The notes under the pieces were generated by a model that had not been told where the DNA came from, made no database searches, and was given only the letters and a program-made list of their open reading frames with translations. From Candidatus Gottesmanbacteria bacterium RIFCSPHIGHO2_02_FULL_39_11 (GTDB taxonomy: Bacteria; Patescibacteriota; Microgenomatia; 2-02-FULL-39-11), in NCBI GenBank assembly GCA_001779195.1, contig MFJL01000019.1:27192-91191 (forward strand): a stretch of DNA of 64,000 bases, given 5' to 3'. Position 1 is the stretch's first letter, and each line of letters starts with the position of its first letter. The position numbers were made by a program, and so were the translations under genes. Positions 1 through 64,000 of this stretch are shown piece after piece.

Positions 1-1863
1 TGCTGGTTGATAAGCCGTTTATGAATTGTTCCTTCAAGTTCAATTAATTTTGCCGATTCATCTTCTGTGAGACGACTGATGGGAATTCCGGTCCATCTTG
101 AAACAATTTCAGCGATGATATCGGGATTTACCACATTGGTTGTGGTCGACTTCTTCACAGTGTACTGCTCCTGGAGTTTTTTAAGATTTTCCTGACTATC
201 TGACATTTCTTTCTCAAGGGTATCGATTCTTACTTTGTCTCCCAGTTTTTGCGCCTCTGTTTTCTCATTGGTTAAGAGCTTAAGACGTTTTTCAAGACTT
301 TTTATTTCTTCAGGAAGAGAGATCGCGGGAAGTCTCACCGATGCTGCCGCCTCATCAATAAGATCAACTGCCTTATCCGGCAAAAAGCGATCTCCTATGT
401 ATCTCTGAGAAAGTCTGACCGCCGCTTCAATTGCCTCATCTGAAATCTTAACCCGATGGAATGCTTCATACTTATCCCGAATTGCCTGAAGCATTTCAAT
501 TGCTACATCAGCCGTTGGCTCAGGAATCAGAACCGGCTGAAACCTTCTCTCAAGAGCAGGATCTTTTTCGATATATTTCCGGTATTCCGTAACCGTTGTT
601 GTTCCAATTGTCTGAAGTTCTCCCCGGGCAAGAGAAGGTTTTAGAATGTTACTGGCATCCATGGTTCCTTCACTCCCAGATCCTGCGCCAACCATATTAT
701 GAAGTTCATCAATAAAAAGAATGATAGATCCGGCGCTTGCTTTAACTTCCTTTATCAAATTCTTAAGTCTTTCTTCAAACTCTCCTCTGTGTTTGGCACC
801 AGCTATAAGAGACATCAGATCCAAAAGCAGAATCCGTTTATGAAGAAGTGTTTCCGGGACATCTTTTTTGGCGATACGTTCTGCTAATCCTTCAACAATT
901 GCGGTCTTACCCACCCCTGCATCCCCAATTAGAACCGGATTGTTTTTGGTGCGCCTGGATAACACATGGATGATTCTTTCAATTTCATAGCTTCTTCCAA
1001 CAACGGGATCTAACTCTCCACGAGCAGCTTTTGCGGTTAAATCTTCAGCGAATTCCTCAAGAGATGATTTGGATTTATCATCTTCTTTTTTTCCAACTTC
1101 TGCCTTTCCCATTATCTTTTTACTCAAAACTTCTTTTGTCAGGCCGAATTTAGAAAGAGTCTGAGCAGCAACTCCTTCTCCTTCCTTAGAAAGGGCCAAA
1201 AGAATATGTTCAGGAGAAATAAATTCATATCCTAAAGTCCGGGCAGCAGAAAGGGAGAATTCCAAAATAAGCTTTACCCGGGGAGAGAAATGGGGCTGGC
1301 CTACAAAATTTCCCCGAGTGAATCCTTTTTCCAAAGCAGCCTGAATTTCAGAAGGAGTTGCTTTACACTCCGAAATAAGCTGATAAATACTTGCATCATG
1401 AAGAAGTGCCCATAACACATGTTCGCTGTCTACATATTGACCTTTAATTTCCTTAACTTTGGTAACTGCCGACATCAAAGCCTGATTGCTTCTTTGGGTT
1501 AAGCGGGACAACACATCCATTCCAACTCTTTTTTGCATATCGATACTGGAATGGTTGGGATCAGCAGTTGGGGTAGGGGAGACAGAGGCAGAAGGTGCAG
1601 AAGACGGCACACTATCGGGAGACGAAGATGAAGGAACACTCTCATTCTGTACATTAGTCGTCGTAGTTGTGGTCGAGGTGGTTTGAGGAATTTCAACGGC
1701 AGGGGGATTTCCAACTCCGTTATAAGAAACGGGATGGACGACAACCGGCTGACTCGTAGTTGTGCTTGTCACCTGAGTTGTGCTTATATCAACCGGAGTC
1801 TGAGACGGTTGATTTTCATCTTTTGGATTTTTCTTTAAAAATTTAGAAAAAGAGAATGCCATA
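1..1863 (-). CDS. Clp ATPase, ClpC/ClpB family (N-terminal part; C-terminal half lies off the window)
   Basis: The reverse-strand translation contains Clp_N repeats, the Walker A motif [23 protein letters not shown] and a short middle domain, and it reads into the NBD2 entry ...[29 protein letters not shown] at the window edge. The N-terminal extension of about 100 aa is S/T/P-rich and may be untranslated, with an alternative start near 1538. Confidence 0.85.
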
Positions 1864-1944
1864 GGTTTAACTGGACAAAAAATAATGCCTTACTTTAGTT
1901 AACCATGATCATAAGAAGTATGTCAAGGAATAGCACAAGAAGTT

Positions 1945-2032
1945 TAGGTAAAAGGTTAAAGGTAATAGACAAATTAATTGAGAAAATAATTTCATATATC
2001 TTTAACCTAGCACCTTTTACCTTTAACCTATT
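1945..2032. repeat. Inverted pair of heptamer arrays (AGGTAAA/AGGTTAA ... TTAACCT/TTTACCT) upstream of the PrgI-like gene
   Basis: The sequence reads tttaggtaaaaggttaaaggtaatag ... ctttaacctagcaccttttacctttaaccta. The same architecture recurs at 10707-10818 and 51570-51651. Confidence 0.5.
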
Positions 2033-2123
2033 ATTGTTTTCACGATTTTATATATGGTTAAGTAGTAGTCTGACACTAAACGAAATAGTTGCAGTAGGAT
2101 TTTTCACATTTTAGGCTAGAGGT

Positions 2124-3428
2124 ATGGAGCAACATCCGGTACCCAGAAATATCTCAGGATTCCAGTTTCGATTAATAGGGGATATGACCCTAAAACAGTT
2201 TGGGTATTTAGCCGGGGGAGCTCTAATCGGATATTTAATATACGCGGTTTTTCCGATTCCTCCTCTTTTTAAATATCCTCTTATTGCAGTCATTGTTTTA
2301 GGAGGAGTAGCATTGGCATTTCTGCCCATTCAGGACAGACCTTTGGATAAATGGCTTATTGCTTTTATCAAAAGCATAACAAGGCCTACTCAGTTTTTAT
2401 GGCAGAAATACGAAGAAGCTCCCGAGATTTTGACACGTCCCTATACGACCGCCCAACAACCGGTACAAGAAAAGCATGTTCAACTGCATCATGAAAGCAA
2501 CCTGAAGCTTAAAGCTTATCTTGCATCCCTTCCGCCAACTACACAACAGACGTATAATATTCACGAAAAACAGTATATTGATCAAACTCTTGCTCTTTTT
2601 GGTACTCCCGTTCCGATAATCCGAGTCCCTTCTCTTAATTCTTCAACGCCTAATCATCCTCACCAGGAGGAGAGCGTGAGACTTTCACAAGCACCTGCTC
2701 AAATTTTACCCAGTCAATCGATAAGAGTTGCCCCTCCGGTAATTCATCCGCCTCATATTCCGACGGTTATTCCAAGTCCTCCTGCGCAGCCGCCTCCCTC
2801 TATCCCGGTAACCTCATCTTCCCATCAAGCAACAGCTTCTGTTTTGGGAACGGTCAATAACTCAACCGATCCCAACACTGATGACAAGCTAAAACAGCTT
2901 CTTTCTGAAAAGGAAAATCTCGCACGGGAGCTTGAGATGCTTAAAAAGAAGATGGAGACCGAAAAAACAACCGTGGTTGTAAAGCCCCAATTTGCTCCGG
3001 ACATTGGGAATGAATCCACCGTCACAAAAGTTAAGGCTGAATCTGTTACTGATACCGTTGGAATACCGAGTCTTCCTCAAACTCCTAATATGGTTGTAGG
3101 TGTGGTTAAAGATCCAGGGAGGAAAATCCTGCCAAACATTATTATTACCATAAAAGATGCATTGGGTACCCCTGTCCGGGCACTTAAAACAAATAAGCTG
3201 GGTCAGTTTGCAATAGCCACTCCTCTTCAAAACGGAAATTACGTATTAGAATTTGAAGATCCCATGAAACGGTACATCTTTGAAAATGTACAAATTATTC
3301 TTAACGACACGCTTTTTATTCCGGTTGAGGTTTTAGCAAAAGGCCAAAGAGAAATTGTGCGTGAACAGCTTAATAAAGCAATATTTGGAGAATTAAATCC
3401 GGCACCTGCCCAAAACGGACTGATTTGA
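2124..3428 (+). CDS. PrgI-like (VirB3-like) T4SS membrane protein with a long C-terminal extension
   Basis: The N-terminal ~95 aa has the PrgI-family layout (FQFRLIGDMTLKQFGYLAGGALIGYL plus two TM helices). A Pro-rich linker, a coiled coil (KLKQLLSEKENLARELEMLKKKMETEK) and a C-terminal beta-sandwich-like domain follow. It lies directly upstream of VirB4. Confidence 0.55.
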   Translation: MEQHPVPRNISGFQFRLIGDMTLKQFGYLAGGALIGYLIYAVFPIPPLFKYPLIAVIVLGGVALAFLPIQDRPLDKWLIAFIKSITRPTQFLWQKYEEAPEILTRPYTTAQQPVQEKHVQLHHESNLKLKAYLASLPPTTQQTYNIHEKQYIDQTLALFGTPVPIIRVPSLNSSTPNHPHQEESVRLSQAPAQILPSQSIRVAPPVIHPPHIPTVIPSPPAQPPPSIPVTSSSHQATASVLGTVNNSTDPNTDDKLKQLLSEKENLARELEMLKKKMETEKTTVVVKPQFAPDIGNESTVTKVKAESVTDTVGIPSLPQTPNMVVGVVKDPGRKILPNIIITIKDALGTPVRALKTNKLGQFAIATPLQNGNYVLEFEDPMKRYIFENVQIILNDTLFIPVEVLAKGQREIVREQLNKAIFGELNPAPAQNGLI

Positions 3429-3458
3429 TTCTCATGTGAATGATTGAAAAGTAAATTG

Positions 3459-3491
3459 TCACTTTTAACTTTTACCTTTTAACTTTAAACT
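3459..3491. repeat. Heptamer array (TTTTAAC/TTTTACC) upstream of the VirB4 N-terminal ORF
   Basis: cacttttaacttttaccttttaactttaaact. Confidence 0.4.
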
Positions 3492-3496
3492 AAAGT

Positions 3497-4186
3497 ATGG
3501 CATCACCTATCGGAACACCTATTCGCGCATCTACTCAGGATTTTTTGGATATTCAAACTATTTTAGATGATATTATTGTGCTTCGAGACGGATCTTGTGC
3601 AATAGCAATTGAGACAACTGCCGTAAATTTCGGTCTTCTTTCTGAAGAAGAACAGGACGCTCTAATTTATGCATATGCGGCTTTTTTAAATTCTCTCTCT
3701 TTTCCTCTTCAGATTGTCATCCTTTCAAAACGCATGGATATTTCTCTTTATATTGAGAGAATTACACGGGAAGAAGAGCGGCAGGTCGATGAAACAGTAA
3801 GACAGCGGCTCAAAAGATATAAAGAATTTATTATGTCCATTGTCAAAGAAAATAGAGTTCTTGAGAAAAAATTTTATCTGGTTATTTCGTTTTCAGCAGT
3901 TGAACTGGGAGTAAAAGGCGCTTTTCAAACAAATAGTCAAAAGAAAAAATTTCAGTTTTCCATGGATTACGTTTTATCGCGTGCAAAAACATCCCTCCTT
4001 CCCAAACGGGATCATGTACTAAGACAAATCGGAAGAATAGGACTTAAGGGAAGGCAACTTACCACACAGGAATTGGTTGAAATATTCTATAATATTTATA
4101 ACCCTACGTTAACCGGAGAAAAATTGGGAGATGTCGCAGGGTACGAAACTGCAATGGTTACTGGACAAGGAAAAAAATCATCATGA
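3497..4186 (+). CDS. VirB4/TraE-family T4SS ATPase, N-terminal domain (separate ORF; likely frameshifted from the next ORF)
   Basis: FLDIQTILDDIIVLRDGSCAIAIETTAVNFGLLSEEEQDALIYAYAAFLNSLSFPLQIV matches the conserved VirB4 N-terminal region. It overlaps the next ORF by 4 nt, ending in GQGKKSS just after an A7 run. Confidence 0.6.
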   Translation: MASPIGTPIRASTQDFLDIQTILDDIIVLRDGSCAIAIETTAVNFGLLSEEEQDALIYAYAAFLNSLSFPLQIVILSKRMDISLYIERITREEERQVDETVRQRLKRYKEFIMSIVKENRVLEKKFYLVISFSAVELGVKGAFQTNSQKKKFQFSMDYVLSRAKTSLLPKRDHVLRQIGRIGLKGRQLTTQELVEIFYNIYNPTLTGEKLGDVAGYETAMVTGQGKKSS

Positions 4187-6099
4187 ATTTCTCTTTTACA
4201 CCTAAAAAACAAAAACAATCAATTACCCCGGGAGAAGTTTCTAAAGTTGCAATCTCACCTAAAAATCCCGTCCCTGTGCCTGCCGGTGGTACGTCTAAAC
4301 TTGGTAGGGCAGGGGCTATTTCTCCGCAACTGAGAACTGAGGTAAATCATTATGTAAAGGGAACGGTAAATGTAAGAGATATTATCGCTCCCTCTTATGT
4401 AGAGGTAGACTTTGACAATATACGGGTTAACAATACGTATTATCGGACTCTTTTTGTCTCCGGATACCCGAGATATGTCTCTGCTAACTGGCTTCATCCG
4501 GTTCTTTCATTTGACCGGTCTCTTTTTATATCCATGTATATTTATCCTACAGAATCAAAAGTTATTTTAGAGGATCTTAAACGGAAAATCGCGGAGATGG
4601 AAGCAACCATTCAGGTGGATATGAAACGGGGGAAAGTAGTTGATCCCTCAGTCCAAGTAGCACTCGATGATGCTCTGAGCCTTCAGGCACAGCTTGCCAA
4701 AGGCGCTGAAAGATTTTACCAGTTCGGCCTATACGTCACCATTCCCTCCGAGGCAATTGATGATCTTAACCGAATGAGTAAGGAGGTTGAAGCAACTTTA
4801 GGTTCCCTCCTTATTATTCCTAAACACGCAACTCTTTCTCAGGAGGAAGGATTTAAATCAACTCTTCCTATGGGACTGGATAAGCTGGATGTAACCCGCA
4901 ATATGGACACTACGTCTCTTGCTACAACTTTTCCCTTTACCACAGCTTCACTTACTCAAAATGAAGGGATTTTGTATGGAATAAATGAACATGACGGGTC
5001 CCTGGTAATCTTTGACCGGTTTAGCCTCGAGAATTCAAACTCGGTTGTATTTGGAAAATCAGGAGGAGGAAAAAGCTTTCTGGTAAAACTTGAAACTATG
5101 AGACATCTTATGTTTGGAACAGAGGTTTTTGTCATTGATCCGGAAGGGGAATACACAGAGCTTACCAAAGTTATAGGAGGAGAGCTCATCAACTTCTCTT
5201 TTAATTCTCCCATTAAAATAAACCCTTTTGATTTATCCGGAGTTTATATAGAAGGAGAGAATGAGTTAGGACTTAAAATCCTTTCTCTGCATGCTCTGAT
5301 GCGGGTTATTATGGGAGATATTACTCCGGGAGAAGATGCGATTTTGGATCGGGCCCTAGTATTAACCTACAAACAAAAGGGGATTACTCCGGATCCGGGA
5401 ACTCAAAAAAACGAACCTCCTCTTATTGAGGATTTATATAAAGTTCTTATGGGAATGGAAGAAGATCACGCCAAATCCCTTGCTGAAAGGCTTGAAAAAT
5501 TTGTGAGGGGAAGTTTGGCTGGAATTTTTAATCAAAAATCAAATTTGGATCTGAAAAATCCTCTTACGGTTTTTAATGTTAAGGAGTTGGAAGCTGAGCT
5601 TCGACCGATTGCCATGTTTATAATTCTGGATCATATCTGGACAAAAATAAAAAAAACGATTAAAAAACGAATCATGGTTGTGGATGAGGCATGGTACCTG
5701 ATGAAACATCCTGATTCCGCAACTTTTCTTTATGGAATTGCTAAACGCGCCCGCAAGTACTACCTGGGGGTCACAACCATTACTCAGGATGTCGAAGATT
5801 TTCTATCAACAGATTACGGAAAAGCCATCATCACCAACTCATCTCTTCAAATTTTATTAAAACAGTCGCCGGCTGCAATTGAAAAACTCGCCCAGGTTTT
5901 TTACCTATCAGGAGGAGAAAAGCATTTTCTTCTTTCTGCAAATGTGGGAGAGGGACTTTTTTTTGCCGGCTCATCCCATGCCGCAATTCAAATTATTGCC
6001 TCTCCTGAAGAGTATCATTTGGCAACCTCAAAGCCTCAGGACATGGAAGATAAACCTCTTCCCATTTCCCATACCCCCGGACCCTCTCCTGCAGTATAA
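4183..6099 (+). CDS. VirB4/TraE/PrgJ-family T4SS ATPase (ATPase domain)
   Basis: Walker A is FGKSGGGKSF, Walker B is IMVVDEAWYLM, and the VirB4 C-terminal motifs are present. Confidence 0.85.
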   Translation: MNFSFTPKKQKQSITPGEVSKVAISPKNPVPVPAGGTSKLGRAGAISPQLRTEVNHYVKGTVNVRDIIAPSYVEVDFDNIRVNNTYYRTLFVSGYPRYVSANWLHPVLSFDRSLFISMYIYPTESKVILEDLKRKIAEMEATIQVDMKRGKVVDPSVQVALDDALSLQAQLAKGAERFYQFGLYVTIPSEAIDDLNRMSKEVEATLGSLLIIPKHATLSQEEGFKSTLPMGLDKLDVTRNMDTTSLATTFPFTTASLTQNEGILYGINEHDGSLVIFDRFSLENSNSVVFGKSGGGKSFLVKLETMRHLMFGTEVFVIDPEGEYTELTKVIGGELINFSFNSPIKINPFDLSGVYIEGENELGLKILSLHALMRVIMGDITPGEDAILDRALVLTYKQKGITPDPGTQKNEPPLIEDLYKVLMGMEEDHAKSLAERLEKFVRGSLAGIFNQKSNLDLKNPLTVFNVKELEAELRPIAMFIILDHIWTKIKKTIKKRIMVVDEAWYLMKHPDSATFLYGIAKRARKYYLGVTTITQDVEDFLSTDYGKAIITNSSLQILLKQSPAAIEKLAQVFYLSGGEKHFLLSANVGEGLFFAGSSHAAIQIIASPEEYHLATSKPQDMEDKPLPISHTPGPSPAV

Positions 6100-6108
6100 T
6101 AAAAGGGT

Positions 6109-7674
6109 ATGAGCGCTGCCCACGGAAAACAACCTACAGAGTTAACACCGGAACAAGAAGAAGAACAAAAACAAAAAGAGCGTTTTGCTCCTGATCGAAT
6201 GGAACAGGACACAGAGTCTGTTTTCTCCCAATTTTTCACTTTCGCAGCAGCAATGGGCTGGGGAAAAATAAAAGGGGATAGAGAACAATTTGAATTATTT
6301 CAAGCCATTTCTAATACTCATCTAAGCGAAGTGATTCTTGATCTTTCAAACCCACAAAATATAAAGGACGCAAGAGCTCTCTATGCAACTGTTAAAAAAG
6401 AATTTGATAGACAAAATTTTGATCCTAAAACAAAAACATATAAAAAAGCCACTGCGTCCAGAGGTTCTCTTTGGGGAAAAGCAACCATCTCAACTGACAC
6501 CCTTACAAAAGCTGACCAGCAAATAACAGTGGGGGAACACTTTCACTCTCTGGTAAATTCTCATGAAACAAACACCCGTATTGACCAAGCAGTCTCTATA
6601 TATGGAATTAAAAATAGAGAAGAATTTGTATCCTCTTTAGCCAAACATCTGAAGGAAAATAGCGGTAATTTTGATGATGCCATTCATACTGTTGTAAGAC
6701 ATCAGACTGCTCTTGAGAAAACAGGAAAAAAGGATGGAAACTTAAATAAAGAACAAGATAATGCATTAAACTCCTCTTACGAAAAATTTTCCAAACAGGA
6801 ATTAAAAGATGAGGCACGACAAAAAGCGGTTGAATATGGTGAATCCATTAAACCTGAGGCTGAAGAGGTGATGGTTAAAATCAAAGCAGGCTTGGATCCA
6901 GATCAGCTTCAAACAGAACTGAATGCAATCGGAAAACCGGTTCAAGAACCCGAGCCTCCTCCGTCTCCTATACAACCACCTGCTTCTGGTTCTATCTCTC
7001 TGGAGGCTCTTGGTTCCGGACAAAACGCACCGCATCCGGAAATGGACGAGTTATATGGAGAAATGATGGGGGAGAGTCCTACGGTTGTTGTTCCCGCGGG
7101 AAGTCCTTCTCTTAAGGGAGCAGTAAATGCCATTAATAATCCTCAAACTCCGATTCCACATATGTCTTCTGTATCATCTCCAGTAGGATCAGTATCGGTT
7201 AAAGGATTAAAAGGTCTTTTGGGGAAAGCCGCCGGTCTTTTTTCAAAACTTAAATCATTAGCTTCAACTCTTTCAAATGCTACGCTAGCTATTCCCGGGG
7301 TAGGAGAAATAGTAAAAGGACTTCAAATTGCAAAAAAAGTTCTGGATCGTATTCCTATTATTGGACAAGCGGTTAATAATGCGATTAATAATGCTTTTAG
7401 CACTCTTCTTAAAGTGTTTGGATTGTCACTTGCAGCAATTTTTCTTTTTCTTCTGATTTTTATAACCAGTTTCAGCGATCCCTCTACTTTGTTCTCACCC
7501 ACACCATCTAATTTAGGTGCATCAAACCCTTCAAATCTTTCCTGGAGTACATTTGAAAAAGATTATTTACAGCTTGCAGAGAAAAAAGAAGAAAAAGATA
7601 TTTCCTGGATCGAATTTCAAAAACAGTTTCTTAGCTCCTCAAAAATCTATCTTTCAGAGACTTCTTCCCGCTAG
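6109..7674 (+). CDS. Hypothetical protein with an acidic N-terminus, a Pro-rich region and a C-terminal TM anchor (T4SS-associated by position)
   Basis: The long ORF is translationally adjacent to virB4. A PEPPPSPIQPP stretch and a single C-terminal helix (LSLAAIFLFLLIFITSF) are present, and no recognisable family was found. Confidence 0.4.
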   Translation: MSAAHGKQPTELTPEQEEEQKQKERFAPDRMEQDTESVFSQFFTFAAAMGWGKIKGDREQFELFQAISNTHLSEVILDLSNPQNIKDARALYATVKKEFDRQNFDPKTKTYKKATASRGSLWGKATISTDTLTKADQQITVGEHFHSLVNSHETNTRIDQAVSIYGIKNREEFVSSLAKHLKENSGNFDDAIHTVVRHQTALEKTGKKDGNLNKEQDNALNSSYEKFSKQELKDEARQKAVEYGESIKPEAEEVMVKIKAGLDPDQLQTELNAIGKPVQEPEPPPSPIQPPASGSISLEALGSGQNAPHPEMDELYGEMMGESPTVVVPAGSPSLKGAVNAINNPQTPIPHMSSVSSPVGSVSVKGLKGLLGKAAGLFSKLKSLASTLSNATLAIPGVGEIVKGLQIAKKVLDRIPIIGQAVNNAINNAFSTLLKVFGLSLAAIFLFLLIFITSFSDPSTLFSPTPSNLGASNPSNLSWSTFEKDYLQLAEKKEEKDISWIEFQKQFLSSSKIYLSETSSR

Positions 7675-7731
7675 CTACTATTTATTTTCAATTCATTGGA
7701 TTTGAGTTCGTATGTCCATTACAATCCAAAA

Positions 7732-7832
7732 GATGGATCCCGGGTCAAGCCCGGGATGACAAAATATTTTTTATTGGTTTATTGGATTATTGGTACTTAT
7801 TGGTAATTGGATAATTGGGTTATTGGATAATT
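7732..7832. repeat. Composite element: GATGGATCCCGGG..CCCGGGATGAC hairpin plus a TTATTGG heptamer array
   Basis: The sequence is gatggatcccgggtcaagcccgggatgacaaa followed by ttattggtttattggattattggtacttattggtaattggataattgggttattgg. The hairpin matches those at 14940-14967 and 51163-51190. Confidence 0.6.
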
Positions 7833-7835
7833 TCC

Positions 7836-8945
7836 TTATCCTTGTACCCGTACCGGCATAATAATATGAAGAAATGTTGAAGCTGACTCACTTGACTTAA
7901 AGAGCCCCGGACTTAAGTTTCCGGATATTTCAAAAACTACATCTCCCTGTGGAAAATTATTAAGAAGATCAAGTAGAAACCGGTAATTAAAAGCAATTTC
8001 TGTCTCTTCTCCCTGAACATTTGCCTCCAAAACTTCCTCATCACCTCCAACCTGAGGAGTATTAGCAGAAAGAGTAATAGTATTTTTCCCAACTACTACT
8101 TTAACTACATTAGCAGACCCCCGGGCAAAAAGAGATGTGGTCTTAACTGCCTGAAGAAAATCATCTTTTTTTAATATCACTTTTGTTTTAAACCCTTGAG
8201 GAATAATTTTTTCAATAGTCGGAAATTCTCCATCTATAAGACGTGAGTAAATCCTCACTTGAGGAAGAGAAAAAACCACCTGATTTTTATCCTTTAATAT
8301 CGTAAATCCCACCTCATTAACTTTCATTTCCGTTGCAATCCGGCTTACTTCAGTTAAAGTAACCGCAGGAATTATACCTATAAAATCCTCGGAAAATTTA
8401 GGAATTGTGATTTTTTCAATAGAAAGCCGATATCCATCTGTTGAGGTTAAAGAAAAGGTGTCTCCTGTCGCAACAATGCGAACACCGGTTAATATAGGAC
8501 GGGCCTCATCTGTTGATGCGGCAAAAACCATCCGGGGAATAGCGGTCTTAATAACAGAGTAGGGGAGTCTTCGATCAAAAACTGTAACCTCGGGAAAGGG
8601 AGGGAAATCTTCAGGATTAGATGTTGCAAATGTGGCTTTTGTTTTCCCGCTTATAATTTTTAATTGTGTTGCCTCCTGAATAAACTCAAGTTTTTCCCCA
8701 TGAACACTTCCCACAAACTCACTAAGAATTTTTCCGGGTACTGTAATTTCTCCTTTTTCTTCAACTTTAACCGGAAGGGTAAAAACAATTCCAAGTTCCA
8801 GATCTGTTCCTGATAAAATAAGTTCTTTATCTGTTGCTTTTATAAGGATATTGGAGAGAATGGGAAGTTGAGCTCTTGTAGGAATACTTCTTCCGACAAT
8901 CCCCAGTGCTTTTAAAAATGATTCTTTCAAAACTACAAAATGCAT
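7836..8945 (-). CDS. dnaN: DNA polymerase III beta subunit (sliding clamp)
   Basis: At 369 aa it has the N-terminus MHFVVLKESFLKALGIVGRSIPTRAQLPILSNILIK typical of DnaN, and it sits directly downstream of dnaA. Confidence 0.93.
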   Translation of the reverse strand: MHFVVLKESFLKALGIVGRSIPTRAQLPILSNILIKATDKELILSGTDLELGIVFTLPVKVEEKGEITVPGKILSEFVGSVHGEKLEFIQEATQLKIISGKTKATFATSNPEDFPPFPEVTVFDRRLPYSVIKTAIPRMVFAASTDEARPILTGVRIVATGDTFSLTSTDGYRLSIEKITIPKFSEDFIGIIPAVTLTEVSRIATEMKVNEVGFTILKDKNQVVFSLPQVRIYSRLIDGEFPTIEKIIPQGFKTKVILKKDDFLQAVKTTSLFARGSANVVKVVVGKNTITLSANTPQVGGDEEVLEANVQGEETEIAFNYRFLLDLLNNFPQGDVVFEISGNLSPGLFKSSESASTFLHIIMPVRVQG

Positions 8946-9121
8946 AAGTTTTAAATAGTAGTAGTATTAGTAAGTATTGGTGATAAGTGTAAAAGTTTTA
9001 GCTTCTACAGTCAAGGAAAGGATAAATTGTGTATTTTTTATGTGCATAACCGCCTATATGTTTTGTGTATAAAAATGTGGATAAAAAAAATTTATTGTGG
9101 ATAAGTTGATAAATCAATTTT
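8946..9121. promoter_or_regulatory. Candidate oriC segment in the dnaA-dnaN intergenic region with DnaA boxes
   Basis: Two perfect TGTGGATAA (= TTATCCACA) boxes lie at 9076-9084 and 9096-9104, with AT-rich flanks and degenerate boxes (ttgataaat, ggataaatt). Confidence 0.6.
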
Positions 9122-10474
9122 TTATCCTACAAGCTTGCTTTTTATCCCCAAGATATCCTCTTGAATTTTTTGATCACTTTCAAGAAGTTTTCCGATTTTG
9201 CGGACTCCATGTAAAATGGTCGTGTGATCCCGTCCACCAAGAAGGGAACCTATATCCATAAGAGGAATTCTTGCTTCCTGTTTTAATAGATAGTAGATAA
9301 TCTGTCTGGGAAGGGCTATAGAACGGTCCCGTTTACTGCTTTTAATTTGAGAAAGTTTCAAATTGTAGTAAGAAAGGACGCAGTTTATAACATTTTGAGG
9401 AGATGTTTTTTGAGCCTCTTTCTGATCTTTTAAATCTGTTTTTAATAGTTTGGAAACAAGATCAATGGTTATAGGGGTATTATTAGTAAGTGCCTCTGCT
9501 GACAGGCGTGTAAGAACTCCCTCAAGTTTTCGAATATTGTCAACATTTGCGGCAATTAACTTGGCAACATCCATAGGAAGAATCATGGACCGTCTTTTCG
9601 CTTTAATAAGAAGTATGGCGGTTTTTAGCTCAAAATCAGGAGGAGCAATATCAATTATTAACCCTCCTTCAAAACGGGATCGCAGACGTGCTTCTAATTT
9701 TTCAATTTCCTCAGGAGGACGATCGGAAGTGAGGATAATTTGTCCTTTACCTTGTTGTACTGTATTAAATGTATGAAAGAATTCTTCCTGTACCGAGTTT
9801 TTCCCTGCGATAAATTGAATGTCATCTATAAAAAGAACATCTGCCCGACGGTATTTTTTTCTAAAATGAGGAGTTGTTTTTCCGCCAATTGCTTCAATAA
9901 TTTCGTTGGTAAACTGTTCCCCGGTACAATACATAATTTTTTTATGCTGTGAATTTGCAAATATCTGATGTCCGATTGCCTGCATAAGATGTGTTTTCCC
10001 AACACCTACTCCTCCGTATAAAAACAGGGGATTGTAGGAAGTTCCGGGGTTTTTAGCAACAGCGGTTGCTGCTGCGTATGCCATTTGATTAGATGAAGAA
10101 ACTGCAAACGTTTCAAACGTATACTCGGGATTAAACGGCAATTGCTCAGTAGGATAAGAGGAGGGGGCGTCATTAAAAGTGAGGAGAGGAAGGTCGTTTG
10201 GATTTTTTTTAATAACGGATGAAGGAGACGGTTCCATAGGAATAAAGGAAACAGAAACGGTTTCTTTTGTATACTCTTTAAGGCGAGTTGCAATTACTGT
10301 TGTATATTTTTTTTCTATGATAGATATCAAAATAGGTTTGTCGCATCCGATAATTGCCTTTTGGTGATCAAAAGAAAGAAGTTTGGTACTGGAAAAAAGA
10401 GTATGAAAAGAAGCCCGGGTTGAGGTGGTTTTTAAGTCCGCTAAAATAGTCTTCCATAAGATATCAACATCCAT
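9122..10474 (-). CDS. dnaA: Chromosomal replication initiator DnaA
   Basis: Walker A is GGVGVGKTHLMQAIG, with DDIQFIAGK, ILTSDRPPEEI and the C-terminal DNA-binding helix RQIIYYLLKQE. The ORF track starts at 10519, but the DnaA-like N-terminus MDVDILWKTIL begins at 10474 and a DnaA box sits just upstream. Confidence 0.93.
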   Translation of the reverse strand: MDVDILWKTILADLKTTSTRASFHTLFSSTKLLSFDHQKAIIGCDKPILISIIEKKYTTVIATRLKEYTKETVSVSFIPMEPSPSSVIKKNPNDLPLLTFNDAPSSYPTEQLPFNPEYTFETFAVSSSNQMAYAAATAVAKNPGTSYNPLFLYGGVGVGKTHLMQAIGHQIFANSQHKKIMYCTGEQFTNEIIEAIGGKTTPHFRKKYRRADVLFIDDIQFIAGKNSVQEEFFHTFNTVQQGKGQIILTSDRPPEEIEKLEARLRSRFEGGLIIDIAPPDFELKTAILLIKAKRRSMILPMDVAKLIAANVDNIRKLEGVLTRLSAEALTNNTPITIDLVSKLLKTDLKDQKEAQKTSPQNVINCVLSYYNLKLSQIKSSKRDRSIALPRQIIYYLLKQEARIPLMDIGSLLGGRDHTTILHGVRKIGKLLESDQKIQEDILGIKSKLVG

Positions 10475-10568
10475 AAGTGAGTTATCCACAATCCTAAAAT
10501 GACCGGACGTCAGCGTCAAGGGAGAGTTACTGGTACTAACTATATGAATATGGTAAAATCCATTTATT
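10475..10568. promoter_or_regulatory. Divergent dnaA/rpmH promoter region with a DnaA box
   Basis: TTATCCACA lies at 10483-10491, immediately upstream of the proposed dnaA start. Confidence 0.55.
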
Positions 10569-10706
10569 ATGCCGAAACGGACATTTCAACCCAAAAAAAG
10601 AAAAGCAAAAAAAATCCATGGATTTTTCAAACGGATTGGTACGGTATCAGGAAGAAAAGTTTTAAAAGCCAGACGGTTAAAGGGAAGAAAGAGACTGAGT
10701 AAGTAA
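10569..10706 (+). CDS. rpmH: 50S ribosomal protein L34
   Basis: The 45-aa translation [45 protein letters not shown] is the classic L34 sequence. It is not in the ORF track because it is short and in another frame from ORF 10499-10702. Confidence 0.9.
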
Positions 10707-10818
10707 TCTAATAACCCAATAAACCAATTTCCAATAACCCAATAAATGTAAAATGTATTAGTTTTTAAATGTGAATGTTTATTGGTAGTATTGGGTTACC
10801 TGTCTGCCGACAGACAGG
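10707..10818. repeat. Inverted heptamer arrays (CCAATAA ... TTATTGG) flanking a perfect 9-bp-stem palindrome
   Basis: The sequence is aataacccaataaaccaatttccaataacccaataaatg ... ttattggtagtattgggtt acctgtctgccgacagacaggt tggtacttattgggttatt. Confidence 0.55.
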
Positions 10819-10845
10819 TTGGTACTTATTGGGTTATTTTCTCCT

Positions 10846-11208
10846 ATGCTCCCTAAAACACACCGAATAACTCCTCCTCAATTTCGAAGAAATACCGCCA
10901 GATATTCTCATCATGAAAATCCGGTTGCGCAAATTATTGCAAAGGATAATGATCTCCATATAATTCGGGCTGGAATTGTTGTCCCGAAACGATTGGATAA
11001 GCGATCCGTCTACCGAAATCGCACTAAACGAAAAATTTCCGAAGTTATCCACAAGAAAGTAATAGGGGAGTCTGTAGGAGTTGATCTTATGATAAAATCT
11101 AAAAAAATATTTTCTCCCGATGAGTCAGACACATTTGCTCAATTAGTTTCTGAAGTTGCAGAAAAAGCCATTTTTACACATGACCAAACAAAGCCGAAAT
11201 TTACTTAA
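10846..11208 (+). CDS. rnpA: Ribonuclease P protein component
   Basis: MLPKTHRITPPQFRR...IVVPKRLDKRSVYRNRTKRKISEVI matches RnpA, and the gene directly follows rpmH. The ORF track starts 27 nt earlier at 10819. Confidence 0.85.
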   Translation: MLPKTHRITPPQFRRNTARYSHHENPVAQIIAKDNDLHIIRAGIVVPKRLDKRSVYRNRTKRKISEVIHKKVIGESVGVDLMIKSKKIFSPDESDTFAQLVSEVAEKAIFTHDQTKPKFT

Positions 11209-11209
11209 T

Positions 11210-11437
11210 ATGTCAAAAAATTTTGTTTTGTATTTAATTAAATTCTATAAAAAATCAGGTACGGCAAGTGCAATAAGTGTCCTTTTTGGATCCACCTGTC
11301 GCTTTACTCCTACCTGTTCAGATTATACCTATGAAGCAGTAAATCGCTATGGTACAATAAGAGGACTTTTTATGGGAGCAAAGAGACTAGCTCGGTGCCA
11401 TCCTTTTAATAAAGCAGGAATTGACCCAGTTAGATAG
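11210..11437 (+). CDS. yidD: Membrane protein insertion efficiency factor YidD
   Basis: SAISVLFGSTCRFTPTCSDYTYEAVNRYGTIRGLFMGAKRLARCHPFNKAGIDPV is the YidD signature. The ATG at 11210 lies 1 nt after the rnpA stop. Confidence 0.8.
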   Translation: MSKNFVLYLIKFYKKSGTASAISVLFGSTCRFTPTCSDYTYEAVNRYGTIRGLFMGAKRLARCHPFNKAGIDPVR

Positions 11438-11452
11438 TAAATTGTATCCCTG

Positions 11453-11520
11453 TGTCATGCTGAATTTATTTCAGCATCTATCTTCTAATAATTAAAAAGA
11501 TCCTGAAACAAGTTCAGGAT
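11453..11520. repeat. Hairpin repeat element (GTCATGCTGAATTTATTTCAGCATC ... ATCCTGAAACAAGTTCAGGAT) downstream of yidD
   Basis: It is the inverse orientation of the elements at 46965-47021 and 47726-47806. Confidence 0.6.
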
Positions 11521-11556
11521 AACAATAGATAAGTATTTAATAGCTCACCTAAACAT

Positions 11557-12378
11557 ATGTTCGATACTAACAATATTTTTAACACGGTTCTTATCATTCC
11601 CATTCTTAATATTCTGATAGCGGTATACCATGTATTTTTAGCCCTTAAAGTTCCGGGAGCTTTAGGATTTTCTTTAATTGCTTTAACCATTATTATCCGT
11701 CTTATTCTACATCCCCTAACCGTCAAACAGTTGAAAAGCACGCAAAAACTGGCACACATAAAGCCGCGGCTTGATGAGCTGAATAAATTGCACAAAGAGG
11801 ATAAAGCAAGGCTCCAGCAGGAACAGTTAAAGCTGTATCAGGAAGCGGGTATAAATCCCGCCTCGGGATGTCTACCCCTCCTTTTACAGATGCCGATTCT
11901 TATCGGACTGTATAATCTGTTTTTCACTGTTTTAGGCAATGGAGGCGATACAAGTAAAATAGTTGAGGGAATAAATAAAGTAGTTTATTTTCCTTTTTTA
12001 AAAATTCAGAGCTTGGATCTTTCTTTTTTTGGATTAAATCTAACCTCAAAACCCAATGAATGGCAGAAAATAGGTTGGGGGTTTCTCTTAATTCCGGTTA
12101 TTACCGCAGCTTTACAGTATCTTCAAACTAAAATGATGACTCCGCCTTCGCCTGCTCCCGCTCTTGTTAAGAAAGACGGGGAGAAGAAGGGTGAGGAAGA
12201 CATGTCTACTATGATGCAGAAACAAATGTCTATCATGATGCCTCTGATGATCGGGTTTTTTGCCTATTCATTTCCTCTCGGATTGTCTCTTTATTGGAAT
12301 ACATACTCTCTTTTTGGTATAATCCAACAACAGATTTTGAATAAAGAGTTAGAGAGGGAAAAGACGCATGGCAAATGA
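11557..12378 (+). CDS. yidC: Membrane protein insertase YidC/Oxa1 family
   Basis: LHPLTVKQLKSTQKLAHIKPRLDELNKLHKEDKARLQQEQLKLYQEAGINPASGCLPLLLQMPILIGLY matches the YidC core. Confidence 0.9.
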   Translation: MFDTNNIFNTVLIIPILNILIAVYHVFLALKVPGALGFSLIALTIIIRLILHPLTVKQLKSTQKLAHIKPRLDELNKLHKEDKARLQQEQLKLYQEAGINPASGCLPLLLQMPILIGLYNLFFTVLGNGGDTSKIVEGINKVVYFPFLKIQSLDLSFFGLNLTSKPNEWQKIGWGFLLIPVITAALQYLQTKMMTPPSPAPALVKKDGEKKGEEDMSTMMQKQMSIMMPLMIGFFAYSFPLGLSLYWNTYSLFGIIQQQILNKELEREKTHGK

Positions 12379-12823
12379 GATAAAATCCCAAATTCTGGAA
12401 ATTGCTCAGGATCTCCTTGAAAAACTTGAAATAACAGGAGAGGTGGTTGTTGAGGACGGGGAAGAAGGAAGTTTTAAGGTAGTTATAAATACTGAAGAAA
12501 CAGGGCTTCTTATTGGTCATCACGGAGAGACTCTCAATAGTTTCCAGCTTATTTTAGGGGTAATTCTTTTTAAGAAGCGAGGAGTTTGGGCACGGGTACT
12601 GGTTGATGTCGGAGACTATCGTAAACTTCGTGAGGAAAGTATTAAAGAAATGGTAAATCGGATTGTTTCAGAAGTTGAAACTGCAGGTCTGCCGGTAACG
12701 TTGCCCTTTTTAACTCCTCTGGAGAGAAGGATTGTGCATGTGATGCTCACCGGACATGAAAAAGTCGTATCTGAATCAACCGGAGAAGGTCGGGACCGCC
12801 GGCTCACTATCCGCCCGAAGTAA
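12368..12823 (+). CDS. jag: Jag/KhpB RNA-binding protein (KH and R3H domains)
   Basis: LLIGHHGETLNSFQLIL carries the KH GxxG motif and RRIVHVMLTGHEKVVSESTGEGRDRRLTIRP is the R3H domain. It lies at the canonical position after yidC. Confidence 0.85.
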   Translation: MANEIKSQILEIAQDLLEKLEITGEVVVEDGEEGSFKVVINTEETGLLIGHHGETLNSFQLILGVILFKKRGVWARVLVDVGDYRKLREESIKEMVNRIVSEVETAGLPVTLPFLTPLERRIVHVMLTGHEKVVSESTGEGRDRRLTIRPK

Positions 12824-12824
12824 A

Positions 12825-14108
12825 GTGAAGCTCAATTGGCTTCCCTATCTTCTTTTTATTCTTCTTCCAACTCAACTTGGTAAATATTTTTTTCTTCCTG
12901 CAGCTTATATAAGCGGACTTAGAAGTGATTATTTAGCCATTTCATTTTACTTAACTGATATTATTTCAGCTTTAATAATTCTGGGATATTTTCTTAGGGT
13001 TAATCGTCACCCTGAACTTGTTTCAGGGTCTGTATTAATAAAGATGCTGAAACGAGTTCAGCATGACAAACACTTGTCTTTTTCTCCCTTTCTCTTTTTC
13101 TCCCTTTCTCTTTTTCTCTATTTATTCCTTTCTTCTCTTTTTATATCTGTAAATCCAATCATTTCTCTTTTTAAACTATTGAAGCTTCTTGAAATAGGTT
13201 TGCTTTGTTTTGTTCTTATCAGGTTAAGGCCGGATATTTCCAAAATTATTTTATCAATTTCCATAGGGGCTTTTTACTCTTCTGTTCTTGCCATTCTTCA
13301 ATTTATAAAAGGAGGGTCTTTAAATGGACTGTGGTGGTTTTTAGGGGAAAGGACGTTTACCGTGACAACTCCCGGAATTGCCGCATTTTCTTTAAACGGA
13401 ATGAGATTTTTGCGTCCCTATGCCGCTTTTCCCCATCCGAATGTTTTGGCGGGATTTTTGGCAATAAGTTCTTTAAGTATTATTTGGTACTTAAGATATA
13501 AAAAACCTCTTTCAAAAAAAGTATTTTATTATTTTGCGGGAGTTTTGGTTTTCGGTCTGATTGCTCTTATATTAACCGCAAGCCGAAACGCAATATTTGC
13601 CTATGCAATTGGTATCTTACTTCTTCTAAAGCCGGTTAAATTTGACGGAAAAAGCGTAATTGCGTTTTTTACATGCGTACTTATTTCAATTTTTATTCCA
13701 CTTTTTATATCAATTCCGAACGAAAGTATTCTGGAGCGCAAAGCGCTTATTAAGAAATCTTTTGATATTATCCAAAGTTCGGGAGTATTGGGCGTCGGGC
13801 TAAACGGGTTTATACAAATTCCAAATAACACCATGCATTTTATGGGAGTTGGTGCATATCAGCCGGTTCATAATGTTTTTCTTCTTATCTTAGCTGAAAC
13901 CGGAATGGTCGGTGTGTTTCTTTTTCTGGTTATTGTCCATCTCATCTTTTGCGATTATAAACTATCTTTTGTCTCTTTTTCTCCTGTCCTCTTTTCTCTT
14001 TTTCTCCTGTCTTTATTTGATCACTATCTATTTACCCTCCAGGAAGGGATGCTTATAACCGTTTCAGTCATCTCTCTTGCCTTTTTAGCTCGAAAAAAAT
14101 ACACTTAA
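12825..14108 (+). CDS. O-antigen ligase family (Wzy_C domain) polytopic membrane protein
   Basis: Multiple TM helices are present. HNVFLLILAETGMVGVF is the H-N...E.G Wzy_C motif, and GERTFTVTTPGIAAFSLNG is also typical. The start is uncertain: the ORF track starts at a TTG/ATG at 12756 that overlaps jag, and an in-frame GTG at 12825 follows the jag stop. Confidence 0.7.
   Translation: MKLNWLPYLLFILLPTQLGKYFFLPAAYISGLRSDYLAISFYLTDIISALIILGYFLRVNRHPELVSGSVLIKMLKRVQHDKHLSFSPFLFFSLSLFLYLFLSSLFISVNPIISLFKLLKLLEIGLLCFVLIRLRPDISKIILSISIGAFYSSVLAILQFIKGGSLNGLWWFLGERTFTVTTPGIAAFSLNGMRFLRPYAAFPHPNVLAGFLAISSLSIIWYLRYKKPLSKKVFYYFAGVLVFGLIALILTASRNAIFAYAIGILLLLKPVKFDGKSVIAFFTCVLISIFIPLFISIPNESILERKALIKKSFDIIQSSGVLGVGLNGFIQIPNNTMHFMGVGAYQPVHNVFLLILAETGMVGVFLFLVIVHLIFCDYKLSFVSFSPVLFSLFLLSLFDHYLFTLQEGMLITVSVISLAFLARKKYT
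13005..13067. repeat. Hairpin repeat copy embedded in frame within the O-antigen ligase CDS
   Basis: cgtcaccctgaacttgtttcagggtctgtattaataaagatgctgaaacgagttcagcatgac is homologous to the intergenic elements at 46965-47021. It encodes the loop HPELVSGSVLIKMLKRVQHDKHL. Confidence 0.6.
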
Positions 14109-14111
14109 CGT

Positions 14112-14327
14112 ATGAAACTCTCACGGATTTTTCTTTTTATCTTTGTGCTTCCGGTTACCCTTTTTTTGGATTTTATCCTGTATGCAATTCTTCAGACATG
14201 TCCCGGGTGTAGCACCTTTTCCGGATTTTTAAAAACTGAAGGGGCTCTTTCATTTCCTTTTGTGATAGAGTTGACGGAGTGGATTCACCGGGTAATTAAA
14301 AACAGTTTAATAGGAAAAAAATTATAA
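14112..14327 (+). CDS. Hypothetical small membrane protein
   Basis: The 71-aa ORF is tightly packed between the ligase and nadD and has an N-terminal hydrophobic helix. No homology was recognised. Confidence 0.3.
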   Translation: MKLSRIFLFIFVLPVTLFLDFILYAILQTCPGCSTFSGFLKTEGALSFPFVIELTEWIHRVIKNSLIGKKL

Positions 14328-14328
14328 A

Positions 14329-14889
14329 ATGAACATAGCAATTTTGGGAGGACGATTTGATCCGCCTCATATCTGGCATTACTGGACGGCTCAGCAAGTC
14401 TTGGAAAATGTTCCCGGAATTGAAGAGGTCTGGCTTCTTCCTGACTATCAGAACGCGTTTAAGCCGATTGTAGCTTCCGCTCTTGAGAGAATTGAAATGC
14501 TTCATTATTTGGAAACCGGAAGAATACGGCTTTCAACTATTGCCGCGGCCCATGAAGAGACTACATTTACAATTGATATTGCCCATGAACTCTCAGGAGA
14601 CACGGCGAATCGTTACTACTGGATTGTAGGATCAGATATAGCCGGAGAATTCAGCAAATGGAGAGATTATCAGAAGCTTACCAAGATTTTACAATTTTTA
14701 GTTTTTCCCCGGAAAGACTATCCTATCAAAAATCTTCCGTTTGGATTTAAACGGGTTGAAGGAAATTTGATGCTTTCCAATATTTCTTCTTCTTTGATAC
14801 GGGATCGAGTAAAGGTGGGAAAAACGATCTCAGGTCTTGTCTACCCTGAAGTGGAAGATTATATCAAAAGAAAAAACCTGTACAAATGA
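14329..14889 (+). CDS. nadD: Nicotinate-nucleotide adenylyltransferase
   Basis: ILGGRFDPPHIWH carries the (H/T)xGH-type nucleotidyltransferase motif, and the 186-aa size is right for NadD. Confidence 0.8.
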   Translation: MNIAILGGRFDPPHIWHYWTAQQVLENVPGIEEVWLLPDYQNAFKPIVASALERIEMLHYLETGRIRLSTIAAAHEETTFTIDIAHELSGDTANRYYWIVGSDIAGEFSKWRDYQKLTKILQFLVFPRKDYPIKNLPFGFKRVEGNLMLSNISSSLIRDRVKVGKTISGLVYPEVEDYIKRKNLYK

Positions 14890-14890
14890 A

Positions 14891-14967
14891 TATCCAATCA
14901 TCTAATCAACCAATTATCCAATAAATACCAATAAGGTTTGTCATCCCGACAAAAGTCGGGATCCATC
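14891..14967. repeat. Composite element: CCAATAA array plus GTCATCCCGAC..GTCGGGATCCATC hairpin
   Basis: atccaatcatctaatcaaccaattatccaataaataccaataagg followed by gtcatcccgacaaaagtcgggatccatc. It mirrors the element at 7732-7832. Confidence 0.6.
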
Positions 14968-14974
14968 TTTGAAT

Positions 14975-15754
14975 ATGGATCTTACAATTGATAGCAAGTT
15001 AATATACGAAAAAATAATCAAATTCATTTCTTCTTCTTTTAAAAAATCCGGTTTTTCTCAAGCAGTTATTGGCCTATCAGGTGGGATTGACTCTGCTGTA
15101 TCTTTAACTTTGGCAGCTCAAGCGTTGGAAAAAGAAAATATTTACCCTTATATTCTTCCCTTTGGAGATTTAAACTCAATAGGAGTAGAGGATGCAAAAT
15201 TATTGATTAACCATTTAACCATTCCCTTTGACCATTTAACCATAATTAATATTAAGCCTTTAGTTGATCCTATCATTTCATTAGATAACTCAATTGATGA
15301 TATACGGAAAGGAAACATTATGGCCCGGATGCGGATGATCCTTCTTATGGACGCTGCCAAAAAAAGAAACGCACTTGTTGTGGGGACTGAAAATAAGACA
15401 GAGCATGTTTTGGGGTACTATACACGCTTTGGAGATGAAGCGTCCGATGTAGAGCCGATACAGAGTCTTTACAAGACTCAGGTGAGAGAGCTTGCAACAT
15501 ATCTGGGAATTCCGAAAAAAATTATTGCTGCCTCCCCCACCGCAGGGTTGTGGGAGGGTCAGACGGATGAAGGGGAATTTGGATTTACCTACGAAGAGGC
15601 GGATCAGATTTTGTATTTGAAATTTGAGAAACATTTATCTGAAGAAGAAATAGTGAAAAAGAGATTTAAGAGGGAGGTAGTGGGGAAAGTGCTAGGACGG
15701 GTTAAGGTAAATGAATTTAAAAAAAATCTCCCGATGGTTTTTATCACTGAATGA
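14975..15754 (+). CDS. nadE: NH3-dependent NAD+ synthetase
   Basis: The PP-loop GLSGGIDSAV is present, with TENKTEHVLGYYTRFGD. The ORF track start at 14969 is a TTG, and the first ATG is at 14975. Confidence 0.88.
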   Translation: MDLTIDSKLIYEKIIKFISSSFKKSGFSQAVIGLSGGIDSAVSLTLAAQALEKENIYPYILPFGDLNSIGVEDAKLLINHLTIPFDHLTIINIKPLVDPIISLDNSIDDIRKGNIMARMRMILLMDAAKKRNALVVGTENKTEHVLGYYTRFGDEASDVEPIQSLYKTQVRELATYLGIPKKIIAASPTAGLWEGQTDEGEFGFTYEEADQILYLKFEKHLSEEEIVKKRFKREVVGKVLGRVKVNEFKKNLPMVFITE

Positions 15755-16190
15755 CTGTTATCTTCTCATTTTTAGACAGAGGGTTAAAATCATTATCAAA
15801 TGTGGCTATTGCAAAAACTTTATTTTGTTTCATGCATTCCAAATGAAAAGCGTCTCGGGGTCTTAAATTATAAGTTTTTATTGAATCTAAAATATTTATA
15901 AGCGAATCTTCGCTATTTTCAAACTCAATTAGCCGTGTCGTATTCCAGGAAAGAACTGCTTGTACTGTTTTAGATAATATAGAAGCAAAAGAACCAAAGG
16001 AATTATCATTTTTTTCACCTCTTAAGAGAAAAACAATCCCATACAAAAATTCATCCATCGTTAAGGCAGATATCAAAAGAAACGCATTCTCTGACCATAA
16101 ATTGTCAATAATTTTTTTCGCTCTCTCGTGAAATTCGTGACCAGAAACCTGATGGGCAATGAGAATATTAGCGTCCAAATATACTTTTTT
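15744..16190 (-). CDS. vapC: PIN-domain toxin VapC
   Basis: The PIN N-terminus is MIKKVYLDANILIA, with acidic residues ...ATFDNDF. Confidence 0.72.
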   Translation of the reverse strand, partial: KKVYLDANILIAHQVSGHEFHERAKKIIDNLWSENAFLLISALTMDEFLYGIVFLLRGEKNDNSFGSFASILSKTVQAVLSWNTTRLIEFENSEDSLINILDSIKTYNLRPRDAFHLECMKQNKVFAIATFDNDFNPLSKNEKITVIQ

Positions 16191-16455
16191 TATCATAAGG
16201 ATTTTTAATAGCGTCAAAGACTTTCTCAATAGGCATTGATTTTGACATTTGAATAGTTCCTGCTGTTTTAGAGGGAGGGAGTTTAGAGGCGACTTGGGAT
16301 GAAGTTTGTTTTCCTAATACATTAAATTGTATGCTTTCCACAACGATTTCATTCATGGTACGTTTTTCTTTTAAAGCTCTTTTTTTTATGATAAATAACA
16401 AATCTTCAGGCAGAGTGACAGTAGTGCGTATCATCGGTGTATTCATATCTATCAT
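16168..16455 (-). CDS. vapB: RHH-type antitoxin VapB
   Basis: TTVTLPEDLLFIIKKRALKEKRTMNEIVVESI is a ribbon-helix-helix motif. It overlaps the vapC start and is paralogous to ORF 16839-17126. Confidence 0.6.
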   Translation of the reverse strand: MIDMNTPMIRTTVTLPEDLLFIIKKRALKEKRTMNEIVVESIQFNVLGKQTSSQVASKLPPSKTAGTIQMSKSMPIEKVFDAIKNPYDKKSIFGR

Positions 16456-16838
16456 ATTAGCATCAAAGCATCAATGTGTCAATACTCGCTGGGAAAAAGA
16501 GCGTTACCGTATGTGTGTTGGTTGAGGCCGGTTTTATATTAATTAGGCCTGACAAGTATCCTAATTTAGTATAAATTAGGACACAAAAAGACGGTTTCTG
16601 ATAAGATACAGCTTTTCGAGAGGATATTTATCATTTTTTTATCTTACTTTCTGTGGACTATTAACAGAGAAAACTACCTGAAGGAACTGACTGGTCCTCA
16701 TTCTTAAGACAAGAAACGATTGATCAAATCGAAAAGTATTGGAACGGGTGAAGAAGAATAGGTTTAAGTCACAATTATCATTTAGCCTATAGAAGAAAAA
16801 TTTGACATATTTATGCTTTTATGTTACTATGAATCCAT

Positions 16839-17126
16839 ATGATAAATCCTACTGTTAGAACTACTGTCGATCTTCCAGAAGATTTGATCTTTGCTATAAA
16901 GCAGAAAGCTCTTAATGAAAAAAAATCTCTAAAATATATTATTTACCAAGCGCTTACAACCTATATGAAATATAAAGAACCGATTACATCTACTACTTCT
17001 GTTCTTTCACTTTTCGGTGCCTGGGGAAAAGGAGAGAAAGGGATAGACTTTCTTAAAAGAGTAAGATACTCTCCCCTTGAGAAAGAACGGGAAGAACATC
17101 TTGAAAAACAATGGAAAAAATCCTAA
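16839..17126 (+). CDS. vapB: RHH-type antitoxin VapB (second copy)
   Basis: TTVDLPEDLIFAIKQKALNEKKS is nearly the same motif as in the first antitoxin. It overlaps the downstream PIN gene. Confidence 0.6.
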   Translation: MINPTVRTTVDLPEDLIFAIKQKALNEKKSLKYIIYQALTTYMKYKEPITSTTSVLSLFGAWGKGEKGIDFLKRVRYSPLEKEREEHLEKQWKKS

Positions 17127-17494
17127 TTGACTCCGATGTGCTCATTGATTTTCTCCGAGGTTATACCCTTCGCATCAAAGATGTTTTTTCACGGATCGAG
17201 AAGAAAGAACTGGATGCGTATATATCGACAATAACTGTCTCAGAGCTCTACAGCGGGCAAGATGTAGTAAGTGAGAAAGGGAAATCAGAACTTAGAAAGT
17301 TATTATCCATTTTCAAAAAAATATCCATAGATGAAAAAATAGCAGAAGAAGCCGGGGATATTCGAAGAAGCCATCGTGTAGGTTTATCCGATGCTTTAAT
17401 TGCAAGCACGGCTCTTTCTCTTACCGCCAAGCTCTTGACCTTTAACAAAAAACATTTTCAACATATTCAGGAACTGACGTTCTTTTCTATTTAA
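17111..17494 (+). CDS. vapC: PIN-domain toxin VapC (second copy)
   Basis: MEKILIDSDVLIDFLRG ... LSDALIASTAL is a PIN fold. Confidence 0.72.
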   Translation: MEKILIDSDVLIDFLRGYTLRIKDVFSRIEKKELDAYISTITVSELYSGQDVVSEKGKSELRKLLSIFKKISIDEKIAEEAGDIRRSHRVGLSDALIASTALSLTAKLLTFNKKHFQHIQELTFFSI

Positions 17495-17502
17495 ATGGGG
17501 GC

Positions 17503-17943
17503 TTAATCTGAATCAGTGGCGCCTTTATACCCATTCATTTGAATTTCCAGCGGATACCCCCCTAAGTCTTGACCTCTCTCGAAAAGAGTTTGGGCAATCC
17601 CATTGTAGGAGTTCATCCATGACTCAACGTGTTGTCGTGGTTCTCTCCTTGCTGCCATTTCTGTTGCAACTCCAAAGAAAAATCTAAGAGCTGTAGGTAC
17701 AGTTGCTTTATTTGTTACCGGAACAAGTACATCATAAGGTGTCAGTCCATTCCCTTGTTTTACTCTGTCCGGTCTGACAGTCAGGGGTTGAGCTATTTTT
17801 TCTGGATCAGGTGAAAAAATGACGCTAAAATGAGGTAAAGTTGCTTGATCAGGATGCTCTGCATCAGCGGTCAATATTATGTCGCGATTCTTTAGTGGCC
17901 CGGCAACTCTGATTGTTTTTTGTTCGAAACCCATAGGAGTCAA
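17503..17943 (-). CDS. Hypothetical protein (higher GC than its surroundings)
   Basis: The 146-aa ORF has no recognisable motifs. It is adjacent to the IS element and looks locally GC-richer. Confidence 0.35.
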   Translation of the reverse strand: MTPMGFEQKTIRVAGPLKNRDIILTADAEHPDQATLPHFSVIFSPDPEKIAQPLTVRPDRVKQGNGLTPYDVLVPVTNKATVPTALRFFFGVATEMAARREPRQHVESWMNSYNGIAQTLFERGQDLGGYPLEIQMNGYKGATDSD

Positions 17944-18083
17944 GTTAGAAAACTAATATATCATACTTTATCATACTCCATATTATGGGTCAAGAGTAAT
18001 TGTCTCTTAGTAAAACTCTACTAATTGTTTTATATAGGAATTAAGTTGCGTGGCTGGCATATTTTGCCGAGTGAAATAGTCTT

Positions 18084-19447
18084 AACTAATCGAAAAATGA
18101 TACCATAATCAGTTGCCTTCGGATTACGGATTCTTGGTAAAAAAGACCTTGTTAAATAATTTGCGTTCTTCGTTTCTGACTATTATAGCCCATTCATTGT
18201 CACTGTGAGCATAGGCTATTGTATTAAGTTTTTCCCATGAGGTCACGGGTTTGAGAAATTGTTTTTGTGTTGTTTTGGCAATGCGTTTGAGTTTGTCATA
18301 CGGAACCATGACATCTCCATAGACTCTCCGTTCTCTTCCCTGATCGTCTTTTGAGGTTTCGGTGAGATACAAACACGGTCTGTGGAAATTGAGATAGGGA
18401 TTGAGAAAATCATGATAATATGTGTTGATGGTATCTGCCATTCCCTGATTGATATGACAGTATCCCATGTTCTTCCGGACAACGGATGCATTCTTTGATT
18501 CCACTAATGCATTGTCGTTGCAGTGACGCGATCTGCTTTTGGTTTGTTTAATAAGTAGATTGTTGAGGATAGTCTCAACGGTGTAGTTGATAAATTCACA
18601 CCCGCGGTCGGAGTGAAAATTAAACACGATAAATGGGAACTGATCCAGAAGAAACCGGAGCGCGGGAGCAAGACAGGACTCGGCTATCACCGGCACACAG
18701 ACCACTACTTCCCACTGGGTAATCTCATCAACAGCGTTGATATGGAAAACATCCCTTTGGTGCACTGTATCAATCCGAATGGCACCTGGTAAATTGTTGG
18801 GTTCCGGAGGTTTGGTGCTCCCAATTCCGATATTTCTTGCTTTTGTCCCATTGACCCAGCTGTTTACGTAGACCGGATGATGCCGCAAATTATTGATGTG
18901 GGAGACAGAACACTGGGCAATCTGTCCATACTCCGTATGACCGAATACGTCCTTTTCCCGTCGAAGAATTTCATGCGTTGCCATAGCGTTAAGCCGGAGA
19001 TGGAGTTCATCTGTTTTTTCCAGGAGTTTAATGTCAGAACTTGTATAGATACGGTTTGGATTTTTCCGTCGGTATTCTGTACGAACGAGCTTCCCAATGA
19101 CTGCTCGCTTGATGAGTCGTAATAGTTGCGCTTTTTTGTAACCGGTTAATTTCCGTAAATACACATAGACCAGATGTTTGTCTCCACGGGAAAGTTTTTT
19201 GTAGGAAAACCGATCCACTGTCCGATCAATGAAGTGATATTTTTCCTCAATAGAATCCAATCGAATGGATACCTCCTGAGAAGATGTTAAAAACTCTTGT
19301 AATTGAGTAACATTAAGGAGACGTGAGTCGTCCATACTTGTGTTCATCGCAGAATCAAGTATATCCGATGGCTCACGTTTTTCCTGCAACCAACGGTATC
19401 ATTTTTCGGTTAGTTGCAGAAAACGCTATGGTATCATCTTCGATTAG
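18084..19447 (-). mobile_element. Insertion sequence with imperfect terminal inverted repeats and a DDE transposase
   Basis: The left inverted repeat AACTAATCGAAAAATGATACC at 18084-18104 matches the reverse complement of 19396-19416 (AACTAACCGAAAAATGATACC) at 20 of 21 positions. A second repeat-like copy lies at 19424-19445. Confidence 0.7.
18124..19389 (-). CDS. DDE-type transposase/integrase (rve core domain), IS481/IS3-like
   Basis: IRIDTVHQRDVFHINAVDEITQW ... FHSDRGCEFINYTV ... RHCNDNALVESKNASV supplies the D, D, E triad with retroviral-integrase-like spacing. An N-terminal HTH is present. Confidence 0.8.
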   Translation of the reverse strand: MQEKREPSDILDSAMNTSMDDSRLLNVTQLQEFLTSSQEVSIRLDSIEEKYHFIDRTVDRFSYKKLSRGDKHLVYVYLRKLTGYKKAQLLRLIKRAVIGKLVRTEYRRKNPNRIYTSSDIKLLEKTDELHLRLNAMATHEILRREKDVFGHTEYGQIAQCSVSHINNLRHHPVYVNSWVNGTKARNIGIGSTKPPEPNNLPGAIRIDTVHQRDVFHINAVDEITQWEVVVCVPVIAESCLAPALRFLLDQFPFIVFNFHSDRGCEFINYTVETILNNLLIKQTKSRSRHCNDNALVESKNASVVRKNMGYCHINQGMADTINTYYHDFLNPYLNFHRPCLYLTETSKDDQGRERRVYGDVMVPYDKLKRIAKTTQKQFLKPVTSWEKLNTIAYAHSDNEWAIIVRNEERKLFNKVFFTKNP

Positions 19448-19501
19448 ACAAGACTGAAATTTGCAAGTAATTTTACTTTCCTCTACAATGCCAACGTTTA
19501 T

Positions 19502-20896
19502 ATGCAATCTGTTGAAAACAAACGGAAAGAATTACGTTTTGAGATAAAAGGTTCGGTTCCGGACATGGAGTCTGACGGTCTTAAAGAAATTGTTTACGAT
19601 TATCCTTGGGTTACCACCATATATTTTGGAGGTAAAGAATCAGGATTTCCCCATGGACAAGCTATAAAAGCTCGCTTTTTTACTAAAGATCCGCAAAGTG
19701 CTCCTTATATTCTTCAGGCAGATACTCCTTGTATTTTTGAGCTTAAAATAGGGCCTAAGGATTTAACAGAATCATCAAGAAGAAGAAAATACCGTATAAA
19801 TACAACTCTTGGAGAGATTCTTCCAGCTTTAGAAAGAAAAGAAAATTTTGACCAATTATCTACTTATCAATTAAGGGAAAGCAAAAAACCCTTTCCAGTG
19901 AGTCTCCTTTATGCTATTAGCCAACATGAGAAAACAGATAATTTTGTTCCTATTGCAGCAACGCATTATCATAGAAGACATTTTGAGGATGCTTCTTTAC
20001 GTGCAACTGTTGATACTAATCTACAGTTCTTCAAATTTATTAAATTTTATAAGGACTGGTTCGCTTTCCCGATATCACAACCTGAAGATGGTGTGATAGT
20101 TGAATGGAAAATACCTTTAGATGAAGAATATGTTCATAATACTTCTCTAGACAGCTTCAAATCTCAAAATTTGCTTCCATCTACTTCTAAATTTAATAAA
20201 CTTAAAGGTGTTGTTGAGGAATCAGTTCTTACTGTAGTAAATCCGGAAATGAGGGGAAGTGCAGAGGCAAGTGATTGGAACTTGATGGAACGGGAGTTGA
20301 AAATTGACCTTCAAGCAGATGCTAGAAACACTTTAAGACGAATGGTTCTTGATGATGCAGAATACTCTTTATCCCAATCTTATGAGGAGACATCATACCA
20401 ACAGTTTCTTATCATGGGTGAAGGGAGTATTTGCTTGATGGGGAGAGGTGGTAGGGGGCAATTTGAGGTAATAAAAGTTAAGACTTCTTCTCATCAAGAA
20501 GGTGATGTTTTAGTACGTAAAGAACAAATTTTTAAATATTCAGATGAGAAGCTTCGCCAAGTATTTGGAGCAGGTGATGTTGAAAAACAAAGATATTCTG
20601 CTCATTTTATTCGAAGAAGAATGCAAAGAAATATACTATGCCGAAATAGTGGCAATATCTTTAATGTATTTGTTGATAACTGTGTGGCTGAATCACCTAT
20701 TGCAGATCTTAATCAATGTGAAGTTGAATATCATGGAAGAATTTGTGCAGGAGAAGATAATACTTTTGACTTAGATCAAATAGATAAAGACTTCAAAAAC
20801 TTACAGAGGGCACTTGTCACCTATTTTACTGGGAGAGAAGTGCCGATTCAATCTTTAGGTACGACTAAATATAACTGGATTAGAGGTCTAATATAA
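19502..20896 (+). CDS. VTC (CYTH-like) domain protein with an unknown C-terminal domain
   Basis: The N-terminus ELRFEIKGSV...YPWVTTIYFGGKE...IKARFF...RRRKYRIN resembles the VTC/polyphosphate-polymerase triphosphate-tunnel domain. The C-terminal ~250 aa is unassigned. Confidence 0.45.
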   Translation: MQSVENKRKELRFEIKGSVPDMESDGLKEIVYDYPWVTTIYFGGKESGFPHGQAIKARFFTKDPQSAPYILQADTPCIFELKIGPKDLTESSRRRKYRINTTLGEILPALERKENFDQLSTYQLRESKKPFPVSLLYAISQHEKTDNFVPIAATHYHRRHFEDASLRATVDTNLQFFKFIKFYKDWFAFPISQPEDGVIVEWKIPLDEEYVHNTSLDSFKSQNLLPSTSKFNKLKGVVEESVLTVVNPEMRGSAEASDWNLMERELKIDLQADARNTLRRMVLDDAEYSLSQSYEETSYQQFLIMGEGSICLMGRGGRGQFEVIKVKTSSHQEGDVLVRKEQIFKYSDEKLRQVFGAGDVEKQRYSAHFIRRRMQRNILCRNSGNIFNVFVDNCVAESPIADLNQCEVEYHGRICAGEDNTFDLDQIDKDFKNLQRALVTYFTGREVPIQSLGTTKYNWIRGLI

Positions 20897-20921
20897 TAAA
20901 GGTCAGTTGACAGAGAAAGTT

Positions 20922-21941
20922 TTATGCTTGTTCCGAAATTTTATAGTGGATAAATCCTCCATGTTCGTGTTTTGGGGATAGGACAAGAAGATGCGCTGCT
21001 TTTTGTAAGGACAAATTATTTTGTTTTACCCCTTTTGTATGTAAATTTATCATATCTGTTGATCCCGTTTGACTTTCCATACATAGATACGGTTCTTCCT
21101 GCGGAGTATATACAACCATGTGTGTAAAATCTTCTGAGGAGTCTAAAAACACTTTCATTTTTTTATCTGAGTAATCGATGCATGGTGTATGATTTTTGTC
21201 TAAGTCAGTAAAAACATGATCAAGTGAAAGTTTTGATAAAGAAATAGGTGAATTAAGATCAAAATGAGTCCCTTTTACATTTATAAGATTTCCGGTTGGT
21301 AACAATTCCTTATCTGCATCCATAACATTTTTAGCCGGAAGTCTAACCAAGGTATGGTTTCTGCCGGATAGAAGGGAAAAGTATGGATGGAGAGCAAAAC
21401 CAAATGGCAAATTCTTGTTGGAAAAATTTTCAACTTTATAATCCACTCTTAAGCCAAACTCATTCAAAGTAAACTTGAGAGTAAGTTTCGATTCAAAAGG
21501 GAAATATTCATATATATTATTACCTGCTTTACATTCAATAAAGGTCTGTGCTTTTACGAAGTTAGAACCTATTTGTATTTTACCTATTTCCCATATTTTG
21601 TTATCTACCAGTCCATGAATAAGCGGGTAATTCCCATTTTTCCTTTTAATTTTTTTTAGTGAATATTTTTCGCCTTCAAACTCAAATTTTTTATCTCGAA
21701 CTCTATTTGGATAAGGCCATAGGACAAAGCATCCAGTCCAGTCTCTTTGTTTTAAGAGGGAAAGATCGCAATAAAAAATATCTTTGTTATTATACTTAAA
21801 GCTGTAAATATTACTGCCAAAATGGGGAGAAATTTTAACTTCAAGATTCTTCTCTTTATTTTGATAAGTAAGAAAGAGAGAATTATGTCCAATCTCGGAG
21901 TCAACTTTTATGCAGCCTTTAATATTTAATTTTCTTGGCAT
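20922..21941 (-). CDS. Aldose 1-epimerase family protein
   Basis: GFALHPYFSL and the overall galactose-mutarotase-like layout support the call. Confidence 0.7.
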   Translation of the reverse strand: MPRKLNIKGCIKVDSEIGHNSLFLTYQNKEKNLEVKISPHFGSNIYSFKYNNKDIFYCDLSLLKQRDWTGCFVLWPYPNRVRDKKFEFEGEKYSLKKIKRKNGNYPLIHGLVDNKIWEIGKIQIGSNFVKAQTFIECKAGNNIYEYFPFESKLTLKFTLNEFGLRVDYKVENFSNKNLPFGFALHPYFSLLSGRNHTLVRLPAKNVMDADKELLPTGNLINVKGTHFDLNSPISLSKLSLDHVFTDLDKNHTPCIDYSDKKMKVFLDSSEDFTHMVVYTPQEEPYLCMESQTGSTDMINLHTKGVKQNNLSLQKAAHLLVLSPKHEHGGFIHYKISEQA

Positions 21942-21972
21942 GAAAAAATGCGGAGTTGAAGTAACAGTATTC

Positions 21973-23364
21973 TTAAACGATTATTTTTGTTTCAATAATC
22001 TTTTTATACCAGAAGAAGCTATCTTTAGGTATTCGCTCAAGATTATGCTCTCTGTCAATATGTATCAGTCCAAAGCTTGAGTTGGGATTATATGCTAAAT
22101 CCCACTCAAAGTTATCCATAAGCGTCCATACAAAATATCCTTTCATGGGAACTCCTGCCAAAATAGCTTTGGCAACCATCTTTAGGTGTTCGCGGATATA
22201 AAATATCCTGAATTCATCATGAATTTTTCCATCTTTATCAATTTTATCCGGCCAACAGGTTCCGTTTTCACTAATCACCATCTCTTTTATTCCATAACTT
22301 CCATATCGGTTATATAATTTTTTAAGAAGTTCATACAATGCTTCAGGATAGGTTGGGGGAATCATAACGGGCCAGCCCATGGCATTTCCAACTCCTTGAG
22401 GATACCGGATTTCTTCAAACGTCAGTTCAGCTTTAGGGTTGTATTTGACAATTTTACCCCGATAGAAGTTAATTCCAAACGTTTTTAACCCTTTTCCAAC
22501 ATTTATTATTTCCATATCACCATCTTGAATTTTAGGCATTTTATCTTGTATCAGCTCCATGATGTTTTCCGGATATTTACCCATATAAAGAGGATCCATA
22601 AACATCCCTGTTTGGTATTCAAAAAGAAGTTGAGCAGCTTTCACATCTTTTTCATCGGAGCTTGCTGCATACGTGATGGTGGGGTTGTAAACAGTACTTA
22701 AGGCTACGTTCCTATCCATTTTTTTAAGAGCGTGATACACCATACCTTGACTGAGCAGCATATGATGAACAGCAGCAAGAGCTCCTTTTAGGCTTGTTTC
22801 ACCGGGTGCCTGTACACCATTGTGGTAACTTTCAAATGTGGCCTGGAAGGGTTCATTTAAAATATAATATTCATAGATATATTCGCCCAAGTACTTATGA
22901 ACGATTTTTGCATGTTCCACAAAATAATCCACAATTTCCCTATTTTTCCAGCCTCCTTTATCGGATAGATACTGTGGAAGATCCCAATGGTAGAGTGTCA
23001 CGTATACTCGTATCTTGTCTTTATTTAAGACTTTGAAAAAATTTTTATACCACTCAATTGCCTTCATGTTTGGTTTTTTCTCCCGGGTCATTACCCGTGA
23101 CATAGCAACTGATGTCCGGTAATCTTTAACTCCCAGCTTTTTCATAAATTCAATATCCTCTTTCCACCTGTGATATCTGTCAATGGCGATATCATTTGTC
23201 TGGCCTTGGTATACTTTACCCGGTATTTTGGAGAACTTTTTCCATACTGTAGGTTCTGCTTGTTCATTTTCGATTGTGAATTTTTCACCCATCACCTGGG
23301 CATCTGCGTCTGTCACTCCAAAAACAAAATCTTTAGGAAATTTAAAAGAATTGAGTTGGTACAT
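21973..23364 (-). CDS. Glycoside hydrolase family 1 beta-glucosidase/beta-galactosidase
   Basis: FVFGVTDADAQ, TLYHWDLPQ, ILNEP (acid/base) and ISENG (nucleophile) are all present. Confidence 0.9.
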   Translation of the reverse strand: MYQLNSFKFPKDFVFGVTDADAQVMGEKFTIENEQAEPTVWKKFSKIPGKVYQGQTNDIAIDRYHRWKEDIEFMKKLGVKDYRTSVAMSRVMTREKKPNMKAIEWYKNFFKVLNKDKIRVYVTLYHWDLPQYLSDKGGWKNREIVDYFVEHAKIVHKYLGEYIYEYYILNEPFQATFESYHNGVQAPGETSLKGALAAVHHMLLSQGMVYHALKKMDRNVALSTVYNPTITYAASSDEKDVKAAQLLFEYQTGMFMDPLYMGKYPENIMELIQDKMPKIQDGDMEIINVGKGLKTFGINFYRGKIVKYNPKAELTFEEIRYPQGVGNAMGWPVMIPPTYPEALYELLKKLYNRYGSYGIKEMVISENGTCWPDKIDKDGKIHDEFRIFYIREHLKMVAKAILAGVPMKGYFVWTLMDNFEWDLAYNPNSSFGLIHIDREHNLERIPKDSFFWYKKIIETKIIV

Positions 23365-23453
23365 AAAAATTTTTATTAGATTTCTTAGCTAAATTTATAT
23401 AATTATGGTCGATACTATCCTATAGAATCGTTTGTTGCAACTATAAAAATAGC

Positions 23454-25244
23454 CTATCGTTGATAGACAGTTGCCTGGTTTGGCAAACTTACACTTGGTG
23501 CTCCTTCAGGTACCACATAAGCTGCAGGATACCTACCCCCTCTAAGGATATCTTTTGTTGCTTCCACAACAATCGGTGTGGTAACCAGAATTGTATTGAA
23601 GTAGTGTAATTGCCTTCTGCCGGTATCATCAATTGCTTTTTTCCATTGGTTAAAAGCAACGTCTTCCCATTGTGAAGTTGGAATGATGGTGTTATTTTCT
23701 TGTTCGTATGCAAGTACCCCTAATTTCCTTTTGAATGTCTGATGTATTTGAGTATACATATCGATTTTTCTCATTAATTGTTTTTCTTCTTCTGTACTAT
23801 GAGTGTTCCGTTGACTTAGTTCATCTCTTTTATTTTCACATATGAGTGCAAATTCCTGAAATGTGTCAAATACTTTATGCGCTCGATCTTCAGGTATCGT
23901 GTAAGCGTCAATAGCCTGACTATCCATAGATGCATGCATATCGTTATATTCCATCAATTCATTTGCCGCTTGGGCATATAAGTTATCTACAAGGGATGTA
24001 CATGCTTGATCAACGATATTTGGCCGGTATCCGCTAGAGTCTCTGGTATGTTTGACCTGAAAATTAGGTCCGGTGGCATAAAGGAGAGATTTTCCGGTCC
24101 TCTGATAAACCTCATCTGCCATTCCTGGCAGTAATTCATTATCTGCTCGAGTGCGTATTTTTCCTACCGTTCCATATTTTCCTTGACCTGATATTTCCGG
24201 GCTTATAATAAAGGAGAAAGGCAGCCGGGAAGTGTCTTCATCTACATGCCAAGCAGACATAGCAGCATCAACATTAGTCCCGCACTTTCGAATAGCAAAC
24301 ATTTTATTAGGGCTTGCAGGGAAAGAAAGTATAGGAAGTTCTTCTTCCGGAAATTCATCCATTAAAAATTGCTTTAAAACCGCGGCAGTTCTGTAATCCG
24401 GCTTGCCTGATTTAATCGCAGATATTCCCCAAACGGTTCCATTCTCAATAGATTCGCCATCGGGGTTAACTTCAAATATTGCTACACCATTTCTTTGCGC
24501 TTCATCTAATTGACGATGCATAGTATCTTTCCATGTCTCACTCGCCTGCATTTCCGGAAATCTACCTTTAAGTTCTTGTATTGTTTTACCGGGAATATCT
24601 AAAAAATCCGTAGCTATATTACCATTTTTTGCTCGGTCAAATTGTAAATGACCATTTCGCCGCATATCTACAATAACCTGACCATTATAAATACTCCCGT
24701 AACCGCCAACCTTCTCATACTGATAAGGTACGTCTATATCATCATCAACAAGTCCGAGTACAAAACTATTAGGAGTTCCATCCACAGCCGCAGCCGCAAT
24801 TACCGCAACCTTGTGTCTATTACCTCCGCAGGAAGGGTCCAGGCTGATTCTCTCCAAAAGATCCCTAGTGATGCTCTGTTTGTTTAGTTTTTCCTCTAGT
24901 TGGTCGACTAAACGAGTTTGACCATTGTGAGTAAGGATAAAAGTAGGTGTCTGAAGTGATCCGCCATTTTTGTCGTAGTAAGACTGAAGCCACCGAGCTC
25001 GTTCTTCGTGAGTGGTTTTTGAAGATCCGTCTGCAATCAAAAACCTGGAAGTGGGAGCAATTCCAGCCCTTTGGATAGCTGCATCATACGTTGCAAGGGT
25101 CGTTGGGAGTGATCCCATAACCTCAGTTTGTGGTCCTCCATCCTCAGGTTTCACAGGTTTACCCCACCTTTCATATGTAGGTATAGCGACTGTATATGGG
25201 CTGATATCCGGTGGAAGGTATCCGTTCGCAATTTCGATTGGCAT
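23454..25244 (-). CDS. Hypothetical 596-aa protein (higher GC, within the sugar island)
   Basis: The long intact ORF has no recognisable catalytic motif and is compositionally GC-richer than neighbouring genes. Confidence 0.4.
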   Translation of the reverse strand: MPIEIANGYLPPDISPYTVAIPTYERWGKPVKPEDGGPQTEVMGSLPTTLATYDAAIQRAGIAPTSRFLIADGSSKTTHEERARWLQSYYDKNGGSLQTPTFILTHNGQTRLVDQLEEKLNKQSITRDLLERISLDPSCGGNRHKVAVIAAAAVDGTPNSFVLGLVDDDIDVPYQYEKVGGYGSIYNGQVIVDMRRNGHLQFDRAKNGNIATDFLDIPGKTIQELKGRFPEMQASETWKDTMHRQLDEAQRNGVAIFEVNPDGESIENGTVWGISAIKSGKPDYRTAAVLKQFLMDEFPEEELPILSFPASPNKMFAIRKCGTNVDAAMSAWHVDEDTSRLPFSFIISPEISGQGKYGTVGKIRTRADNELLPGMADEVYQRTGKSLLYATGPNFQVKHTRDSSGYRPNIVDQACTSLVDNLYAQAANELMEYNDMHASMDSQAIDAYTIPEDRAHKVFDTFQEFALICENKRDELSQRNTHSTEEEKQLMRKIDMYTQIHQTFKRKLGVLAYEQENNTIIPTSQWEDVAFNQWKKAIDDTGRRQLHYFNTILVTTPIVVEATKDILRGGRYPAAYVVPEGAPSVSLPNQATVYQR

Positions 25245-25417
25245 AAGCTTTTATTTCGAACCGCTGAGCAACATCATACTTTATCATACCTTTTAAAACT
25301 AGTCAATACCGACCTATAGTAACCATACCTTCAATCAAATAGTGGGTAAAGCTTATCTATATTTTTTATCAATGTATCTGATATAATCAGCCTGAGTTAA
25401 TTCTTTTCACATTTTTT

Positions 25418-26404
25418 ATGAAAATCTTGGTTACAGGAGGAGCGGGATATATCGGAAGTATAGTTACGGCCCAACTTATAGAAGAAGGTCATACTGTAGT
25501 AGTATACGACAATTTATCCCGGGGTCACAAAAAAGCGGTTCACCCTGAAGCTGTATTTATAAAAGGAGATTTATCTGACCGGGAAAAAATTGAGCAAACT
25601 CTTCGTGATCACAAAATAGAGGCAGTTATGCATTTTGCAGCTTTTATAGAAGCCGGGGAAAGTATGGTAAAACCGGAAGTTTACTTTCGGAATAATACCG
25701 CAAACGCATTAACTCTTCTTGAGGCCATGACAGCTCAAAAAATTAATTATTTTGTTTTTTCCTCAACAGCTGCGGTATACGGAAATCCGGACTCAATTCC
25801 TATTACAGAAGATAGTAAATTGTTACCCACCAATGCATATGGAGCCTCAAAATTACTGGTTGAGAATATGATGAAGTGGTTTGATCAAATTCATAAACTA
25901 AAATATGCAGCTCTGAGGTATTTTAATGCCTGCGGAGCAACTCCAACCCTAGGTGAAGATCATCAGCCGGAATCTCACTTGATTCCCTTAGCAATTGCTG
26001 CAGCTGTGGGAAAGAGAGATAAGCTTCAACTCTATGGAACTGACTATCCGACAAAGGATGGAACGTGTGTGCGAGACTATATTCATGTGAGTGATCTGGC
26101 AACTGCTCATGTACTTGCTCTTAAAAAAATTACAAGTTCGAAAAATAAAGAATCAAAAATTTATAATCTGGGGAGCGAAAAAGGTTTTACCAACCAGGAA
26201 GTGATTAAGGCAGTCGGACGTGTTTTAGGAAAAGCGGTTCCTGTTATAGAAGCATCCCGCAGAATGGGAGATCCAGCAATTCTAGTTGCCAGTTCAGAAA
26301 AAATTAGAAAAGAATTAGGGTGGATTCCAAAATATACAAAACTGGAAGATATTATTTCATCTGCATGGGAGTGGAGAAAGAAGCATCTAAATGGCTACAA
26401 ATAA
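25418..26404 (+). CDS. galE: UDP-glucose 4-epimerase
   Basis: MKILVTGGAGYIGS is the Rossmann motif, and YGASK is the SDR catalytic Y..K. Confidence 0.9.
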   Translation: MKILVTGGAGYIGSIVTAQLIEEGHTVVVYDNLSRGHKKAVHPEAVFIKGDLSDREKIEQTLRDHKIEAVMHFAAFIEAGESMVKPEVYFRNNTANALTLLEAMTAQKINYFVFSSTAAVYGNPDSIPITEDSKLLPTNAYGASKLLVENMMKWFDQIHKLKYAALRYFNACGATPTLGEDHQPESHLIPLAIAAAVGKRDKLQLYGTDYPTKDGTCVRDYIHVSDLATAHVLALKKITSSKNKESKIYNLGSEKGFTNQEVIKAVGRVLGKAVPVIEASRRMGDPAILVASSEKIRKELGWIPKYTKLEDIISSAWEWRKKHLNGYK

Positions 26405-27449
26405 TATGAATGATTTTTCCTTACACCCTCACCGAAGGTACAATCCTCTAATGGATGAATGGGTTTTAGTTTCTCCTCAACGCACAAAGAGACCTTGGCA
26501 AGGAGCTATCACTCCTGAAATTCAAAAAGAGTCGGTTAAGTACGATTCTCATTGCTATTTATGTCCTGGAAACAAACGGGCGAATAATAAAAAGACTCCT
26601 GATTATACCGGAGCTTATGTTTTTGAAAATGATTTCCCGGCACTTCTTTCTGATAAAACAGATTTTAAATTTCCTCAGGACAACGACTTATTTAACGTAT
26701 CCTCTCAAAGAGGAACATGTAGAGTAATCTGTTATTCTCCTAGTCACAGTCTTACCATGGCAAAAATGACTACTGATCAAATTAATGATGTAATAACCGC
26801 ATGGATAGGTCAATATATTGAGCTTGGCAATTTACCTTTTATTAACTATGTACAAATTTTTGAAAATCGGGGAGAAATGATGGGAGCAAGTAATCCCCAT
26901 CCTCATGGACAAATATGGGCAACAGAACATATTCCGACAATCGTTTCAAAAGAACAGTATGAACAGGAAAAATATTTTCAAAAGAAAAAAACTTCTCTTC
27001 TTTTAGATTATTTAAAATGCGAAATACAAATGAAAGAGAGAACCGTATACGCAAATGATAATTTTGTCTCTCTGATTCCTTTTTGGGCAGTATGGCCTTA
27101 TGAAGTTATGATCGTGCCGAAACAAAAAAAGGAATCCCTTTCACAATTAACTTTGTCAGAACGGTTAAATCTAGCGGATATGCTACGAAATACGATTATT
27201 CGCTATGACAACTTATTTCATACACCTTTTCCTTATACCCTGGGAATTCATCAGGCGCCAACGGATGGAAAAAACCATCCAGAATGGCAATTTCATATCC
27301 ATTTTTATCCCCCGTTACTTCGGTCAGCAACTGTAAGAAAATTTATGGTAGGGTATGAAATGATGGCAGAGGCTCAAAGAGATATCACGCCAGAAGAATC
27401 CGCAGAGAAATTAAGAAGTTTATCAGCAACTCATTATTTCCAGTCTTAA
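26391..27449 (+). CDS. galT: Galactose-1-phosphate uridylyltransferase
   Basis: CYLCPGNKR is the zinc site, and HPHGQIWA is the HPH active site. Confidence 0.9.
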   Translation: MATNNMNDFSLHPHRRYNPLMDEWVLVSPQRTKRPWQGAITPEIQKESVKYDSHCYLCPGNKRANNKKTPDYTGAYVFENDFPALLSDKTDFKFPQDNDLFNVSSQRGTCRVICYSPSHSLTMAKMTTDQINDVITAWIGQYIELGNLPFINYVQIFENRGEMMGASNPHPHGQIWATEHIPTIVSKEQYEQEKYFQKKKTSLLLDYLKCEIQMKERTVYANDNFVSLIPFWAVWPYEVMIVPKQKKESLSQLTLSERLNLADMLRNTIIRYDNLFHTPFPYTLGIHQAPTDGKNHPEWQFHIHFYPPLLRSATVRKFMVGYEMMAEAQRDITPEESAEKLRSLSATHYFQS

Positions 27450-27455
27450 CCTTTT

Positions 27456-28865
27456 ATGAACTCACTCTCTCCTATTGCTCATGAACTATTAACTAGAGGA
27501 ATGAAATCATTTGTTTCCAAGTTTGGATATATTCCTACTCATGCATGGGTAGCCCCTGGAAGAGTAGAAGGGATCGGAAACCATGTAGATTATCAGGGAG
27601 GGAATATTTTTGCTTTTTCCATTGACCGGTATGTGGCTAGCTTTGTAGCTCTTAGAAGACCGGATGCTACTCGCGATATCGGTATGGCCCCTATTCGCAT
27701 GGTTGATTTAAATATTGATGTGACTTTAGATATTCATAATAAATCACCTGGAATTTATAATTACTACCGGCCAGATGGAACAACTGAGAAAGATCGTCTG
27801 GTAAAAGGAATCATTGCACAAATAATGAATCCCTATAAAGATAATCCAAATCAAGTGGGTACAATGCTTCCTGATACCGGGTACTATTCCATACTTGCAA
27901 AAAGAGATCCTCAAATTTATGAAAAAATACGAAGACTTGAAAACGGGTTGGATGTAGTTATAACAGGTAATGTTCCTTTTGAGGCAGGAGTAAGTTCTTC
28001 CGCTGCATTTTCAGTGTCTCTTCTTCAAACACTTTTGGATGCTCTTGATATATCCATGACTGAAAAGGAGAAAATTCATTTTATTAAAATGGCAGAACAC
28101 CGGTCAGGTGCTATTACCGGGCATCTAGATCAAACGGTCTCGCTTATTGGAGGTGCGGTGCTGGTTCAGACAGAAGAAGCAGGACCTCTTCGTATTAAAG
28201 TAGATCCCAGATTTTATGAGTATGAATACATGCTTTTTCCATCGGGTATCAGTCATAGCTTGGCAGGTCCAGATGCTATTTATCCAAAACGGGTTAAAGA
28301 ATGCGATGTCGCATTAAAAACAATTAATACGTTTCTGAAGGAAGAAAAACAAAAGGAGATCCATACTCTTGCGGAACTTGGGAAATTAAAGAACTTTAAA
28401 ACCGTACTTCCTGATATTTATCATATTCTTCCTGATTCTTTAAAAAAACGTGTTAGGCATATTGTGGAAGAAACTTTAAGAGTGGATAAAGCACTTGAAT
28501 GTGTTCAAAATGGAGATGTATTTAGGTACTCTCAACTGCTGAATGAATCCGGAGAAAGTTCAGCACTGCTTTATGAAATTAGCCATAAGGAAGTGGAAGA
28601 TTTAAAACATATAATCTGGAAGTTTTTTAAAGAAAAAAATAAAGATAGAAATGCAAATGACCAGCTTACCTATGCTGCGCGCATGATGGGGGGAGGAGAT
28701 GGGGGTCCAGTCCTTGTTTTTTTACCAAAAGACAAAAAATTAATAGAAGAACTTTTAGAGTATACACAAAAAGAATACTATCAGCCTCGAGGAAGGTCTC
28801 ACCTGATTCCTTTTAATGTAAATATAAGCAGCGGTCCAATCAATCTTCAACCCTATCTAAAATGA
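27456..28865 (+). CDS. galK: Galactokinase (GHMP kinase)
   Basis: PGRVEGIGNHVDYQGG is the galactokinase signature, and PFEAGVSSSAAFSV is the GHMP ATP motif. Confidence 0.88.
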   Translation: MNSLSPIAHELLTRGMKSFVSKFGYIPTHAWVAPGRVEGIGNHVDYQGGNIFAFSIDRYVASFVALRRPDATRDIGMAPIRMVDLNIDVTLDIHNKSPGIYNYYRPDGTTEKDRLVKGIIAQIMNPYKDNPNQVGTMLPDTGYYSILAKRDPQIYEKIRRLENGLDVVITGNVPFEAGVSSSAAFSVSLLQTLLDALDISMTEKEKIHFIKMAEHRSGAITGHLDQTVSLIGGAVLVQTEEAGPLRIKVDPRFYEYEYMLFPSGISHSLAGPDAIYPKRVKECDVALKTINTFLKEEKQKEIHTLAELGKLKNFKTVLPDIYHILPDSLKKRVRHIVEETLRVDKALECVQNGDVFRYSQLLNESGESSALLYEISHKEVEDLKHIIWKFFKEKNKDRNANDQLTYAARMMGGGDGGPVLVFLPKDKKLIEELLEYTQKEYYQPRGRSHLIPFNVNISSGPINLQPYLK

Positions 28866-29056
28866 ACAAAATAAATAGTTATCCTCTTATAAGCTCAGAA
28901 GGGTTAAAAAAAGCTGCCGAGGATTTTAAGAAAGACCTGATCATGGGTCTTTCCAACCAAACCTCTTCCCTTCCCATGATTTTAAACCCTATTCATAGAA
29001 TTCCTGCTCATCCAGGAAGCGGGGTTGCTGTTTCAATCGGATCTTTCAGTTTTTAA
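28862..29056 (+). pseudogene. Hexokinase N-terminal gene fragment (duplicate of the 5' end of gene 30488-31708)
   Basis: The 64-aa ORF has a core DFKKDLIMGLSNQTSSLPMILNPI identical to hexokinase residues 24-47, with ~75 bp about 93% identical at the nucleotide level. It is truncated exactly where the AbiE cassette begins. Confidence 0.6.
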
Positions 29057-29816
29057 CGAGGCTAGCTCTCAAATAGGAAGTGATATAGGAGAATAGCCTG
29101 GGAAGATCGTGCCTTTCTTTTATCGGGACAAAGGGTTGTAAATCACGTACGAAATCTTTCTCTGTAAATTTTCCGAGAGATTTTTCAAGAGGATCTTTTC
29201 CATCCAGTTCTAAACCATAGTATTTCAATTTTTTCTGAATCATCCGCATAGTAGGGTTTATTCCTAGAGTCGACAAATACCAAAGATCATAAAGATCGCG
29301 GCCTTTTTTTCGAGAAGTAAGCGCTCGAATCTTCTCTGCAAACAGTTCCTCTTTTGACAGATGATGAATATAGGAAGTAAATAAAACGGGATAGTCTGTC
29401 TCTATGATAGATTTTTCTTTAATAAGAACTTTTTCGCGAAATGAGAAATCGAGATTGATGAAAATATCATATGGCATGACTCCAGGCTTTAGAGTAAGAA
29501 GGAATCGTTTCCCCGTGATTGTTTTTCTTTCTTTAAACCCTATCGTTTCCTGCTGGGATAACTTTTTAACCGTATCTCTTATAAGAACTAAAAAATCTTT
29601 CTCATCCATATTGACAGTAAAATCCAGATCTTCTGAAAACCGCGGAGCTTTGTAGATCAGGTGAATTGCGGTTCCTCCCTTAAAAAAGATCGATGAACTT
29701 TTCTTTTGCTGATACAGCATACTTAAAAATAAAATTTGAAGATATTCCCGAAGAATGACTGATTGAGTGATATTGAGTTTTTTTGAAAGTAAAGTTAGTT
29801 GGCTAGTCGTAATCAT
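29046..29816 (-). CDS. AbiEii/AbiGii nucleotidyltransferase toxin (DUF1814)
   Basis: FFKGGTAIHLIYKAPRFSEDLDFTV is the AbiEii signature GGTAL...R.SEDLDF. Confidence 0.8.
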   Translation of the reverse strand: MITTSQLTLLSKKLNITQSVILREYLQILFLSMLYQQKKSSSIFFKGGTAIHLIYKAPRFSEDLDFTVNMDEKDFLVLIRDTVKKLSQQETIGFKERKTITGKRFLLTLKPGVMPYDIFINLDFSFREKVLIKEKSIIETDYPVLFTSYIHHLSKEELFAEKIRALTSRKKGRDLYDLWYLSTLGINPTMRMIQKKLKYYGLELDGKDPLEKSLGKFTEKDFVRDLQPFVPIKERHDLPRLFSYITSYLRASLVKN

Positions 29817-30412
29817 ATGTGTTTTTTTACCGTCTCAATCATAGTTTCAAACGATCGTGTGCGGGGAAACTGCTTAGAATAGTGTATGAATTTCGATATC
29901 TTGATACTAGAAAAGTCACATTCCTCAAGGTGGATTGTTTTAATCCCTTTTGAAACAAGGTAAAGTTGATCAAGAAGCGCTTTTTCTGCCTCAGCTATGA
30001 GATAATTCTCTTTTTTTTCATATCCCCAAAAAAGGGATTTATTCAGATGTGTATAGGTAAATAGCTTTTCAAACATCTTTTTTTTGACTGATTTTCCCGA
30101 TGTTGCACTTGTGATCTCATAGGGAAACTGTGGAAGAATGCCTAGACTATTGAGAGCACTCTCAAAAGAAATATACGAGGGTGTATAACTTGATGAAGCT
30201 ATCTCAAAATCAGTGACAGGTCGACCTAGGAACACATAATGATCGCGTTCAATTTTTTTGATGATCTTGCTTTTCTCAAGCCGTTTTATGATGCTATACA
30301 CTGTAGGCTCTTTAGTAACTCCAAGAATATCCTTGAGCGTTTTTAACCGCAGTATTGAGAGCTCTGAGTCGTATAGCCTTTTAGTAAGTGATGCAATCGA
30401 ATACGATTCCAT
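29813..30412 (-). CDS. AbiEi antitoxin/transcriptional regulator (type IV TA system)
   Basis: The N-terminal wHTH (SILRLKTLKDILGVTKEPTVYSIIKRLEKSKII) plus a C-terminal AbiEi_4-like domain overlaps the AbiEii gene by 4 nt. Confidence 0.7.
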   Translation of the reverse strand: MESYSIASLTKRLYDSELSILRLKTLKDILGVTKEPTVYSIIKRLEKSKIIKKIERDHYVFLGRPVTDFEIASSSYTPSYISFESALNSLGILPQFPYEITSATSGKSVKKKMFEKLFTYTHLNKSLFWGYEKKENYLIAEAEKALLDQLYLVSKGIKTIHLEECDFSSIKISKFIHYSKQFPRTRSFETMIETVKKHI

Positions 30413-30487
30413 ATACTATTGATATTAGATAGTTTAAAGAATCGTGTCAAGGTCTTATATGCGAAGAAGAAAAAAGTATGATAAAGT

Positions 30488-31708
30488 ATGCACATGGAAA
30501 ATGATATGAATACGTATCCTTTACTCAGTGACCAGCAGGTTGAGAAGGCTTCTGAGGATTTTAAAAAAGACCTGATCATGGGTCTTTCTAACCAAACCTC
30601 CTCCCTTCCCATGATTTTAAATCCTATTAGCAAAATCCCTGCACATCCCGGAAATGGAGTCGCAGTATCAATCGGAGGGACAAACGGGTATGTATCCCTT
30701 TTTCATATTTCCCAAAGCGGAGTAATCAAATTTCTCAACCGGGAATTTTTTACTCTTCCTACTCAAACCACCAAAGAAAATTTATTTGAATTAATCACAA
30801 AAAAAGTTCCTGCCGTTTCCAAAGGAAAGAAAGAAGTACTTCCTATCGGAATAGGCTTTGCGTATCCCCTAAAGCCTATCCTGCATGCCGGATTTATTGA
30901 CGGAATTTTAGTTGAAATGTCAAAAGGTCGTACTATAAAAGGTCTGGTTGGGCAAAAAGTCGGACAGGAATACCATAGATATCTTATTGAAAAACACAAT
31001 TTAGATACAACCGTGACGGTTGCCAATGATGCAATTTGTCTCTTATTAGGAGGAGATGGGGTGGAGATTGCCGGGGTTGTCGGAACCGGGCTTAATTTTG
31101 CGTATTGGGAAAAAAGATCTCATATTGCACCCCTCAAGCTTTCTGAGCTTCCCGGGTTTTCCCAACATGAAGTTGCCATAAATATTGAGTCTGCAAATTT
31201 TGACAAAATTCCTCCTACTTCACTATTGAAAATAGTAGATAAGCAAAGCAATAATCCGGGGGATGCACTTTCTGAGAAAGAGTGCGCCGGAGCCTATTTA
31301 TTTGAGCTGTTTAATGCAGGGAAAGATGAAATAGTCGGAGAATCATGTCCAAAGATGAATTCAACGGACGAACTGAACGAAATTGTTATTGGGGCGTCAG
31401 AAAAGATAAGAAGCCTGAGTTTGGAAGAAAAAAAACGGGCAAAAGAATTTGCGGAAAACCTTTTTAAACGATCTGCTCAGATAACTGCTATTCAGATATC
31501 AGGAATTTTGGAAAAAATCGGAAAGACAAAAGGGATCGTGCCCATTGTTATGGAGGGAGGAATTTTTTGGAAGGCAAAAAACTATTCAACTCTTGTCAAT
31601 GCCTATATTCATGATGTTCTCCCGGAAGTTATCCCCTCATTTGCCCGTCTGTTTGGTTCATCCCGGAGAGGAATTGCGGTACTTGCCAGAAGTCCTGCGG
31701 CTAGTTAA
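30488..31708 (+). CDS. Hexokinase family protein (eukaryote-type hexokinase fold)
   Basis: MILNPISKIPAHPGNGVAVSIGGTNGYVSL corresponds to ML.PT..P.G.E.G.FLALDLGGTNFRV. LPIGIGFAYP, VANDAICLL, VGTGLNFAY and MEGGIFW...GSSRRGIAVLA are also present. Confidence 0.72.
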   Translation: MHMENDMNTYPLLSDQQVEKASEDFKKDLIMGLSNQTSSLPMILNPISKIPAHPGNGVAVSIGGTNGYVSLFHISQSGVIKFLNREFFTLPTQTTKENLFELITKKVPAVSKGKKEVLPIGIGFAYPLKPILHAGFIDGILVEMSKGRTIKGLVGQKVGQEYHRYLIEKHNLDTTVTVANDAICLLLGGDGVEIAGVVGTGLNFAYWEKRSHIAPLKLSELPGFSQHEVAINIESANFDKIPPTSLLKIVDKQSNNPGDALSEKECAGAYLFELFNAGKDEIVGESCPKMNSTDELNEIVIGASEKIRSLSLEEKKRAKEFAENLFKRSAQITAIQISGILEKIGKTKGIVPIVMEGGIFWKAKNYSTLVNAYIHDVLPEVIPSFARLFGSSRRGIAVLARSPAAS

Positions 31709-32634
31709 GCCCTGACAATTTTTCCACCAAGTTCATAAACCTTTCTTACCCCTCTTTTTTTTGCCAGATAATATGTCAGGAAATTAAAAGGAATGATAGA
31801 AAGAAGAGGAGAAAAATTTTCTTCGGGAGATTCTACAGATAATGAAATAGAGAGACAGTTTTTAACATTTTTTATTTTATTTTTAATGGTTGTCAACCTT
31901 TGACCAACTTCTCCCTTTGCATCAATAAAAATAACAATAGAATCCTTTGCTGTTTCTTTGGGACCGTGGTCATACTCAGCCAAGCTCATTCCTATAATTC
32001 CCAGTTTTGCCGCTTCTCCCATAGTAAGGGCCGCCTGTTTTGCCGTTGCCAGGTTCGGCCCGCTTCCTACAATATAAAAACTTGTATGATGAACTTTGTT
32101 CATAAAAGAAAAAATTTCATCGGCACTCTCTTCTCCCCATTTTTCATAAGAAGGCAAATCTCTGGGTAGAATTTTGAGAGTTTCGGAAACTGAAAATCCG
32201 AGTCCCCGGTAAAGGGTAATGAGGGTATTAATATATGTTTTACTTGAAATGGCGGTCTCTTTCCCTGACTCAAGTAAAATTTTTTCTGACACATTTTTTC
32301 CGGTTGCAAGAGGAGAGGAAGGATCATTGGTTATGGCAACATATGTTTTAAATCGTTCCCGGCACCAAAGAGTCTCACTGCTGTGTCCGGATTGTGATAT
32401 AAGTACTCCCTTATTTGTTTTAGATACGGGTGAGGAGCGGTAGTAATAATATTCTGAAGATAAATCAGGATAGATAGGGGCATTTGCGTAATAGAGAGCT
32501 AAGATTGGGTTGTAGGAAGCCCCCATTCCAAGATATGGAACATGAACAGGAAGCCGGATGTCGCGTTGGGTGTGTAAGCACCTATCTGCAGCTTCCGGAA
32601 TTTCGCGGATTTCTTTTAATAAAAGATCTAGCAT
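31705..32634 (-). CDS. SIS-domain sugar phosphate isomerase
   Basis: VLISQSGHSSETL is the SIS motif, and there are two SIS-like halves. Confidence 0.72.
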   Translation of the reverse strand: MLDLLLKEIREIPEAADRCLHTQRDIRLPVHVPYLGMGASYNPILALYYANAPIYPDLSSEYYYYRSSPVSKTNKGVLISQSGHSSETLWCRERFKTYVAITNDPSSPLATGKNVSEKILLESGKETAISSKTYINTLITLYRGLGFSVSETLKILPRDLPSYEKWGEESADEIFSFMNKVHHTSFYIVGSGPNLATAKQAALTMGEAAKLGIIGMSLAEYDHGPKETAKDSIVIFIDAKGEVGQRLTTIKNKIKNVKNCLSISLSVESPEENFSPLLSIIPFNFLTYYLAKKRGVRKVYELGGKIVRA

Positions 32635-32645
32635 ACTGGATATTT

Positions 32646-33578
32646 TTATTCTACTGCAATAACGGTTGCCGGAGTTAGCTCGTCAAAAACTTCTCTGGCT
32701 TTTATTTTACCCGTCCCGACTGTCTGCATTCCTCCCAAATACAAAGCTCTCGCATTTCCGATTTTTCCATACTCGCTTCCTGCCTGGCTTACAAAACAGT
32801 CAAGCGCTTTTTGCCGAAGGGAAGGAATATCCCCCTCCGGATCATACTCAAAATAAAGGTTGGGGTTAGGAACTCCTTTGCCCCAGGTAGCATACCGTCT
32901 CCAGGAAAGAAAACGGTCTGCTTTACCGGGAACTCTGCCCTGCCAGAAGTCATTTTCCGTTCCCCACGCAATCATTCTCTCAACTGCTTTTGCAACCGCA
33001 TGATGGTCCGGATGCCGATCCGCTTCTAAGTCCGGATGAGGCGAATACATAATGTGCGGATTAATCGTGCGGACAATGGACTCCCAAACGGATGAAAGAG
33101 TAGGATCATCTCCCCTCCAGCGGGATTCTGAGAAGCCTGAAGTACCATCCGGAAGGGTTATGATTCCGATTTTATTTACACCCGTAATTTGAGAAGAGAG
33201 GATATCTTCTGCCAGACGAACCGTTAAAAAGCTTTCATTATCGGCAAATCCCCGGCTTTCCCGTCCGGTTGAGGCATTGGTAAATAACAGCTCCAAAACA
33301 GTATCTCCCTGTTTTATATGATGGTGTGTTGCGGCAGTTGCAACCAAAGGCAGGTCGTCAGAATGAGGTGAGCAAAATAGAACGGTTTTTGATGAGCGAT
33401 TGGAATTGGGAGAAGGATTGGTAAGATACCAGACTATTTTATAGTTGCGTGCAAATTTGTTTTTTAACGACTGAATTTCCGTGGGCGTTTGTCTAACGAT
33501 TTGTGCACAATACTCAATCCATCTTTGGGAATCTTGTGGAAGTCTAATTTGATTGGGCGAAAGAGATACTTTTTTCAT
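32646..33578 (-). CDS. PIG-L/LmbE-family N-acetylglucosaminyl deacetylase
   Basis: LFCSPHSDDL and HPDHHAVAKA correspond to the LmbE PH.DD and HPDH motifs. Confidence 0.78.
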   Translation of the reverse strand: MKKVSLSPNQIRLPQDSQRWIEYCAQIVRQTPTEIQSLKNKFARNYKIVWYLTNPSPNSNRSSKTVLFCSPHSDDLPLVATAATHHHIKQGDTVLELLFTNASTGRESRGFADNESFLTVRLAEDILSSQITGVNKIGIITLPDGTSGFSESRWRGDDPTLSSVWESIVRTINPHIMYSPHPDLEADRHPDHHAVAKAVERMIAWGTENDFWQGRVPGKADRFLSWRRYATWGKGVPNPNLYFEYDPEGDIPSLRQKALDCFVSQAGSEYGKIGNARALYLGGMQTVGTGKIKAREVFDELTPATVIAVE

Positions 33579-33657
33579 ATTAGCAATATTTGACTGGAAT
33601 AAAACTTATGCTATTATACCACTGTTATCATACATTATCATACTCTGTTATTGGTAT

Positions 33658-34902
33658 ATGAACGTCACAACAGAAATTAAGCAAGATGGGCGATCTGCAA
33701 GTTTTACACAGTTTCAGCCAAATTCAGGGGCTGTTTCCGGTAATCGATTTATAGACTTCTATAACGCAGGAGGCAGACTGAAACTTTCATCTGAAGAAAA
33801 GAATAGGGCTCATCATTATTCCTGTTCAGGACAGGTAGGAGCCATAATTCCCGTTCGAAACGAACTTGGAAACGGATCTGCTTATCCGGATACACTGGAA
33901 TATTTCAAAGATGCATTGGGAGATCCCAGAAAAATACTTGTTGTAGACGCTGACTCAACAGACGGATCTTTTGAAGAAGCCGCTAACAAAGGAATACCGG
34001 TTGTAAAACAAGGAGATATAGAACGAGCATTAAAGGGTGAAAAAATAGAAAAAGATTTTGATGTTCGTTTTCCATTAAATCCCGGGAAAGGAAAAACACT
34101 CCAGCTTGGCGGCCTCTTTTACTATTATCTCCGTCAAAGATTTAATAATGGGAATTATCATGTGCCGGAACCCGTTGAGATACAGGAATCAGATAGTGAC
34201 ATTGCAACCATCTGGAAATTTGATCCCGCTACCTGGTTTTCATGGGTATCAATTCAGTCTAAAAAACCATATACAGCAGTGCTTGCTGCGCAGACAAATC
34301 GAAATAATCAGGAAGTTATGCATGCAATCACCAGTCGTATGGGACAAAATCCCGGTTTTGATCGGGATGCAGTTGTTTTTCAGGAAATGAAATGGCCGTT
34401 ATCAGGACAACGGAGAGTCACACCAAGTCTTTTATATGAGCTTCCTGGTGTTACAGGATACCCTGTTGAAACAATGCAGGATCTTGCATCCATTGCCCAT
34501 GCTCGAAAAGCAGGAGGTAGAATTGCACAAGTGGAGATTATAAATCGCTGCGGAGATGGTCAGAATTCGCCCTATAAAGAAGAGACTATGATGGGTTCGA
34601 TAAGTGCATTAGTGGATGCTGTAGTGGGTGATGTTTATTCGAAGGGATATGATTTAACAAATATGCCTCTTGAGGTGTATCGATTATTGAATCAAGAGCT
34701 TCGCAGGCGGGAATGTAATGATCAGGGAGAGCCATTTTCAGTTTCTGTAATCTCAGATAAACCCGGTCCAAATATCCTGATACCTGCACGTTTAGACCAG
34801 GTTCTTTCATCTCCAAGCTGTCTAGTAAGAGAAGGCTATGTGGACGAGAATATTCTTTTTAATATAGCTCAAGATCTTTATGGTAAAGTATGGTCAATAT
34901 GA
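33658..34902 (+). CDS. GT-A fold glycosyltransferase, glucosyl/mannosyl-3-phosphoglycerate synthase-like
   Basis: IIPVRNELGNG ... ILVVDADSTDGSFEEA shows GT2/GT81 signatures. The true start is the ATG at 33658, because the track ORF extends upstream across the divergent gene. Confidence 0.55.
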   Translation: MNVTTEIKQDGRSASFTQFQPNSGAVSGNRFIDFYNAGGRLKLSSEEKNRAHHYSCSGQVGAIIPVRNELGNGSAYPDTLEYFKDALGDPRKILVVDADSTDGSFEEAANKGIPVVKQGDIERALKGEKIEKDFDVRFPLNPGKGKTLQLGGLFYYYLRQRFNNGNYHVPEPVEIQESDSDIATIWKFDPATWFSWVSIQSKKPYTAVLAAQTNRNNQEVMHAITSRMGQNPGFDRDAVVFQEMKWPLSGQRRVTPSLLYELPGVTGYPVETMQDLASIAHARKAGGRIAQVEIINRCGDGQNSPYKEETMMGSISALVDAVVGDVYSKGYDLTNMPLEVYRLLNQELRRRECNDQGEPFSVSVISDKPGPNILIPARLDQVLSSPSCLVREGYVDENILFNIAQDLYGKVWSI

Positions 34903-36074
34903 TAATTCCTAAAGAAGATCAATTACTTATCGACCGAATAAAATCAGCAATTGGCTCTAAAAAATATTTTGTCAAAAGAAGAGCAAGCGGGCTTTTAAAA
35001 CATGATTACCTGGTTCCCGGAGGATTTTATAACGAGCAATGGGACTGGGATGGATTTTATATGGGAGTTGCTTTGGCAAGTGAAATTCCTACAGAAGCAG
35101 TATTTCTCAAAAACTGGGCATTAAATTATATGGAATTATCAGATGAAAGGGGATATTCTCCCGGTTGTGTCACTCCGAATGGACCTGAAAAGGGAACCCG
35201 GGCATTTCCTATGAAACCGTTTATCGCTCAGGGAGTGTATCTTTCAAGTAATTTTTTAAATGATTTTATCTGGATTAAGCATTACTACAAAAAACTTCGA
35301 AAAATGGTTTTGTACCGGGAGAAAAATCTCTGGAGCAAAAAATTGGATCTGGGAGTTTGGGGAAACTGGATGGAATCAGGCGCTGACAATAACCTCTCTA
35401 TATTGGGTTTCCCTAAGTCAAGCGTTGTGGCTACTGACGTAAATACATTTATTTATCGCGAATATAAAGCAATGAGTAAGATCGCTTCTGCACTTAATAA
35501 AAAGAAAGATGTTTCTTTTTTTGCAAAGCGGGCTGAAACCATCAAAAAAAATATGCAGAAGTACCTCTGGGATGATACAGATAAGACTTTTTACAATTAT
35601 AATTTGAAAACAAATGAATTTATTCGTAAACATACCTACTCAAATATGATTCCACTTTGGGAGAAGATTGCATCTCTTAAAGACGGAAAAGAAATGATTG
35701 AGAAGTATGTTGTAAATCCCAACAAGCTCTGGTCGAATCATGGGATTCGAACGCTTACTAAAGATGATCCGTTATACAACAACAAAAAGATGATCACTCC
35801 CTACTCCAACTGGCAGGGACCGGTGTGGCCACATACGAACTACATGCATATGCACTCGCTTCTAAACTACGGATTTGAAAAAGAAGCATTTCTTCTTTCG
35901 CGTAAAATAACCCAACTATGTCTGAGCGATTTTGAAAAATCAGGAGGCATGCATGAGTGCTATAGTGCAGAAACGGGCGCTCCTCTTGCGGCTGACAATT
36001 TCGTAAGCTGGAACTTGCTTGTCGGAAATATGCTGCCTGAAGCTTATTCAGGAAATAATCCCTTTTCAATTTAA
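34890..36074 (+). CDS. GH63-like (alpha/alpha)6 glycoside hydrolase (glucosylglycerate/mannosylglycerate hydrolase-like)
   Basis: YSNWQGPVWPHTNYM and GGMHECYSAETGAP are GH63/GH37-type toroid motifs. Confidence 0.55.
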   Translation: MVNMIIPKEDQLLIDRIKSAIGSKKYFVKRRASGLLKHDYLVPGGFYNEQWDWDGFYMGVALASEIPTEAVFLKNWALNYMELSDERGYSPGCVTPNGPEKGTRAFPMKPFIAQGVYLSSNFLNDFIWIKHYYKKLRKMVLYREKNLWSKKLDLGVWGNWMESGADNNLSILGFPKSSVVATDVNTFIYREYKAMSKIASALNKKKDVSFFAKRAETIKKNMQKYLWDDTDKTFYNYNLKTNEFIRKHTYSNMIPLWEKIASLKDGKEMIEKYVVNPNKLWSNHGIRTLTKDDPLYNNKKMITPYSNWQGPVWPHTNYMHMHSLLNYGFEKEAFLLSRKITQLCLSDFEKSGGMHECYSAETGAPLAADNFVSWNLLVGNMLPEAYSGNNPFSI

Positions 36075-36100
36075 TAACACGACTACTTATGTAGTAAGCC

Positions 36101-36217
36101 GTCATCCCGCACTTGTTTACCCTGTAAGGGATGCGGGATCCAGAAGTCAAAACACTGGATTCCGGGTCTCGAAACAATCCTTACGGATTTTCCGAGTAAA
36201 CAAGCCCGGAATGACAA
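36101..36217. repeat. Compound hairpin repeat element downstream of the GH63 gene
   Basis: cgtcatcccgcac...gggatgcgggatcc followed by tggattccgggtc...aagcccggaatgacaatg has the same two-hairpin architecture as 51163-51259 and 55216-55310. Confidence 0.6.
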
Positions 36218-36277
36218 TGTAACTCTTTCATCTTTGACCTCTTGCTTAGGGGAAGTTATACTGCTAAATATTATAGT

Positions 36278-37222
36278 ATGATCGATAACCAGCTTCCTAA
36301 GATTTCCGGTTTTGGCCTTACGGTTGTTGATATTCTCATGCAGATTGAGAACGGAATTCATTTATATCAAAAAAACCCTGTTGGAATGCAGATGGTTCAA
36401 TTAGGAGGGGTTGTTCCGACAGCTCTTGTAACCGCATCCCGCCTGGGACTTGACTCCCGGCTGTATACTGCTTTTGGGAGCGATAAATTTTCAGAAATAC
36501 TTTATGATATTTTTGAAAAAGAAAAAGTTAAAACAGAAGAGATTGGAAATCCAGATCTTTACCAAACCCCCCTTTCCGTTGTTGCAATTGATAAACGTAC
36601 CGGAGAAAGAACGGGGTTTAACTCTCAGGGAGATTTTCCGAAACTTGCCCCTTCCAGTATTACGGTTCCACTGGACTCCGATACATCTATTTTGTTAATT
36701 GACGGACATAATCCGTCCTGCTCTTTGCAATTTCTCAAAGAAGCTCATAAATTAGGAGCAAGAGTTCTTTTGGATCTGGGGAATCCTAAAGAGGGAATGG
36801 AAGAGATTATAAAGGAAGCGGATTTTCTAATTGTTCCCCAGGCCTATTGGAAAACGGTGTGGCCCAATATTCCGGTTAAAAAGGTTATGACCGAGCTTTT
36901 AAAAATCGGACCTAAAACAGTTATAATTACCATGGGCCCGCAGGGGTGTCTTATCGGGAATAGTCAGGAGGTTTTTCACCAGCCTGCTTTTGATATCAAT
37001 GTCATTGACACCAATGGTGCCGGAGATATTTTTTTCGGAGCATTTGTATACGGTCTGGCATCCAAATGGGATTTTAAAAAAATCACTACTTTTGCAGCAG
37101 GAGCAGCAGGATATAGCTGTCAGCGGTATGGAAAGCAGGAGAAAATTCCAAAATCAGTAGGGGACATTGAAAATTTTATAAGTACCAATAAACTCCGGAC
37201 ATTTAATTTTAACCTGCTGTGA
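36278..37222 (+). CDS. PfkB-family sugar kinase (tagatose-6-phosphate kinase/ribokinase-like)
   Basis: DTNGAGDIFFGAF is the PfkB C-terminal motif. The ATG at 36278 is used because the track ORF starts at an upstream TTG. Confidence 0.78.
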   Translation: MIDNQLPKISGFGLTVVDILMQIENGIHLYQKNPVGMQMVQLGGVVPTALVTASRLGLDSRLYTAFGSDKFSEILYDIFEKEKVKTEEIGNPDLYQTPLSVVAIDKRTGERTGFNSQGDFPKLAPSSITVPLDSDTSILLIDGHNPSCSLQFLKEAHKLGARVLLDLGNPKEGMEEIIKEADFLIVPQAYWKTVWPNIPVKKVMTELLKIGPKTVIITMGPQGCLIGNSQEVFHQPAFDINVIDTNGAGDIFFGAFVYGLASKWDFKKITTFAAGAAGYSCQRYGKQEKIPKSVGDIENFISTNKLRTFNFNLL

Positions 37223-38081
37223 TATCTGCAATCTGGGAAAAACGGCTAAAGACCGTATTTTTCAGATAGCTGTCTAAGTCGCTTAGAAGATGCTCGTTTA
37301 TTTCCTGCCAGATGGAACGCCCTGCCAAAAATCCGCTGCATCCATTATTTGAGGCAATTGAAATATGTTCTAAAAACTTTTCAAACGGTTCACCTTTACT
37401 AAGAAGTATCCAGGGGGTTTGGTTTAAAAGGCTTGTAATTTTTGTACAGGAATCAGGATCTCCCGGATATTCCAACTTGAAAATATCAGCCTCTACATTT
37501 CTTTCCAGAAAATATTTTACAGATGATATAACGAGATTTTCACCCGATATGTCAATTCCTGAAATGGGATAGGTGACAAGTTCCAGAAAAAAAGGAACGT
37601 TATTTTTTTTACATTCTGCAAGGACTTCTTTTGCGGTATTTAATTGTACGGACGCGCTTTTAGCATGGGGATTAAAAAATAAAAGTATTTTTACTCCCTT
37701 TGCCCCTTTTTCTACTAATTGGTCAACTGTGCAGTCCAAGAGCGTTGTTCTTTCGTGATCTTTTTCTTCATATCCCGTTTTTTCTATGCACAGCAGATAA
37801 GGTTTTTGAGATTGCGGGGAAATGTCTTTATTTACCATATTGTATGCGGGCAAGCCATATTCTAAGTCTACTAAAACTCCTGAAAAAAGAGGATATAAGC
37901 ACTTTATAATCTTGGATTTTATTTCAATAAGTTTGGATAGAGTTTGGGGAGTTTTTTCTTTTACATCCATTATTTTTTCAAAACTTCCCCGGTGGTCGAG
38001 GGCTAGCATTAGCAGTCGGTCGTTTTTTAAAAAAGGAGAGAGAAGAGGCGAGGTGATCATTAATTTTAATTCTAACATAGT
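37209..38081 (-). CDS. lacD: Tagatose-1,6-bisphosphate aldolase-like class I aldolase (LacD family)
   Basis: LLMLALDHRGS, LVDLEYGLPA, EKTGY, PFFLELVTYP and GFLAGRSIW align with the LacD motifs LAFDQRG, LDPEYGLPA, EKTGY, PFFLEVLTY and GVLCGRATW. The start is taken at the internal Met (MLELKLM). Confidence 0.7.
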   Translation of the reverse strand, partial: TMLELKLMITSPLLSPFLKNDRLLMLALDHRGSFEKIMDVKEKTPQTLSKLIEIKSKIIKCLYPLFSGVLVDLEYGLPAYNMVNKDISPQSQKPYLLCIEKTGYEEKDHERTTLLDCTVDQLVEKGAKGVKILLFFNPHAKSASVQLNTAKEVLAECKKNNVPFFLELVTYPISGIDISGENLVISSVKYFLERNVEADIFKLEYPGDPDSCTKITSLLNQTPWILLSKGEPFEKFLEHISIASNNGCSGFLAGRSIWQEINEHLLSDLDSYLKNTVFSRFSQIADITAG

Positions 38082-38116
38082 TGCACTATTGCGGGTGTGA
38101 CATCTACAATATAAGC

Positions 38117-39748
38117 ATGGCAGATCATGAACCAAAAGAAGGAAAAGGACTGAAAGGGCTTCTAAAAAAGATTTTACAGGGAGGTGTTCCTCCCGAGGCT
38201 CTCTATACAGAACCTCCTCCCCCGCAGGAGGCTCGTTCCAATTCTTCCCGTCATAATAACAATAATGAGAACGAAGCACCTCGCGATGTAGATCAGTTGT
38301 GGGACATGATGGCTAGTGCTCCTGCTAAAGCACGCGAATTTATTCCGGATGTGCCCTCTAAAAAAGCTCTTGAGATTCCTGAGATGAAAAGACTGGCTAT
38401 TGACCTTATCGTAAACGTTGACTCTGATTTATATTCAAATCCCCAGTGGCTTAAAAACCGGAAATCAGATATTGAAAGAATTCAAAGCGGGTATGCCTCT
38501 ACTCTGGATCTGAAAGATCAAGGCATATTAGTTGAGATGAAGAACGCAATTATCCAGAAAGAGAGAAAAATTAAAAATATAGACGAAAGATTAAAAGAAA
38601 ACAAAGACGAGATAGAAGCGGTTAAAAAGGGAGAGCCCAAAAATACAGCCGAAGAACTGAAAAAAACAATTAGAGAAGTTACCGATCTTGATGAGATAAA
38701 AAATGATGTAAAAATTAGAGATATAGTTTCTGAATTGGAAGAATATGTCAATAAAGATGACGATGGTCGACACGAGGATGATAAAAAGGTCGGGGGAGAA
38801 CATCCCCCCAAGGGCATTTATCTGGAGTATGCGTATCGAAAGCTTCAGGATCAAATAAAAGAAGAGTATAAGAAATTAAATCAGGAAAAACCGGAAATAT
38901 ATAAGCCTCAACGCCAGGAATTAGCAAAAAAAGTAGAAGCAGTTGAACGGCTTCAAAAAAAGATGGCAAAACACTGGGGAAGCATGACCGGCAAACTGGA
39001 TAATGAAAATTATCGGGAGGTAGGTGACTATGAGATGCATAAAGATACTCTAAGGCGCGATCAAAACTACCGCGACTACTATTTTTATAAAACACTTAAG
39101 CCTATTTTATTTAATGATCGCCTGGAAGCACATAGAGATTTAACCAGTCTCTCACTTATTCAGAGGATGGAGGATTTTATGGAAATTATAAGCGAGGCAA
39201 AAGATACAGGTGAAAATCCGAATGAGAACTACGGTAGGAGCTTGGTAGCTCACTATACCCGTCTGAAAAATATGATTTTTCAGTCTAACGATACGGATTA
39301 TTATGCCGCGCATCCGGCACAGGGAATTGATGAGTTTATCCAGTCCACCGCATTTTTTACAAACGGACTCATCGATTTTGCTTTTCAAAACCCGATGGTA
39401 GTTTTAGCAAAGCGCATGTATGAGTCTGTTCTTCTTGAGATCCGGGAAAACCACCAGGGATATATTCCCAGAAGATATTTGGAATGGAATGAAAGCAGTA
39501 GAGATATCCCGATTGATCGGATGGTAAGAGAGCGTATTCTCCAGGCAATTAAAAACGGACAGGTATACAACCATCCTATTGATCCTGCAACCGGACAGGA
39601 CCAGGTTGATATATATCAAAGGCTTAGGTCCAGTAAGGGAGGAGTATTAGGCGAAAAAGAAAAACTTAAGATGGATGATTTAACCGGCGGACTTGCCCCG
39701 GGAAGTCCGGGATGGAGACGGGACTTAGGAGACCTCCAAATTGCCTAA
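38117..39748 (+). CDS. Hypothetical coiled-coil-rich protein (higher GC)
   Basis: The 543-aa ORF has no TM helix or Walker motifs. It is K/E-rich and is co-oriented and adjacent to the next large gene. Confidence 0.4.
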   Translation: MADHEPKEGKGLKGLLKKILQGGVPPEALYTEPPPPQEARSNSSRHNNNNENEAPRDVDQLWDMMASAPAKAREFIPDVPSKKALEIPEMKRLAIDLIVNVDSDLYSNPQWLKNRKSDIERIQSGYASTLDLKDQGILVEMKNAIIQKERKIKNIDERLKENKDEIEAVKKGEPKNTAEELKKTIREVTDLDEIKNDVKIRDIVSELEEYVNKDDDGRHEDDKKVGGEHPPKGIYLEYAYRKLQDQIKEEYKKLNQEKPEIYKPQRQELAKKVEAVERLQKKMAKHWGSMTGKLDNENYREVGDYEMHKDTLRRDQNYRDYYFYKTLKPILFNDRLEAHRDLTSLSLIQRMEDFMEIISEAKDTGENPNENYGRSLVAHYTRLKNMIFQSNDTDYYAAHPAQGIDEFIQSTAFFTNGLIDFAFQNPMVVLAKRMYESVLLEIRENHQGYIPRRYLEWNESSRDIPIDRMVRERILQAIKNGQVYNHPIDPATGQDQVDIYQRLRSSKGGVLGEKEKLKMDDLTGGLAPGSPGWRRDLGDLQIA

Positions 39749-39778
39749 GCTCTAAAGCAGGCAAAAGCTCTGGGACTT

Positions 39779-42031
39779 GTGGATATGCGGTTTTTGGAAA
39801 TTCTGGCAAAATCCCGGGGAAGCGGATCCAACATGAAGATAAAGAATAATAACGACCTGCACTCGTTCAATATGACGGGGCTTGCTAGTGTCCCCTATGA
39901 AGCAGTCGTGCAGTATCTGGAACCGGTTATTTATAAATACAGCCGGTTTAAGATGGGAGACCGGAAATTTCACGCGTTTTTCAACTTTATGATTCAGGAG
40001 AAGCAGAGCTTTGGGTATAAGCAAATCAGAGAGATTATACAAATGCATGAGGCGGGAGACCAAAAAGGGCTGGAAAAAAAGTATGGAAAAGAGATTGCTA
40101 CCCGGCTTATTTCCCAGGACAACCCATTTCTTTTTTCAAGCATGTGGGGAACGATGACGGGATGGAGAGCTTCCATGTCCACAACCGGTTGGGATGACTG
40201 GAGAAAGGAAAGAATGTCAACGGCCAACCGTCTTACCGGGGTGGGCGATAGGTATATTCTACAGGCAGGATCAGAACATGGAGGAGGAGAACACGGAGGA
40301 CATTTTGATTTTGATGAGGATGAAAAAGATTTACATGCCCACGGATCAACGAGAAATAAGAGAGGGTATGCCTATGAAAAAGTAAAAGAATATTTTCTGT
40401 ATGAATTTGGAGGTATGAGGGATTTTGTCCAGAACAAAAAAATCGATTTAAAAAATGAAATGAAAAGTTCGGGAGATGTCAGGCTTTCTGAGATTGCAAA
40501 AAATCCTGTTGAATTTGAAAAATATTGGAGACAAATTGGAATAAAAAGACATGAAAGTGAGATTAAGGAAAAATCAAAAGAGGAAAGAAGAAAAAATTTT
40601 CATGGAAATGAAATCGAACTTATTATGCAGACAGAGCGGGCATATAAGGCTCGCGTCTGGGCACAGGCTGTCATGAGGTCTCCTCTTATTGTGGCCCGTG
40701 AGTGGGGAAAAGAGAATACGTTAGAATCCAAGGAATTCGAATACCTGGGACAGGGAGCTCTCCGGAGAAAAATTCTAAGAGAAATTCTTCATTTTGATCT
40801 TCCGGAAATGGGACCTACCCAGGAACCTACCAAACAGCAGGAAGAGCAGTTGAACCGTATTACCGTACTTGAAGGACAGCTTGCCAGTATTTCTGAAAAA
40901 TCCAGACGGGAGAACCGGGATCTTCAGGATGAGGATTTTGAGGATATTGTAGATCCCGACCAGCGGGTACTTGCTCTAAGGTATTGGCATAAAGTGCAAA
41001 AGGCAGTTCTGGGAGCTGAGGGAAACCATGCCGGACAAGCCTGGTATGACGCGCTTGGAATACAGAGTGCGGATTTACCGGATGACAATGAATTAAGAAC
41101 GTATATATTAAATCCGGAGAACGGATTTTTAAAACCGGACGGAAAAGTTGATTTATCCGATGAACGTCTGGAAGGGCTTAGGTCTCACAAAATTGATTTT
41201 AACAAAATATCCCAGAATATTAATATTCATGCAGACGGGAAAGATTATGCAGATATTTTCCATGGAGGACATCTGCCTCCCGGAGTAAATCATGATGCAA
41301 TGCTTACCGGGCGCATGATTGACAAAGACTGGAGATATTTTTTCTCTACAGAGGATATGGGATGGGAATATTTAAATATGGTTGCATTAGGAGAAAGAAA
41401 TCCGGTCCGGCGTGCCGGAGATCTGGCCTCTCATGTGCAATTTTCACAAGGACTGGATAAGCTTATTGCCCCGGCAGGAGGTGCCATAGGACCCCGCTTA
41501 AATGAAGAAGAATTTCATAAGGCACTTACAGAAATGTTTACCGCAATTGAGGGAGATGATAGAGATGTCGCCTATGATACCGTTCAGAGGATTTTCTATA
41601 ACTCCATGCTTATGTACCGGAAGATGACTCCGAGCTATTATAAAATACCTCTTATCGGGTGGGGAGCTGCAAAAATAAAAGGTTTTCTGCGGCCCATGTC
41701 TGTGATGCAGATACTGTCAGAGCCATATGGGCAGATGCACGCGGACGCGTTTGGAGCTCAGGACATACTAAAACAAATTCACATGGGAGAGGCAGCAGGG
41801 TATATTCTTCCATCTGATATAAATCCCTTAACCGGAGAAAGGGATCATTGGACAGAATGGAATGCCCATACTCTTGAGTCTCGCTTAGGCGCAGGTAAAG
41901 AGTCTCTTACGTATGATGTTGAAAATTATGTTCTGTTTCTGATGTTTATGCTTCTTCTTTGGCAATCTCTGAAGCAATCAAACGCGGATAACGCGGAAGG
42001 TGGTGGAGGTGGAGGCCCCCCTGGTCACTAG
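39779..42031 (+). CDS. Hypothetical 750-aa protein with a C-terminal TM helix and a poly-Gly tail (higher GC)
   Basis: It has a His/Gly cluster HGGGEHGGHFDFDEDEKDLHAHG, a C-terminus YVLFLMFMLLLWQSL...AEGGGGGGPPGH, and no family assignment. Confidence 0.4.
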   Translation: MDMRFLEILAKSRGSGSNMKIKNNNDLHSFNMTGLASVPYEAVVQYLEPVIYKYSRFKMGDRKFHAFFNFMIQEKQSFGYKQIREIIQMHEAGDQKGLEKKYGKEIATRLISQDNPFLFSSMWGTMTGWRASMSTTGWDDWRKERMSTANRLTGVGDRYILQAGSEHGGGEHGGHFDFDEDEKDLHAHGSTRNKRGYAYEKVKEYFLYEFGGMRDFVQNKKIDLKNEMKSSGDVRLSEIAKNPVEFEKYWRQIGIKRHESEIKEKSKEERRKNFHGNEIELIMQTERAYKARVWAQAVMRSPLIVAREWGKENTLESKEFEYLGQGALRRKILREILHFDLPEMGPTQEPTKQQEEQLNRITVLEGQLASISEKSRRENRDLQDEDFEDIVDPDQRVLALRYWHKVQKAVLGAEGNHAGQAWYDALGIQSADLPDDNELRTYILNPENGFLKPDGKVDLSDERLEGLRSHKIDFNKISQNINIHADGKDYADIFHGGHLPPGVNHDAMLTGRMIDKDWRYFFSTEDMGWEYLNMVALGERNPVRRAGDLASHVQFSQGLDKLIAPAGGAIGPRLNEEEFHKALTEMFTAIEGDDRDVAYDTVQRIFYNSMLMYRKMTPSYYKIPLIGWGAAKIKGFLRPMSVMQILSEPYGQMHADAFGAQDILKQIHMGEAAGYILPSDINPLTGERDHWTEWNAHTLESRLGAGKESLTYDVENYVLFLMFMLLLWQSLKQSNADNAEGGGGGGPPGH

Positions 42032-42033
42032 GT

Positions 42034-43467
42034 TTAATGCTTCTGTTCTCCTCCTCCAAAAAATTTCTTCAAAGGTCCATGCTGGGTAGCCTGCTGGAAA
42101 TAATACTGAGTCTGCAAAGCTGACATTCCGGTTTGAACCGTCCCGGTAACCGGAGCAAATATGGTTCCCAGAGAGAAAGGTAAGGTTGGCTGAGGGTTGA
42201 AAGCTTTCTTAGCAGCGGCAACCAGATTGGGTGCTAAAAAGACTACACCGATTGCTAAAATATTATGGAAAATTCCCCCGGCTCCGACTCCCACAAAAGG
42301 AGGGGCCCAGGTGCTGACAGACGCTTGATTCTCTGAGCCTAGGAATGCTGCAAAGATCAATATTCCGGCCGTTGCCGGAAACACGACTAAATTGGCTAAA
42401 ATATTTTGTATCCATCCTCCAAACGCGGATTTACCGGGTATCGCCTCCTGAAGAAGAATAAACGGACCGAGGATAACGGAAATTAGTAGCTGGATATAGG
42501 AGTTTAGCAGAAGAAAGAAAAGTCTGACTAATGTAAAAAGAAACCCCCCAAAAATAAAAAGAAGTATGACTCCTCCTCCAGTGGCAATAACAGGTAGTGT
42601 TGCGACATGTGTAACTATTGCCGCAATTATTCCTACAACTCCCGCGCCGGTTGTAAGCTCTATTACTCCCAGATTATTGACAACTCCGGCCCAAAATACT
42701 CCGTTAATAAGTCCTCCCAGATCAGCATTCAGGTAAGCAGATTGAAGATTGGTTACGTCTGCTCCTCCGATTCTTCCCCCTGCTCCTGTGACCAGTAAGT
42801 TTATGAGAATTGCCATTGAAAAATACATAATATCAATCAAAAATCCGGCAATTGCATAGGAGAAGGTGATAAGAAGAAGGGCAACAACTATTTTAGGAAG
42901 CGCTGCCTGAATGGTGATTACCGTTTTAGGATCTATTTTCATCCTAAAAATAATCATAAATCCGATGATAAGCATGACGATAATAATAATGGAATACGCG
43001 ATATTGCGGGTCACTTTCCAGAAGGGAAGAAAAGTGGAAAGTGCTGAAAATCCTATCCCTTGAGCATATGCAGGCTTTACAAACCCGGCGTTATTTAGGG
43101 TATCGTGAACATAAGCAATTCCTGAGGCCGCGGGATTTGAGTAAACTTCCCCAATTAAGTTTGTGACATTTCCAAGAGCAGTTAATTTAGATTCACAGTT
43201 AGTTATATCTGTGCATCCGATTTTGTTTGTTAAATTATAAATTAAGGCATCGATTGTAAAACTTCCTGCCGAAAGGCCGCTTATACACGGCTTACCATTA
43301 TTATCGGCGGCACAGGCTTCTTCTTTTTGTTTCATATCATTTAGGCTGTTAACGTTCTGTTTATAGAAAACATCCTGAGGGTTTGCTGCGTTTACAGTTG
43401 AAGTGAATGAGACAAAGAGAGTAAAAAAGATAAATACAATAAAAAATAGGGGCAGTAGACGTTGCAT
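42034..43467 (-). CDS. Polytopic membrane protein, VirB6/TrbL-like (putative T4SS inner-membrane channel component)
   Basis: A signal peptide is followed by a Cys-containing extracytoplasmic domain and then at least 6 Gly/Ala-rich TM helices. It is immediately followed by the pilin-like gene array. Confidence 0.45.
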   Translation of the reverse strand: MQRLLPLFFIVFIFFTLFVSFTSTVNAANPQDVFYKQNVNSLNDMKQKEEACAADNNGKPCISGLSAGSFTIDALIYNLTNKIGCTDITNCESKLTALGNVTNLIGEVYSNPAASGIAYVHDTLNNAGFVKPAYAQGIGFSALSTFLPFWKVTRNIAYSIIIIVMLIIGFMIIFRMKIDPKTVITIQAALPKIVVALLLITFSYAIAGFLIDIMYFSMAILINLLVTGAGGRIGGADVTNLQSAYLNADLGGLINGVFWAGVVNNLGVIELTTGAGVVGIIAAIVTHVATLPVIATGGGVILLFIFGGFLFTLVRLFFLLLNSYIQLLISVILGPFILLQEAIPGKSAFGGWIQNILANLVVFPATAGILIFAAFLGSENQASVSTWAPPFVGVGAGGIFHNILAIGVVFLAPNLVAAAKKAFNPQPTLPFSLGTIFAPVTGTVQTGMSALQTQYYFQQATQHGPLKKFFGGGEQKH

Positions 43468-43522
43468 AATAGATATCTTTATTATTCAGACTTATACAGA
43501 AGAAGTCAAGAAGATATGTCTC

Positions 43523-43939
43523 TTAAGTTTGGACAGCCGAGGGAATGTTAAAGTTGAAAATGTTCGGAACTCCCAGGAAGTTAGCAACTAAATTGAATAT
43601 TGCGTAAGCTGCAAAGACCAACAGAAGTCCCAAAAGTGCAGCCTGGATTTTATTCCGTGCCGACTCAATATTTCCTTTGTCTCCTCCTGAGGTGATCCAC
43701 TGAAATCCTCCCCAGAGAAGATAGACAAAGGCGATAAGTCCCGCTAAAAAGAGGAATAAGGAAAGAAGGCTTCCAATAAGTTTTCCTAAATCTAGGATTC
43801 TTAGTTCCGGAGGTGGAGGGATATTAATTGATCCCGAGGGGAAGGGTGTGTTGGATTGAGCGTGAACTCCTGGGACAACAATTCCGGACGTAACTGCAAT
43901 TGTTAATGTTGTGATAGCAGAGGACAAAGTTTTCTTCAT
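43523..43939 (-). CDS. T4SS pilin-like protein (VirB2/TrbC-like), paralog 1
   Basis: A signal peptide precedes a TM helix, the motif FQWITSGGDKGNIESARNKIQAALLGL and a second TM helix. Confidence 0.5.
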   Translation of the reverse strand: MKKTLSSAITTLTIAVTSGIVVPGVHAQSNTPFPSGSINIPPPPELRILDLGKLIGSLLSLFLFLAGLIAFVYLLWGGFQWITSGGDKGNIESARNKIQAALLGLLLVFAAYAIFNLVANFLGVPNIFNFNIPSAVQT

Positions 43940-44014
43940 ATATAAACAGATTAGGAGGATTTTTTTCTCTTGTCAAGAGATAAAAAAGTACTGAGGTAAA
44001 ACTTGCCCCAGTCT

Positions 44015-44341
44015 TCACTGAGTCGGGATTCTGAAAATAGTAATGGGAACCCCTGTGAAATACTCAATCAGTTTAAATATAAGGTACGCCCCAGCCATCA
44101 GAGCAATTCCGATAATCGCGTATGTCAGCGTCGATTTTGCAGATGCTACAGCTTTGGGGTCTCCTCCGGCTGTCAGGAACTTAAACCCTCCGACTAGAAA
44201 CATCACAAATAGAGCCAAAGCTGCAAGACTTACGGCAACCACCAAAATATTTGAGAATACAATCTCAAGGCATTTAATAGTCGGGACTTCTACCTCTCCA
44301 ACCTTTAACAAACATCCCGGAACATCATTCCAATTTTTCAT
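44015..44341 (-). CDS. T4SS pilin-like protein, paralog 2
   Basis: FKFLTAGGDPKAVASAKSTLTYAIIGI lies between two TM helices. Confidence 0.5.
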   Translation of the reverse strand: MKNWNDVPGCLLKVGEVEVPTIKCLEIVFSNILVVAVSLAALALFVMFLVGGFKFLTAGGDPKAVASAKSTLTYAIIGIALMAGAYLIFKLIEYFTGVPITIFRIPTQ

Positions 44342-44347
44342 AATGGT

Positions 44348-44689
44348 TTAAAAGAGTTTAGGAAGATTCAGATTTACTCCATCTCCGCTTGTAAGTCCCA
44401 GAAATTTTAAAAGGACAAGATATATTGACCACGAAGCAACCAGAATGATAAGCCCGATGATGGACTGCAAGATCCGTTCCCTGGCCTCCATCACTTTCCC
44501 TTTATCTCCTCCTGAGGTGATCCACTCCAGTCCTCCCCGAAGAAGCTGAAACAATGTCCAGATTGCTCCTAAGAATAAAATTATTCCCACCAGAGCTGAA
44601 AAAAACTTTCCAAAAGCAGCTGCGGAGCTTGCTTGGTCACAGTTAAGCCCGATTATAGCTGTATTACAAACAGGAGTTATGTTTGGCAT
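44348..44689 (-). CDS. T4SS pilin-like protein, paralog 3
   Basis: LEWITSGGDKGKVMEARERILQSIIGL lies between two TM helices. Confidence 0.5.
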   Translation of the reverse strand: MPNITPVCNTAIIGLNCDQASSAAAFGKFFSALVGIILFLGAIWTLFQLLRGGLEWITSGGDKGKVMEARERILQSIIGLIILVASWSIYLVLLKFLGLTSGDGVNLNLPKLF

Positions 44690-44693
44690 AGCA

Positions 44694-45182
44694 TCAGATT
44701 ACTAATTTTATTATAGCTTCTCCGGGATTAAAAATATTAAGCCCGAAAATATTTCCAACCAGTCCTACAAAGATATAGGAGACAACCACAATAAGAAGCC
44801 CAATCACCGCGTGAAGCATGCGCAGGCGCGCGATTTCCAAAAGCCCTTTATCAGCTCCGGCTGAGATCCACTGAAATCCTCCTATTATAAATTGTATTAA
44901 AAACCACAATCCTGCAATGATCGTTATAAATGAGATAATTCCGCTGACAAGCTGATTTAAGGAGTTTGCAACCTGAGTATTTTGATCAGTAGTATTGTTA
45001 GAATTTAAGATTCCGCAAATAATGTTTCCAATTGGGCCCATCCCTCCTCCGCATCCTATACCTTGGGTATTTGGTCCTGCTGGAGTTTGTGCAAAAGCTT
45101 TTGGAATCCCAATCAAATGAACTAAGCCGACAAAAAAAATAATAATTAAAGCAGAAATAATAATATTTAAGTATTTACTCAT
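44694..45182 (-). CDS. T4SS pilin-like protein, paralog 4
   Basis: FQWISAGADKGLLEIARLRMLHAVIGL lies between two TM helices, with an N-terminal signal peptide. Confidence 0.5.
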   Translation of the reverse strand: MSKYLNIIISALIIIFFVGLVHLIGIPKAFAQTPAGPNTQGIGCGGGMGPIGNIICGILNSNNTTDQNTQVANSLNQLVSGIISFITIIAGLWFLIQFIIGGFQWISAGADKGLLEIARLRMLHAVIGLLIVVVSYIFVGLVGNIFGLNIFNPGEAIIKLVI

Positions 45183-45619
45183 GGTGTTGGTGTAATAGTA
45201 GGATTAAGAATTGCGGTAACATTTCCATACAGAACAAGCCCGATAATTGCAGCTACCAGAAATGATGCCACAATGATAATAAGTCCTACCAGGGACTGCC
45301 AGATACGTGTCCAGGCTGATGCAACCTTTTTGCTATCCCCGGAAGCGCTCATAAAATCAAATCCGGCTATAATAAAATTTAAAAAAGTCCACAAGCCGGC
45401 AACGATAAAAATAATCCGAAGAACCAGGTTCATCAGAATGACAACTGCGGTAAGTTGTCCCGTATCACTAATTGGGGGTGTTGAGAAAAGTCCGCCGAAT
45501 CCGGTGGGATTGATTGTCCCAATCGGATCTCCCTGAGCGTAGACAGGAGTAGAAAGCGAAAGGGAGAAAGAGAGAAGAAGCGAAAAAAAAATAATTGTTA
45601 TAGATGACAAACGATTCAT
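45179..45619 (-). CDS. T4SS pilin-like protein, paralog 5
   Basis: FDFMSASGDSKKVASAWTRIWQSLVGL, with an N-terminal signal peptide ending in the AQG cleavage context. Confidence 0.5.
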   Translation of the reverse strand: MNRLSSITIIFFSLLLSFSLSLSTPVYAQGDPIGTINPTGFGGLFSTPPISDTGQLTAVVILMNLVLRIIFIVAGLWTFLNFIIAGFDFMSASGDSKKVASAWTRIWQSLVGLIIIVASFLVAAIIGLVLYGNVTAILNPTITPTP

Positions 45620-45969
45620 CCGAATACTCCTCCAAAAGGTTTTCCTGTAAGGTTATTTATTATCTGAAGTATCCAGAGGGAGGCAAACATAATAATGAGT
45701 CCTATCACCGCATATGTCAGAATCATTTTTCTGCTCTCCGATGCATGAGGGTCTCCTCCGGCATTTGAGATCACTCCAAATCCCGCAATAACTACGATAA
45801 AAAAGCACAAAATGCCGCCGGCAAGTAAAAATAGGGGAACAAAAAAAGACACAAATCCCCCGATTGAACCAAAAGCCGGATTTTTCGCGATAGGAAAAAT
45901 TTTTCCGATATCTACTCCACCTGTAGGCATTCTAAATTTAGAATAAGGGGGAACAGGGAGGTTTGTCAA
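45616..45969 (-). CDS. T4SS pilin-like protein, paralog 6
   Basis: FGVISNAGGDPHASESRKMILTYAVIGL. The start may be at the internal Met (MPTGG). Confidence 0.45.
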   Translation of the reverse strand: MTNLPVPPYSKFRMPTGGVDIGKIFPIAKNPAFGSIGGFVSFFVPLFLLAGGILCFFIVVIAGFGVISNAGGDPHASESRKMILTYAVIGLIIMFASLWILQIINNLTGKPFGGVFG

Positions 45970-45998
45970 ATAAGAGAAAGAGCCGTATACTTCTAGGT

Positions 45999-46553
45999 AT
46001 GAAACCAGGCAGATGTGAAGAAAAAGAGTTGGTAGAAAATATACTGAAAGGAGAAGAGTCCTCCCTGCGAAAGTTTTATGACACTTACTATCGTCCTATT
46101 CTTTCCTTTATCAGAAAGAGGATAAACAGTGAAAATGATGTAGAGGAAGTTTTGCAGGATACCCTCTTAGGAGCGCTTGATTCATTCCGGGATTTCTCTT
46201 TCCGCTGTTCCATATTTACTTTTTTATGCAGTATCGCAAGTCATAAAGTGATTGACTATTACAGAAGAAAGAAAATAAAAAATATCGTTTTTTCTAAAAT
46301 TCCGGATGTGGAGGAAATACTGGGAACACTTTTAGGTCCTGAAGAAATTTTAGACCATGAAATGCTTAAAAGTAAGATAAAAAAAACTCTTTTATCTCTT
46401 TCTCCCATGTATCAGAAAATTATAGACTTAAAATATATTCAAGGCTATACCGTTTCTGAGATTGCCGAAAAATTATCGTTATCATTTAAAAGCTGCGAAA
46501 GCCATCTGTTTCGTGCTCGGAAAGCATTTGTCGTGGCTTTTGAGAAAAAGTAA
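45999..46553 (+). CDS. RNA polymerase sigma-70 factor, ECF subfamily
   Basis: Region 2 (VEEVLQDTLLGALDSFRDF) and region 4 HTH (GYTVSEIAEKLSLSFKSCESHLFRARKAF) are present. The start is taken at the Met of MKPGRCEEKE to avoid overlap with the divergent pilin gene. Confidence 0.78.
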   Translation: MKPGRCEEKELVENILKGEESSLRKFYDTYYRPILSFIRKRINSENDVEEVLQDTLLGALDSFRDFSFRCSIFTFLCSIASHKVIDYYRRKKIKNIVFSKIPDVEEILGTLLGPEEILDHEMLKSKIKKTLLSLSPMYQKIIDLKYIQGYTVSEIAEKLSLSFKSCESHLFRARKAFVVAFEKK

Positions 46554-46555
46554 CT

Positions 46556-46795
46556 GTGAAAAGTAACTCAGACCTTCTTTATCTTAAATTAGTGAAAAGG
46601 ATGGAGGAGATAAGTGTTGTTTCTCCTCAAGAACTGGGGCCTTTTACCTTATTTTATAAGGTTATTGCCTCGCAGTTAAAAGTTCATCCCTGGAAGAGTG
46701 CAGGAGTTGCCGCTCTTATTGCGACTCTACTTCTGTATCTGGCTCTAGGAGGAGCTTTTATCAAAATTGCCTCACTACTCCAGTACGGATTCTGA
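46556..46795 (+). CDS. Hypothetical small membrane protein (possible anti-sigma factor)
   Basis: The 79-aa ORF immediately follows the ECF sigma gene with a 2-nt gap and has one TM helix. The function is suggested only by position. Confidence 0.3.
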   Translation: MKSNSDLLYLKLVKRMEEISVVSPQELGPFTLFYKVIASQLKVHPWKSAGVAALIATLLLYLALGGAFIKIASLLQYGF

Positions 46796-46964
46796 TTGGG
46801 AAGTGGGAAATTAGATATGTGACGTGAGATGTTGATATTCTCGAAATTGGATGTTCATGAATTTGGTTACTTGGTATCAAGAATTCAAGATTTCAAAAAT
46901 TCTAGATCAAAAGTATCTAACTTCCAACTTCAAGATATCTCATGCTAGAAGTCATCTCTAAACT

Positions 46965-47021
46965 GTCATCCTGAACTTGTTTCAGGATCTTCTGAAGATG
47001 CTGAAATAAATTCAGCATGAC
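46965..47021. repeat. Hairpin repeat element (GTCATCCTGAACTTGTTTCAGGATC ... GATGCTGAAATAAATTCAGCATGAC)
   Basis: Two consecutive stem-loops. The element is nearly identical to 47726-47806 and is the inverse of 11453-11520. Confidence 0.6.
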
Positions 47022-47085
47022 GCAGACGCGGAGGTTTCGAGACTACTTCTAACTTCTTACAGTCACTTCCCACTTCATAATTACT

Positions 47086-47715
47086 ATGTCTCTTGTGATA
47101 TCTGTATTTTTCCAATCATTCGTGTCATTTCTTAAAACCTCTTGGGGGTGTTTTAATCGTCCGTATGAAACATATAGAAAAATTTCTTCCGGATCCTTTA
47201 ATTTGCTTTCTACGTTTTTTATTTTTTTCTTTGTCTGTGTTTACTTTGCCTGGGAGAGCTTAATCCGAACTCCCTTTAGAAGTCCCTATGTATTGACTTA
47301 CAATTTTGGTTTGTCGTTTTTAGCAGCAGCTACCGGGTTTTCTCTTATCGTAGGCATTTTGTACTTTTTAGGAGAAAAGACACATGAGAAGATATCTCTT
47401 GAAAGAGTAGTAATACTCTGGTCTTATTCATTACTTCCAACGGTAATTTGGTTTTTTTCTACATCTCTTATCTATATGATTCTTCCGCCTCCAAGAACCT
47501 TATCTGTGTGGGGAAAGGGATTTAGTATCGTATTTATCTCTTTTTCCATCGCTCTTTTGGGATGGAAAATCATTCTGTATTATCTGACACTTCGGTTTGG
47601 ACTTCGAATCAGTTTGAAAAAAATTCTTACTGTTTCTTTTGTCGTTATCCCGATTATAGCGATCTACTCACTAGGCATGTATTATTTAAGAATATTTAGA
47701 ATACCGTTTATATAA
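47086..47715 (+). CDS. Hypothetical polytopic membrane protein (Yip1-like topology)
   Basis: A 209-aa ORF with five or six TM helices. Confidence 0.4.
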   Translation: MSLVISVFFQSFVSFLKTSWGCFNRPYETYRKISSGSFNLLSTFFIFFFVCVYFAWESLIRTPFRSPYVLTYNFGLSFLAAATGFSLIVGILYFLGEKTHEKISLERVVILWSYSLLPTVIWFFSTSLIYMILPPPRTLSVWGKGFSIVFISFSIALLGWKIILYYLTLRFGLRISLKKILTVSFVVIPIIAIYSLGMYYLRIFRIPFI

Positions 47716-47725
47716 AAATTGCTCT

Positions 47726-47806
47726 GTCATCCTGAACTTGTTTCAGAGCCTGTCCTGAATTCGGTTCAGGAATCTTCTGAAGATGCTGAAATAAATTCAG
47801 CATGAC
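47726..47806. repeat. Hairpin repeat element, three stem-loops
   Basis: gtcatcctgaacttgtttcagagcctgtcctgaattcggttcaggaatcttctgaagatgctgaaataaattcagcatgac. Confidence 0.6.
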
Positions 47807-47815
47807 GATCAAGCT

Positions 47816-48973
47816 ATGTCATTGAGAGACTTTAAGACGATAGAAGAAAGAAGAAAATATATTGAAGATGAAACTCACAACAAATTCTCTTCGATATCTT
47901 TATTTCCGGATAAGTTAAAGGAAGCATCGCAGACCAATTGTGAAAATATGATTGGGGCGGTATCTATTCCTTTAGGAATTGCAGGACCGTTAAAAATCAG
48001 AGATCAGGGATCAGGGGTCAGGGATCAGGAAGTCTATGTTCCTTTAGCAACCACAGAAGGAGCATTGGTAGCTTCCGTAAATCGGGGATGCAAGGCAATT
48101 TCAGAAAGCGGGGGAGCATATACGGTTGTTGAAAATTCAGGAATGACACGGGGAGCTTCATTTAAAACACAAAGTCTTAAGCAGAGTTTAGAGCTTCGTG
48201 AATTTATTAATATCCATAATGAGGATATAAAAAAAATTGCATCATCTACTTCTTTTCATCTTCAGTTTAAATCTGTATTTACTAAAACATTAGGAAGAAG
48301 TGTTTTTGTGAGATTTTCTTTTGATTGTTCTGAGGCAATGGGAATGAATATGGCGACAATTGCTGTCTCTAAAATTTGTAACTATTTAGAAAAAGAAACT
48401 CAAGCTAAAACCATTTCGGTTGCCTCAAACTTTGATGTAGATAAAAAACCTGCTTGGCTAAATGTGATTTTAGGAAGAGGAAGGCAGGTATGGGCTGAGG
48501 TTGAGATTTCAGATAAAACCATCGTATCGGTATTAAAAACAACCGCACAGAAAATGCACGAATTAAATATTCAAAAAAATCTTTTAGGTTCATCTCTTTC
48601 AGGGTCCCTGGGGTTTAATGCTCATTTTGCCAACATTGTTTCTGCGTTTTTTATCGCAACCGGTCAGGATCCGGCTCATGTAACTGAAGGAAGTTTAGGC
48701 TTCACAACGACTGATCTTACAACCGCTGGAATTGCGGTAAGTATTTACATGCCCAATGTAAATGTAGGGACAGTAGGAGGGGGAACTAAGCTTGCCTGCC
48801 AAAAAGAAGCACTAAGTATATTAGGCATCACAGACGGCTCTTGTAAGGGAAGCGCTGATCTTTTAGCTTCTTATTTGGGAGCAGCAGTTCTGGGAGGAGA
48901 AATATCCCTTCTTGCCTCCCTTGCAGAGGGAAGTCTTGCATCAACTCATAAAAAATTAGGAAGAGGAAAATAA
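47816..48973 (+). CDS. Hydroxymethylglutaryl-CoA reductase (class I-like)
   Basis: ENMIGAVSIPLGIAGPLKI and LATTEGALVASVNRGCKA are diagnostic HMGR motifs. Confidence 0.9.
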   Translation: MSLRDFKTIEERRKYIEDETHNKFSSISLFPDKLKEASQTNCENMIGAVSIPLGIAGPLKIRDQGSGVRDQEVYVPLATTEGALVASVNRGCKAISESGGAYTVVENSGMTRGASFKTQSLKQSLELREFINIHNEDIKKIASSTSFHLQFKSVFTKTLGRSVFVRFSFDCSEAMGMNMATIAVSKICNYLEKETQAKTISVASNFDVDKKPAWLNVILGRGRQVWAEVEISDKTIVSVLKTTAQKMHELNIQKNLLGSSLSGSLGFNAHFANIVSAFFIATGQDPAHVTEGSLGFTTTDLTTAGIAVSIYMPNVNVGTVGGGTKLACQKEALSILGITDGSCKGSADLLASYLGAAVLGGEISLLASLAEGSLASTHKKLGRGK

Positions 48974-50013
48974 TGAATGTCGACATCTTAGGCTATGGAA
49001 TGTACGTGCCCTATCGTCGAATCTCGGTTTCTGAGATTGCCAGCGTCTGGGGAAAAAATAAAGACGAAATAAGTAAATCCCTGGGGGTCAGCCAAAAATC
49101 AGTTCCCTATCTGGATGAAGATGCGGTAACTTTAGCATATGAGGCAGCATCTGAAGCAATTTTAAGAGCTCAAATTAACCCAACTGAAATTGAGGCGTGT
49201 TTTGTAGGATCTGAATCTCATCCGTACGCGGTAAATCCCACCTCAACTATTGTTGCTGAATTTTTAGGAATAGGGCATAAGTATCTTGCAGCAGATCTGG
49301 AGTTTGCCTGTAAAGCGGCAACGACAGGAATTATTGCAACGGCAGGACTTATCGCTTCTTCCCAAATTAAAACCGGACTTGTTATTGGAAGCGACACAGC
49401 GCAGGCAAGACCTCATGATATTTTGGAATATACTGCAAGCTCTGCTTCCGCTGCATATATTTTAGGAAAAGATAAAAATAAATCGATTGCAACCCTTCAG
49501 GGAACGGTTTCCTACTCGTCTGATACCCCGGATTTTTGGAGAAGAGACGGGGTGAGGTTTCCCAGTCACGGAGGAAGATTTACCGGAGAACCTTCTTATT
49601 TTAATCATGTACTATCAGCCTCCAAGATGCTTCTTGAAAAAACAAAGACAACACCTTCCGACTATACATACGCTGTTTTTCATATGCCAAACGGGAAATT
49701 TCCCCGGGCGGCTGCAAAACGACTGGGTTTTTCTGAAAGCCAGATCGCCCCTTCTTTAATAGTTGATCATATAGGAAACCCCTATTCTGCTTCTTCATTA
49801 TGCGGACTGGGCGCTGTTTTGGATATTGCCAAGCCGCAAGATAAAATTTTTGTGGTTTCCTATGGATCCGGAGCCGGATCAGATGCATTTTCATTTGAAG
49901 TAAACAGTGGGATATTAGAAAGAAGAGGAAAATCAAAGTCATTTAAAGATTTCATCAGCTTCACAAAACAAATTTCTTATGTTGAATATTTAAAGTACGG
50001 AGGAAAGATTTAA
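48973..50013 (+). CDS. Hydroxymethylglutaryl-CoA synthase (archaeal-type)
   Basis: The family fold is a thiolase-like condensing enzyme, and GYGMYVPYRRISVSEIA is typical. Gene order with the thiolase and DUF35 matches the archaeal HMGCS/thiolase/DUF35 complex. Confidence 0.82.
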   Translation: MNVDILGYGMYVPYRRISVSEIASVWGKNKDEISKSLGVSQKSVPYLDEDAVTLAYEAASEAILRAQINPTEIEACFVGSESHPYAVNPTSTIVAEFLGIGHKYLAADLEFACKAATTGIIATAGLIASSQIKTGLVIGSDTAQARPHDILEYTASSASAAYILGKDKNKSIATLQGTVSYSSDTPDFWRRDGVRFPSHGGRFTGEPSYFNHVLSASKMLLEKTKTTPSDYTYAVFHMPNGKFPRAAAKRLGFSESQIAPSLIVDHIGNPYSASSLCGLGAVLDIAKPQDKIFVVSYGSGAGSDAFSFEVNSGILERRGKSKSFKDFISFTKQISYVEYLKYGGKI

Positions 50014-50018
50014 AGTTT

Positions 50019-51161
50019 ATGACACCTGTAAGAATTTTATCAGGAGCGGTGAGTAAATTCGGAGAACTTTGGGATGTGTCTCCCCGTGATTTAGTAAAAG
50101 AAGTTGTTCAGAAGGCATTAACTGAAGCAGGTCTAACCACCTCATCAATTGACGGTGTGTTTGTGGGAAATATGCTTGCCGGAACTTTGGGCAATCAGGA
50201 TCATTTGGGAGCTTTTTTTAGTGAAGAGTTGGGTATTTTTAGAGGATCCATTAGCGTTGAGGGAGCATGTGCCTCCGGAGGTTTGGCTGTTCATAGCGGT
50301 GTAATGGCTATTCTTTCCGAGTTATATCACCATGTTTTGGTAATTGGTGTTGAAAAAATGACAGATCATAAGCCTGAAGATGTTGCCAAAGGCCTCATGG
50401 GTGCAGGCTCCTCAGCAGAACGGGAATCAGGGGCGACTTTTCCCAGTCTGTATGCGCTTATGGCTGTTGCCCATATGGAGAAATACGGAACAACCGAGGA
50501 ACAGATGGCCGCAGTATCCGTCAAAAACCATTTTCATGCGAGTTTAAACCCCAATGCTCAGTTTCATACTCCTATAACCATTGAACAGGTGATGAAAAGT
50601 TCATGTATCGCCTCCCCCCTCAAACTTCTGGATTGCTCTCCTATAACAGATGGAGCAGCAGCGATTATCTTATCGAAAAACAAAACGAAAAACGAGATAA
50701 GTATTATTGCTTCCTCTGTTGAAACAGATACATTAGGAGTTGCAGAGAGGGAAAGTTTGACCAGTCTTGCCTCATCAGTACATGCTTCAAAAGAAGCATA
50801 TGCACAGGCTGGTATTAAACCTTCCGATATTGATGTAGCTGAAGTTCATGATTGCTTTTCAATTGCGGAAATACTGGCGATGGAAGACCTCGGTTTTTTT
50901 CAAAAAGGTGAAGCAGCAGAGGCAATTTTTGAGGGGAAAACGAAACTAGGATCCAAAAAACTTGTGGTAAATACCTCCGGAGGTTTAAAAGCATCCGGTC
51001 ATCCGGTGGGTGCAACCGGAGTTAAGCAGATAGTTGAGATTTATGAGCAGCTTAAAGGAAAAGCAGGAAAACGGCAGGTAGATGGTGCAAAGATAGGACT
51101 TACCCATAATGTCGGAGGATCAGGAGCAACGGCGGTTATACATATTTTAAGGAGAAATTAA
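50019..51161 (+). CDS. Acetyl-CoA acetyltransferase (thiolase, archaeal-type)
   Basis: The thiolase active-site region is VEGACASGGLAVH, with C-terminal GATG and NVGGSGA motifs. Confidence 0.85.
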   Translation: MTPVRILSGAVSKFGELWDVSPRDLVKEVVQKALTEAGLTTSSIDGVFVGNMLAGTLGNQDHLGAFFSEELGIFRGSISVEGACASGGLAVHSGVMAILSELYHHVLVIGVEKMTDHKPEDVAKGLMGAGSSAERESGATFPSLYALMAVAHMEKYGTTEEQMAAVSVKNHFHASLNPNAQFHTPITIEQVMKSSCIASPLKLLDCSPITDGAAAIILSKNKTKNEISIIASSVETDTLGVAERESLTSLASSVHASKEAYAQAGIKPSDIDVAEVHDCFSIAEILAMEDLGFFQKGEAAEAIFEGKTKLGSKKLVVNTSGGLKASGHPVGATGVKQIVEIYEQLKGKAGKRQVDGAKIGLTHNVGGSGATAVIHILRRN

Positions 51162-51162
51162 C

Positions 51163-51259
51163 GTCATCCCGGGCTTGACCCGGGATCCATTCCTTATGGT
51201 GTGTGGATTCCCGCCTTCCCTAAAAAGCGAACTTTTCAGGGTAAACGCGGGAATGACAA
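51163..51259. repeat. Compound hairpin repeat element downstream of the thiolase
   Basis: gtcatcccgggcttgacccgggatccat followed by tggattcccgcc...gcgggaatgacaaa. The first hairpin is identical to the one at 7732-7761. Confidence 0.6.
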
Positions 51260-51268
51260 ACAACTCTT

Positions 51269-51571
51269 ATGATTAGCCCGGTAAAAATTTGGAGAAACCA
51301 GAAAAAAATAGAAGCACTTCTTGGGAAAGTCGGAGAAATTGTATCCTGGACAAAGGTTTATGTTCCCCCCGCCGGATTTATTTCTCAAGCCCCTTATATT
51401 GTTGCGGTTGTAAAGCTTAAGGAGGGAAAAAATATTATCTGCCAGTATGTAGACTGGGGGGAAAGAGAACTTGTTATTGGACAAAAAGTAAAAACCATAT
51501 TAAGACGTACCCAGGAAAGCGATACGGATGGGGTAATTCCCTATGGAGTTAAAGTAAAACCTGTTAATTAG
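51269..51571 (+). CDS. DUF35 OB-fold/Zn-ribbon protein (scaffold of the thiolase/HMG-CoA synthase complex)
   Basis: The ~100-aa protein shows the OB-fold pattern YIVAVVKLKEGKNIICQYVDWGERELVIGQKV. Its position after the thiolase matches archaeal operons. Confidence 0.65.
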   Translation: MISPVKIWRNQKKIEALLGKVGEIVSWTKVYVPPAGFISQAPYIVAVVKLKEGKNIICQYVDWGERELVIGQKVKTILRRTQESDTDGVIPYGVKVKPVN

Positions 51572-51651
51572 GTGTCAGGTGCTAGGTTTTAGGTGTTAGA
51601 TTATTATTCAACGTTTTTCTTATAACCTATAACCTTAAACCTATAACCTTA
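51570..51651. repeat. Inverted pair of heptamer arrays (AGGTGTC/AGGTGCT/AGGTTTT ... TAACCTA/TAAACCT)
   Basis: aggtgtcaggtgctaggttttaggtgttag ... ataacctataaccttaaacctataacctta. Confidence 0.5.
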
Positions 51652-51661
51652 TTTATTGTTT

Positions 51662-52621
51662 ATGCAAATTACTGTTTCGGCACCCGGCAAAATTCATCTA
51701 TTAGGGGAACATGCAGTCGTATACGGATATCCTTCTCTTCTTTCCACAATTGATAAGCGGTTAGAAGTGATATTGACCCTACTTGATAAATCAAACGATA
51801 CCAAGGAAAAAATTCAGATTCAAACCCCTGAAGGAACCGGTCTTATTTATAAATCACTTGAAATTTTTCAGAAAGCCGCCAGACTTTCCCAGTTACCTCC
51901 GCTTCACATTAAAGTTGAGTCAGACATTCCAGTGGGCTCAGGTCTTGGTTCATCTGCAGCTTTATCGGTTGCTCTTATGGGGGCATTATTTAAAGGGATA
52001 AAAAATTTGTGGAATCCGGTTAAGATAAATGAACTTGCATATGAAGTGGAAAAACTCCAGCATGGAAATCCTTCAGGAGGAGACAACACAGTTGTTACAT
52101 TTGGAGGCCTTGTCTGGTTTAGGCGCGAAACAGAATTTCTAAAATCCATTTGGAATTTGCCTTCTGCCTCTTATCATCTTCCCTCTCTTATTCTTATTGA
52201 TTCGGGCCGTCCCAAAGAGACAACCGGAGAGATGGTGTCCTATGTAAATAGACTCTATACCCAAAAGAAAACTTTTTATGAAAATATTTTTAAGGACCAG
52301 GAAAGAGAGACGCGAAATCTTTTAAGTGCATTAAAAAAGGGAGATAGGGAAAATGTAAAACGCGCTTTTTATCGGGGTGAGAAAAATTTGGAAAAAATGG
52401 GGGTTGTAGGTAAAAAAGCACAATCCCTTATCCGTTCTATTGAAAAGCTCGGGGGGTTTGCCAAAATAAGCGGAGCCGGAGGAATAACAGAAGGAAGCGG
52501 AATGATTCTATGTTATCTATCTAATTTTGAAAAAATAGAAGAAATTGCTAAAAAATTTGGATGTAATATTCACAAAGTAAACCTGGGAGTGGAAGGAGTA
52601 AGGATAGAAAATGGAGAATAA
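51662..52621 (+). CDS. mvk: Mevalonate kinase (GHMP kinase)
   Basis: APGKIHLLGEHAVVYG and PVGSGLGSSAALSVAL are present. The ATG is at 51662, because the track start at 51656 is a TTG. Confidence 0.85.
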   Translation: MQITVSAPGKIHLLGEHAVVYGYPSLLSTIDKRLEVILTLLDKSNDTKEKIQIQTPEGTGLIYKSLEIFQKAARLSQLPPLHIKVESDIPVGSGLGSSAALSVALMGALFKGIKNLWNPVKINELAYEVEKLQHGNPSGGDNTVVTFGGLVWFRRETEFLKSIWNLPSASYHLPSLILIDSGRPKETTGEMVSYVNRLYTQKKTFYENIFKDQERETRNLLSALKKGDRENVKRAFYRGEKNLEKMGVVGKKAQSLIRSIEKLGGFAKISGAGGITEGSGMILCYLSNFEKIEEIAKKFGCNIHKVNLGVEGVRIENGE

Positions 52622-53534
52622 GATTACGGTTACCGTTTGCGGAAAAGTGATGCTTCTGGGAGAGCACAGTGTAGTTTATGGAGGATTGTGTCTTGCAAGT
52701 GTTGTTAATAAATACATAACCGTAACTGTTGCTCGGAGTAGTACCAATACAGATGAACTTTTTCTTCCTGACAAAACAGGAGATCAATTTATCCTATCCT
52801 CACTTAATTCTTTTCGGAATTCTTATAAAACCCCTCCGTTATTAATTCGTACCACATCTGATATCACCGGATTCGGATTGGGGTCATCATCTGCTGTTGT
52901 CATAGGAATTGTAAAGGGAATTTCTTCTTTTTTATCCCTGAATCTTTCAGATAGGGAAATCTTTGATATATCCTACCGTGCAGTTCTGGGAGTCCAAAAA
53001 GTTGCCTCAGGATTTGACATAGCTACGTCTTTATACGGAGGGACCATTTTATTTAACGGAAAAACAAAAGTTGCAGAAATACTTTCAAAAGAAAATTTAC
53101 CAATAAGTGTTTTTTTCAGCGGAAAAAAAGCAAGCACGGTTTCATTAGTTAAAAAAGTAAGAAATGTCCATGAAAAGAACCCGCAAAAGCTAAAAGATTT
53201 TTTTGGAAAAATTGAAGAATGTGTGACCGATGCAAAAATTGCTCTTATAAAAAAAGATTGGGAAAAATTGGGAATGGCTATGAACAAAAACCATTCCATA
53301 TTAAAACGTATGGGAGTAAGTACTCCCTATCTTGATTGCATCGTACAGACGGCTCAAGAGAGGGGGGCATACGGAGCGAAACTATCAGGTGCCGGAGGAG
53401 GGGATTGTGTGATTGTTCTTACACCTACTGATCAAAAAGATAAAATTATTTCATCTCTTGAGGCAATTGGAGTAAAACACCTTAATATTTCAGTAGGAGG
53501 GAGTGAGGGTGTTAGAATAAGTACATTACTATGA
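52611..53534 (+). CDS. GHMP kinase, probable phosphomevalonate kinase
   Basis: VCGKVMLLGEHSVVYGG and GFGLGSSSAVVIG are present. It sits between mvk and mvaD, as in Gram-positive mvaK1-mvaD-mvaK2 clusters. Confidence 0.6.
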   Translation: MENKITVTVCGKVMLLGEHSVVYGGLCLASVVNKYITVTVARSSTNTDELFLPDKTGDQFILSSLNSFRNSYKTPPLLIRTTSDITGFGLGSSSAVVIGIVKGISSFLSLNLSDREIFDISYRAVLGVQKVASGFDIATSLYGGTILFNGKTKVAEILSKENLPISVFFSGKKASTVSLVKKVRNVHEKNPQKLKDFFGKIEECVTDAKIALIKKDWEKLGMAMNKNHSILKRMGVSTPYLDCIVQTAQERGAYGAKLSGAGGGDCVIVLTPTDQKDKIISSLEAIGVKHLNISVGGSEGVRISTLL

Positions 53535-54496
53535 AACAAACTGCAGTTGCCTGTTCCAACATCGCATTTATCAAATTCTTCGGAAAAAAAGATGAGATGC
53601 TTCGCATCCCCATGAACAGTTCAATTTCCATGAACTTAAAGAATGCTACAAGCACGACAACGGTTGAATTTTCAGAAGAGGTTCACACGGATAGTATCAA
53701 TATGACAGATAGAGAAAAAGAAAGAATTGTCACCCATCTAGACCGGATAAGAAAGATTGCGAAAATTTCCCTGAAAGCAAAAGTAGTCACTGAAAACAAT
53801 TTTCCCAAAGGTAGCGGAATTGCCTCATCTGCATCCGGATTTGCAGCACTTACTGTTGCTGCGACAAAAGCGTTAGATTTAAATTTATCGGAAAAAGAAC
53901 TCGGTATGTTATCTAGAGTTGCTTCAGGGTCTGCATGCAGGTCAATCCCCACAGGATTTGTAAAATGGGAAAAAGGAACAAAAAATGATGATTCTTATGC
54001 ATTTTCCTTATATCCCCCCTCCTACTGGAATTTAAAAGATGCAGTCGTTATTGTCGATCGAAATCAAAAACCCATAAGTACATCTAAAGCTCATGGATTA
54101 TCCTGCACCAGTCCTTTTCTTAGTAAACGTTTTGAGGGAATGGATGAAAAAATAAAAGAATGTGAAGGTGCTTTAGCAAAAAAAGATTTTGAAAGATTAG
54201 GAGAACTGATCGAAAGTGAGGCTTTAAATATGCATGCGGTTATGATGACTGCACATCCATCCATATTTTATTTCCGACCCGGAAGTATTTCTGTTATGGA
54301 AACGGTATGGAAACTTAGAAAAGAGGGAATACAAGCATATTTTACTCTGGATGCGGGACCAACGGTGCATGTAATTTATGAAGGTAAGGAAGAGGATCGA
54401 ATTTTGCCGGTTCTTAAGAAATTAGAAAGTGCAAAAGAGATTATTGTAAGCGAAGTTGGAGAGGGAGCAAAAATTATCTCAGACCATCTTTTTTAA
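53531..54496 (+). CDS. mvaD: Diphosphomevalonate decarboxylase
   Basis: SNIAFIKFFGKKD and GSGIASSASGFAALTVAA are present, with the SGSACRS catalytic region. Confidence 0.85.
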   Translation: MKQTAVACSNIAFIKFFGKKDEMLRIPMNSSISMNLKNATSTTTVEFSEEVHTDSINMTDREKERIVTHLDRIRKIAKISLKAKVVTENNFPKGSGIASSASGFAALTVAATKALDLNLSEKELGMLSRVASGSACRSIPTGFVKWEKGTKNDDSYAFSLYPPSYWNLKDAVVIVDRNQKPISTSKAHGLSCTSPFLSKRFEGMDEKIKECEGALAKKDFERLGELIESEALNMHAVMMTAHPSIFYFRPGSISVMETVWKLRKEGIQAYFTLDAGPTVHVIYEGKEEDRILPVLKKLESAKEIIVSEVGEGAKIISDHLF

Positions 54497-55207
54497 ATGA
54501 AAAAAGTAAAAATACAAAATATTCCTAAACATGTAGCTTTTATAATGGACGGAAATAGAAGGTGGGCAAGAGAACGTAAGCTCCCACTTCTTCAGGGACA
54601 TAAAAATGGAGAAGATAGAATTGAACCTTTAGTTGACATGGCAATTGAATATCATATTCCTTATCTTACTTTTTGGGCTTTTTCAACAGAAAACTGGAAG
54701 AGATCTCCTGAGGAAGTTGGCTATCTTTTGAGTTTATATAAGAGAAATTTGGACAAAACCGTGGATGTATTTCGTAAAAAAAATGTACAAGTTAAAGTGA
54801 TTGGAGATTTAAATAAATTCCCTAGAGACTTACAGCAAAAAACAGCCAGATGGATAGAACTGACCAAAAAGAATAAAAGTATTACCGTAATCCTTGCATT
54901 AAGCTACGGAGGAAGAGATGAGATAATTCGTGCTGTGAATAAAATATTAAATAACAAAAAACAAATAACAAATAACATAAAAATTACAAAAGAAGATTTA
55001 GAGAAAAACCTAGATACAGCGGGAATTCCTGATCCAGATCTCATGATTAGAACAGGTGGAGAGAGACGACTTTCAGGCTATCTTCTTTGGCAAATGGAGT
55101 ATGCCGAGTTTTATTTTACGGAAAAATACTGGCCAGAATTCACACCTGAAGAATTTGTCAAAGCCCTACAGGATTATTCAGAACGGATAAGAAGGTTTGG
55201 GAGGTGA
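54497..55207 (+). CDS. uppS: Undecaprenyl diphosphate synthase (cis-prenyltransferase)
   Basis: HVAFIMDGNRRWA and GGRDEI are present, with the C-terminal RTGGERRLSGYLLWQ. Confidence 0.9.
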   Translation: MKKVKIQNIPKHVAFIMDGNRRWARERKLPLLQGHKNGEDRIEPLVDMAIEYHIPYLTFWAFSTENWKRSPEEVGYLLSLYKRNLDKTVDVFRKKNVQVKVIGDLNKFPRDLQQKTARWIELTKKNKSITVILALSYGGRDEIIRAVNKILNNKKQITNNIKITKEDLEKNLDTAGIPDPDLMIRTGGERRLSGYLLWQMEYAEFYFTEKYWPEFTPEEFVKALQDYSERIRRFGR

Positions 55208-55215
55208 CGTGAAGC

Positions 55216-55310
55216 GTCATCCTGAGCGACCCGAGCTTATCGAGGGGAGTCGAAGGATCCCAAACGGAATCTAGACATAAACGGGATTCTTCGCTAAGCT
55301 CAGAATGACA
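55216..55310. repeat. Compound hairpin repeat element downstream of uppS
   Basis: gcgtcatcctgagcgacccgagcttatcgaggggagtcgaaggatcc followed by ggaatc...gggattcttcgctaagctcagaatgacaatg. Confidence 0.6.
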
Positions 55311-55982
55311 ATGAATTTTCTAGATTTTCTTTTTCCCCGTCGCTGTGTCTCGTGCGGAAAATTAGGAGGATATTTTTGCAGGAAATGCGCAAATTCCATT
55401 CATTTTTTTGACGAACAGATTTGTCCGATTTGCGCAAAGCCTTCAATTGACGGAAGAACTCACATTAAGTGTCAAACTTCACACACAATCGATGGATTGT
55501 ATAGCGCTGTTTATTTTAAAGATGCAATTAAAGACGCCATCCATCAATTTAAATACCAACAGATAAGTGATTTATCAGAGGTACTGGCTAAAATACTGGT
55601 ATATAAGTTTCCCACCCACCTTATTCATTTTGATTTTTTATGCAGCGTGCCTCTCTACCGATCGCGTGAGAAAGAGAGAGGATTTAATCAAAGTTTTTTA
55701 TTGGCCAAACATATGGGACGTATATGGGGAATTCCGGGAACAGATAAGCTTTTGGTTCGTACGAAAAAAACAGTCCCTCAGGCAGATTTAAAAAAAGAGG
55801 ATAGAGAAAAAAATGTAAAAGATGCTTTTTCTTTATCAAGAGATATCAATTTGACAGATAGATCAATTGGACTTGTTGATGATGTCTCAACCACCCGCTC
55901 AACTCTTGTGGAATGTGCCAAAATTTTAAAACGCGCTCATGCAAAGTTTGTCTACGGAATCGTGATTGCGCATGGGTCATGA
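55305..55982 (+). CDS. comF: ComF-family protein (phosphoribosyltransferase domain with an N-terminal Zn finger)
   Basis: CVSCGK...CRKC...CPIC is the Zn ribbon, and the C-terminal PRTase motif is IGLVDDVSTTRSTL. The start may be at 55311. Confidence 0.78.
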   Translation: MTMNFLDFLFPRRCVSCGKLGGYFCRKCANSIHFFDEQICPICAKPSIDGRTHIKCQTSHTIDGLYSAVYFKDAIKDAIHQFKYQQISDLSEVLAKILVYKFPTHLIHFDFLCSVPLYRSREKERGFNQSFLLAKHMGRIWGIPGTDKLLVRTKKTVPQADLKKEDREKNVKDAFSLSRDINLTDRSIGLVDDVSTTRSTLVECAKILKRAHAKFVYGIVIAHGS

Positions 55983-56131
55983 TATAATAAACAGCTAGTT
56001 TGACCTGAAAGTATTTTTAGGGTTTACCCTAAAAATATTTTTAAATTTACGAAGTAAATTGGCCGAATTGCTTTGCAATTCAAAAATATTTTCAGGGTTT
56101 ACCCTGAAAAATTTGTTTACAAATTTTTTAG

Positions 56132-56218
56132 GGAGGAGTCGCATAGTTGGTCCATTGCGAGAGTTCGCTAAACTCTTGAGCCGCAAGGCTCGCGTGGGTT
56201 CAAATCCCACCTCCTCCG
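56132..56218 (+). tRNA. Type-II (long variable arm) tRNA, probable tRNA-Ser (anticodon GCU)
   Basis: The hand-folded cloverleaf has acceptor GGAGGAG/CTCCTCC, a 3-bp D stem, anticodon stem AGAGT/ACTCT with loop TCGCTAA, a variable hairpin GAGCC-GCAA-GGCTC and a T arm GTGGG-TTCAAAT-CCCAC. Position 33 is C. Confidence 0.7.
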
Positions 56219-56221
56219 CTT

Positions 56222-56512
56222 ATGAAAAAAACTAACTTAAACCACATTAAAAGAAAAACACTTCCTATTCTAAAAGAGGCTGGGGTGACTCGATCTGCTC
56301 TTTTTGGTTCTTATGCCAGAGGAGAAAATAAAAATGAAAGTGATATAGATATTTTAATAGATCTGCCTCAGGATAAAAGTCTATTTGATTTTGTAGACTT
56401 AAAATTAAAACTACAAGAAGCCTTGGGAAGAAACGTTGACTTGGTTGAGTATATAAGTATAAAACCGCAGTTGAAAAATAGTATTCTAAAAGATCAAATA
56501 CAGATTCTATGA
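56222..56512 (+). CDS. mntA: Nucleotidyltransferase antitoxin MntA
   Basis: LFGSYARGENKNESDIDILID is the minimal nucleotidyltransferase GS...D.D motif. Confidence 0.78.
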   Translation: MKKTNLNHIKRKTLPILKEAGVTRSALFGSYARGENKNESDIDILIDLPQDKSLFDFVDLKLKLQEALGRNVDLVEYISIKPQLKNSILKDQIQIL

Positions 56513-56838
56513 AGAGAAGCATAGGTGTCTATTTAGACGATATTTTTCAAAGTATCCGGTTAATTGAAGAATATACGGAAGGCTTAACCAAAAAGAAGTT
56601 TTTAGACAGTATTGACAAACAAGACGCAGTCTTAAGAAGATTTGAAATCATTGGGGAAGCCGCACGTCACATTCCGCTTGAATTTAGAAATAATCACCCT
56701 AAAATTCCCTGGAAAAAAGCAGTGGGAATGAGAGATGTTATGATCCACGGATATTATGAGATAAATCTTGATCGGGTATGGAACACTATCAAGAAAGACT
56801 TACCCAAATTTAAAGAACAAATTGAGGAATTAATTTAA
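56509..56838 (+). CDS. hepT: HepT (DUF86) toxin
   Basis: VGMRDVMIHGYYEIN is the R-x4-H-x-Y HepT motif. It overlaps mntA by 4 nt. Confidence 0.78.
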   Translation: MKRSIGVYLDDIFQSIRLIEEYTEGLTKKKFLDSIDKQDAVLRRFEIIGEAARHIPLEFRNNHPKIPWKKAVGMRDVMIHGYYEINLDRVWNTIKKDLPKFKEQIEELI

Positions 56839-56839
56839 A

Positions 56840-56926
56840 GGAGAGGTCGCATAGTGGCCTAGTGCAGAGGTTTACTAAACCTCCGTCCTGTCAAAGGGAC
56901 CGCGAGTTCGAATCTCGCCCTCTCCG
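56840..56926 (+). tRNA. Type-II tRNA (long variable arm), Ser-like; the anticodon loop reads TTACTAA (apparent anticodon ACU)
   Basis: Acceptor GGAGAGG/CCTCTCC, a 3-bp D stem, anticodon stem GAGGT/ACCTC and a T arm GCGAG-TTCGAAT-CTCGC. The anticodon assignment is uncertain. Confidence 0.65.
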
Positions 56927-57014
56927 CAGCGTAAGAAATCCCGTCTAAATCGGGATTTCAACGCTGCTGGAACGCTGAAATTTTCAGCAGAAAATTTCTT
57001 GCGTTGCCGCCTTC

Positions 57015-57295
57015 ATGTTTTATTACACCTATATTCTTCAAAGTAAAAAGAACAAGAGCCTTTATATCGGTTACACTTCGGATTTAAGGAAAAGATTAGA
57101 TAAACATAATTCAGGGAGAAACCTTGCTAACGAAACCCTTTATACCTTACAAGTTAATATATTACGAGGCCTTTCTCAACAGAATTGACGCCAAGAACAG
57201 GGAGGAATGTTTGAAGGGTGTATATGGAAGAAAAACGATTAAAGCAGTACTTAATAGATTTTTGGAAAATACCTCAAATTCGAAGGAACGTTGAA
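57015..57295 (+). pseudogene. GIY-YIG nuclease family (UPF0213-like) gene disrupted by a frameshift
   Basis: Frame A gives MFYYTYILQSKKNKSLYIGYTSDLRKRLDKHNSGRN and frame B gives PYKLIYYEAFLNRIDAKNREECLKGVYGRKTIKAVL. Together they make an intact GIY-YIG domain. Confidence 0.6.
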
Positions 57296-57332
57296 ATTTA
57301 TGGAATAAATTTATTACGTTCCGGTTCAGGAA

Positions 57333-58040
57333 GTGCGTTTATTAAGAAACATAAAATTGTTATACTCAAATAAGATTATATATTTAATTATTATGACAAT
57401 ATTTGGTTATAAAATCTCGAAATTAGCAGTCGTTGTATTTATAGTCATAGTTTTTTTGATTTTCCTTAGTAATTTAATCATGAAACAAATAGCGAGGGAA
57501 CCTGAGTGGTTGGTCGAAAGAAATCGATTAGCAAACGAAGAGAAAATTCGAACGTCAGATTGGCAAATATATAAAAACGATGAGTATTATTTTAAATTTC
57601 AAAATCCTCCAATGACTAAAGTTGATGATTGTATAATTACAGACTGTTCACTTAGTGTTGTTTTTGGTTCTGAGAATTATAAAGAACTTTATGGGATAAA
57701 AAATGCAAATGGCCCAACAAGAAAATATTTTATGGGTATTATGGTAAAAACAAGTCCTTTGGAAGTTAGTCTGAAAGAGTACGTAGAAAATCAAAAAAAT
57801 GCTATTAAAAATATATCCTTATCCAATCGCGAAGCACTGGGTAAAGATCTAAATGTTGACTGGATTGTTAAAACAAGTGAAATAGAGAATATACAAGGAT
57901 ATGTTATTGAAACAGTTAATTATGATGACAATACACCATCAAGAAGATTTTTTATTCCCTTAAAAAACAATCAACTACTGGTCATTCTTGAAGTTGGGAG
58001 AAATATCGACGACATATTGTCAAAATTCGTATTTAACTGA
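57333..58040 (+). CDS. Hypothetical membrane-anchored protein (AT-rich)
   Basis: A 235-aa ORF with an N-terminal TM helix and no recognised family. Confidence 0.35.
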   Translation: MRLLRNIKLLYSNKIIYLIIMTIFGYKISKLAVVVFIVIVFLIFLSNLIMKQIAREPEWLVERNRLANEEKIRTSDWQIYKNDEYYFKFQNPPMTKVDDCIITDCSLSVVFGSENYKELYGIKNANGPTRKYFMGIMVKTSPLEVSLKEYVENQKNAIKNISLSNREALGKDLNVDWIVKTSEIENIQGYVIETVNYDDNTPSRRFFIPLKNNQLLVILEVGRNIDDILSKFVFN

Positions 58041-58319
58041 ATTCATGATATAAATAGGTTCTAACTTTGTATATGGTCTCCCGCCTGATGGGATAGAAAG
58101 AAAAATGAGATTTAGATTGGTATAAAGATCCATACTTAATTCGATGAATTTAATTCTTTCTTCTTTCCATACGCTACAACCAAATGGGATTTGAACCATA
58201 AATACAAAATACGAAATGCATCGTAACAAAATTACGTTTCATCTACTTTTCTGAATTTTACAGGCGGTATTTTCAAAGCGAAAAACTTATTATAATCCTT
58301 TGCATGCTAAAATCTTTTT

Positions 58320-60185
58320 ATGTCTGATGCTTTGGGAATCTTAAGGGAAAAGTTTGGCTATCATGATTTCAGATTTACCCAGGAAAAGATTATTGAATCC
58401 GTAATGTCTCTGAAGGATACTTTTGTCCTGATGCCCACAGGTGGCGGAAAATCTCTCTGTTTTCAGATTCCCGCCCTTTTATTTACAGGTACTACTATTG
58501 TTGTTTCTCCTCTTATATCCCTCATGAAAGACCAGGTAGATAGTTTAAAATTGTCCGGTATTCCTGCTGCTTTTTTAAATTCCACCCTTTCATACGAAGA
58601 ACAAACAGCAATTATCCATCAATTGATCAATCAGAAGCTGAAATTACTCTATGTTGCACCAGAACGTTTATTAAACGAGAATGGTCAATTCCTCAGTCTT
58701 CTTTTAAGAGTTCATATTTCTCTTTTTGCAATTGATGAAGCGCACTGCATATCCCATTGGGGTCATGATTTTCGGCCGGAATATTTAAAATTATCAAAAC
58801 TTAAGAAAAACTTTCCCCATATACCTGTCGTTGCCCTGACGGCTACTGCTGATGATCTCACACAGAAAGACATTCTGGAAAAATTATCCCTTGTACATCC
58901 CAATGTTTTTATTTCTAGTTTCAACAGGAAAAATATCCATTACTATGTGGAACCCAAAAAAAACACCTACAGAAGAATTACAGACTATATCCGTTTACAC
59001 CATGACGAATCTGGAATTATCTATTGCCTTTCCAGGAAGAGTGTGGAGAGTTTAGCTTCTGATCTCTCCGGTGATGGATTTTCAGCCAAGCCTTACCATG
59101 CAGGGCTTTCCAAAAATATCCGTGATAGGAATCAGGATTTATTCATCAAGGATGAAGTAAAAATTATTGTTGCTACCATTGCTTTCGGACTGGGTATCGA
59201 CAAATCAAATGTGCGCTATGTCATCCACCTGGATCTGCCAAAAAATATCGAGAGTTATTATCAGGAAACCGGAAGAGCGGGAAGGGATGGAGTAAAAAGT
59301 GAAGCGCTTCTTTTCTATAGCCGCGGGGATGTTTTAAAACTGAAAAAGTTTGCTGAGATTGAAAATGACCCCGTCCAATCGGAGATTATGCTTGATAAAC
59401 TGCGGAAAATGGCTAGATACGGTGAGATAACTACCTGCCGCCGCAAATTTATATTGAACTATTTCGGAGAGGATTTTGACGGTAATTGCAATTCTTGTGA
59501 TATATGTCTGACTGAATTTGAAAGAATCGACGGTACTATCATTGCCCAAAAAGCTTTATCAGCAGTTGCCAGAGTCGGACAGCGTTTCGGTACAAATTAT
59601 ATTATTGATTTTCTAAAGGGAGCAAAATCGGAAAAAATTTGGCCATACCACAAAAATTTAAAAACATACGGCATAGGCGCGAATCTAACTTCCGACGAGT
59701 GGAGACACTACATCCATGATCTTATTGAATTAGGATTTCTAAAACAGGTAGGTGGGCAATACCCGGTTCTTAAACTTACCGAAAAAAGCCTTGATGTATT
59801 AAAAGGCAAGGAGAAAGTGATGCTTGTGAAAATTGCCAAAAAAACGGAACTGATTTCCGAGTCTTCCAAAGCATATGAAAAAGATCTTTTTACACTGCTA
59901 AAATCCATACGCCTCACACTGGCCACAGATGCCAAAGTACCGGCATATATTATTTTTTCTGACGCGACCTTAATTGAGATGTCTACCTATTTGCCCCAAA
60001 CTATGGAAGAACTAGCCTGGATTTCCGGTTTTGGAAATATTAAACTTAAGCGTTTCGGGGAAATATTCTTAAAGTCCATTAAGGAGTATTGTGTCTTGAA
60101 AGGGTTAACCTCAAAAATACTAATGAAGAGTCCCAAAAGACATAGAAGAACTAGAACTGACTCGGCACTGCATAATCAGGTCTGA
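58320..60185 (+). CDS. recQ: ATP-dependent DNA helicase RecQ
   Basis: [12 protein letters not shown], Walker [15 protein letters not shown] and DEAH ([17 protein letters not shown]) are present, with an RQC Zn site and a C-terminal HRDC. Confidence 0.93.
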
Positions 60186-60491
60186 GTGATAAATCTAGTA
60201 TATTGCTCTATACTAGAGTGCTAAAAGATGCTCTTTTAGCCTAATCTTAAGAAGTATTACTAGCTTTCTTTTCAGATATATAAAACCGCGTCAGACTATA
60301 GAAATGTATTACAATTGGTTCGAATAGAGACGCATCGGGTCCGCCTTCGCTTCGCTGAAGCCCCGCTAAGCGGGACGAAAGCGGGTTTCACCCTTTTTCA
60401 GCTCGGCTTCCGCGAGATAAAATCCGCTATAAATTAGTATATATTTCAGCTTATTTTCAGAAGCAACTGGTAACATAATTGTTTCTACCCA

Positions 60492-61553
60492 ATGAACAAG
60501 CATTTAGTTATCGTTTTTATTATTGTTATCGGAATTCTCACTAGTATTATTGGTTATAACCGTTTTTTCAAATATACTTCTAAGTCTGGTATTACTTTAA
60601 ATCAAAATACCCAACCAGAAGATCTCGGCGGACCAGTATATAAACCCAATCCGCTTTCCATAGAATACATGCGGAAGCAGGAATACCCAGGGAGCGACAT
60701 TGTTATTGAACAGACGCTGCCCTCCGGGGCAAATTACAATAGGTACATTGCTTCTTATAAATCAGACGGTTTGAAAATATTCGCACTACTGACAATACCG
60801 TTTGGTGAAAAACCCAAAACTGGCTGGCCGGTCGTTATCTTTAATCACGGGTATATTCCACCAAAGCAGTACCGGACAACCGAGAGATATATTGCCTATA
60901 CGGATGCTTTTTCCAGAAACGGCTATATGGTCTTTAAATCCGATTACCGGGGACATGGAAATTCTGAAGGGCAGGGAAACAGTTATGGATCAAATGGTTA
61001 CACGATTGACGTATTAAATGCTGTTGCATCGATGAAAAAATACAAAGATGCTGACCTGAATAGAATTGGCATGTGGGGACATTCTATGGGGGGACATATT
61101 ACGCTTCGGTCCATGGTAGTAAGCCACGATATTAAGGCAGGAGTTATTTGGGCGGGAGTAGTTGCATCGTATCCGGATTTAATTTCTAAATGGCGAAGGG
61201 GAAATACACCTGTCAATACGACTCTGTCACCGTTTCCAACATCCTCTTCCCGAGGTGGTTGGAGACGAGGGTTTATTGACCAGTATGGAACACCAGAAGA
61301 GAATCCAGAATTTTGGAATTCCATTTCTTCAAATTCTTACCTTGCCGATATATCTGGTCCACTCCAGCTTCATCATGGAACAGAAGACCATTCAGTACCT
61401 TACGAGTTTTCCCAAACCTTAGCCGAGCAGTTAAAACAAGCAGGCAAAGAAGTAGAACTCTATATTTATCCTGGTGATGAACATGATATTCCCAATAACT
61501 TTGGTACTGCAATGCAAAGATCAGTTGAGTTTTTTGATAAATATCTTAAATAG
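60492..61553 (+). CDS. Alpha/beta hydrolase, S9 peptidase/dienelactone hydrolase-like, with an N-terminal TM helix
   Basis: The nucleophile elbow is GMWGHSMGG, with HGTEDHSVP and GDEHD in the C-terminal part. Confidence 0.68.
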   Translation: MNKHLVIVFIIVIGILTSIIGYNRFFKYTSKSGITLNQNTQPEDLGGPVYKPNPLSIEYMRKQEYPGSDIVIEQTLPSGANYNRYIASYKSDGLKIFALLTIPFGEKPKTGWPVVIFNHGYIPPKQYRTTERYIAYTDAFSRNGYMVFKSDYRGHGNSEGQGNSYGSNGYTIDVLNAVASMKKYKDADLNRIGMWGHSMGGHITLRSMVVSHDIKAGVIWAGVVASYPDLISKWRRGNTPVNTTLSPFPTSSSRGGWRRGFIDQYGTPEENPEFWNSISSNSYLADISGPLQLHHGTEDHSVPYEFSQTLAEQLKQAGKEVELYIYPGDEHDIPNNFGTAMQRSVEFFDKYLK

Positions 61554-61554
61554 A

Positions 61555-62640
61555 TCATTGAAGCAGCTCTTGGGCAGATTTTAGGTTTTTATTGTAAAAA
61601 AGAGCTTTATCAAATTCTTTTTTTGCTTCATCTGTTTTTCCCTGTTTTTGAAAAATTCTTCCTCTTAAAATATAAAGCTCCGAAAAAGCCCGGTTATCAT
61701 TATTTATAATCTTATCTGTCAACTCAAAAACTCTTTCATAATTTTCCAATTCAAAATATGCTTCAATTGGTTCAATCTGATACCAGAGTGTCCGGAAAGG
61801 AAGTCTATCGTCAACCATCTCAAATTCCGAAACAGCACCGTCAAAATCACCGGTATGATAGAGCGCAACAGAGAGGTTAAATCGGGCATATATAGTATCT
61901 GGGTTTAACTCCAATTCCTTTTGAGAATTGTCTGCTGCTTTTTTCCATGACGTTATTACATCGGCATCTTCACCTAAAATACTTTTTGCCAGGGGTTCTT
62001 TATCGGGAGAGACAAGAACCAAATATTCATAATTAAACATCTGCCAGAGTCGCATAAATTGCAAATAGGAATACCTCAAGTTGTGACCTTGCAGTGAGTC
62101 ATCCTGTATGAATTCTCCTGTGGTGTCATCGTATCCTTTAATTACTCTGTAATGTCCAATATCATCAGTTTCTTTTAAAAGAGTTCTGGTTACAACAGGA
62201 ATATCATAAGTGATGAATTGCTTTATAAGCTTAATAGTGCCATTTGGCCGATGGAATGGGACAAGCTTGTACTCCGAAGCTTTTTCTGCTAGCTCACCCA
62301 AAGTAACTGATTTATCATCATTATTTCCCTGAGTTTGCTGATACGGTCTTAAGTCCTGTCCTAACTCTTGCTGGCTTTTGTTGACTCCATAGTAAGAAAG
62401 AGCCATGGATAAAGCTGCGGGACCGCAATTATTAAATGTTTGAAATACCTGATAATCATTTTCAATGACATAAGTTACTGGAAGCGGTTGCAGAGTAGGG
62501 GTTAGTGTAACGGCGGGAGTGTCAGTAACGGCAACTTCAGTTGGAAATACACTAGAAACAGGCGGTTTATTTTCATACATTTTAAAAAACACGATCATAC
62601 TTAAAACAATTATCGAAAAAATAAGAAAAGGTTTTATCAT
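61555..62640 (-). CDS. Peptidase C39-like domain protein with TPR repeats
   Basis: The N-terminal TM helix is followed by FNNCGPAALSMALSYYG, a C39-like papain-fold Cys motif. C-terminal TPR-like repeats are present. Confidence 0.55.
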   Translation of the reverse strand: MIKPFLIFSIIVLSMIVFFKMYENKPPVSSVFPTEVAVTDTPAVTLTPTLQPLPVTYVIENDYQVFQTFNNCGPAALSMALSYYGVNKSQQELGQDLRPYQQTQGNNDDKSVTLGELAEKASEYKLVPFHRPNGTIKLIKQFITYDIPVVTRTLLKETDDIGHYRVIKGYDDTTGEFIQDDSLQGHNLRYSYLQFMRLWQMFNYEYLVLVSPDKEPLAKSILGEDADVITSWKKAADNSQKELELNPDTIYARFNLSVALYHTGDFDGAVSEFEMVDDRLPFRTLWYQIEPIEAYFELENYERVFELTDKIINNDNRAFSELYILRGRIFQKQGKTDEAKKEFDKALFYNKNLKSAQELLQ

Positions 62641-62718
62641 GGCAGTATTTTACCAAAATCATTAGCAACTAGATTTAACTCATTACCCATTCTATAATTA
62701 ACCCCCGGGGTAGATGAA

Positions 62719-63621
62719 TTATGATTTGATTTGAGGATTACATTTTTTAACTTCATCAATAAAATATTCTGTGAAGTTAGCAGGTTGGAATCTCATCGCA
62801 ACAAAATCAAGAACTCCATGGTTTACAGGTTTTAAACCCAGCAGCATTAACAATGAATTTATCTGATTGATAAACAAGCTTTGATTAACATTTTCAAACA
62901 TATGCATATTAATTCCATATTGGTAATACAGTCCGATAATAGTTAATATTTCCATTATATTCATATCATCAGATAGTTTTATCACTAACTCTTTCAACTT
63001 TTTTTGCATCATTTGAAGGTATTGTTTGTAATAAATAGGGTCCGGATAATAGTGCCATACTTCGTTATTAGTGATCCAGCAATCTTTCGGTAATGCATCA
63101 AAACATATACCGGACAGAGCAACTACCTGAGTATCCTTGTCAGTATAAGGATCCGAATATTTTTTGGCTAATGGGATAATTATTTGTTTTACCATTGCAC
63201 TGTGTTCTCCTTGGGACGTCCTTTTCTCTGCTAATAATTTTCCTCCTTTGCCTTTATATGCCTGTTTTTTGTGCAGTTCTATTAACCAGGTTCTGTTATT
63301 TTGAAAACCTTTGTTTGTCAAACTTAGGAGGAAATATTTCTCCTGTTCGATAGATCTTTTTATCAAAGAAACGTGTTCTTCATTCGTCAGGTCAGGATAA
63401 GGTTGTTTACCATATCTAAAGTATTTATTGTCATTATCAGAATAATACTTTGACCATTTTCCATAAGGATCGCGAACTAATCCTTTCCAGAATGAAATAA
63501 GTTTTTGTTCTTTATTGTTTTTACTATCTACAGCTTTTCTCACACTATCTAATTCTGGAAAAACTCTTTCTTGTATCAGTTTTGATAGTGTTATTGGCAA
63601 ATCAATCATTAAAAATATCAA
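62719..63621 (-). CDS. Hypothetical protein (possible degenerate Fic-like helical domain)
   Basis: A 300-aa ORF. The segment GINMHMFENVNQS loosely resembles HPFx(D/E)GNGR but lacks key residues. Confidence 0.3.
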   Translation of the reverse strand: MIFLMIDLPITLSKLIQERVFPELDSVRKAVDSKNNKEQKLISFWKGLVRDPYGKWSKYYSDNDNKYFRYGKQPYPDLTNEEHVSLIKRSIEQEKYFLLSLTNKGFQNNRTWLIELHKKQAYKGKGGKLLAEKRTSQGEHSAMVKQIIIPLAKKYSDPYTDKDTQVVALSGICFDALPKDCWITNNEVWHYYPDPIYYKQYLQMMQKKLKELVIKLSDDMNIMEILTIIGLYYQYGINMHMFENVNQSLFINQINSLLMLLGLKPVNHGVLDFVAMRFQPANFTEYFIDEVKKCNPQIKS

Positions 63622-63625
63622 ATCT

Positions 63626-64000
63626 TTATTCTAAATTTGCCATGGTTTTTAACAGTTCCGCCGACCAACGATAGATATTGTAATTTTTTACAATCTCACG
63701 CATTTTCCGGATTTTTCTTATCTGTTCCGATGGTGTCATCTCAAGACCTGATTTGATGGCTTCAGACATGTGTTCTGTGTTGTAAGGATTCACTATAAAA
63801 GCATCTTTCAGTTCCCGGGACGATCCGGCAAACTGACTGAGAATGAGTACCCCCCTTTCATCATCTCGGGCGGCAATAAATTCCTTCGCTACGAGATTCA
63901 TCCCGTCATGAAGAGAAGTAACCAAACAGATATTGGCAAGCCGGTAAAAGTGATTCAATTCTTCATGATTGTAACGTTTCTTGAGAAAAATAATCGGTTC
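63626..64000 (-). CDS. otsA: Trehalose-6-phosphate synthase (GT20), C-terminal part; the gene continues beyond the window end
   Basis: HFYRLANICLVTSLHDGMNLVAKEFIAAR...ILSQFAGSSRELKDAFIVNPYN matches the OtsA C-terminal UDP-binding region. The reading frame stays open to position 64000. Confidence 0.82.
   Translation of the reverse strand, partial: EPIIFLKKRYNHEELNHFYRLANICLVTSLHDGMNLVAKEFIAARDDERGVLILSQFAGSSRELKDAFIVNPYNTEHMSEAIKSGLEMTPSEQIRKIRKMREIVKNYNIYRWSAELLKTMANLE

Follow-up and report, generated by a model that had tools for sequence, protein, structure and literature searches.

Six tandem PF18895 pilin-like genes beside a VirB6-like gene in Gottesmanbacteria: a probable T4SS module of individually conserved paralogues

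What do six small, consecutive genes beside a polytopic membrane protein gene encode in Candidatus Gottesmanbacteria, and are their diverged products variants of one filament or parts of one structure? We analysed these genes in a window of 64,000 nucleotides (the whole stretch of DNA studied; Table 1). The coordinates of the open reading frames (ORFs) confirm the six consecutive minus-strand genes of the initial annotation (43523-45969), with the 477-aa ORF next to them (42034-43467); the intergenic gaps, in array order through to the 477-aa gene, are -4, -4, 4, 6, 75 and 55 nt. The size range given earlier, 108-162 aa, holds for five genes, but gene 1 is more likely 104 aa than the 117 aa read from TTG 45969. 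Gene callers on identical contigs place its start at ATG 45930, and the orthologue alignment and the conserved promoter show that TTG 45969 falls in the TTGACA -35 box, so that the array ends at 45930, not at 45969. By hydropathy, all six proteins have two strong hydrophobic segments, whereas the signal peptide, which had been proposed as an option for every copy in place of a first transmembrane (TM) helix, occurs in three of six (146, 162 and 138 aa) as an extra N-terminal signal-like segment ending VYA/Q, AFA/Q and VHA/Q, respectively.

Table 1. Positions of the pilin-like array, its flanking features and the distant ATPase module in the window
Feature	Coordinates	Strand	Product	PF18895
PrgI-family (VirB3-like) protein	2124..3428	+	434 aa; PF12666 PrgI 39.7 bits	
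TrsD-like protein, resembles VirB4 N-terminus	3497..4186	+	229 aa	
VirB4-like ATPase	4183..6099	+	638 aa; P-loop_TraG 104.5 bits, AAA_10 51.6 bits	
Protein directly after VirB4	6109..7674	+	521 aa; no Pfam/NCBIfam match	
Large Lys/Glu-rich, C-terminally anchored protein	38117..42031	+	1304 aa intact; convergent on VirB6-like gene; no Pfam match	
VirB6-like polytopic membrane protein	42034..43467	-	477 aa	
Pilin-like gene 6	43523..43939	-	138 aa; 'core' pilin with signal peptide (VHA/QS)	33.3 bits
Pilin-like gene 5	44015..44341	-	108 aa; 'core' pilin without signal peptide	37.3 bits
Pilin-like gene 4	44348..44689	-	113 aa; two TM helices, no signal peptide	28.4 bits
Pilin-like gene 3	44694..45182	-	162 aa; signal peptide ending AFA/QT, two TM helices	22.2 bits (below cut-off); local HMM E 3e-33
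Pilin-like gene 2	45179..45619	-	146 aa; signal peptide ending VYA/QG, two TM helices	21.4 bits (below cut-off); local family HMM E 7e-31
Pilin-like gene 1	45616..45930	-	104 aa from ATG 45930; two TM helices, no signal peptide	30.2 bits
Bidirectional sigma-70-type promoter region	45940..45991	.	consensus match and conservation	
ECF-type sigma factor	45999..46553	+	184 aa from ATG; divergent from array	
Small protein, C-terminal TM segment	46556..46795	+	64-79 aa; same orientation as sigma gene; no Pfam match	

All six small proteins match PF18895, four of them above the cut-off of 26.6 bits, with weaker matches to TrbC/VirB2 and to the Mbov_0395 pilin-like family. The best score against PF04956 (TrbC/VirB2) was 15.9 bits (cut-off 27.9), for gene 6, with none for the other five copies. 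The earlier description as VirB2/TrbC-like is therefore apt in the sense of T4SS pilin-like proteins, but not as strict TrbC/VirB2 membership. Because all six copies match one Pfam family and a local HMM built from them found no further such ORF elsewhere in the window, the array is more than a chance succession. The central motif proposed at the outset matches only two of the six proteins as a literal regular expression, whereas the relaxed form G-[FLI]-x-[WFV]-[ILM]-[TS]-x(1,2)-[GAS]-[GAS]-D-x(5,6)-[AS]-[RKW] matches all six, and the interhelix loop carries 2-4 Lys/Arg. The AlphaFold (AF2) model of the 138-aa copy is a confident helix-loop-helix hairpin (H51-83/H88-121, pLDDT ~95). Two paralogue groups keep a Cys pair in the N-terminal tail (gene 3, where GC-x11-12-C is kept in the N-terminal external segment of all orthologues, and gene 5), which fits an external N-terminus.

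The 477-aa protein begins with a signal/anchor segment; next come ~110 aa that form an external helical domain containing 4 Cys, and then ~6-7 hydrophobic (TM) helices with Gly-rich loops. A Foldseek search with its model gave four TrwI/VirB6 chains at the top ranks (probability 0.93-0.99), and the two best structural matches from two independent searches were both T4SS proteins, namely VirB6/TrwI (R388 stalk, PDB 7o3v) and DotA (Legionella Dot/Icm, PDB 9ngy), which are likewise polytopic and helical with an external N-terminal helical part but only 11-17% identical in sequence. No VirB6/TrbL sequence model matched the 477-aa protein significantly; when its family was compared by hhalign with a Bacillota TrbL-like family, the extended alignment was collinear over 348 columns (E 4e-4) at a profile-profile probability of 34%, against 6% for alignment A2, both of which are low values. 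The original designation as VirB6-like is thus upheld by fold and conserved gene order, though not by sequence models, and the protein is a candidate for the VirB6 of Microgenomatia, from a Pfam-less family of ~3,400 clusters.

Of 33 loci fetched by homology, 31 carry an array of 2-10 pilin genes immediately upstream of the 477-aa homologue and in the same orientation; L007 and L014, which make up the remainder, have hardly any sequence on that side. At distant loci, among them those of Woesebacteria and Saccharibacteria, PrgI-like, TrsD-like and VirB4 genes come next, still on one strand: a PrgI homologue lies downstream of the 477-aa homologue in nine distant loci, eight of which continue to VirB4, always with the TrsD-like gene in between. 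In the window, this ATPase module sits 36 kb from the array, next to dnaA, and we infer from the relatives that the two modules function together. The TrsD-like protein matches two models below their curated cut-offs, NCBIfam TrsD/TraD at E 4e-8 and the VirB4 N-terminal region at E 2e-9. Among annotated plasmid matches of the VirB4, proteins of Bacillota and Actinomycetota labelled 'VirB4-like conjugal transfer ATPase, CD1110 family' or DUF87 predominate (29-37% identical). By its position, the 521-aa protein is a possible further T4SS component.

These observations bear on whether the small proteins could instead be unrelated two-helix membrane proteins (holin-like, immunity or transporter-accessory) next to an unrelated permease. 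Fold matches of the pilin model lacked specificity, with an archaeal conjugation pilus only at rank 12 (E 2.7), there are weak Pfam matches to many unrelated membrane families (E > 0.001), and the KEGG label of the large Saccharibacterial counterparts is ABC-2 permease-like. We nevertheless regard this explanation as hardly credible, given the four scores above the Pfam cut-off, the strict linkage of the array to a protein of VirB6-like fold whose best structural matches are T4SS proteins, the addition of PrgI-TrsD-VirB4 on one strand in relatives, and the same gene order in a Bacillota T4SS cluster.

Family membership, topology, fold match, gene order and conservation together make it quite likely that the seven genes (42034-45930) constitute the pilin-plus-platform module of a Patescibacteria-type T4SS, a system derived from the MPF-FATA conjugation machinery of monoderms. 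The six small proteins would be VirB2-like pilins of family PF18895. After removal of a Sec signal peptide from three of them, all would adopt a helical hairpin in the cytoplasmic membrane, their N- and C-termini exposed on the outer face and the conserved G-G-D-x6-A-R loop, which is positively charged, facing the cytoplasm. The VirB4 ATPase, encoded with PrgI/VirB3 and TrsD, would then pull the pilins out of the membrane, and they would be assembled on a platform made of the 477-aa protein. We infer these extraction and assembly steps, as well as the existence of an external filament and the transported cargo. To our knowledge, no pilus has been observed by a T4SS-specific method in any Patescibacterium.

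Alternatively, the hairpins may stay in the membrane/cell-wall zone as channel or stalk subunits of a monoderm T4SS that forms no extended filament. This would agree with the closest relatives of the VirB4, which belong to monoderm MPF-FATA systems (plasmid matches; PMC12102498) that are generally without pili (PMC10633639, PMC12857230), with the lack of a cleavable signal peptide in three copies, and with the finding of neither a VirB5-like tip protein nor VirB1 next to the array. We consider it unlikely, since the family similarity is to pilins, six distinct subunits exceed the needs of a simple channel, and a conserved loop flanked by variable termini is what established pilus structures would lead one to expect of a VirB2-type filament, in which the lumen is lined by the loop.

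If the proteins are pilins of one T4SS, the copies might still be alternative versions of a single pilin that serve immune-like evasion or host-range switching, in keeping with the variable filament suggested in the initial annotation; rapid turnover through duplication, loss and gene conversion would then be implied. The copies are strongly diverged (pairwise identity 26-39%), lineages differ in copy number (2 to 10), the N- and C-terminal tails, presumably exposed, are the most variable parts, and the possibility has been raised by analogy with the VirB2 paralogues of Bartonella and Anaplasma (PMC12102498). However, each of the six window copies has its orthologue at the same array position in at least 10 other genomes, and these positional orthologues in other Gottesmanbacteria are ~40-67% identical (43-56% for gene 2, 39-50% for gene 4 and 52-67% for gene 5, the most conserved copy), closer than any paralogue in the window. 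Paralogue-specific features (Cys pairs, signal peptides) are conserved, and the VirB6-like neighbour, 41-51% identical in the same genomes, diverges at least as fast as the pilins. At the DNA level, the copies resemble one another only over 38-50 nt at the motif, so that conversion tracts are absent, and no substitution separates the array from its full or partial counterparts on five other metagenome contigs from different samples. The array is a single tight operon-like unit with one conserved promoter, and there is no sign of silent copies. Variation of this kind thus appears improbable, even less likely than membrane-resident subunits.

Both core pilins were found in every array checked: the orthologue of gene 5 is the last gene of every other array, 2-gene arrays included, and gene 6 is orthologous to the penultimate gene. 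Judged from these sequence comparisons, the six copies appear to be ancient, individually conserved paralogues, comprising two universal core and four accessory subunits; their age and individual conservation favour specialised roles within one structure over interchangeable variants.

The array is real and is mostly an ordinary example of a known Patescibacteria array, as such arrays were described in 2023 and 2025. In Southlakia epibionticum ML1, six PF18895 pilins (SEML1_0014-0019) and a TrbL/VirB6-like gene are essential, in a cluster with VirB6-like SEML1_0013 and 0011, PrgI 0010 and VirB4 0008 (Wang et al. 2023, PMC10633639). In both ML1 and the window, six tandem PF18895 genes have diverged in sequence, the system also includes a polytopic VirB6-like protein and PrgI-x-VirB4, the chromosomal site is close to dnaA/dnaN, and no relaxase or coupling protein was seen (here, among the window ORFs scanned). 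They differ in that the ML1 genes form a single cluster, the ML1 VirB6-like proteins are larger (~1000 aa, with large hydrophilic domains), and essentiality has been demonstrated for ML1 only. A survey of Patescibacteria VirB2 reported 441 arrays of 2-11 genes in 383 assemblies, most abundant in Microgenomatia (where its tables place Gottesmanbacteria) and Saccharimonadia, with a mean identity of 25%, and found VirB6 scarce in Microgenomatia within +/-20 genes around virB4 (Quinonero-Coronel et al. 2025, PMC12102498). The window agrees with the surveyed arrays in array kind, phylum, class, identity range and virB4 next to dnaA/dnaN/rnpA, and adds the array-adjacent Pfam-less family as a proposed VirB6-like component; whereas the survey suggested possible host-range versatility, positional orthology here indicates a fixed paralogue set. 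Our additions are modest: a VirB6 candidate in Microgenomatia, the constancy of the gene order and the conservation of a bidirectional sigma-70-type promoter.

Diderm VirB2/TrbC/TraA pilins (PF04956; T-pilus, F-pilus, R388 TrwL) are likewise small helix-loop-helix hairpins, some with a signal peptide, encoded with VirB6, VirB3 and VirB4 homologues. The window proteins differ from them in their sub-threshold PF04956 score, in having no PDB sequence match, in their monoderm host, in the three copies without a signal peptide, and in comprising six paralogues rather than one major pilin plus VirB5. The best plasmid match of the window VirB4 (37% identity) lies on the Pontibacillus sp. ALD_SL1 megaplasmid NZ_CP062975, where two PF18895 pilins, a polytopic TrbL-like protein (779 aa, PF04610 E 2e-4; a relative carries PF19590), a PrgI/TraL-like protein, a 274-aa protein and VirB4 follow in the same order as at the distant loci; an 'Mbov_0395 family pilin-like conjugal transfer protein' is among the products of this cluster. 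Unlike the window, this Bacillota cluster is on a megaplasmid, has only two pilins and includes a peptidoglycan hydrolase after VirB4.

The divergent ECF sigma factor gene noted initially is borne out (Sigma70_ECF 46.7 bits, plus regions r2 and r4_2) and is a conserved neighbour of 6-8-gene arrays. Between it and the array, the best-scoring promoter-like sites in the region share the -35 element TTTGACAAA, with -10 TATTCT toward the pilins and -10 TATACT toward the sigma gene; all three blocks (the -35 and the two -10 blocks) are retained at 10 Gottesmanbacteria loci, and the array-facing promoter looks sigma-70-type, not ECF-type. The small protein gene that follows adjoins the sigma gene in nine loci, a position that makes its product a possible anti-sigma factor. 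On the other side, the Lys/Glu-rich gene is split in the window by TAA 39746-39748, a single-base difference from the TAC of four other contigs; it is the convergent neighbour at 14 Gottesmanbacteria loci and lies ~7 kb downstream at a fifteenth (L022).

The six successive minus-strand ORFs and the adjoining 477-aa ORF described in the initial annotation are all present in the window, which is part of the chromosome of a groundwater Candidatus Gottesmanbacteria (Microgenomatia within Patescibacteria/CPR). Little space separates them: the gaps along the array to the 477-aa gene are -4, -4, 4, 6, 75 and 55 nt. All seven genes are named "hypothetical protein" in the public record, where the 138-aa and 477-aa products are identical to GenBank OGG15692.1 (A3D77_01540) and OGG15691.1 (A3D77_01535), respectively. 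Contigs with the same sequence occur in aquifer metagenomes, PRJNA268031 among them, and the ATG at 45930 is the most likely start of pilin gene 1 (104 aa), as picked by the gene callers on identical contigs; the TTG at 45969 belongs to the TTGACA of a conserved promoter. The genes dnaA, dnaN, rnpA and yidC place the window at the replication origin region. Coordinates are collected in the table.

Coordinates of the features discussed in the text (window positions, except for the last line)
Feature	Coordinates	Strand
PrgI-TrsD-VirB4 genes	2124-6099	
PrgI/VirB3-like gene	2124-3428	
dnaN	7836-8945	
dnaA	9122-10519	
Toxin-antitoxin-type gene	15744-16229	
Toxin-antitoxin-type gene	17111-17494	
Toxin-antitoxin-type gene	29046-30412	
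Gene of about 1300 aa	38117-42031	+
TAA codon within that gene	39746-39748	+
477-aa VirB6-like gene	42034-43467	-
Array of six pilin-like genes	43523-45930	-
Two core pilin genes	43523-44341	-
Pilin gene 2	45179-45619	-
Back-to-back promoters	45940-45991	
Mevalonate-pathway block	47816-55207	
Toxin-antitoxin-type gene	56509-56838	
Peptidase_C39-like/TPR gene	61555-62640	
Pontibacillus cluster (L040; NZ_CP062975)	351362-361354	

Four of the six small proteins reach the gathering cut-off of PF18895 (T4SS_pilin; 26.6 bits, whole-protein HMM score), with 33.3, 37.3, 28.4 and 30.2 bits, and the remaining two fall below it (22.2 and 21.4 bits; E = 1.5e-4 and 2.7e-4); both of the latter are recovered by a local family HMM (E about 1e-31 to 1e-33). 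In the rest of the 64-kb window, an HMM made from these copies found no further member. The sole match to PF04956 (TrbC/VirB2; gathering cut-off 27.9 bits) is that of the 138-aa copy, at 15.9 bits (E = 0.015), so that the proposed T4SS pilin-like identity stands with respect to PF18895 but not in the strict TrbC/VirB2 sense. Five copies score 29, 18.1, 20, 18.5 and 10.9 bits against NCBIfam NF045849 (Mbov_0395 family pilin-like conjugal transfer protein; cut-off 40 bits) and the sixth has no match, which, at the level of sequence, indicates that the copies are related to this family without being members of it. A profile of the 138-aa orthologues compared with PDB sequences retrieved no solved pilin and nothing meaningful. 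The shared motif given in the initial annotation occurs literally in two of the six copies and not in the rest; in a slightly relaxed form it is found in all six.

Hydropathy analysis gave two strong hydrophobic segments in each of the six proteins, as expected from the initial description, but an N-terminal signal-like segment with an AxA-type site is found in the 146-, 162- and 138-aa copies and is absent from the other three. The AlphaFold model of the 138-aa copy (36 orthologues) consists of a signal helix, a disordered stretch and then a confident hairpin (helices 51-83 and 88-121, pLDDT about 95); hydropathy and model agree on the two hydrophobic helices with a short loop that define PF18895, and the structural reading of the array was correct and the feature is real. 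Foldseek searches with this model returned generic helical hairpins, e.g. ion-channel fragments and CnrX, and the only pilus among the matches ranked 12th (E = 2.7). Such non-specificity is expected of a hairpin query, and the search with the predicted model speaks neither for nor against a VirB2 fold. The loop between the helices carries 2-4 Lys/Arg residues and the N-terminal tails of two paralogue groups hold conserved Cys pairs, both of which fit a topology in which the two ends would lie outside and the loop inside.

Orthologues of pilin 2 in the related loci L010, L019, L020 and L024 have a lipobox-like L-A-A-C or V-F-A-C ahead of a conserved D-P-I-G, where the window copy has an AxA signal-peptidase-I site instead. 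Judged from the assumed start codons, some of these orthologues may be lipid-anchored.

Identity among the six paralogues is 26-39%. Genes 1-4 are best matched (36-56% identity) by the genes in positions 1-4 of the other arrays with six to eight members, the 108-aa gene corresponds to the last gene in every array (52-67% identity in Gottesmanbacteria, lower in the distant arrays L025 and L032), and the 138-aa gene corresponds to the penultimate gene elsewhere; two-gene arrays keep exactly these two core pilins. The sole rearrangement is a swap of the core genes in the lineage of the window relative to L008-L027, which places the 108-aa gene ahead of the 138-aa gene, whereas every other array ends with the 108-aa orthologue. 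Each copy is nearer to its orthologue than to any paralogue, and the pilin orthologues diverge at about the same rate as the 477-aa neighbour (41-51%). At the DNA level the copies resemble one another over only 38-50 nt at the motif, and no substitution was found in the seven genes across five other metagenome contigs that cover part or the whole of the array. The initial annotation had suggested a variable filament serving antigenic or host-range variation, a reading that the positional orthologues, the short stretch of similarity and the unchanged population contigs leave unsupported. Taken together, positional orthology, higher identity to orthologues than to paralogues, neighbour-like divergence and the lack of population substitutions fit old, individually constrained subunits rather than a fast-changing cassette. 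That the genes might instead be pseudogenised duplicates, the refutation foreseen at the outset, is rejected: all six are intact, their orthologues are conserved, and the population contigs hold no variant.

The adjoining 477-aa protein has no match at E <= 1 to the VirB6/TrbL models PF04610 and PF19590, and none in Pfam, NCBIfam or PDB sequences, even when a 51-sequence profile was used for the PDB. Eight distant homologues, one of them Saccharibacterial, have no TrbL Pfam match either, and the transitive sequence route to VirB6 thus failed. All named homologues are "hypothetical" proteins from Gottesmanbacteria or Microgenomates, within a family of 3,433 clusters at 50% identity (E <= 1e-3). 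The AlphaFold model (pLDDT 77.9, pTM 0.63) is all-helical, with an external helical domain followed by about 6-7 membrane helices, and its top matches in an independent Foldseek search are four TrwI/VirB6 chains (probability 0.93-0.99, E = 0.07-0.17), so that the predicted structure has a VirB6-type fold. Because these scores are moderate, we took gene context as a second line of evidence: the protein is polytopic (five or more TM helices) and has T4SS gene neighbours. Alignment by hhalign of the 477-aa family with a small Bacillota TrbL-like family (5 sequences) gave a probability of 6% with alignment A2 and of 34% with an extended alignment; the latter is collinear over 348 columns and includes a common GP-x6-A-x-P-x7-W motif, a profile-profile link that is only suggestive. 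The VirB6-like call of the initial annotation is thus borne out by fold and gene context and not by sequence models; we regard it as a well supported working assignment rather than proven homology, with the protein as a putative oligomeric platform for pilin assembly.

We scanned species-representative genomes for homologues of the 477-aa protein and obtained 33 loci. The count of paralogues across related genomes, proposed in the initial annotation, gave 2 to 10 pilin-like ORFs directly upstream and on the same strand in 31 of the 33; for the remaining two (L007 and L014) hardly any sequence is available upstream. The array and the genes for the 477-aa homologue, PrgI, a TrsD-like protein and VirB4 lie on one strand in 8 related loci; it is in the more distant lineages (a Woesebacteria locus, L032, a Saccharibacterium locus, L038, and several Patescibacteria) that the same strand runs on into homologues of the window's PrgI, 229-aa (TrsD-like) and VirB4 proteins. 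The PF18895 proteins are thus encoded with T4SS core genes. The position of the 477-aa homologue between the pilin array and PrgI-VirB4 is conserved. In Gottesmanbacteria the cluster is split, and in the window 36 kb separates the array from the PrgI-TrsD-VirB4 genes, which adjoin dnaN/dnaA; the module of pilins and platform is conserved there as an ordered unit even when apart from its ATPase. The system has the composition and location of a Patescibacteria-type T4SS (MPF-FATA-derived, with VirB4, TrsD and PrgI/VirB3, chromosomal, near dnaA/dnaN; PMC12102498, PMC10633639). Among the scanned window ORFs (100 aa or longer), no relaxase or T4CP family was detected, and most annotated plasmid relatives of the window VirB4 belong to the CD1110 family or are DUF87 proteins.

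Among plasmids, this VirB4 is best matched (37% identity) on the megaplasmid NZ_CP062975 of Pontibacillus sp. ALD_SL1, in a cluster whose gene order agrees with that of the Patescibacterial system: two PF18895 pilins, then a polytopic protein of 779 aa, a PrgI/TraL-like protein and one of 274 aa, and lastly VirB4 and a peptidoglycan hydrolase. The 779-aa protein, which occupies the slot of the 477-aa protein, has a Pfam TrbL/VirB6 match (E = 2e-4), and a homologue of it carries PF19590 (TrbL_3). The cluster adjoins flagellar genes and the replicon is typed as non-mobilizable. As this cluster is from Bacillota, pilin-bearing monoderm T4SSs are not confined to Patescibacteria.

VirB2-type structures are otherwise homopolymers with a VirB5 tip. 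It is possible, if a little short of an even chance, that the 477-aa protein is the Microgenomatia VirB6 missed by profiles, representing a large Patescibacterial family (about 3,400 clusters at 50% identity) without a Pfam or NCBIfam model, and at the same time that the six paralogues form one heteromeric filament or stalk. The two universal core and four accessory pilins would then be specialised like major and minor pilins rather than alternatives to one another, an unusual architecture for a VirB2-type structure.

The divergent gene encodes an ECF sigma factor, as claimed, with regions 2 and 4 only (Sigma70_ECF 46.7 bits, r2 39.8 bits, r4_2 43.9 bits; ECF, i.e., group 4 sigma-70). The 68-nt spacer between it and pilin 1 contains the two best promoter-like sites of the region, placed back to back with a common, near-palindromic -35, TTTGACAAA. 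Conservation of this block and of the two -10 blocks extends over ten Gottesmanbacteria loci (aligned loci: L010-L012, L016, L018-L020, L022 and L023). Judged by their sequence, both promoters look sigma-70-type, and, as they overlap, transcription one way could compete with transcription the other way for RNA polymerase. The pilin-facing -10 is only about 9 nt from the ATG, from which the pilin transcript may be nearly leaderless. Control of the array by the ECF factor was considered: the only link between the two is conserved adjacency, which the mevalonate genes have too, and the conserved array-facing promoter has sigma-70-type hexamers. A further site, TTGACT-17-AATAAT, lies ahead of the 477-aa gene, and the potential terminator hairpins of the two larger gaps (75 and 55 nt) are no stabler than shuffled sequence (z = -0.2 and -0.6).

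Much of the diversity of uncultured bacteria is found in the Patescibacteria, which seem to live on the surface of host cells, attached to them. To our knowledge, a T4SS with a pilin array is among the few machines shown to be essential for this host-attached lifestyle, so far only in one Saccharibacterium. The tables for Candidatus Southlakia epibionticum ML1 list six PF18895 genes (SEML1_0014-0019), two large polytopic T4SS/VirB6-like proteins (0011 and 0013), PrgI (0010) and VirB4 (0008) (Wang et al. 2023, PMC10633639); the counterpart of the 477-aa family would be either 0011 or 0013. Quinonero-Coronel et al. 2025 (PMC12102498) described 441 VirB2 arrays of 2-11 genes in 383 assemblies, commonest in Microgenomatia and Saccharimonadia and with a mean identity of 25%, as well as virB4 near dnaA/dnaN and a VirB6 that is "scarce" in Microgenomatia, probably through divergence; a 2025 review makes the same points again (PMC12857230). 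The array thus adds one more case to a kind already described and is no new kind of system. Slightly beyond these papers are the candidate VirB6-like family beside the array, the orthology by position with its core of two genes, and the conserved promoter. The locus supplies a candidate for the VirB6 component overlooked by profile searches in Microgenomatia, helps the annotation of seven "hypothetical protein" genes and narrows the hypotheses on why several pilins exist.

Several other genes in the window deserve mention. The PrgI/VirB3-like protein is unusually long (434 aa): its PrgI domain spans residues 5-90, and a weak CarboxypepD_reg-like domain around residue 350 points to an external extension. 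The protein of about 1300 aa is Lys/Glu-rich, C-terminally anchored and without a Pfam match; in 14 Gottesmanbacteria loci, two-pilin loci included (L007-L010, L012, L013, L015-L017, L019, L020, L023, L026 and L027), its gene adjoins the VirB6-like gene in convergent orientation, a conserved arrangement, and in L022 it lies about 7 kb away. By this conserved neighbourhood, its sole link to the T4SS, it may belong to the system. In the window a TAA (A at 39747) divides the gene, 1304 aa when intact, into ORFs of 555 and 750 aa, whereas four other metagenome contigs have TAC (Tyr) and an intact gene; the TAA could reflect either a nonsense allele that is rare or a mistake in the assembly.

The Peptidase_C39-like protein is fused to TPR repeats and, among the ORFs scanned, has no adjoining ABC transporter. 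The toxin-antitoxin-type genes encode two PIN-domain proteins, an AbiEii nucleotidyltransferase toxin, with a 199-aa partner encoded upstream, and a HepT-like RNase. The mevalonate-pathway block is complete, comprising HMG-CoA reductase, an HMG-CoA synthase-like protein, a thiolase with an OB-fold partner, two GHMP kinases and diphosphomevalonate decarboxylase, after which comes undecaprenyl-diphosphate synthase; in Gottesmanbacteria, the sigma and pilin region has HMG-CoA reductase as a conserved neighbour.
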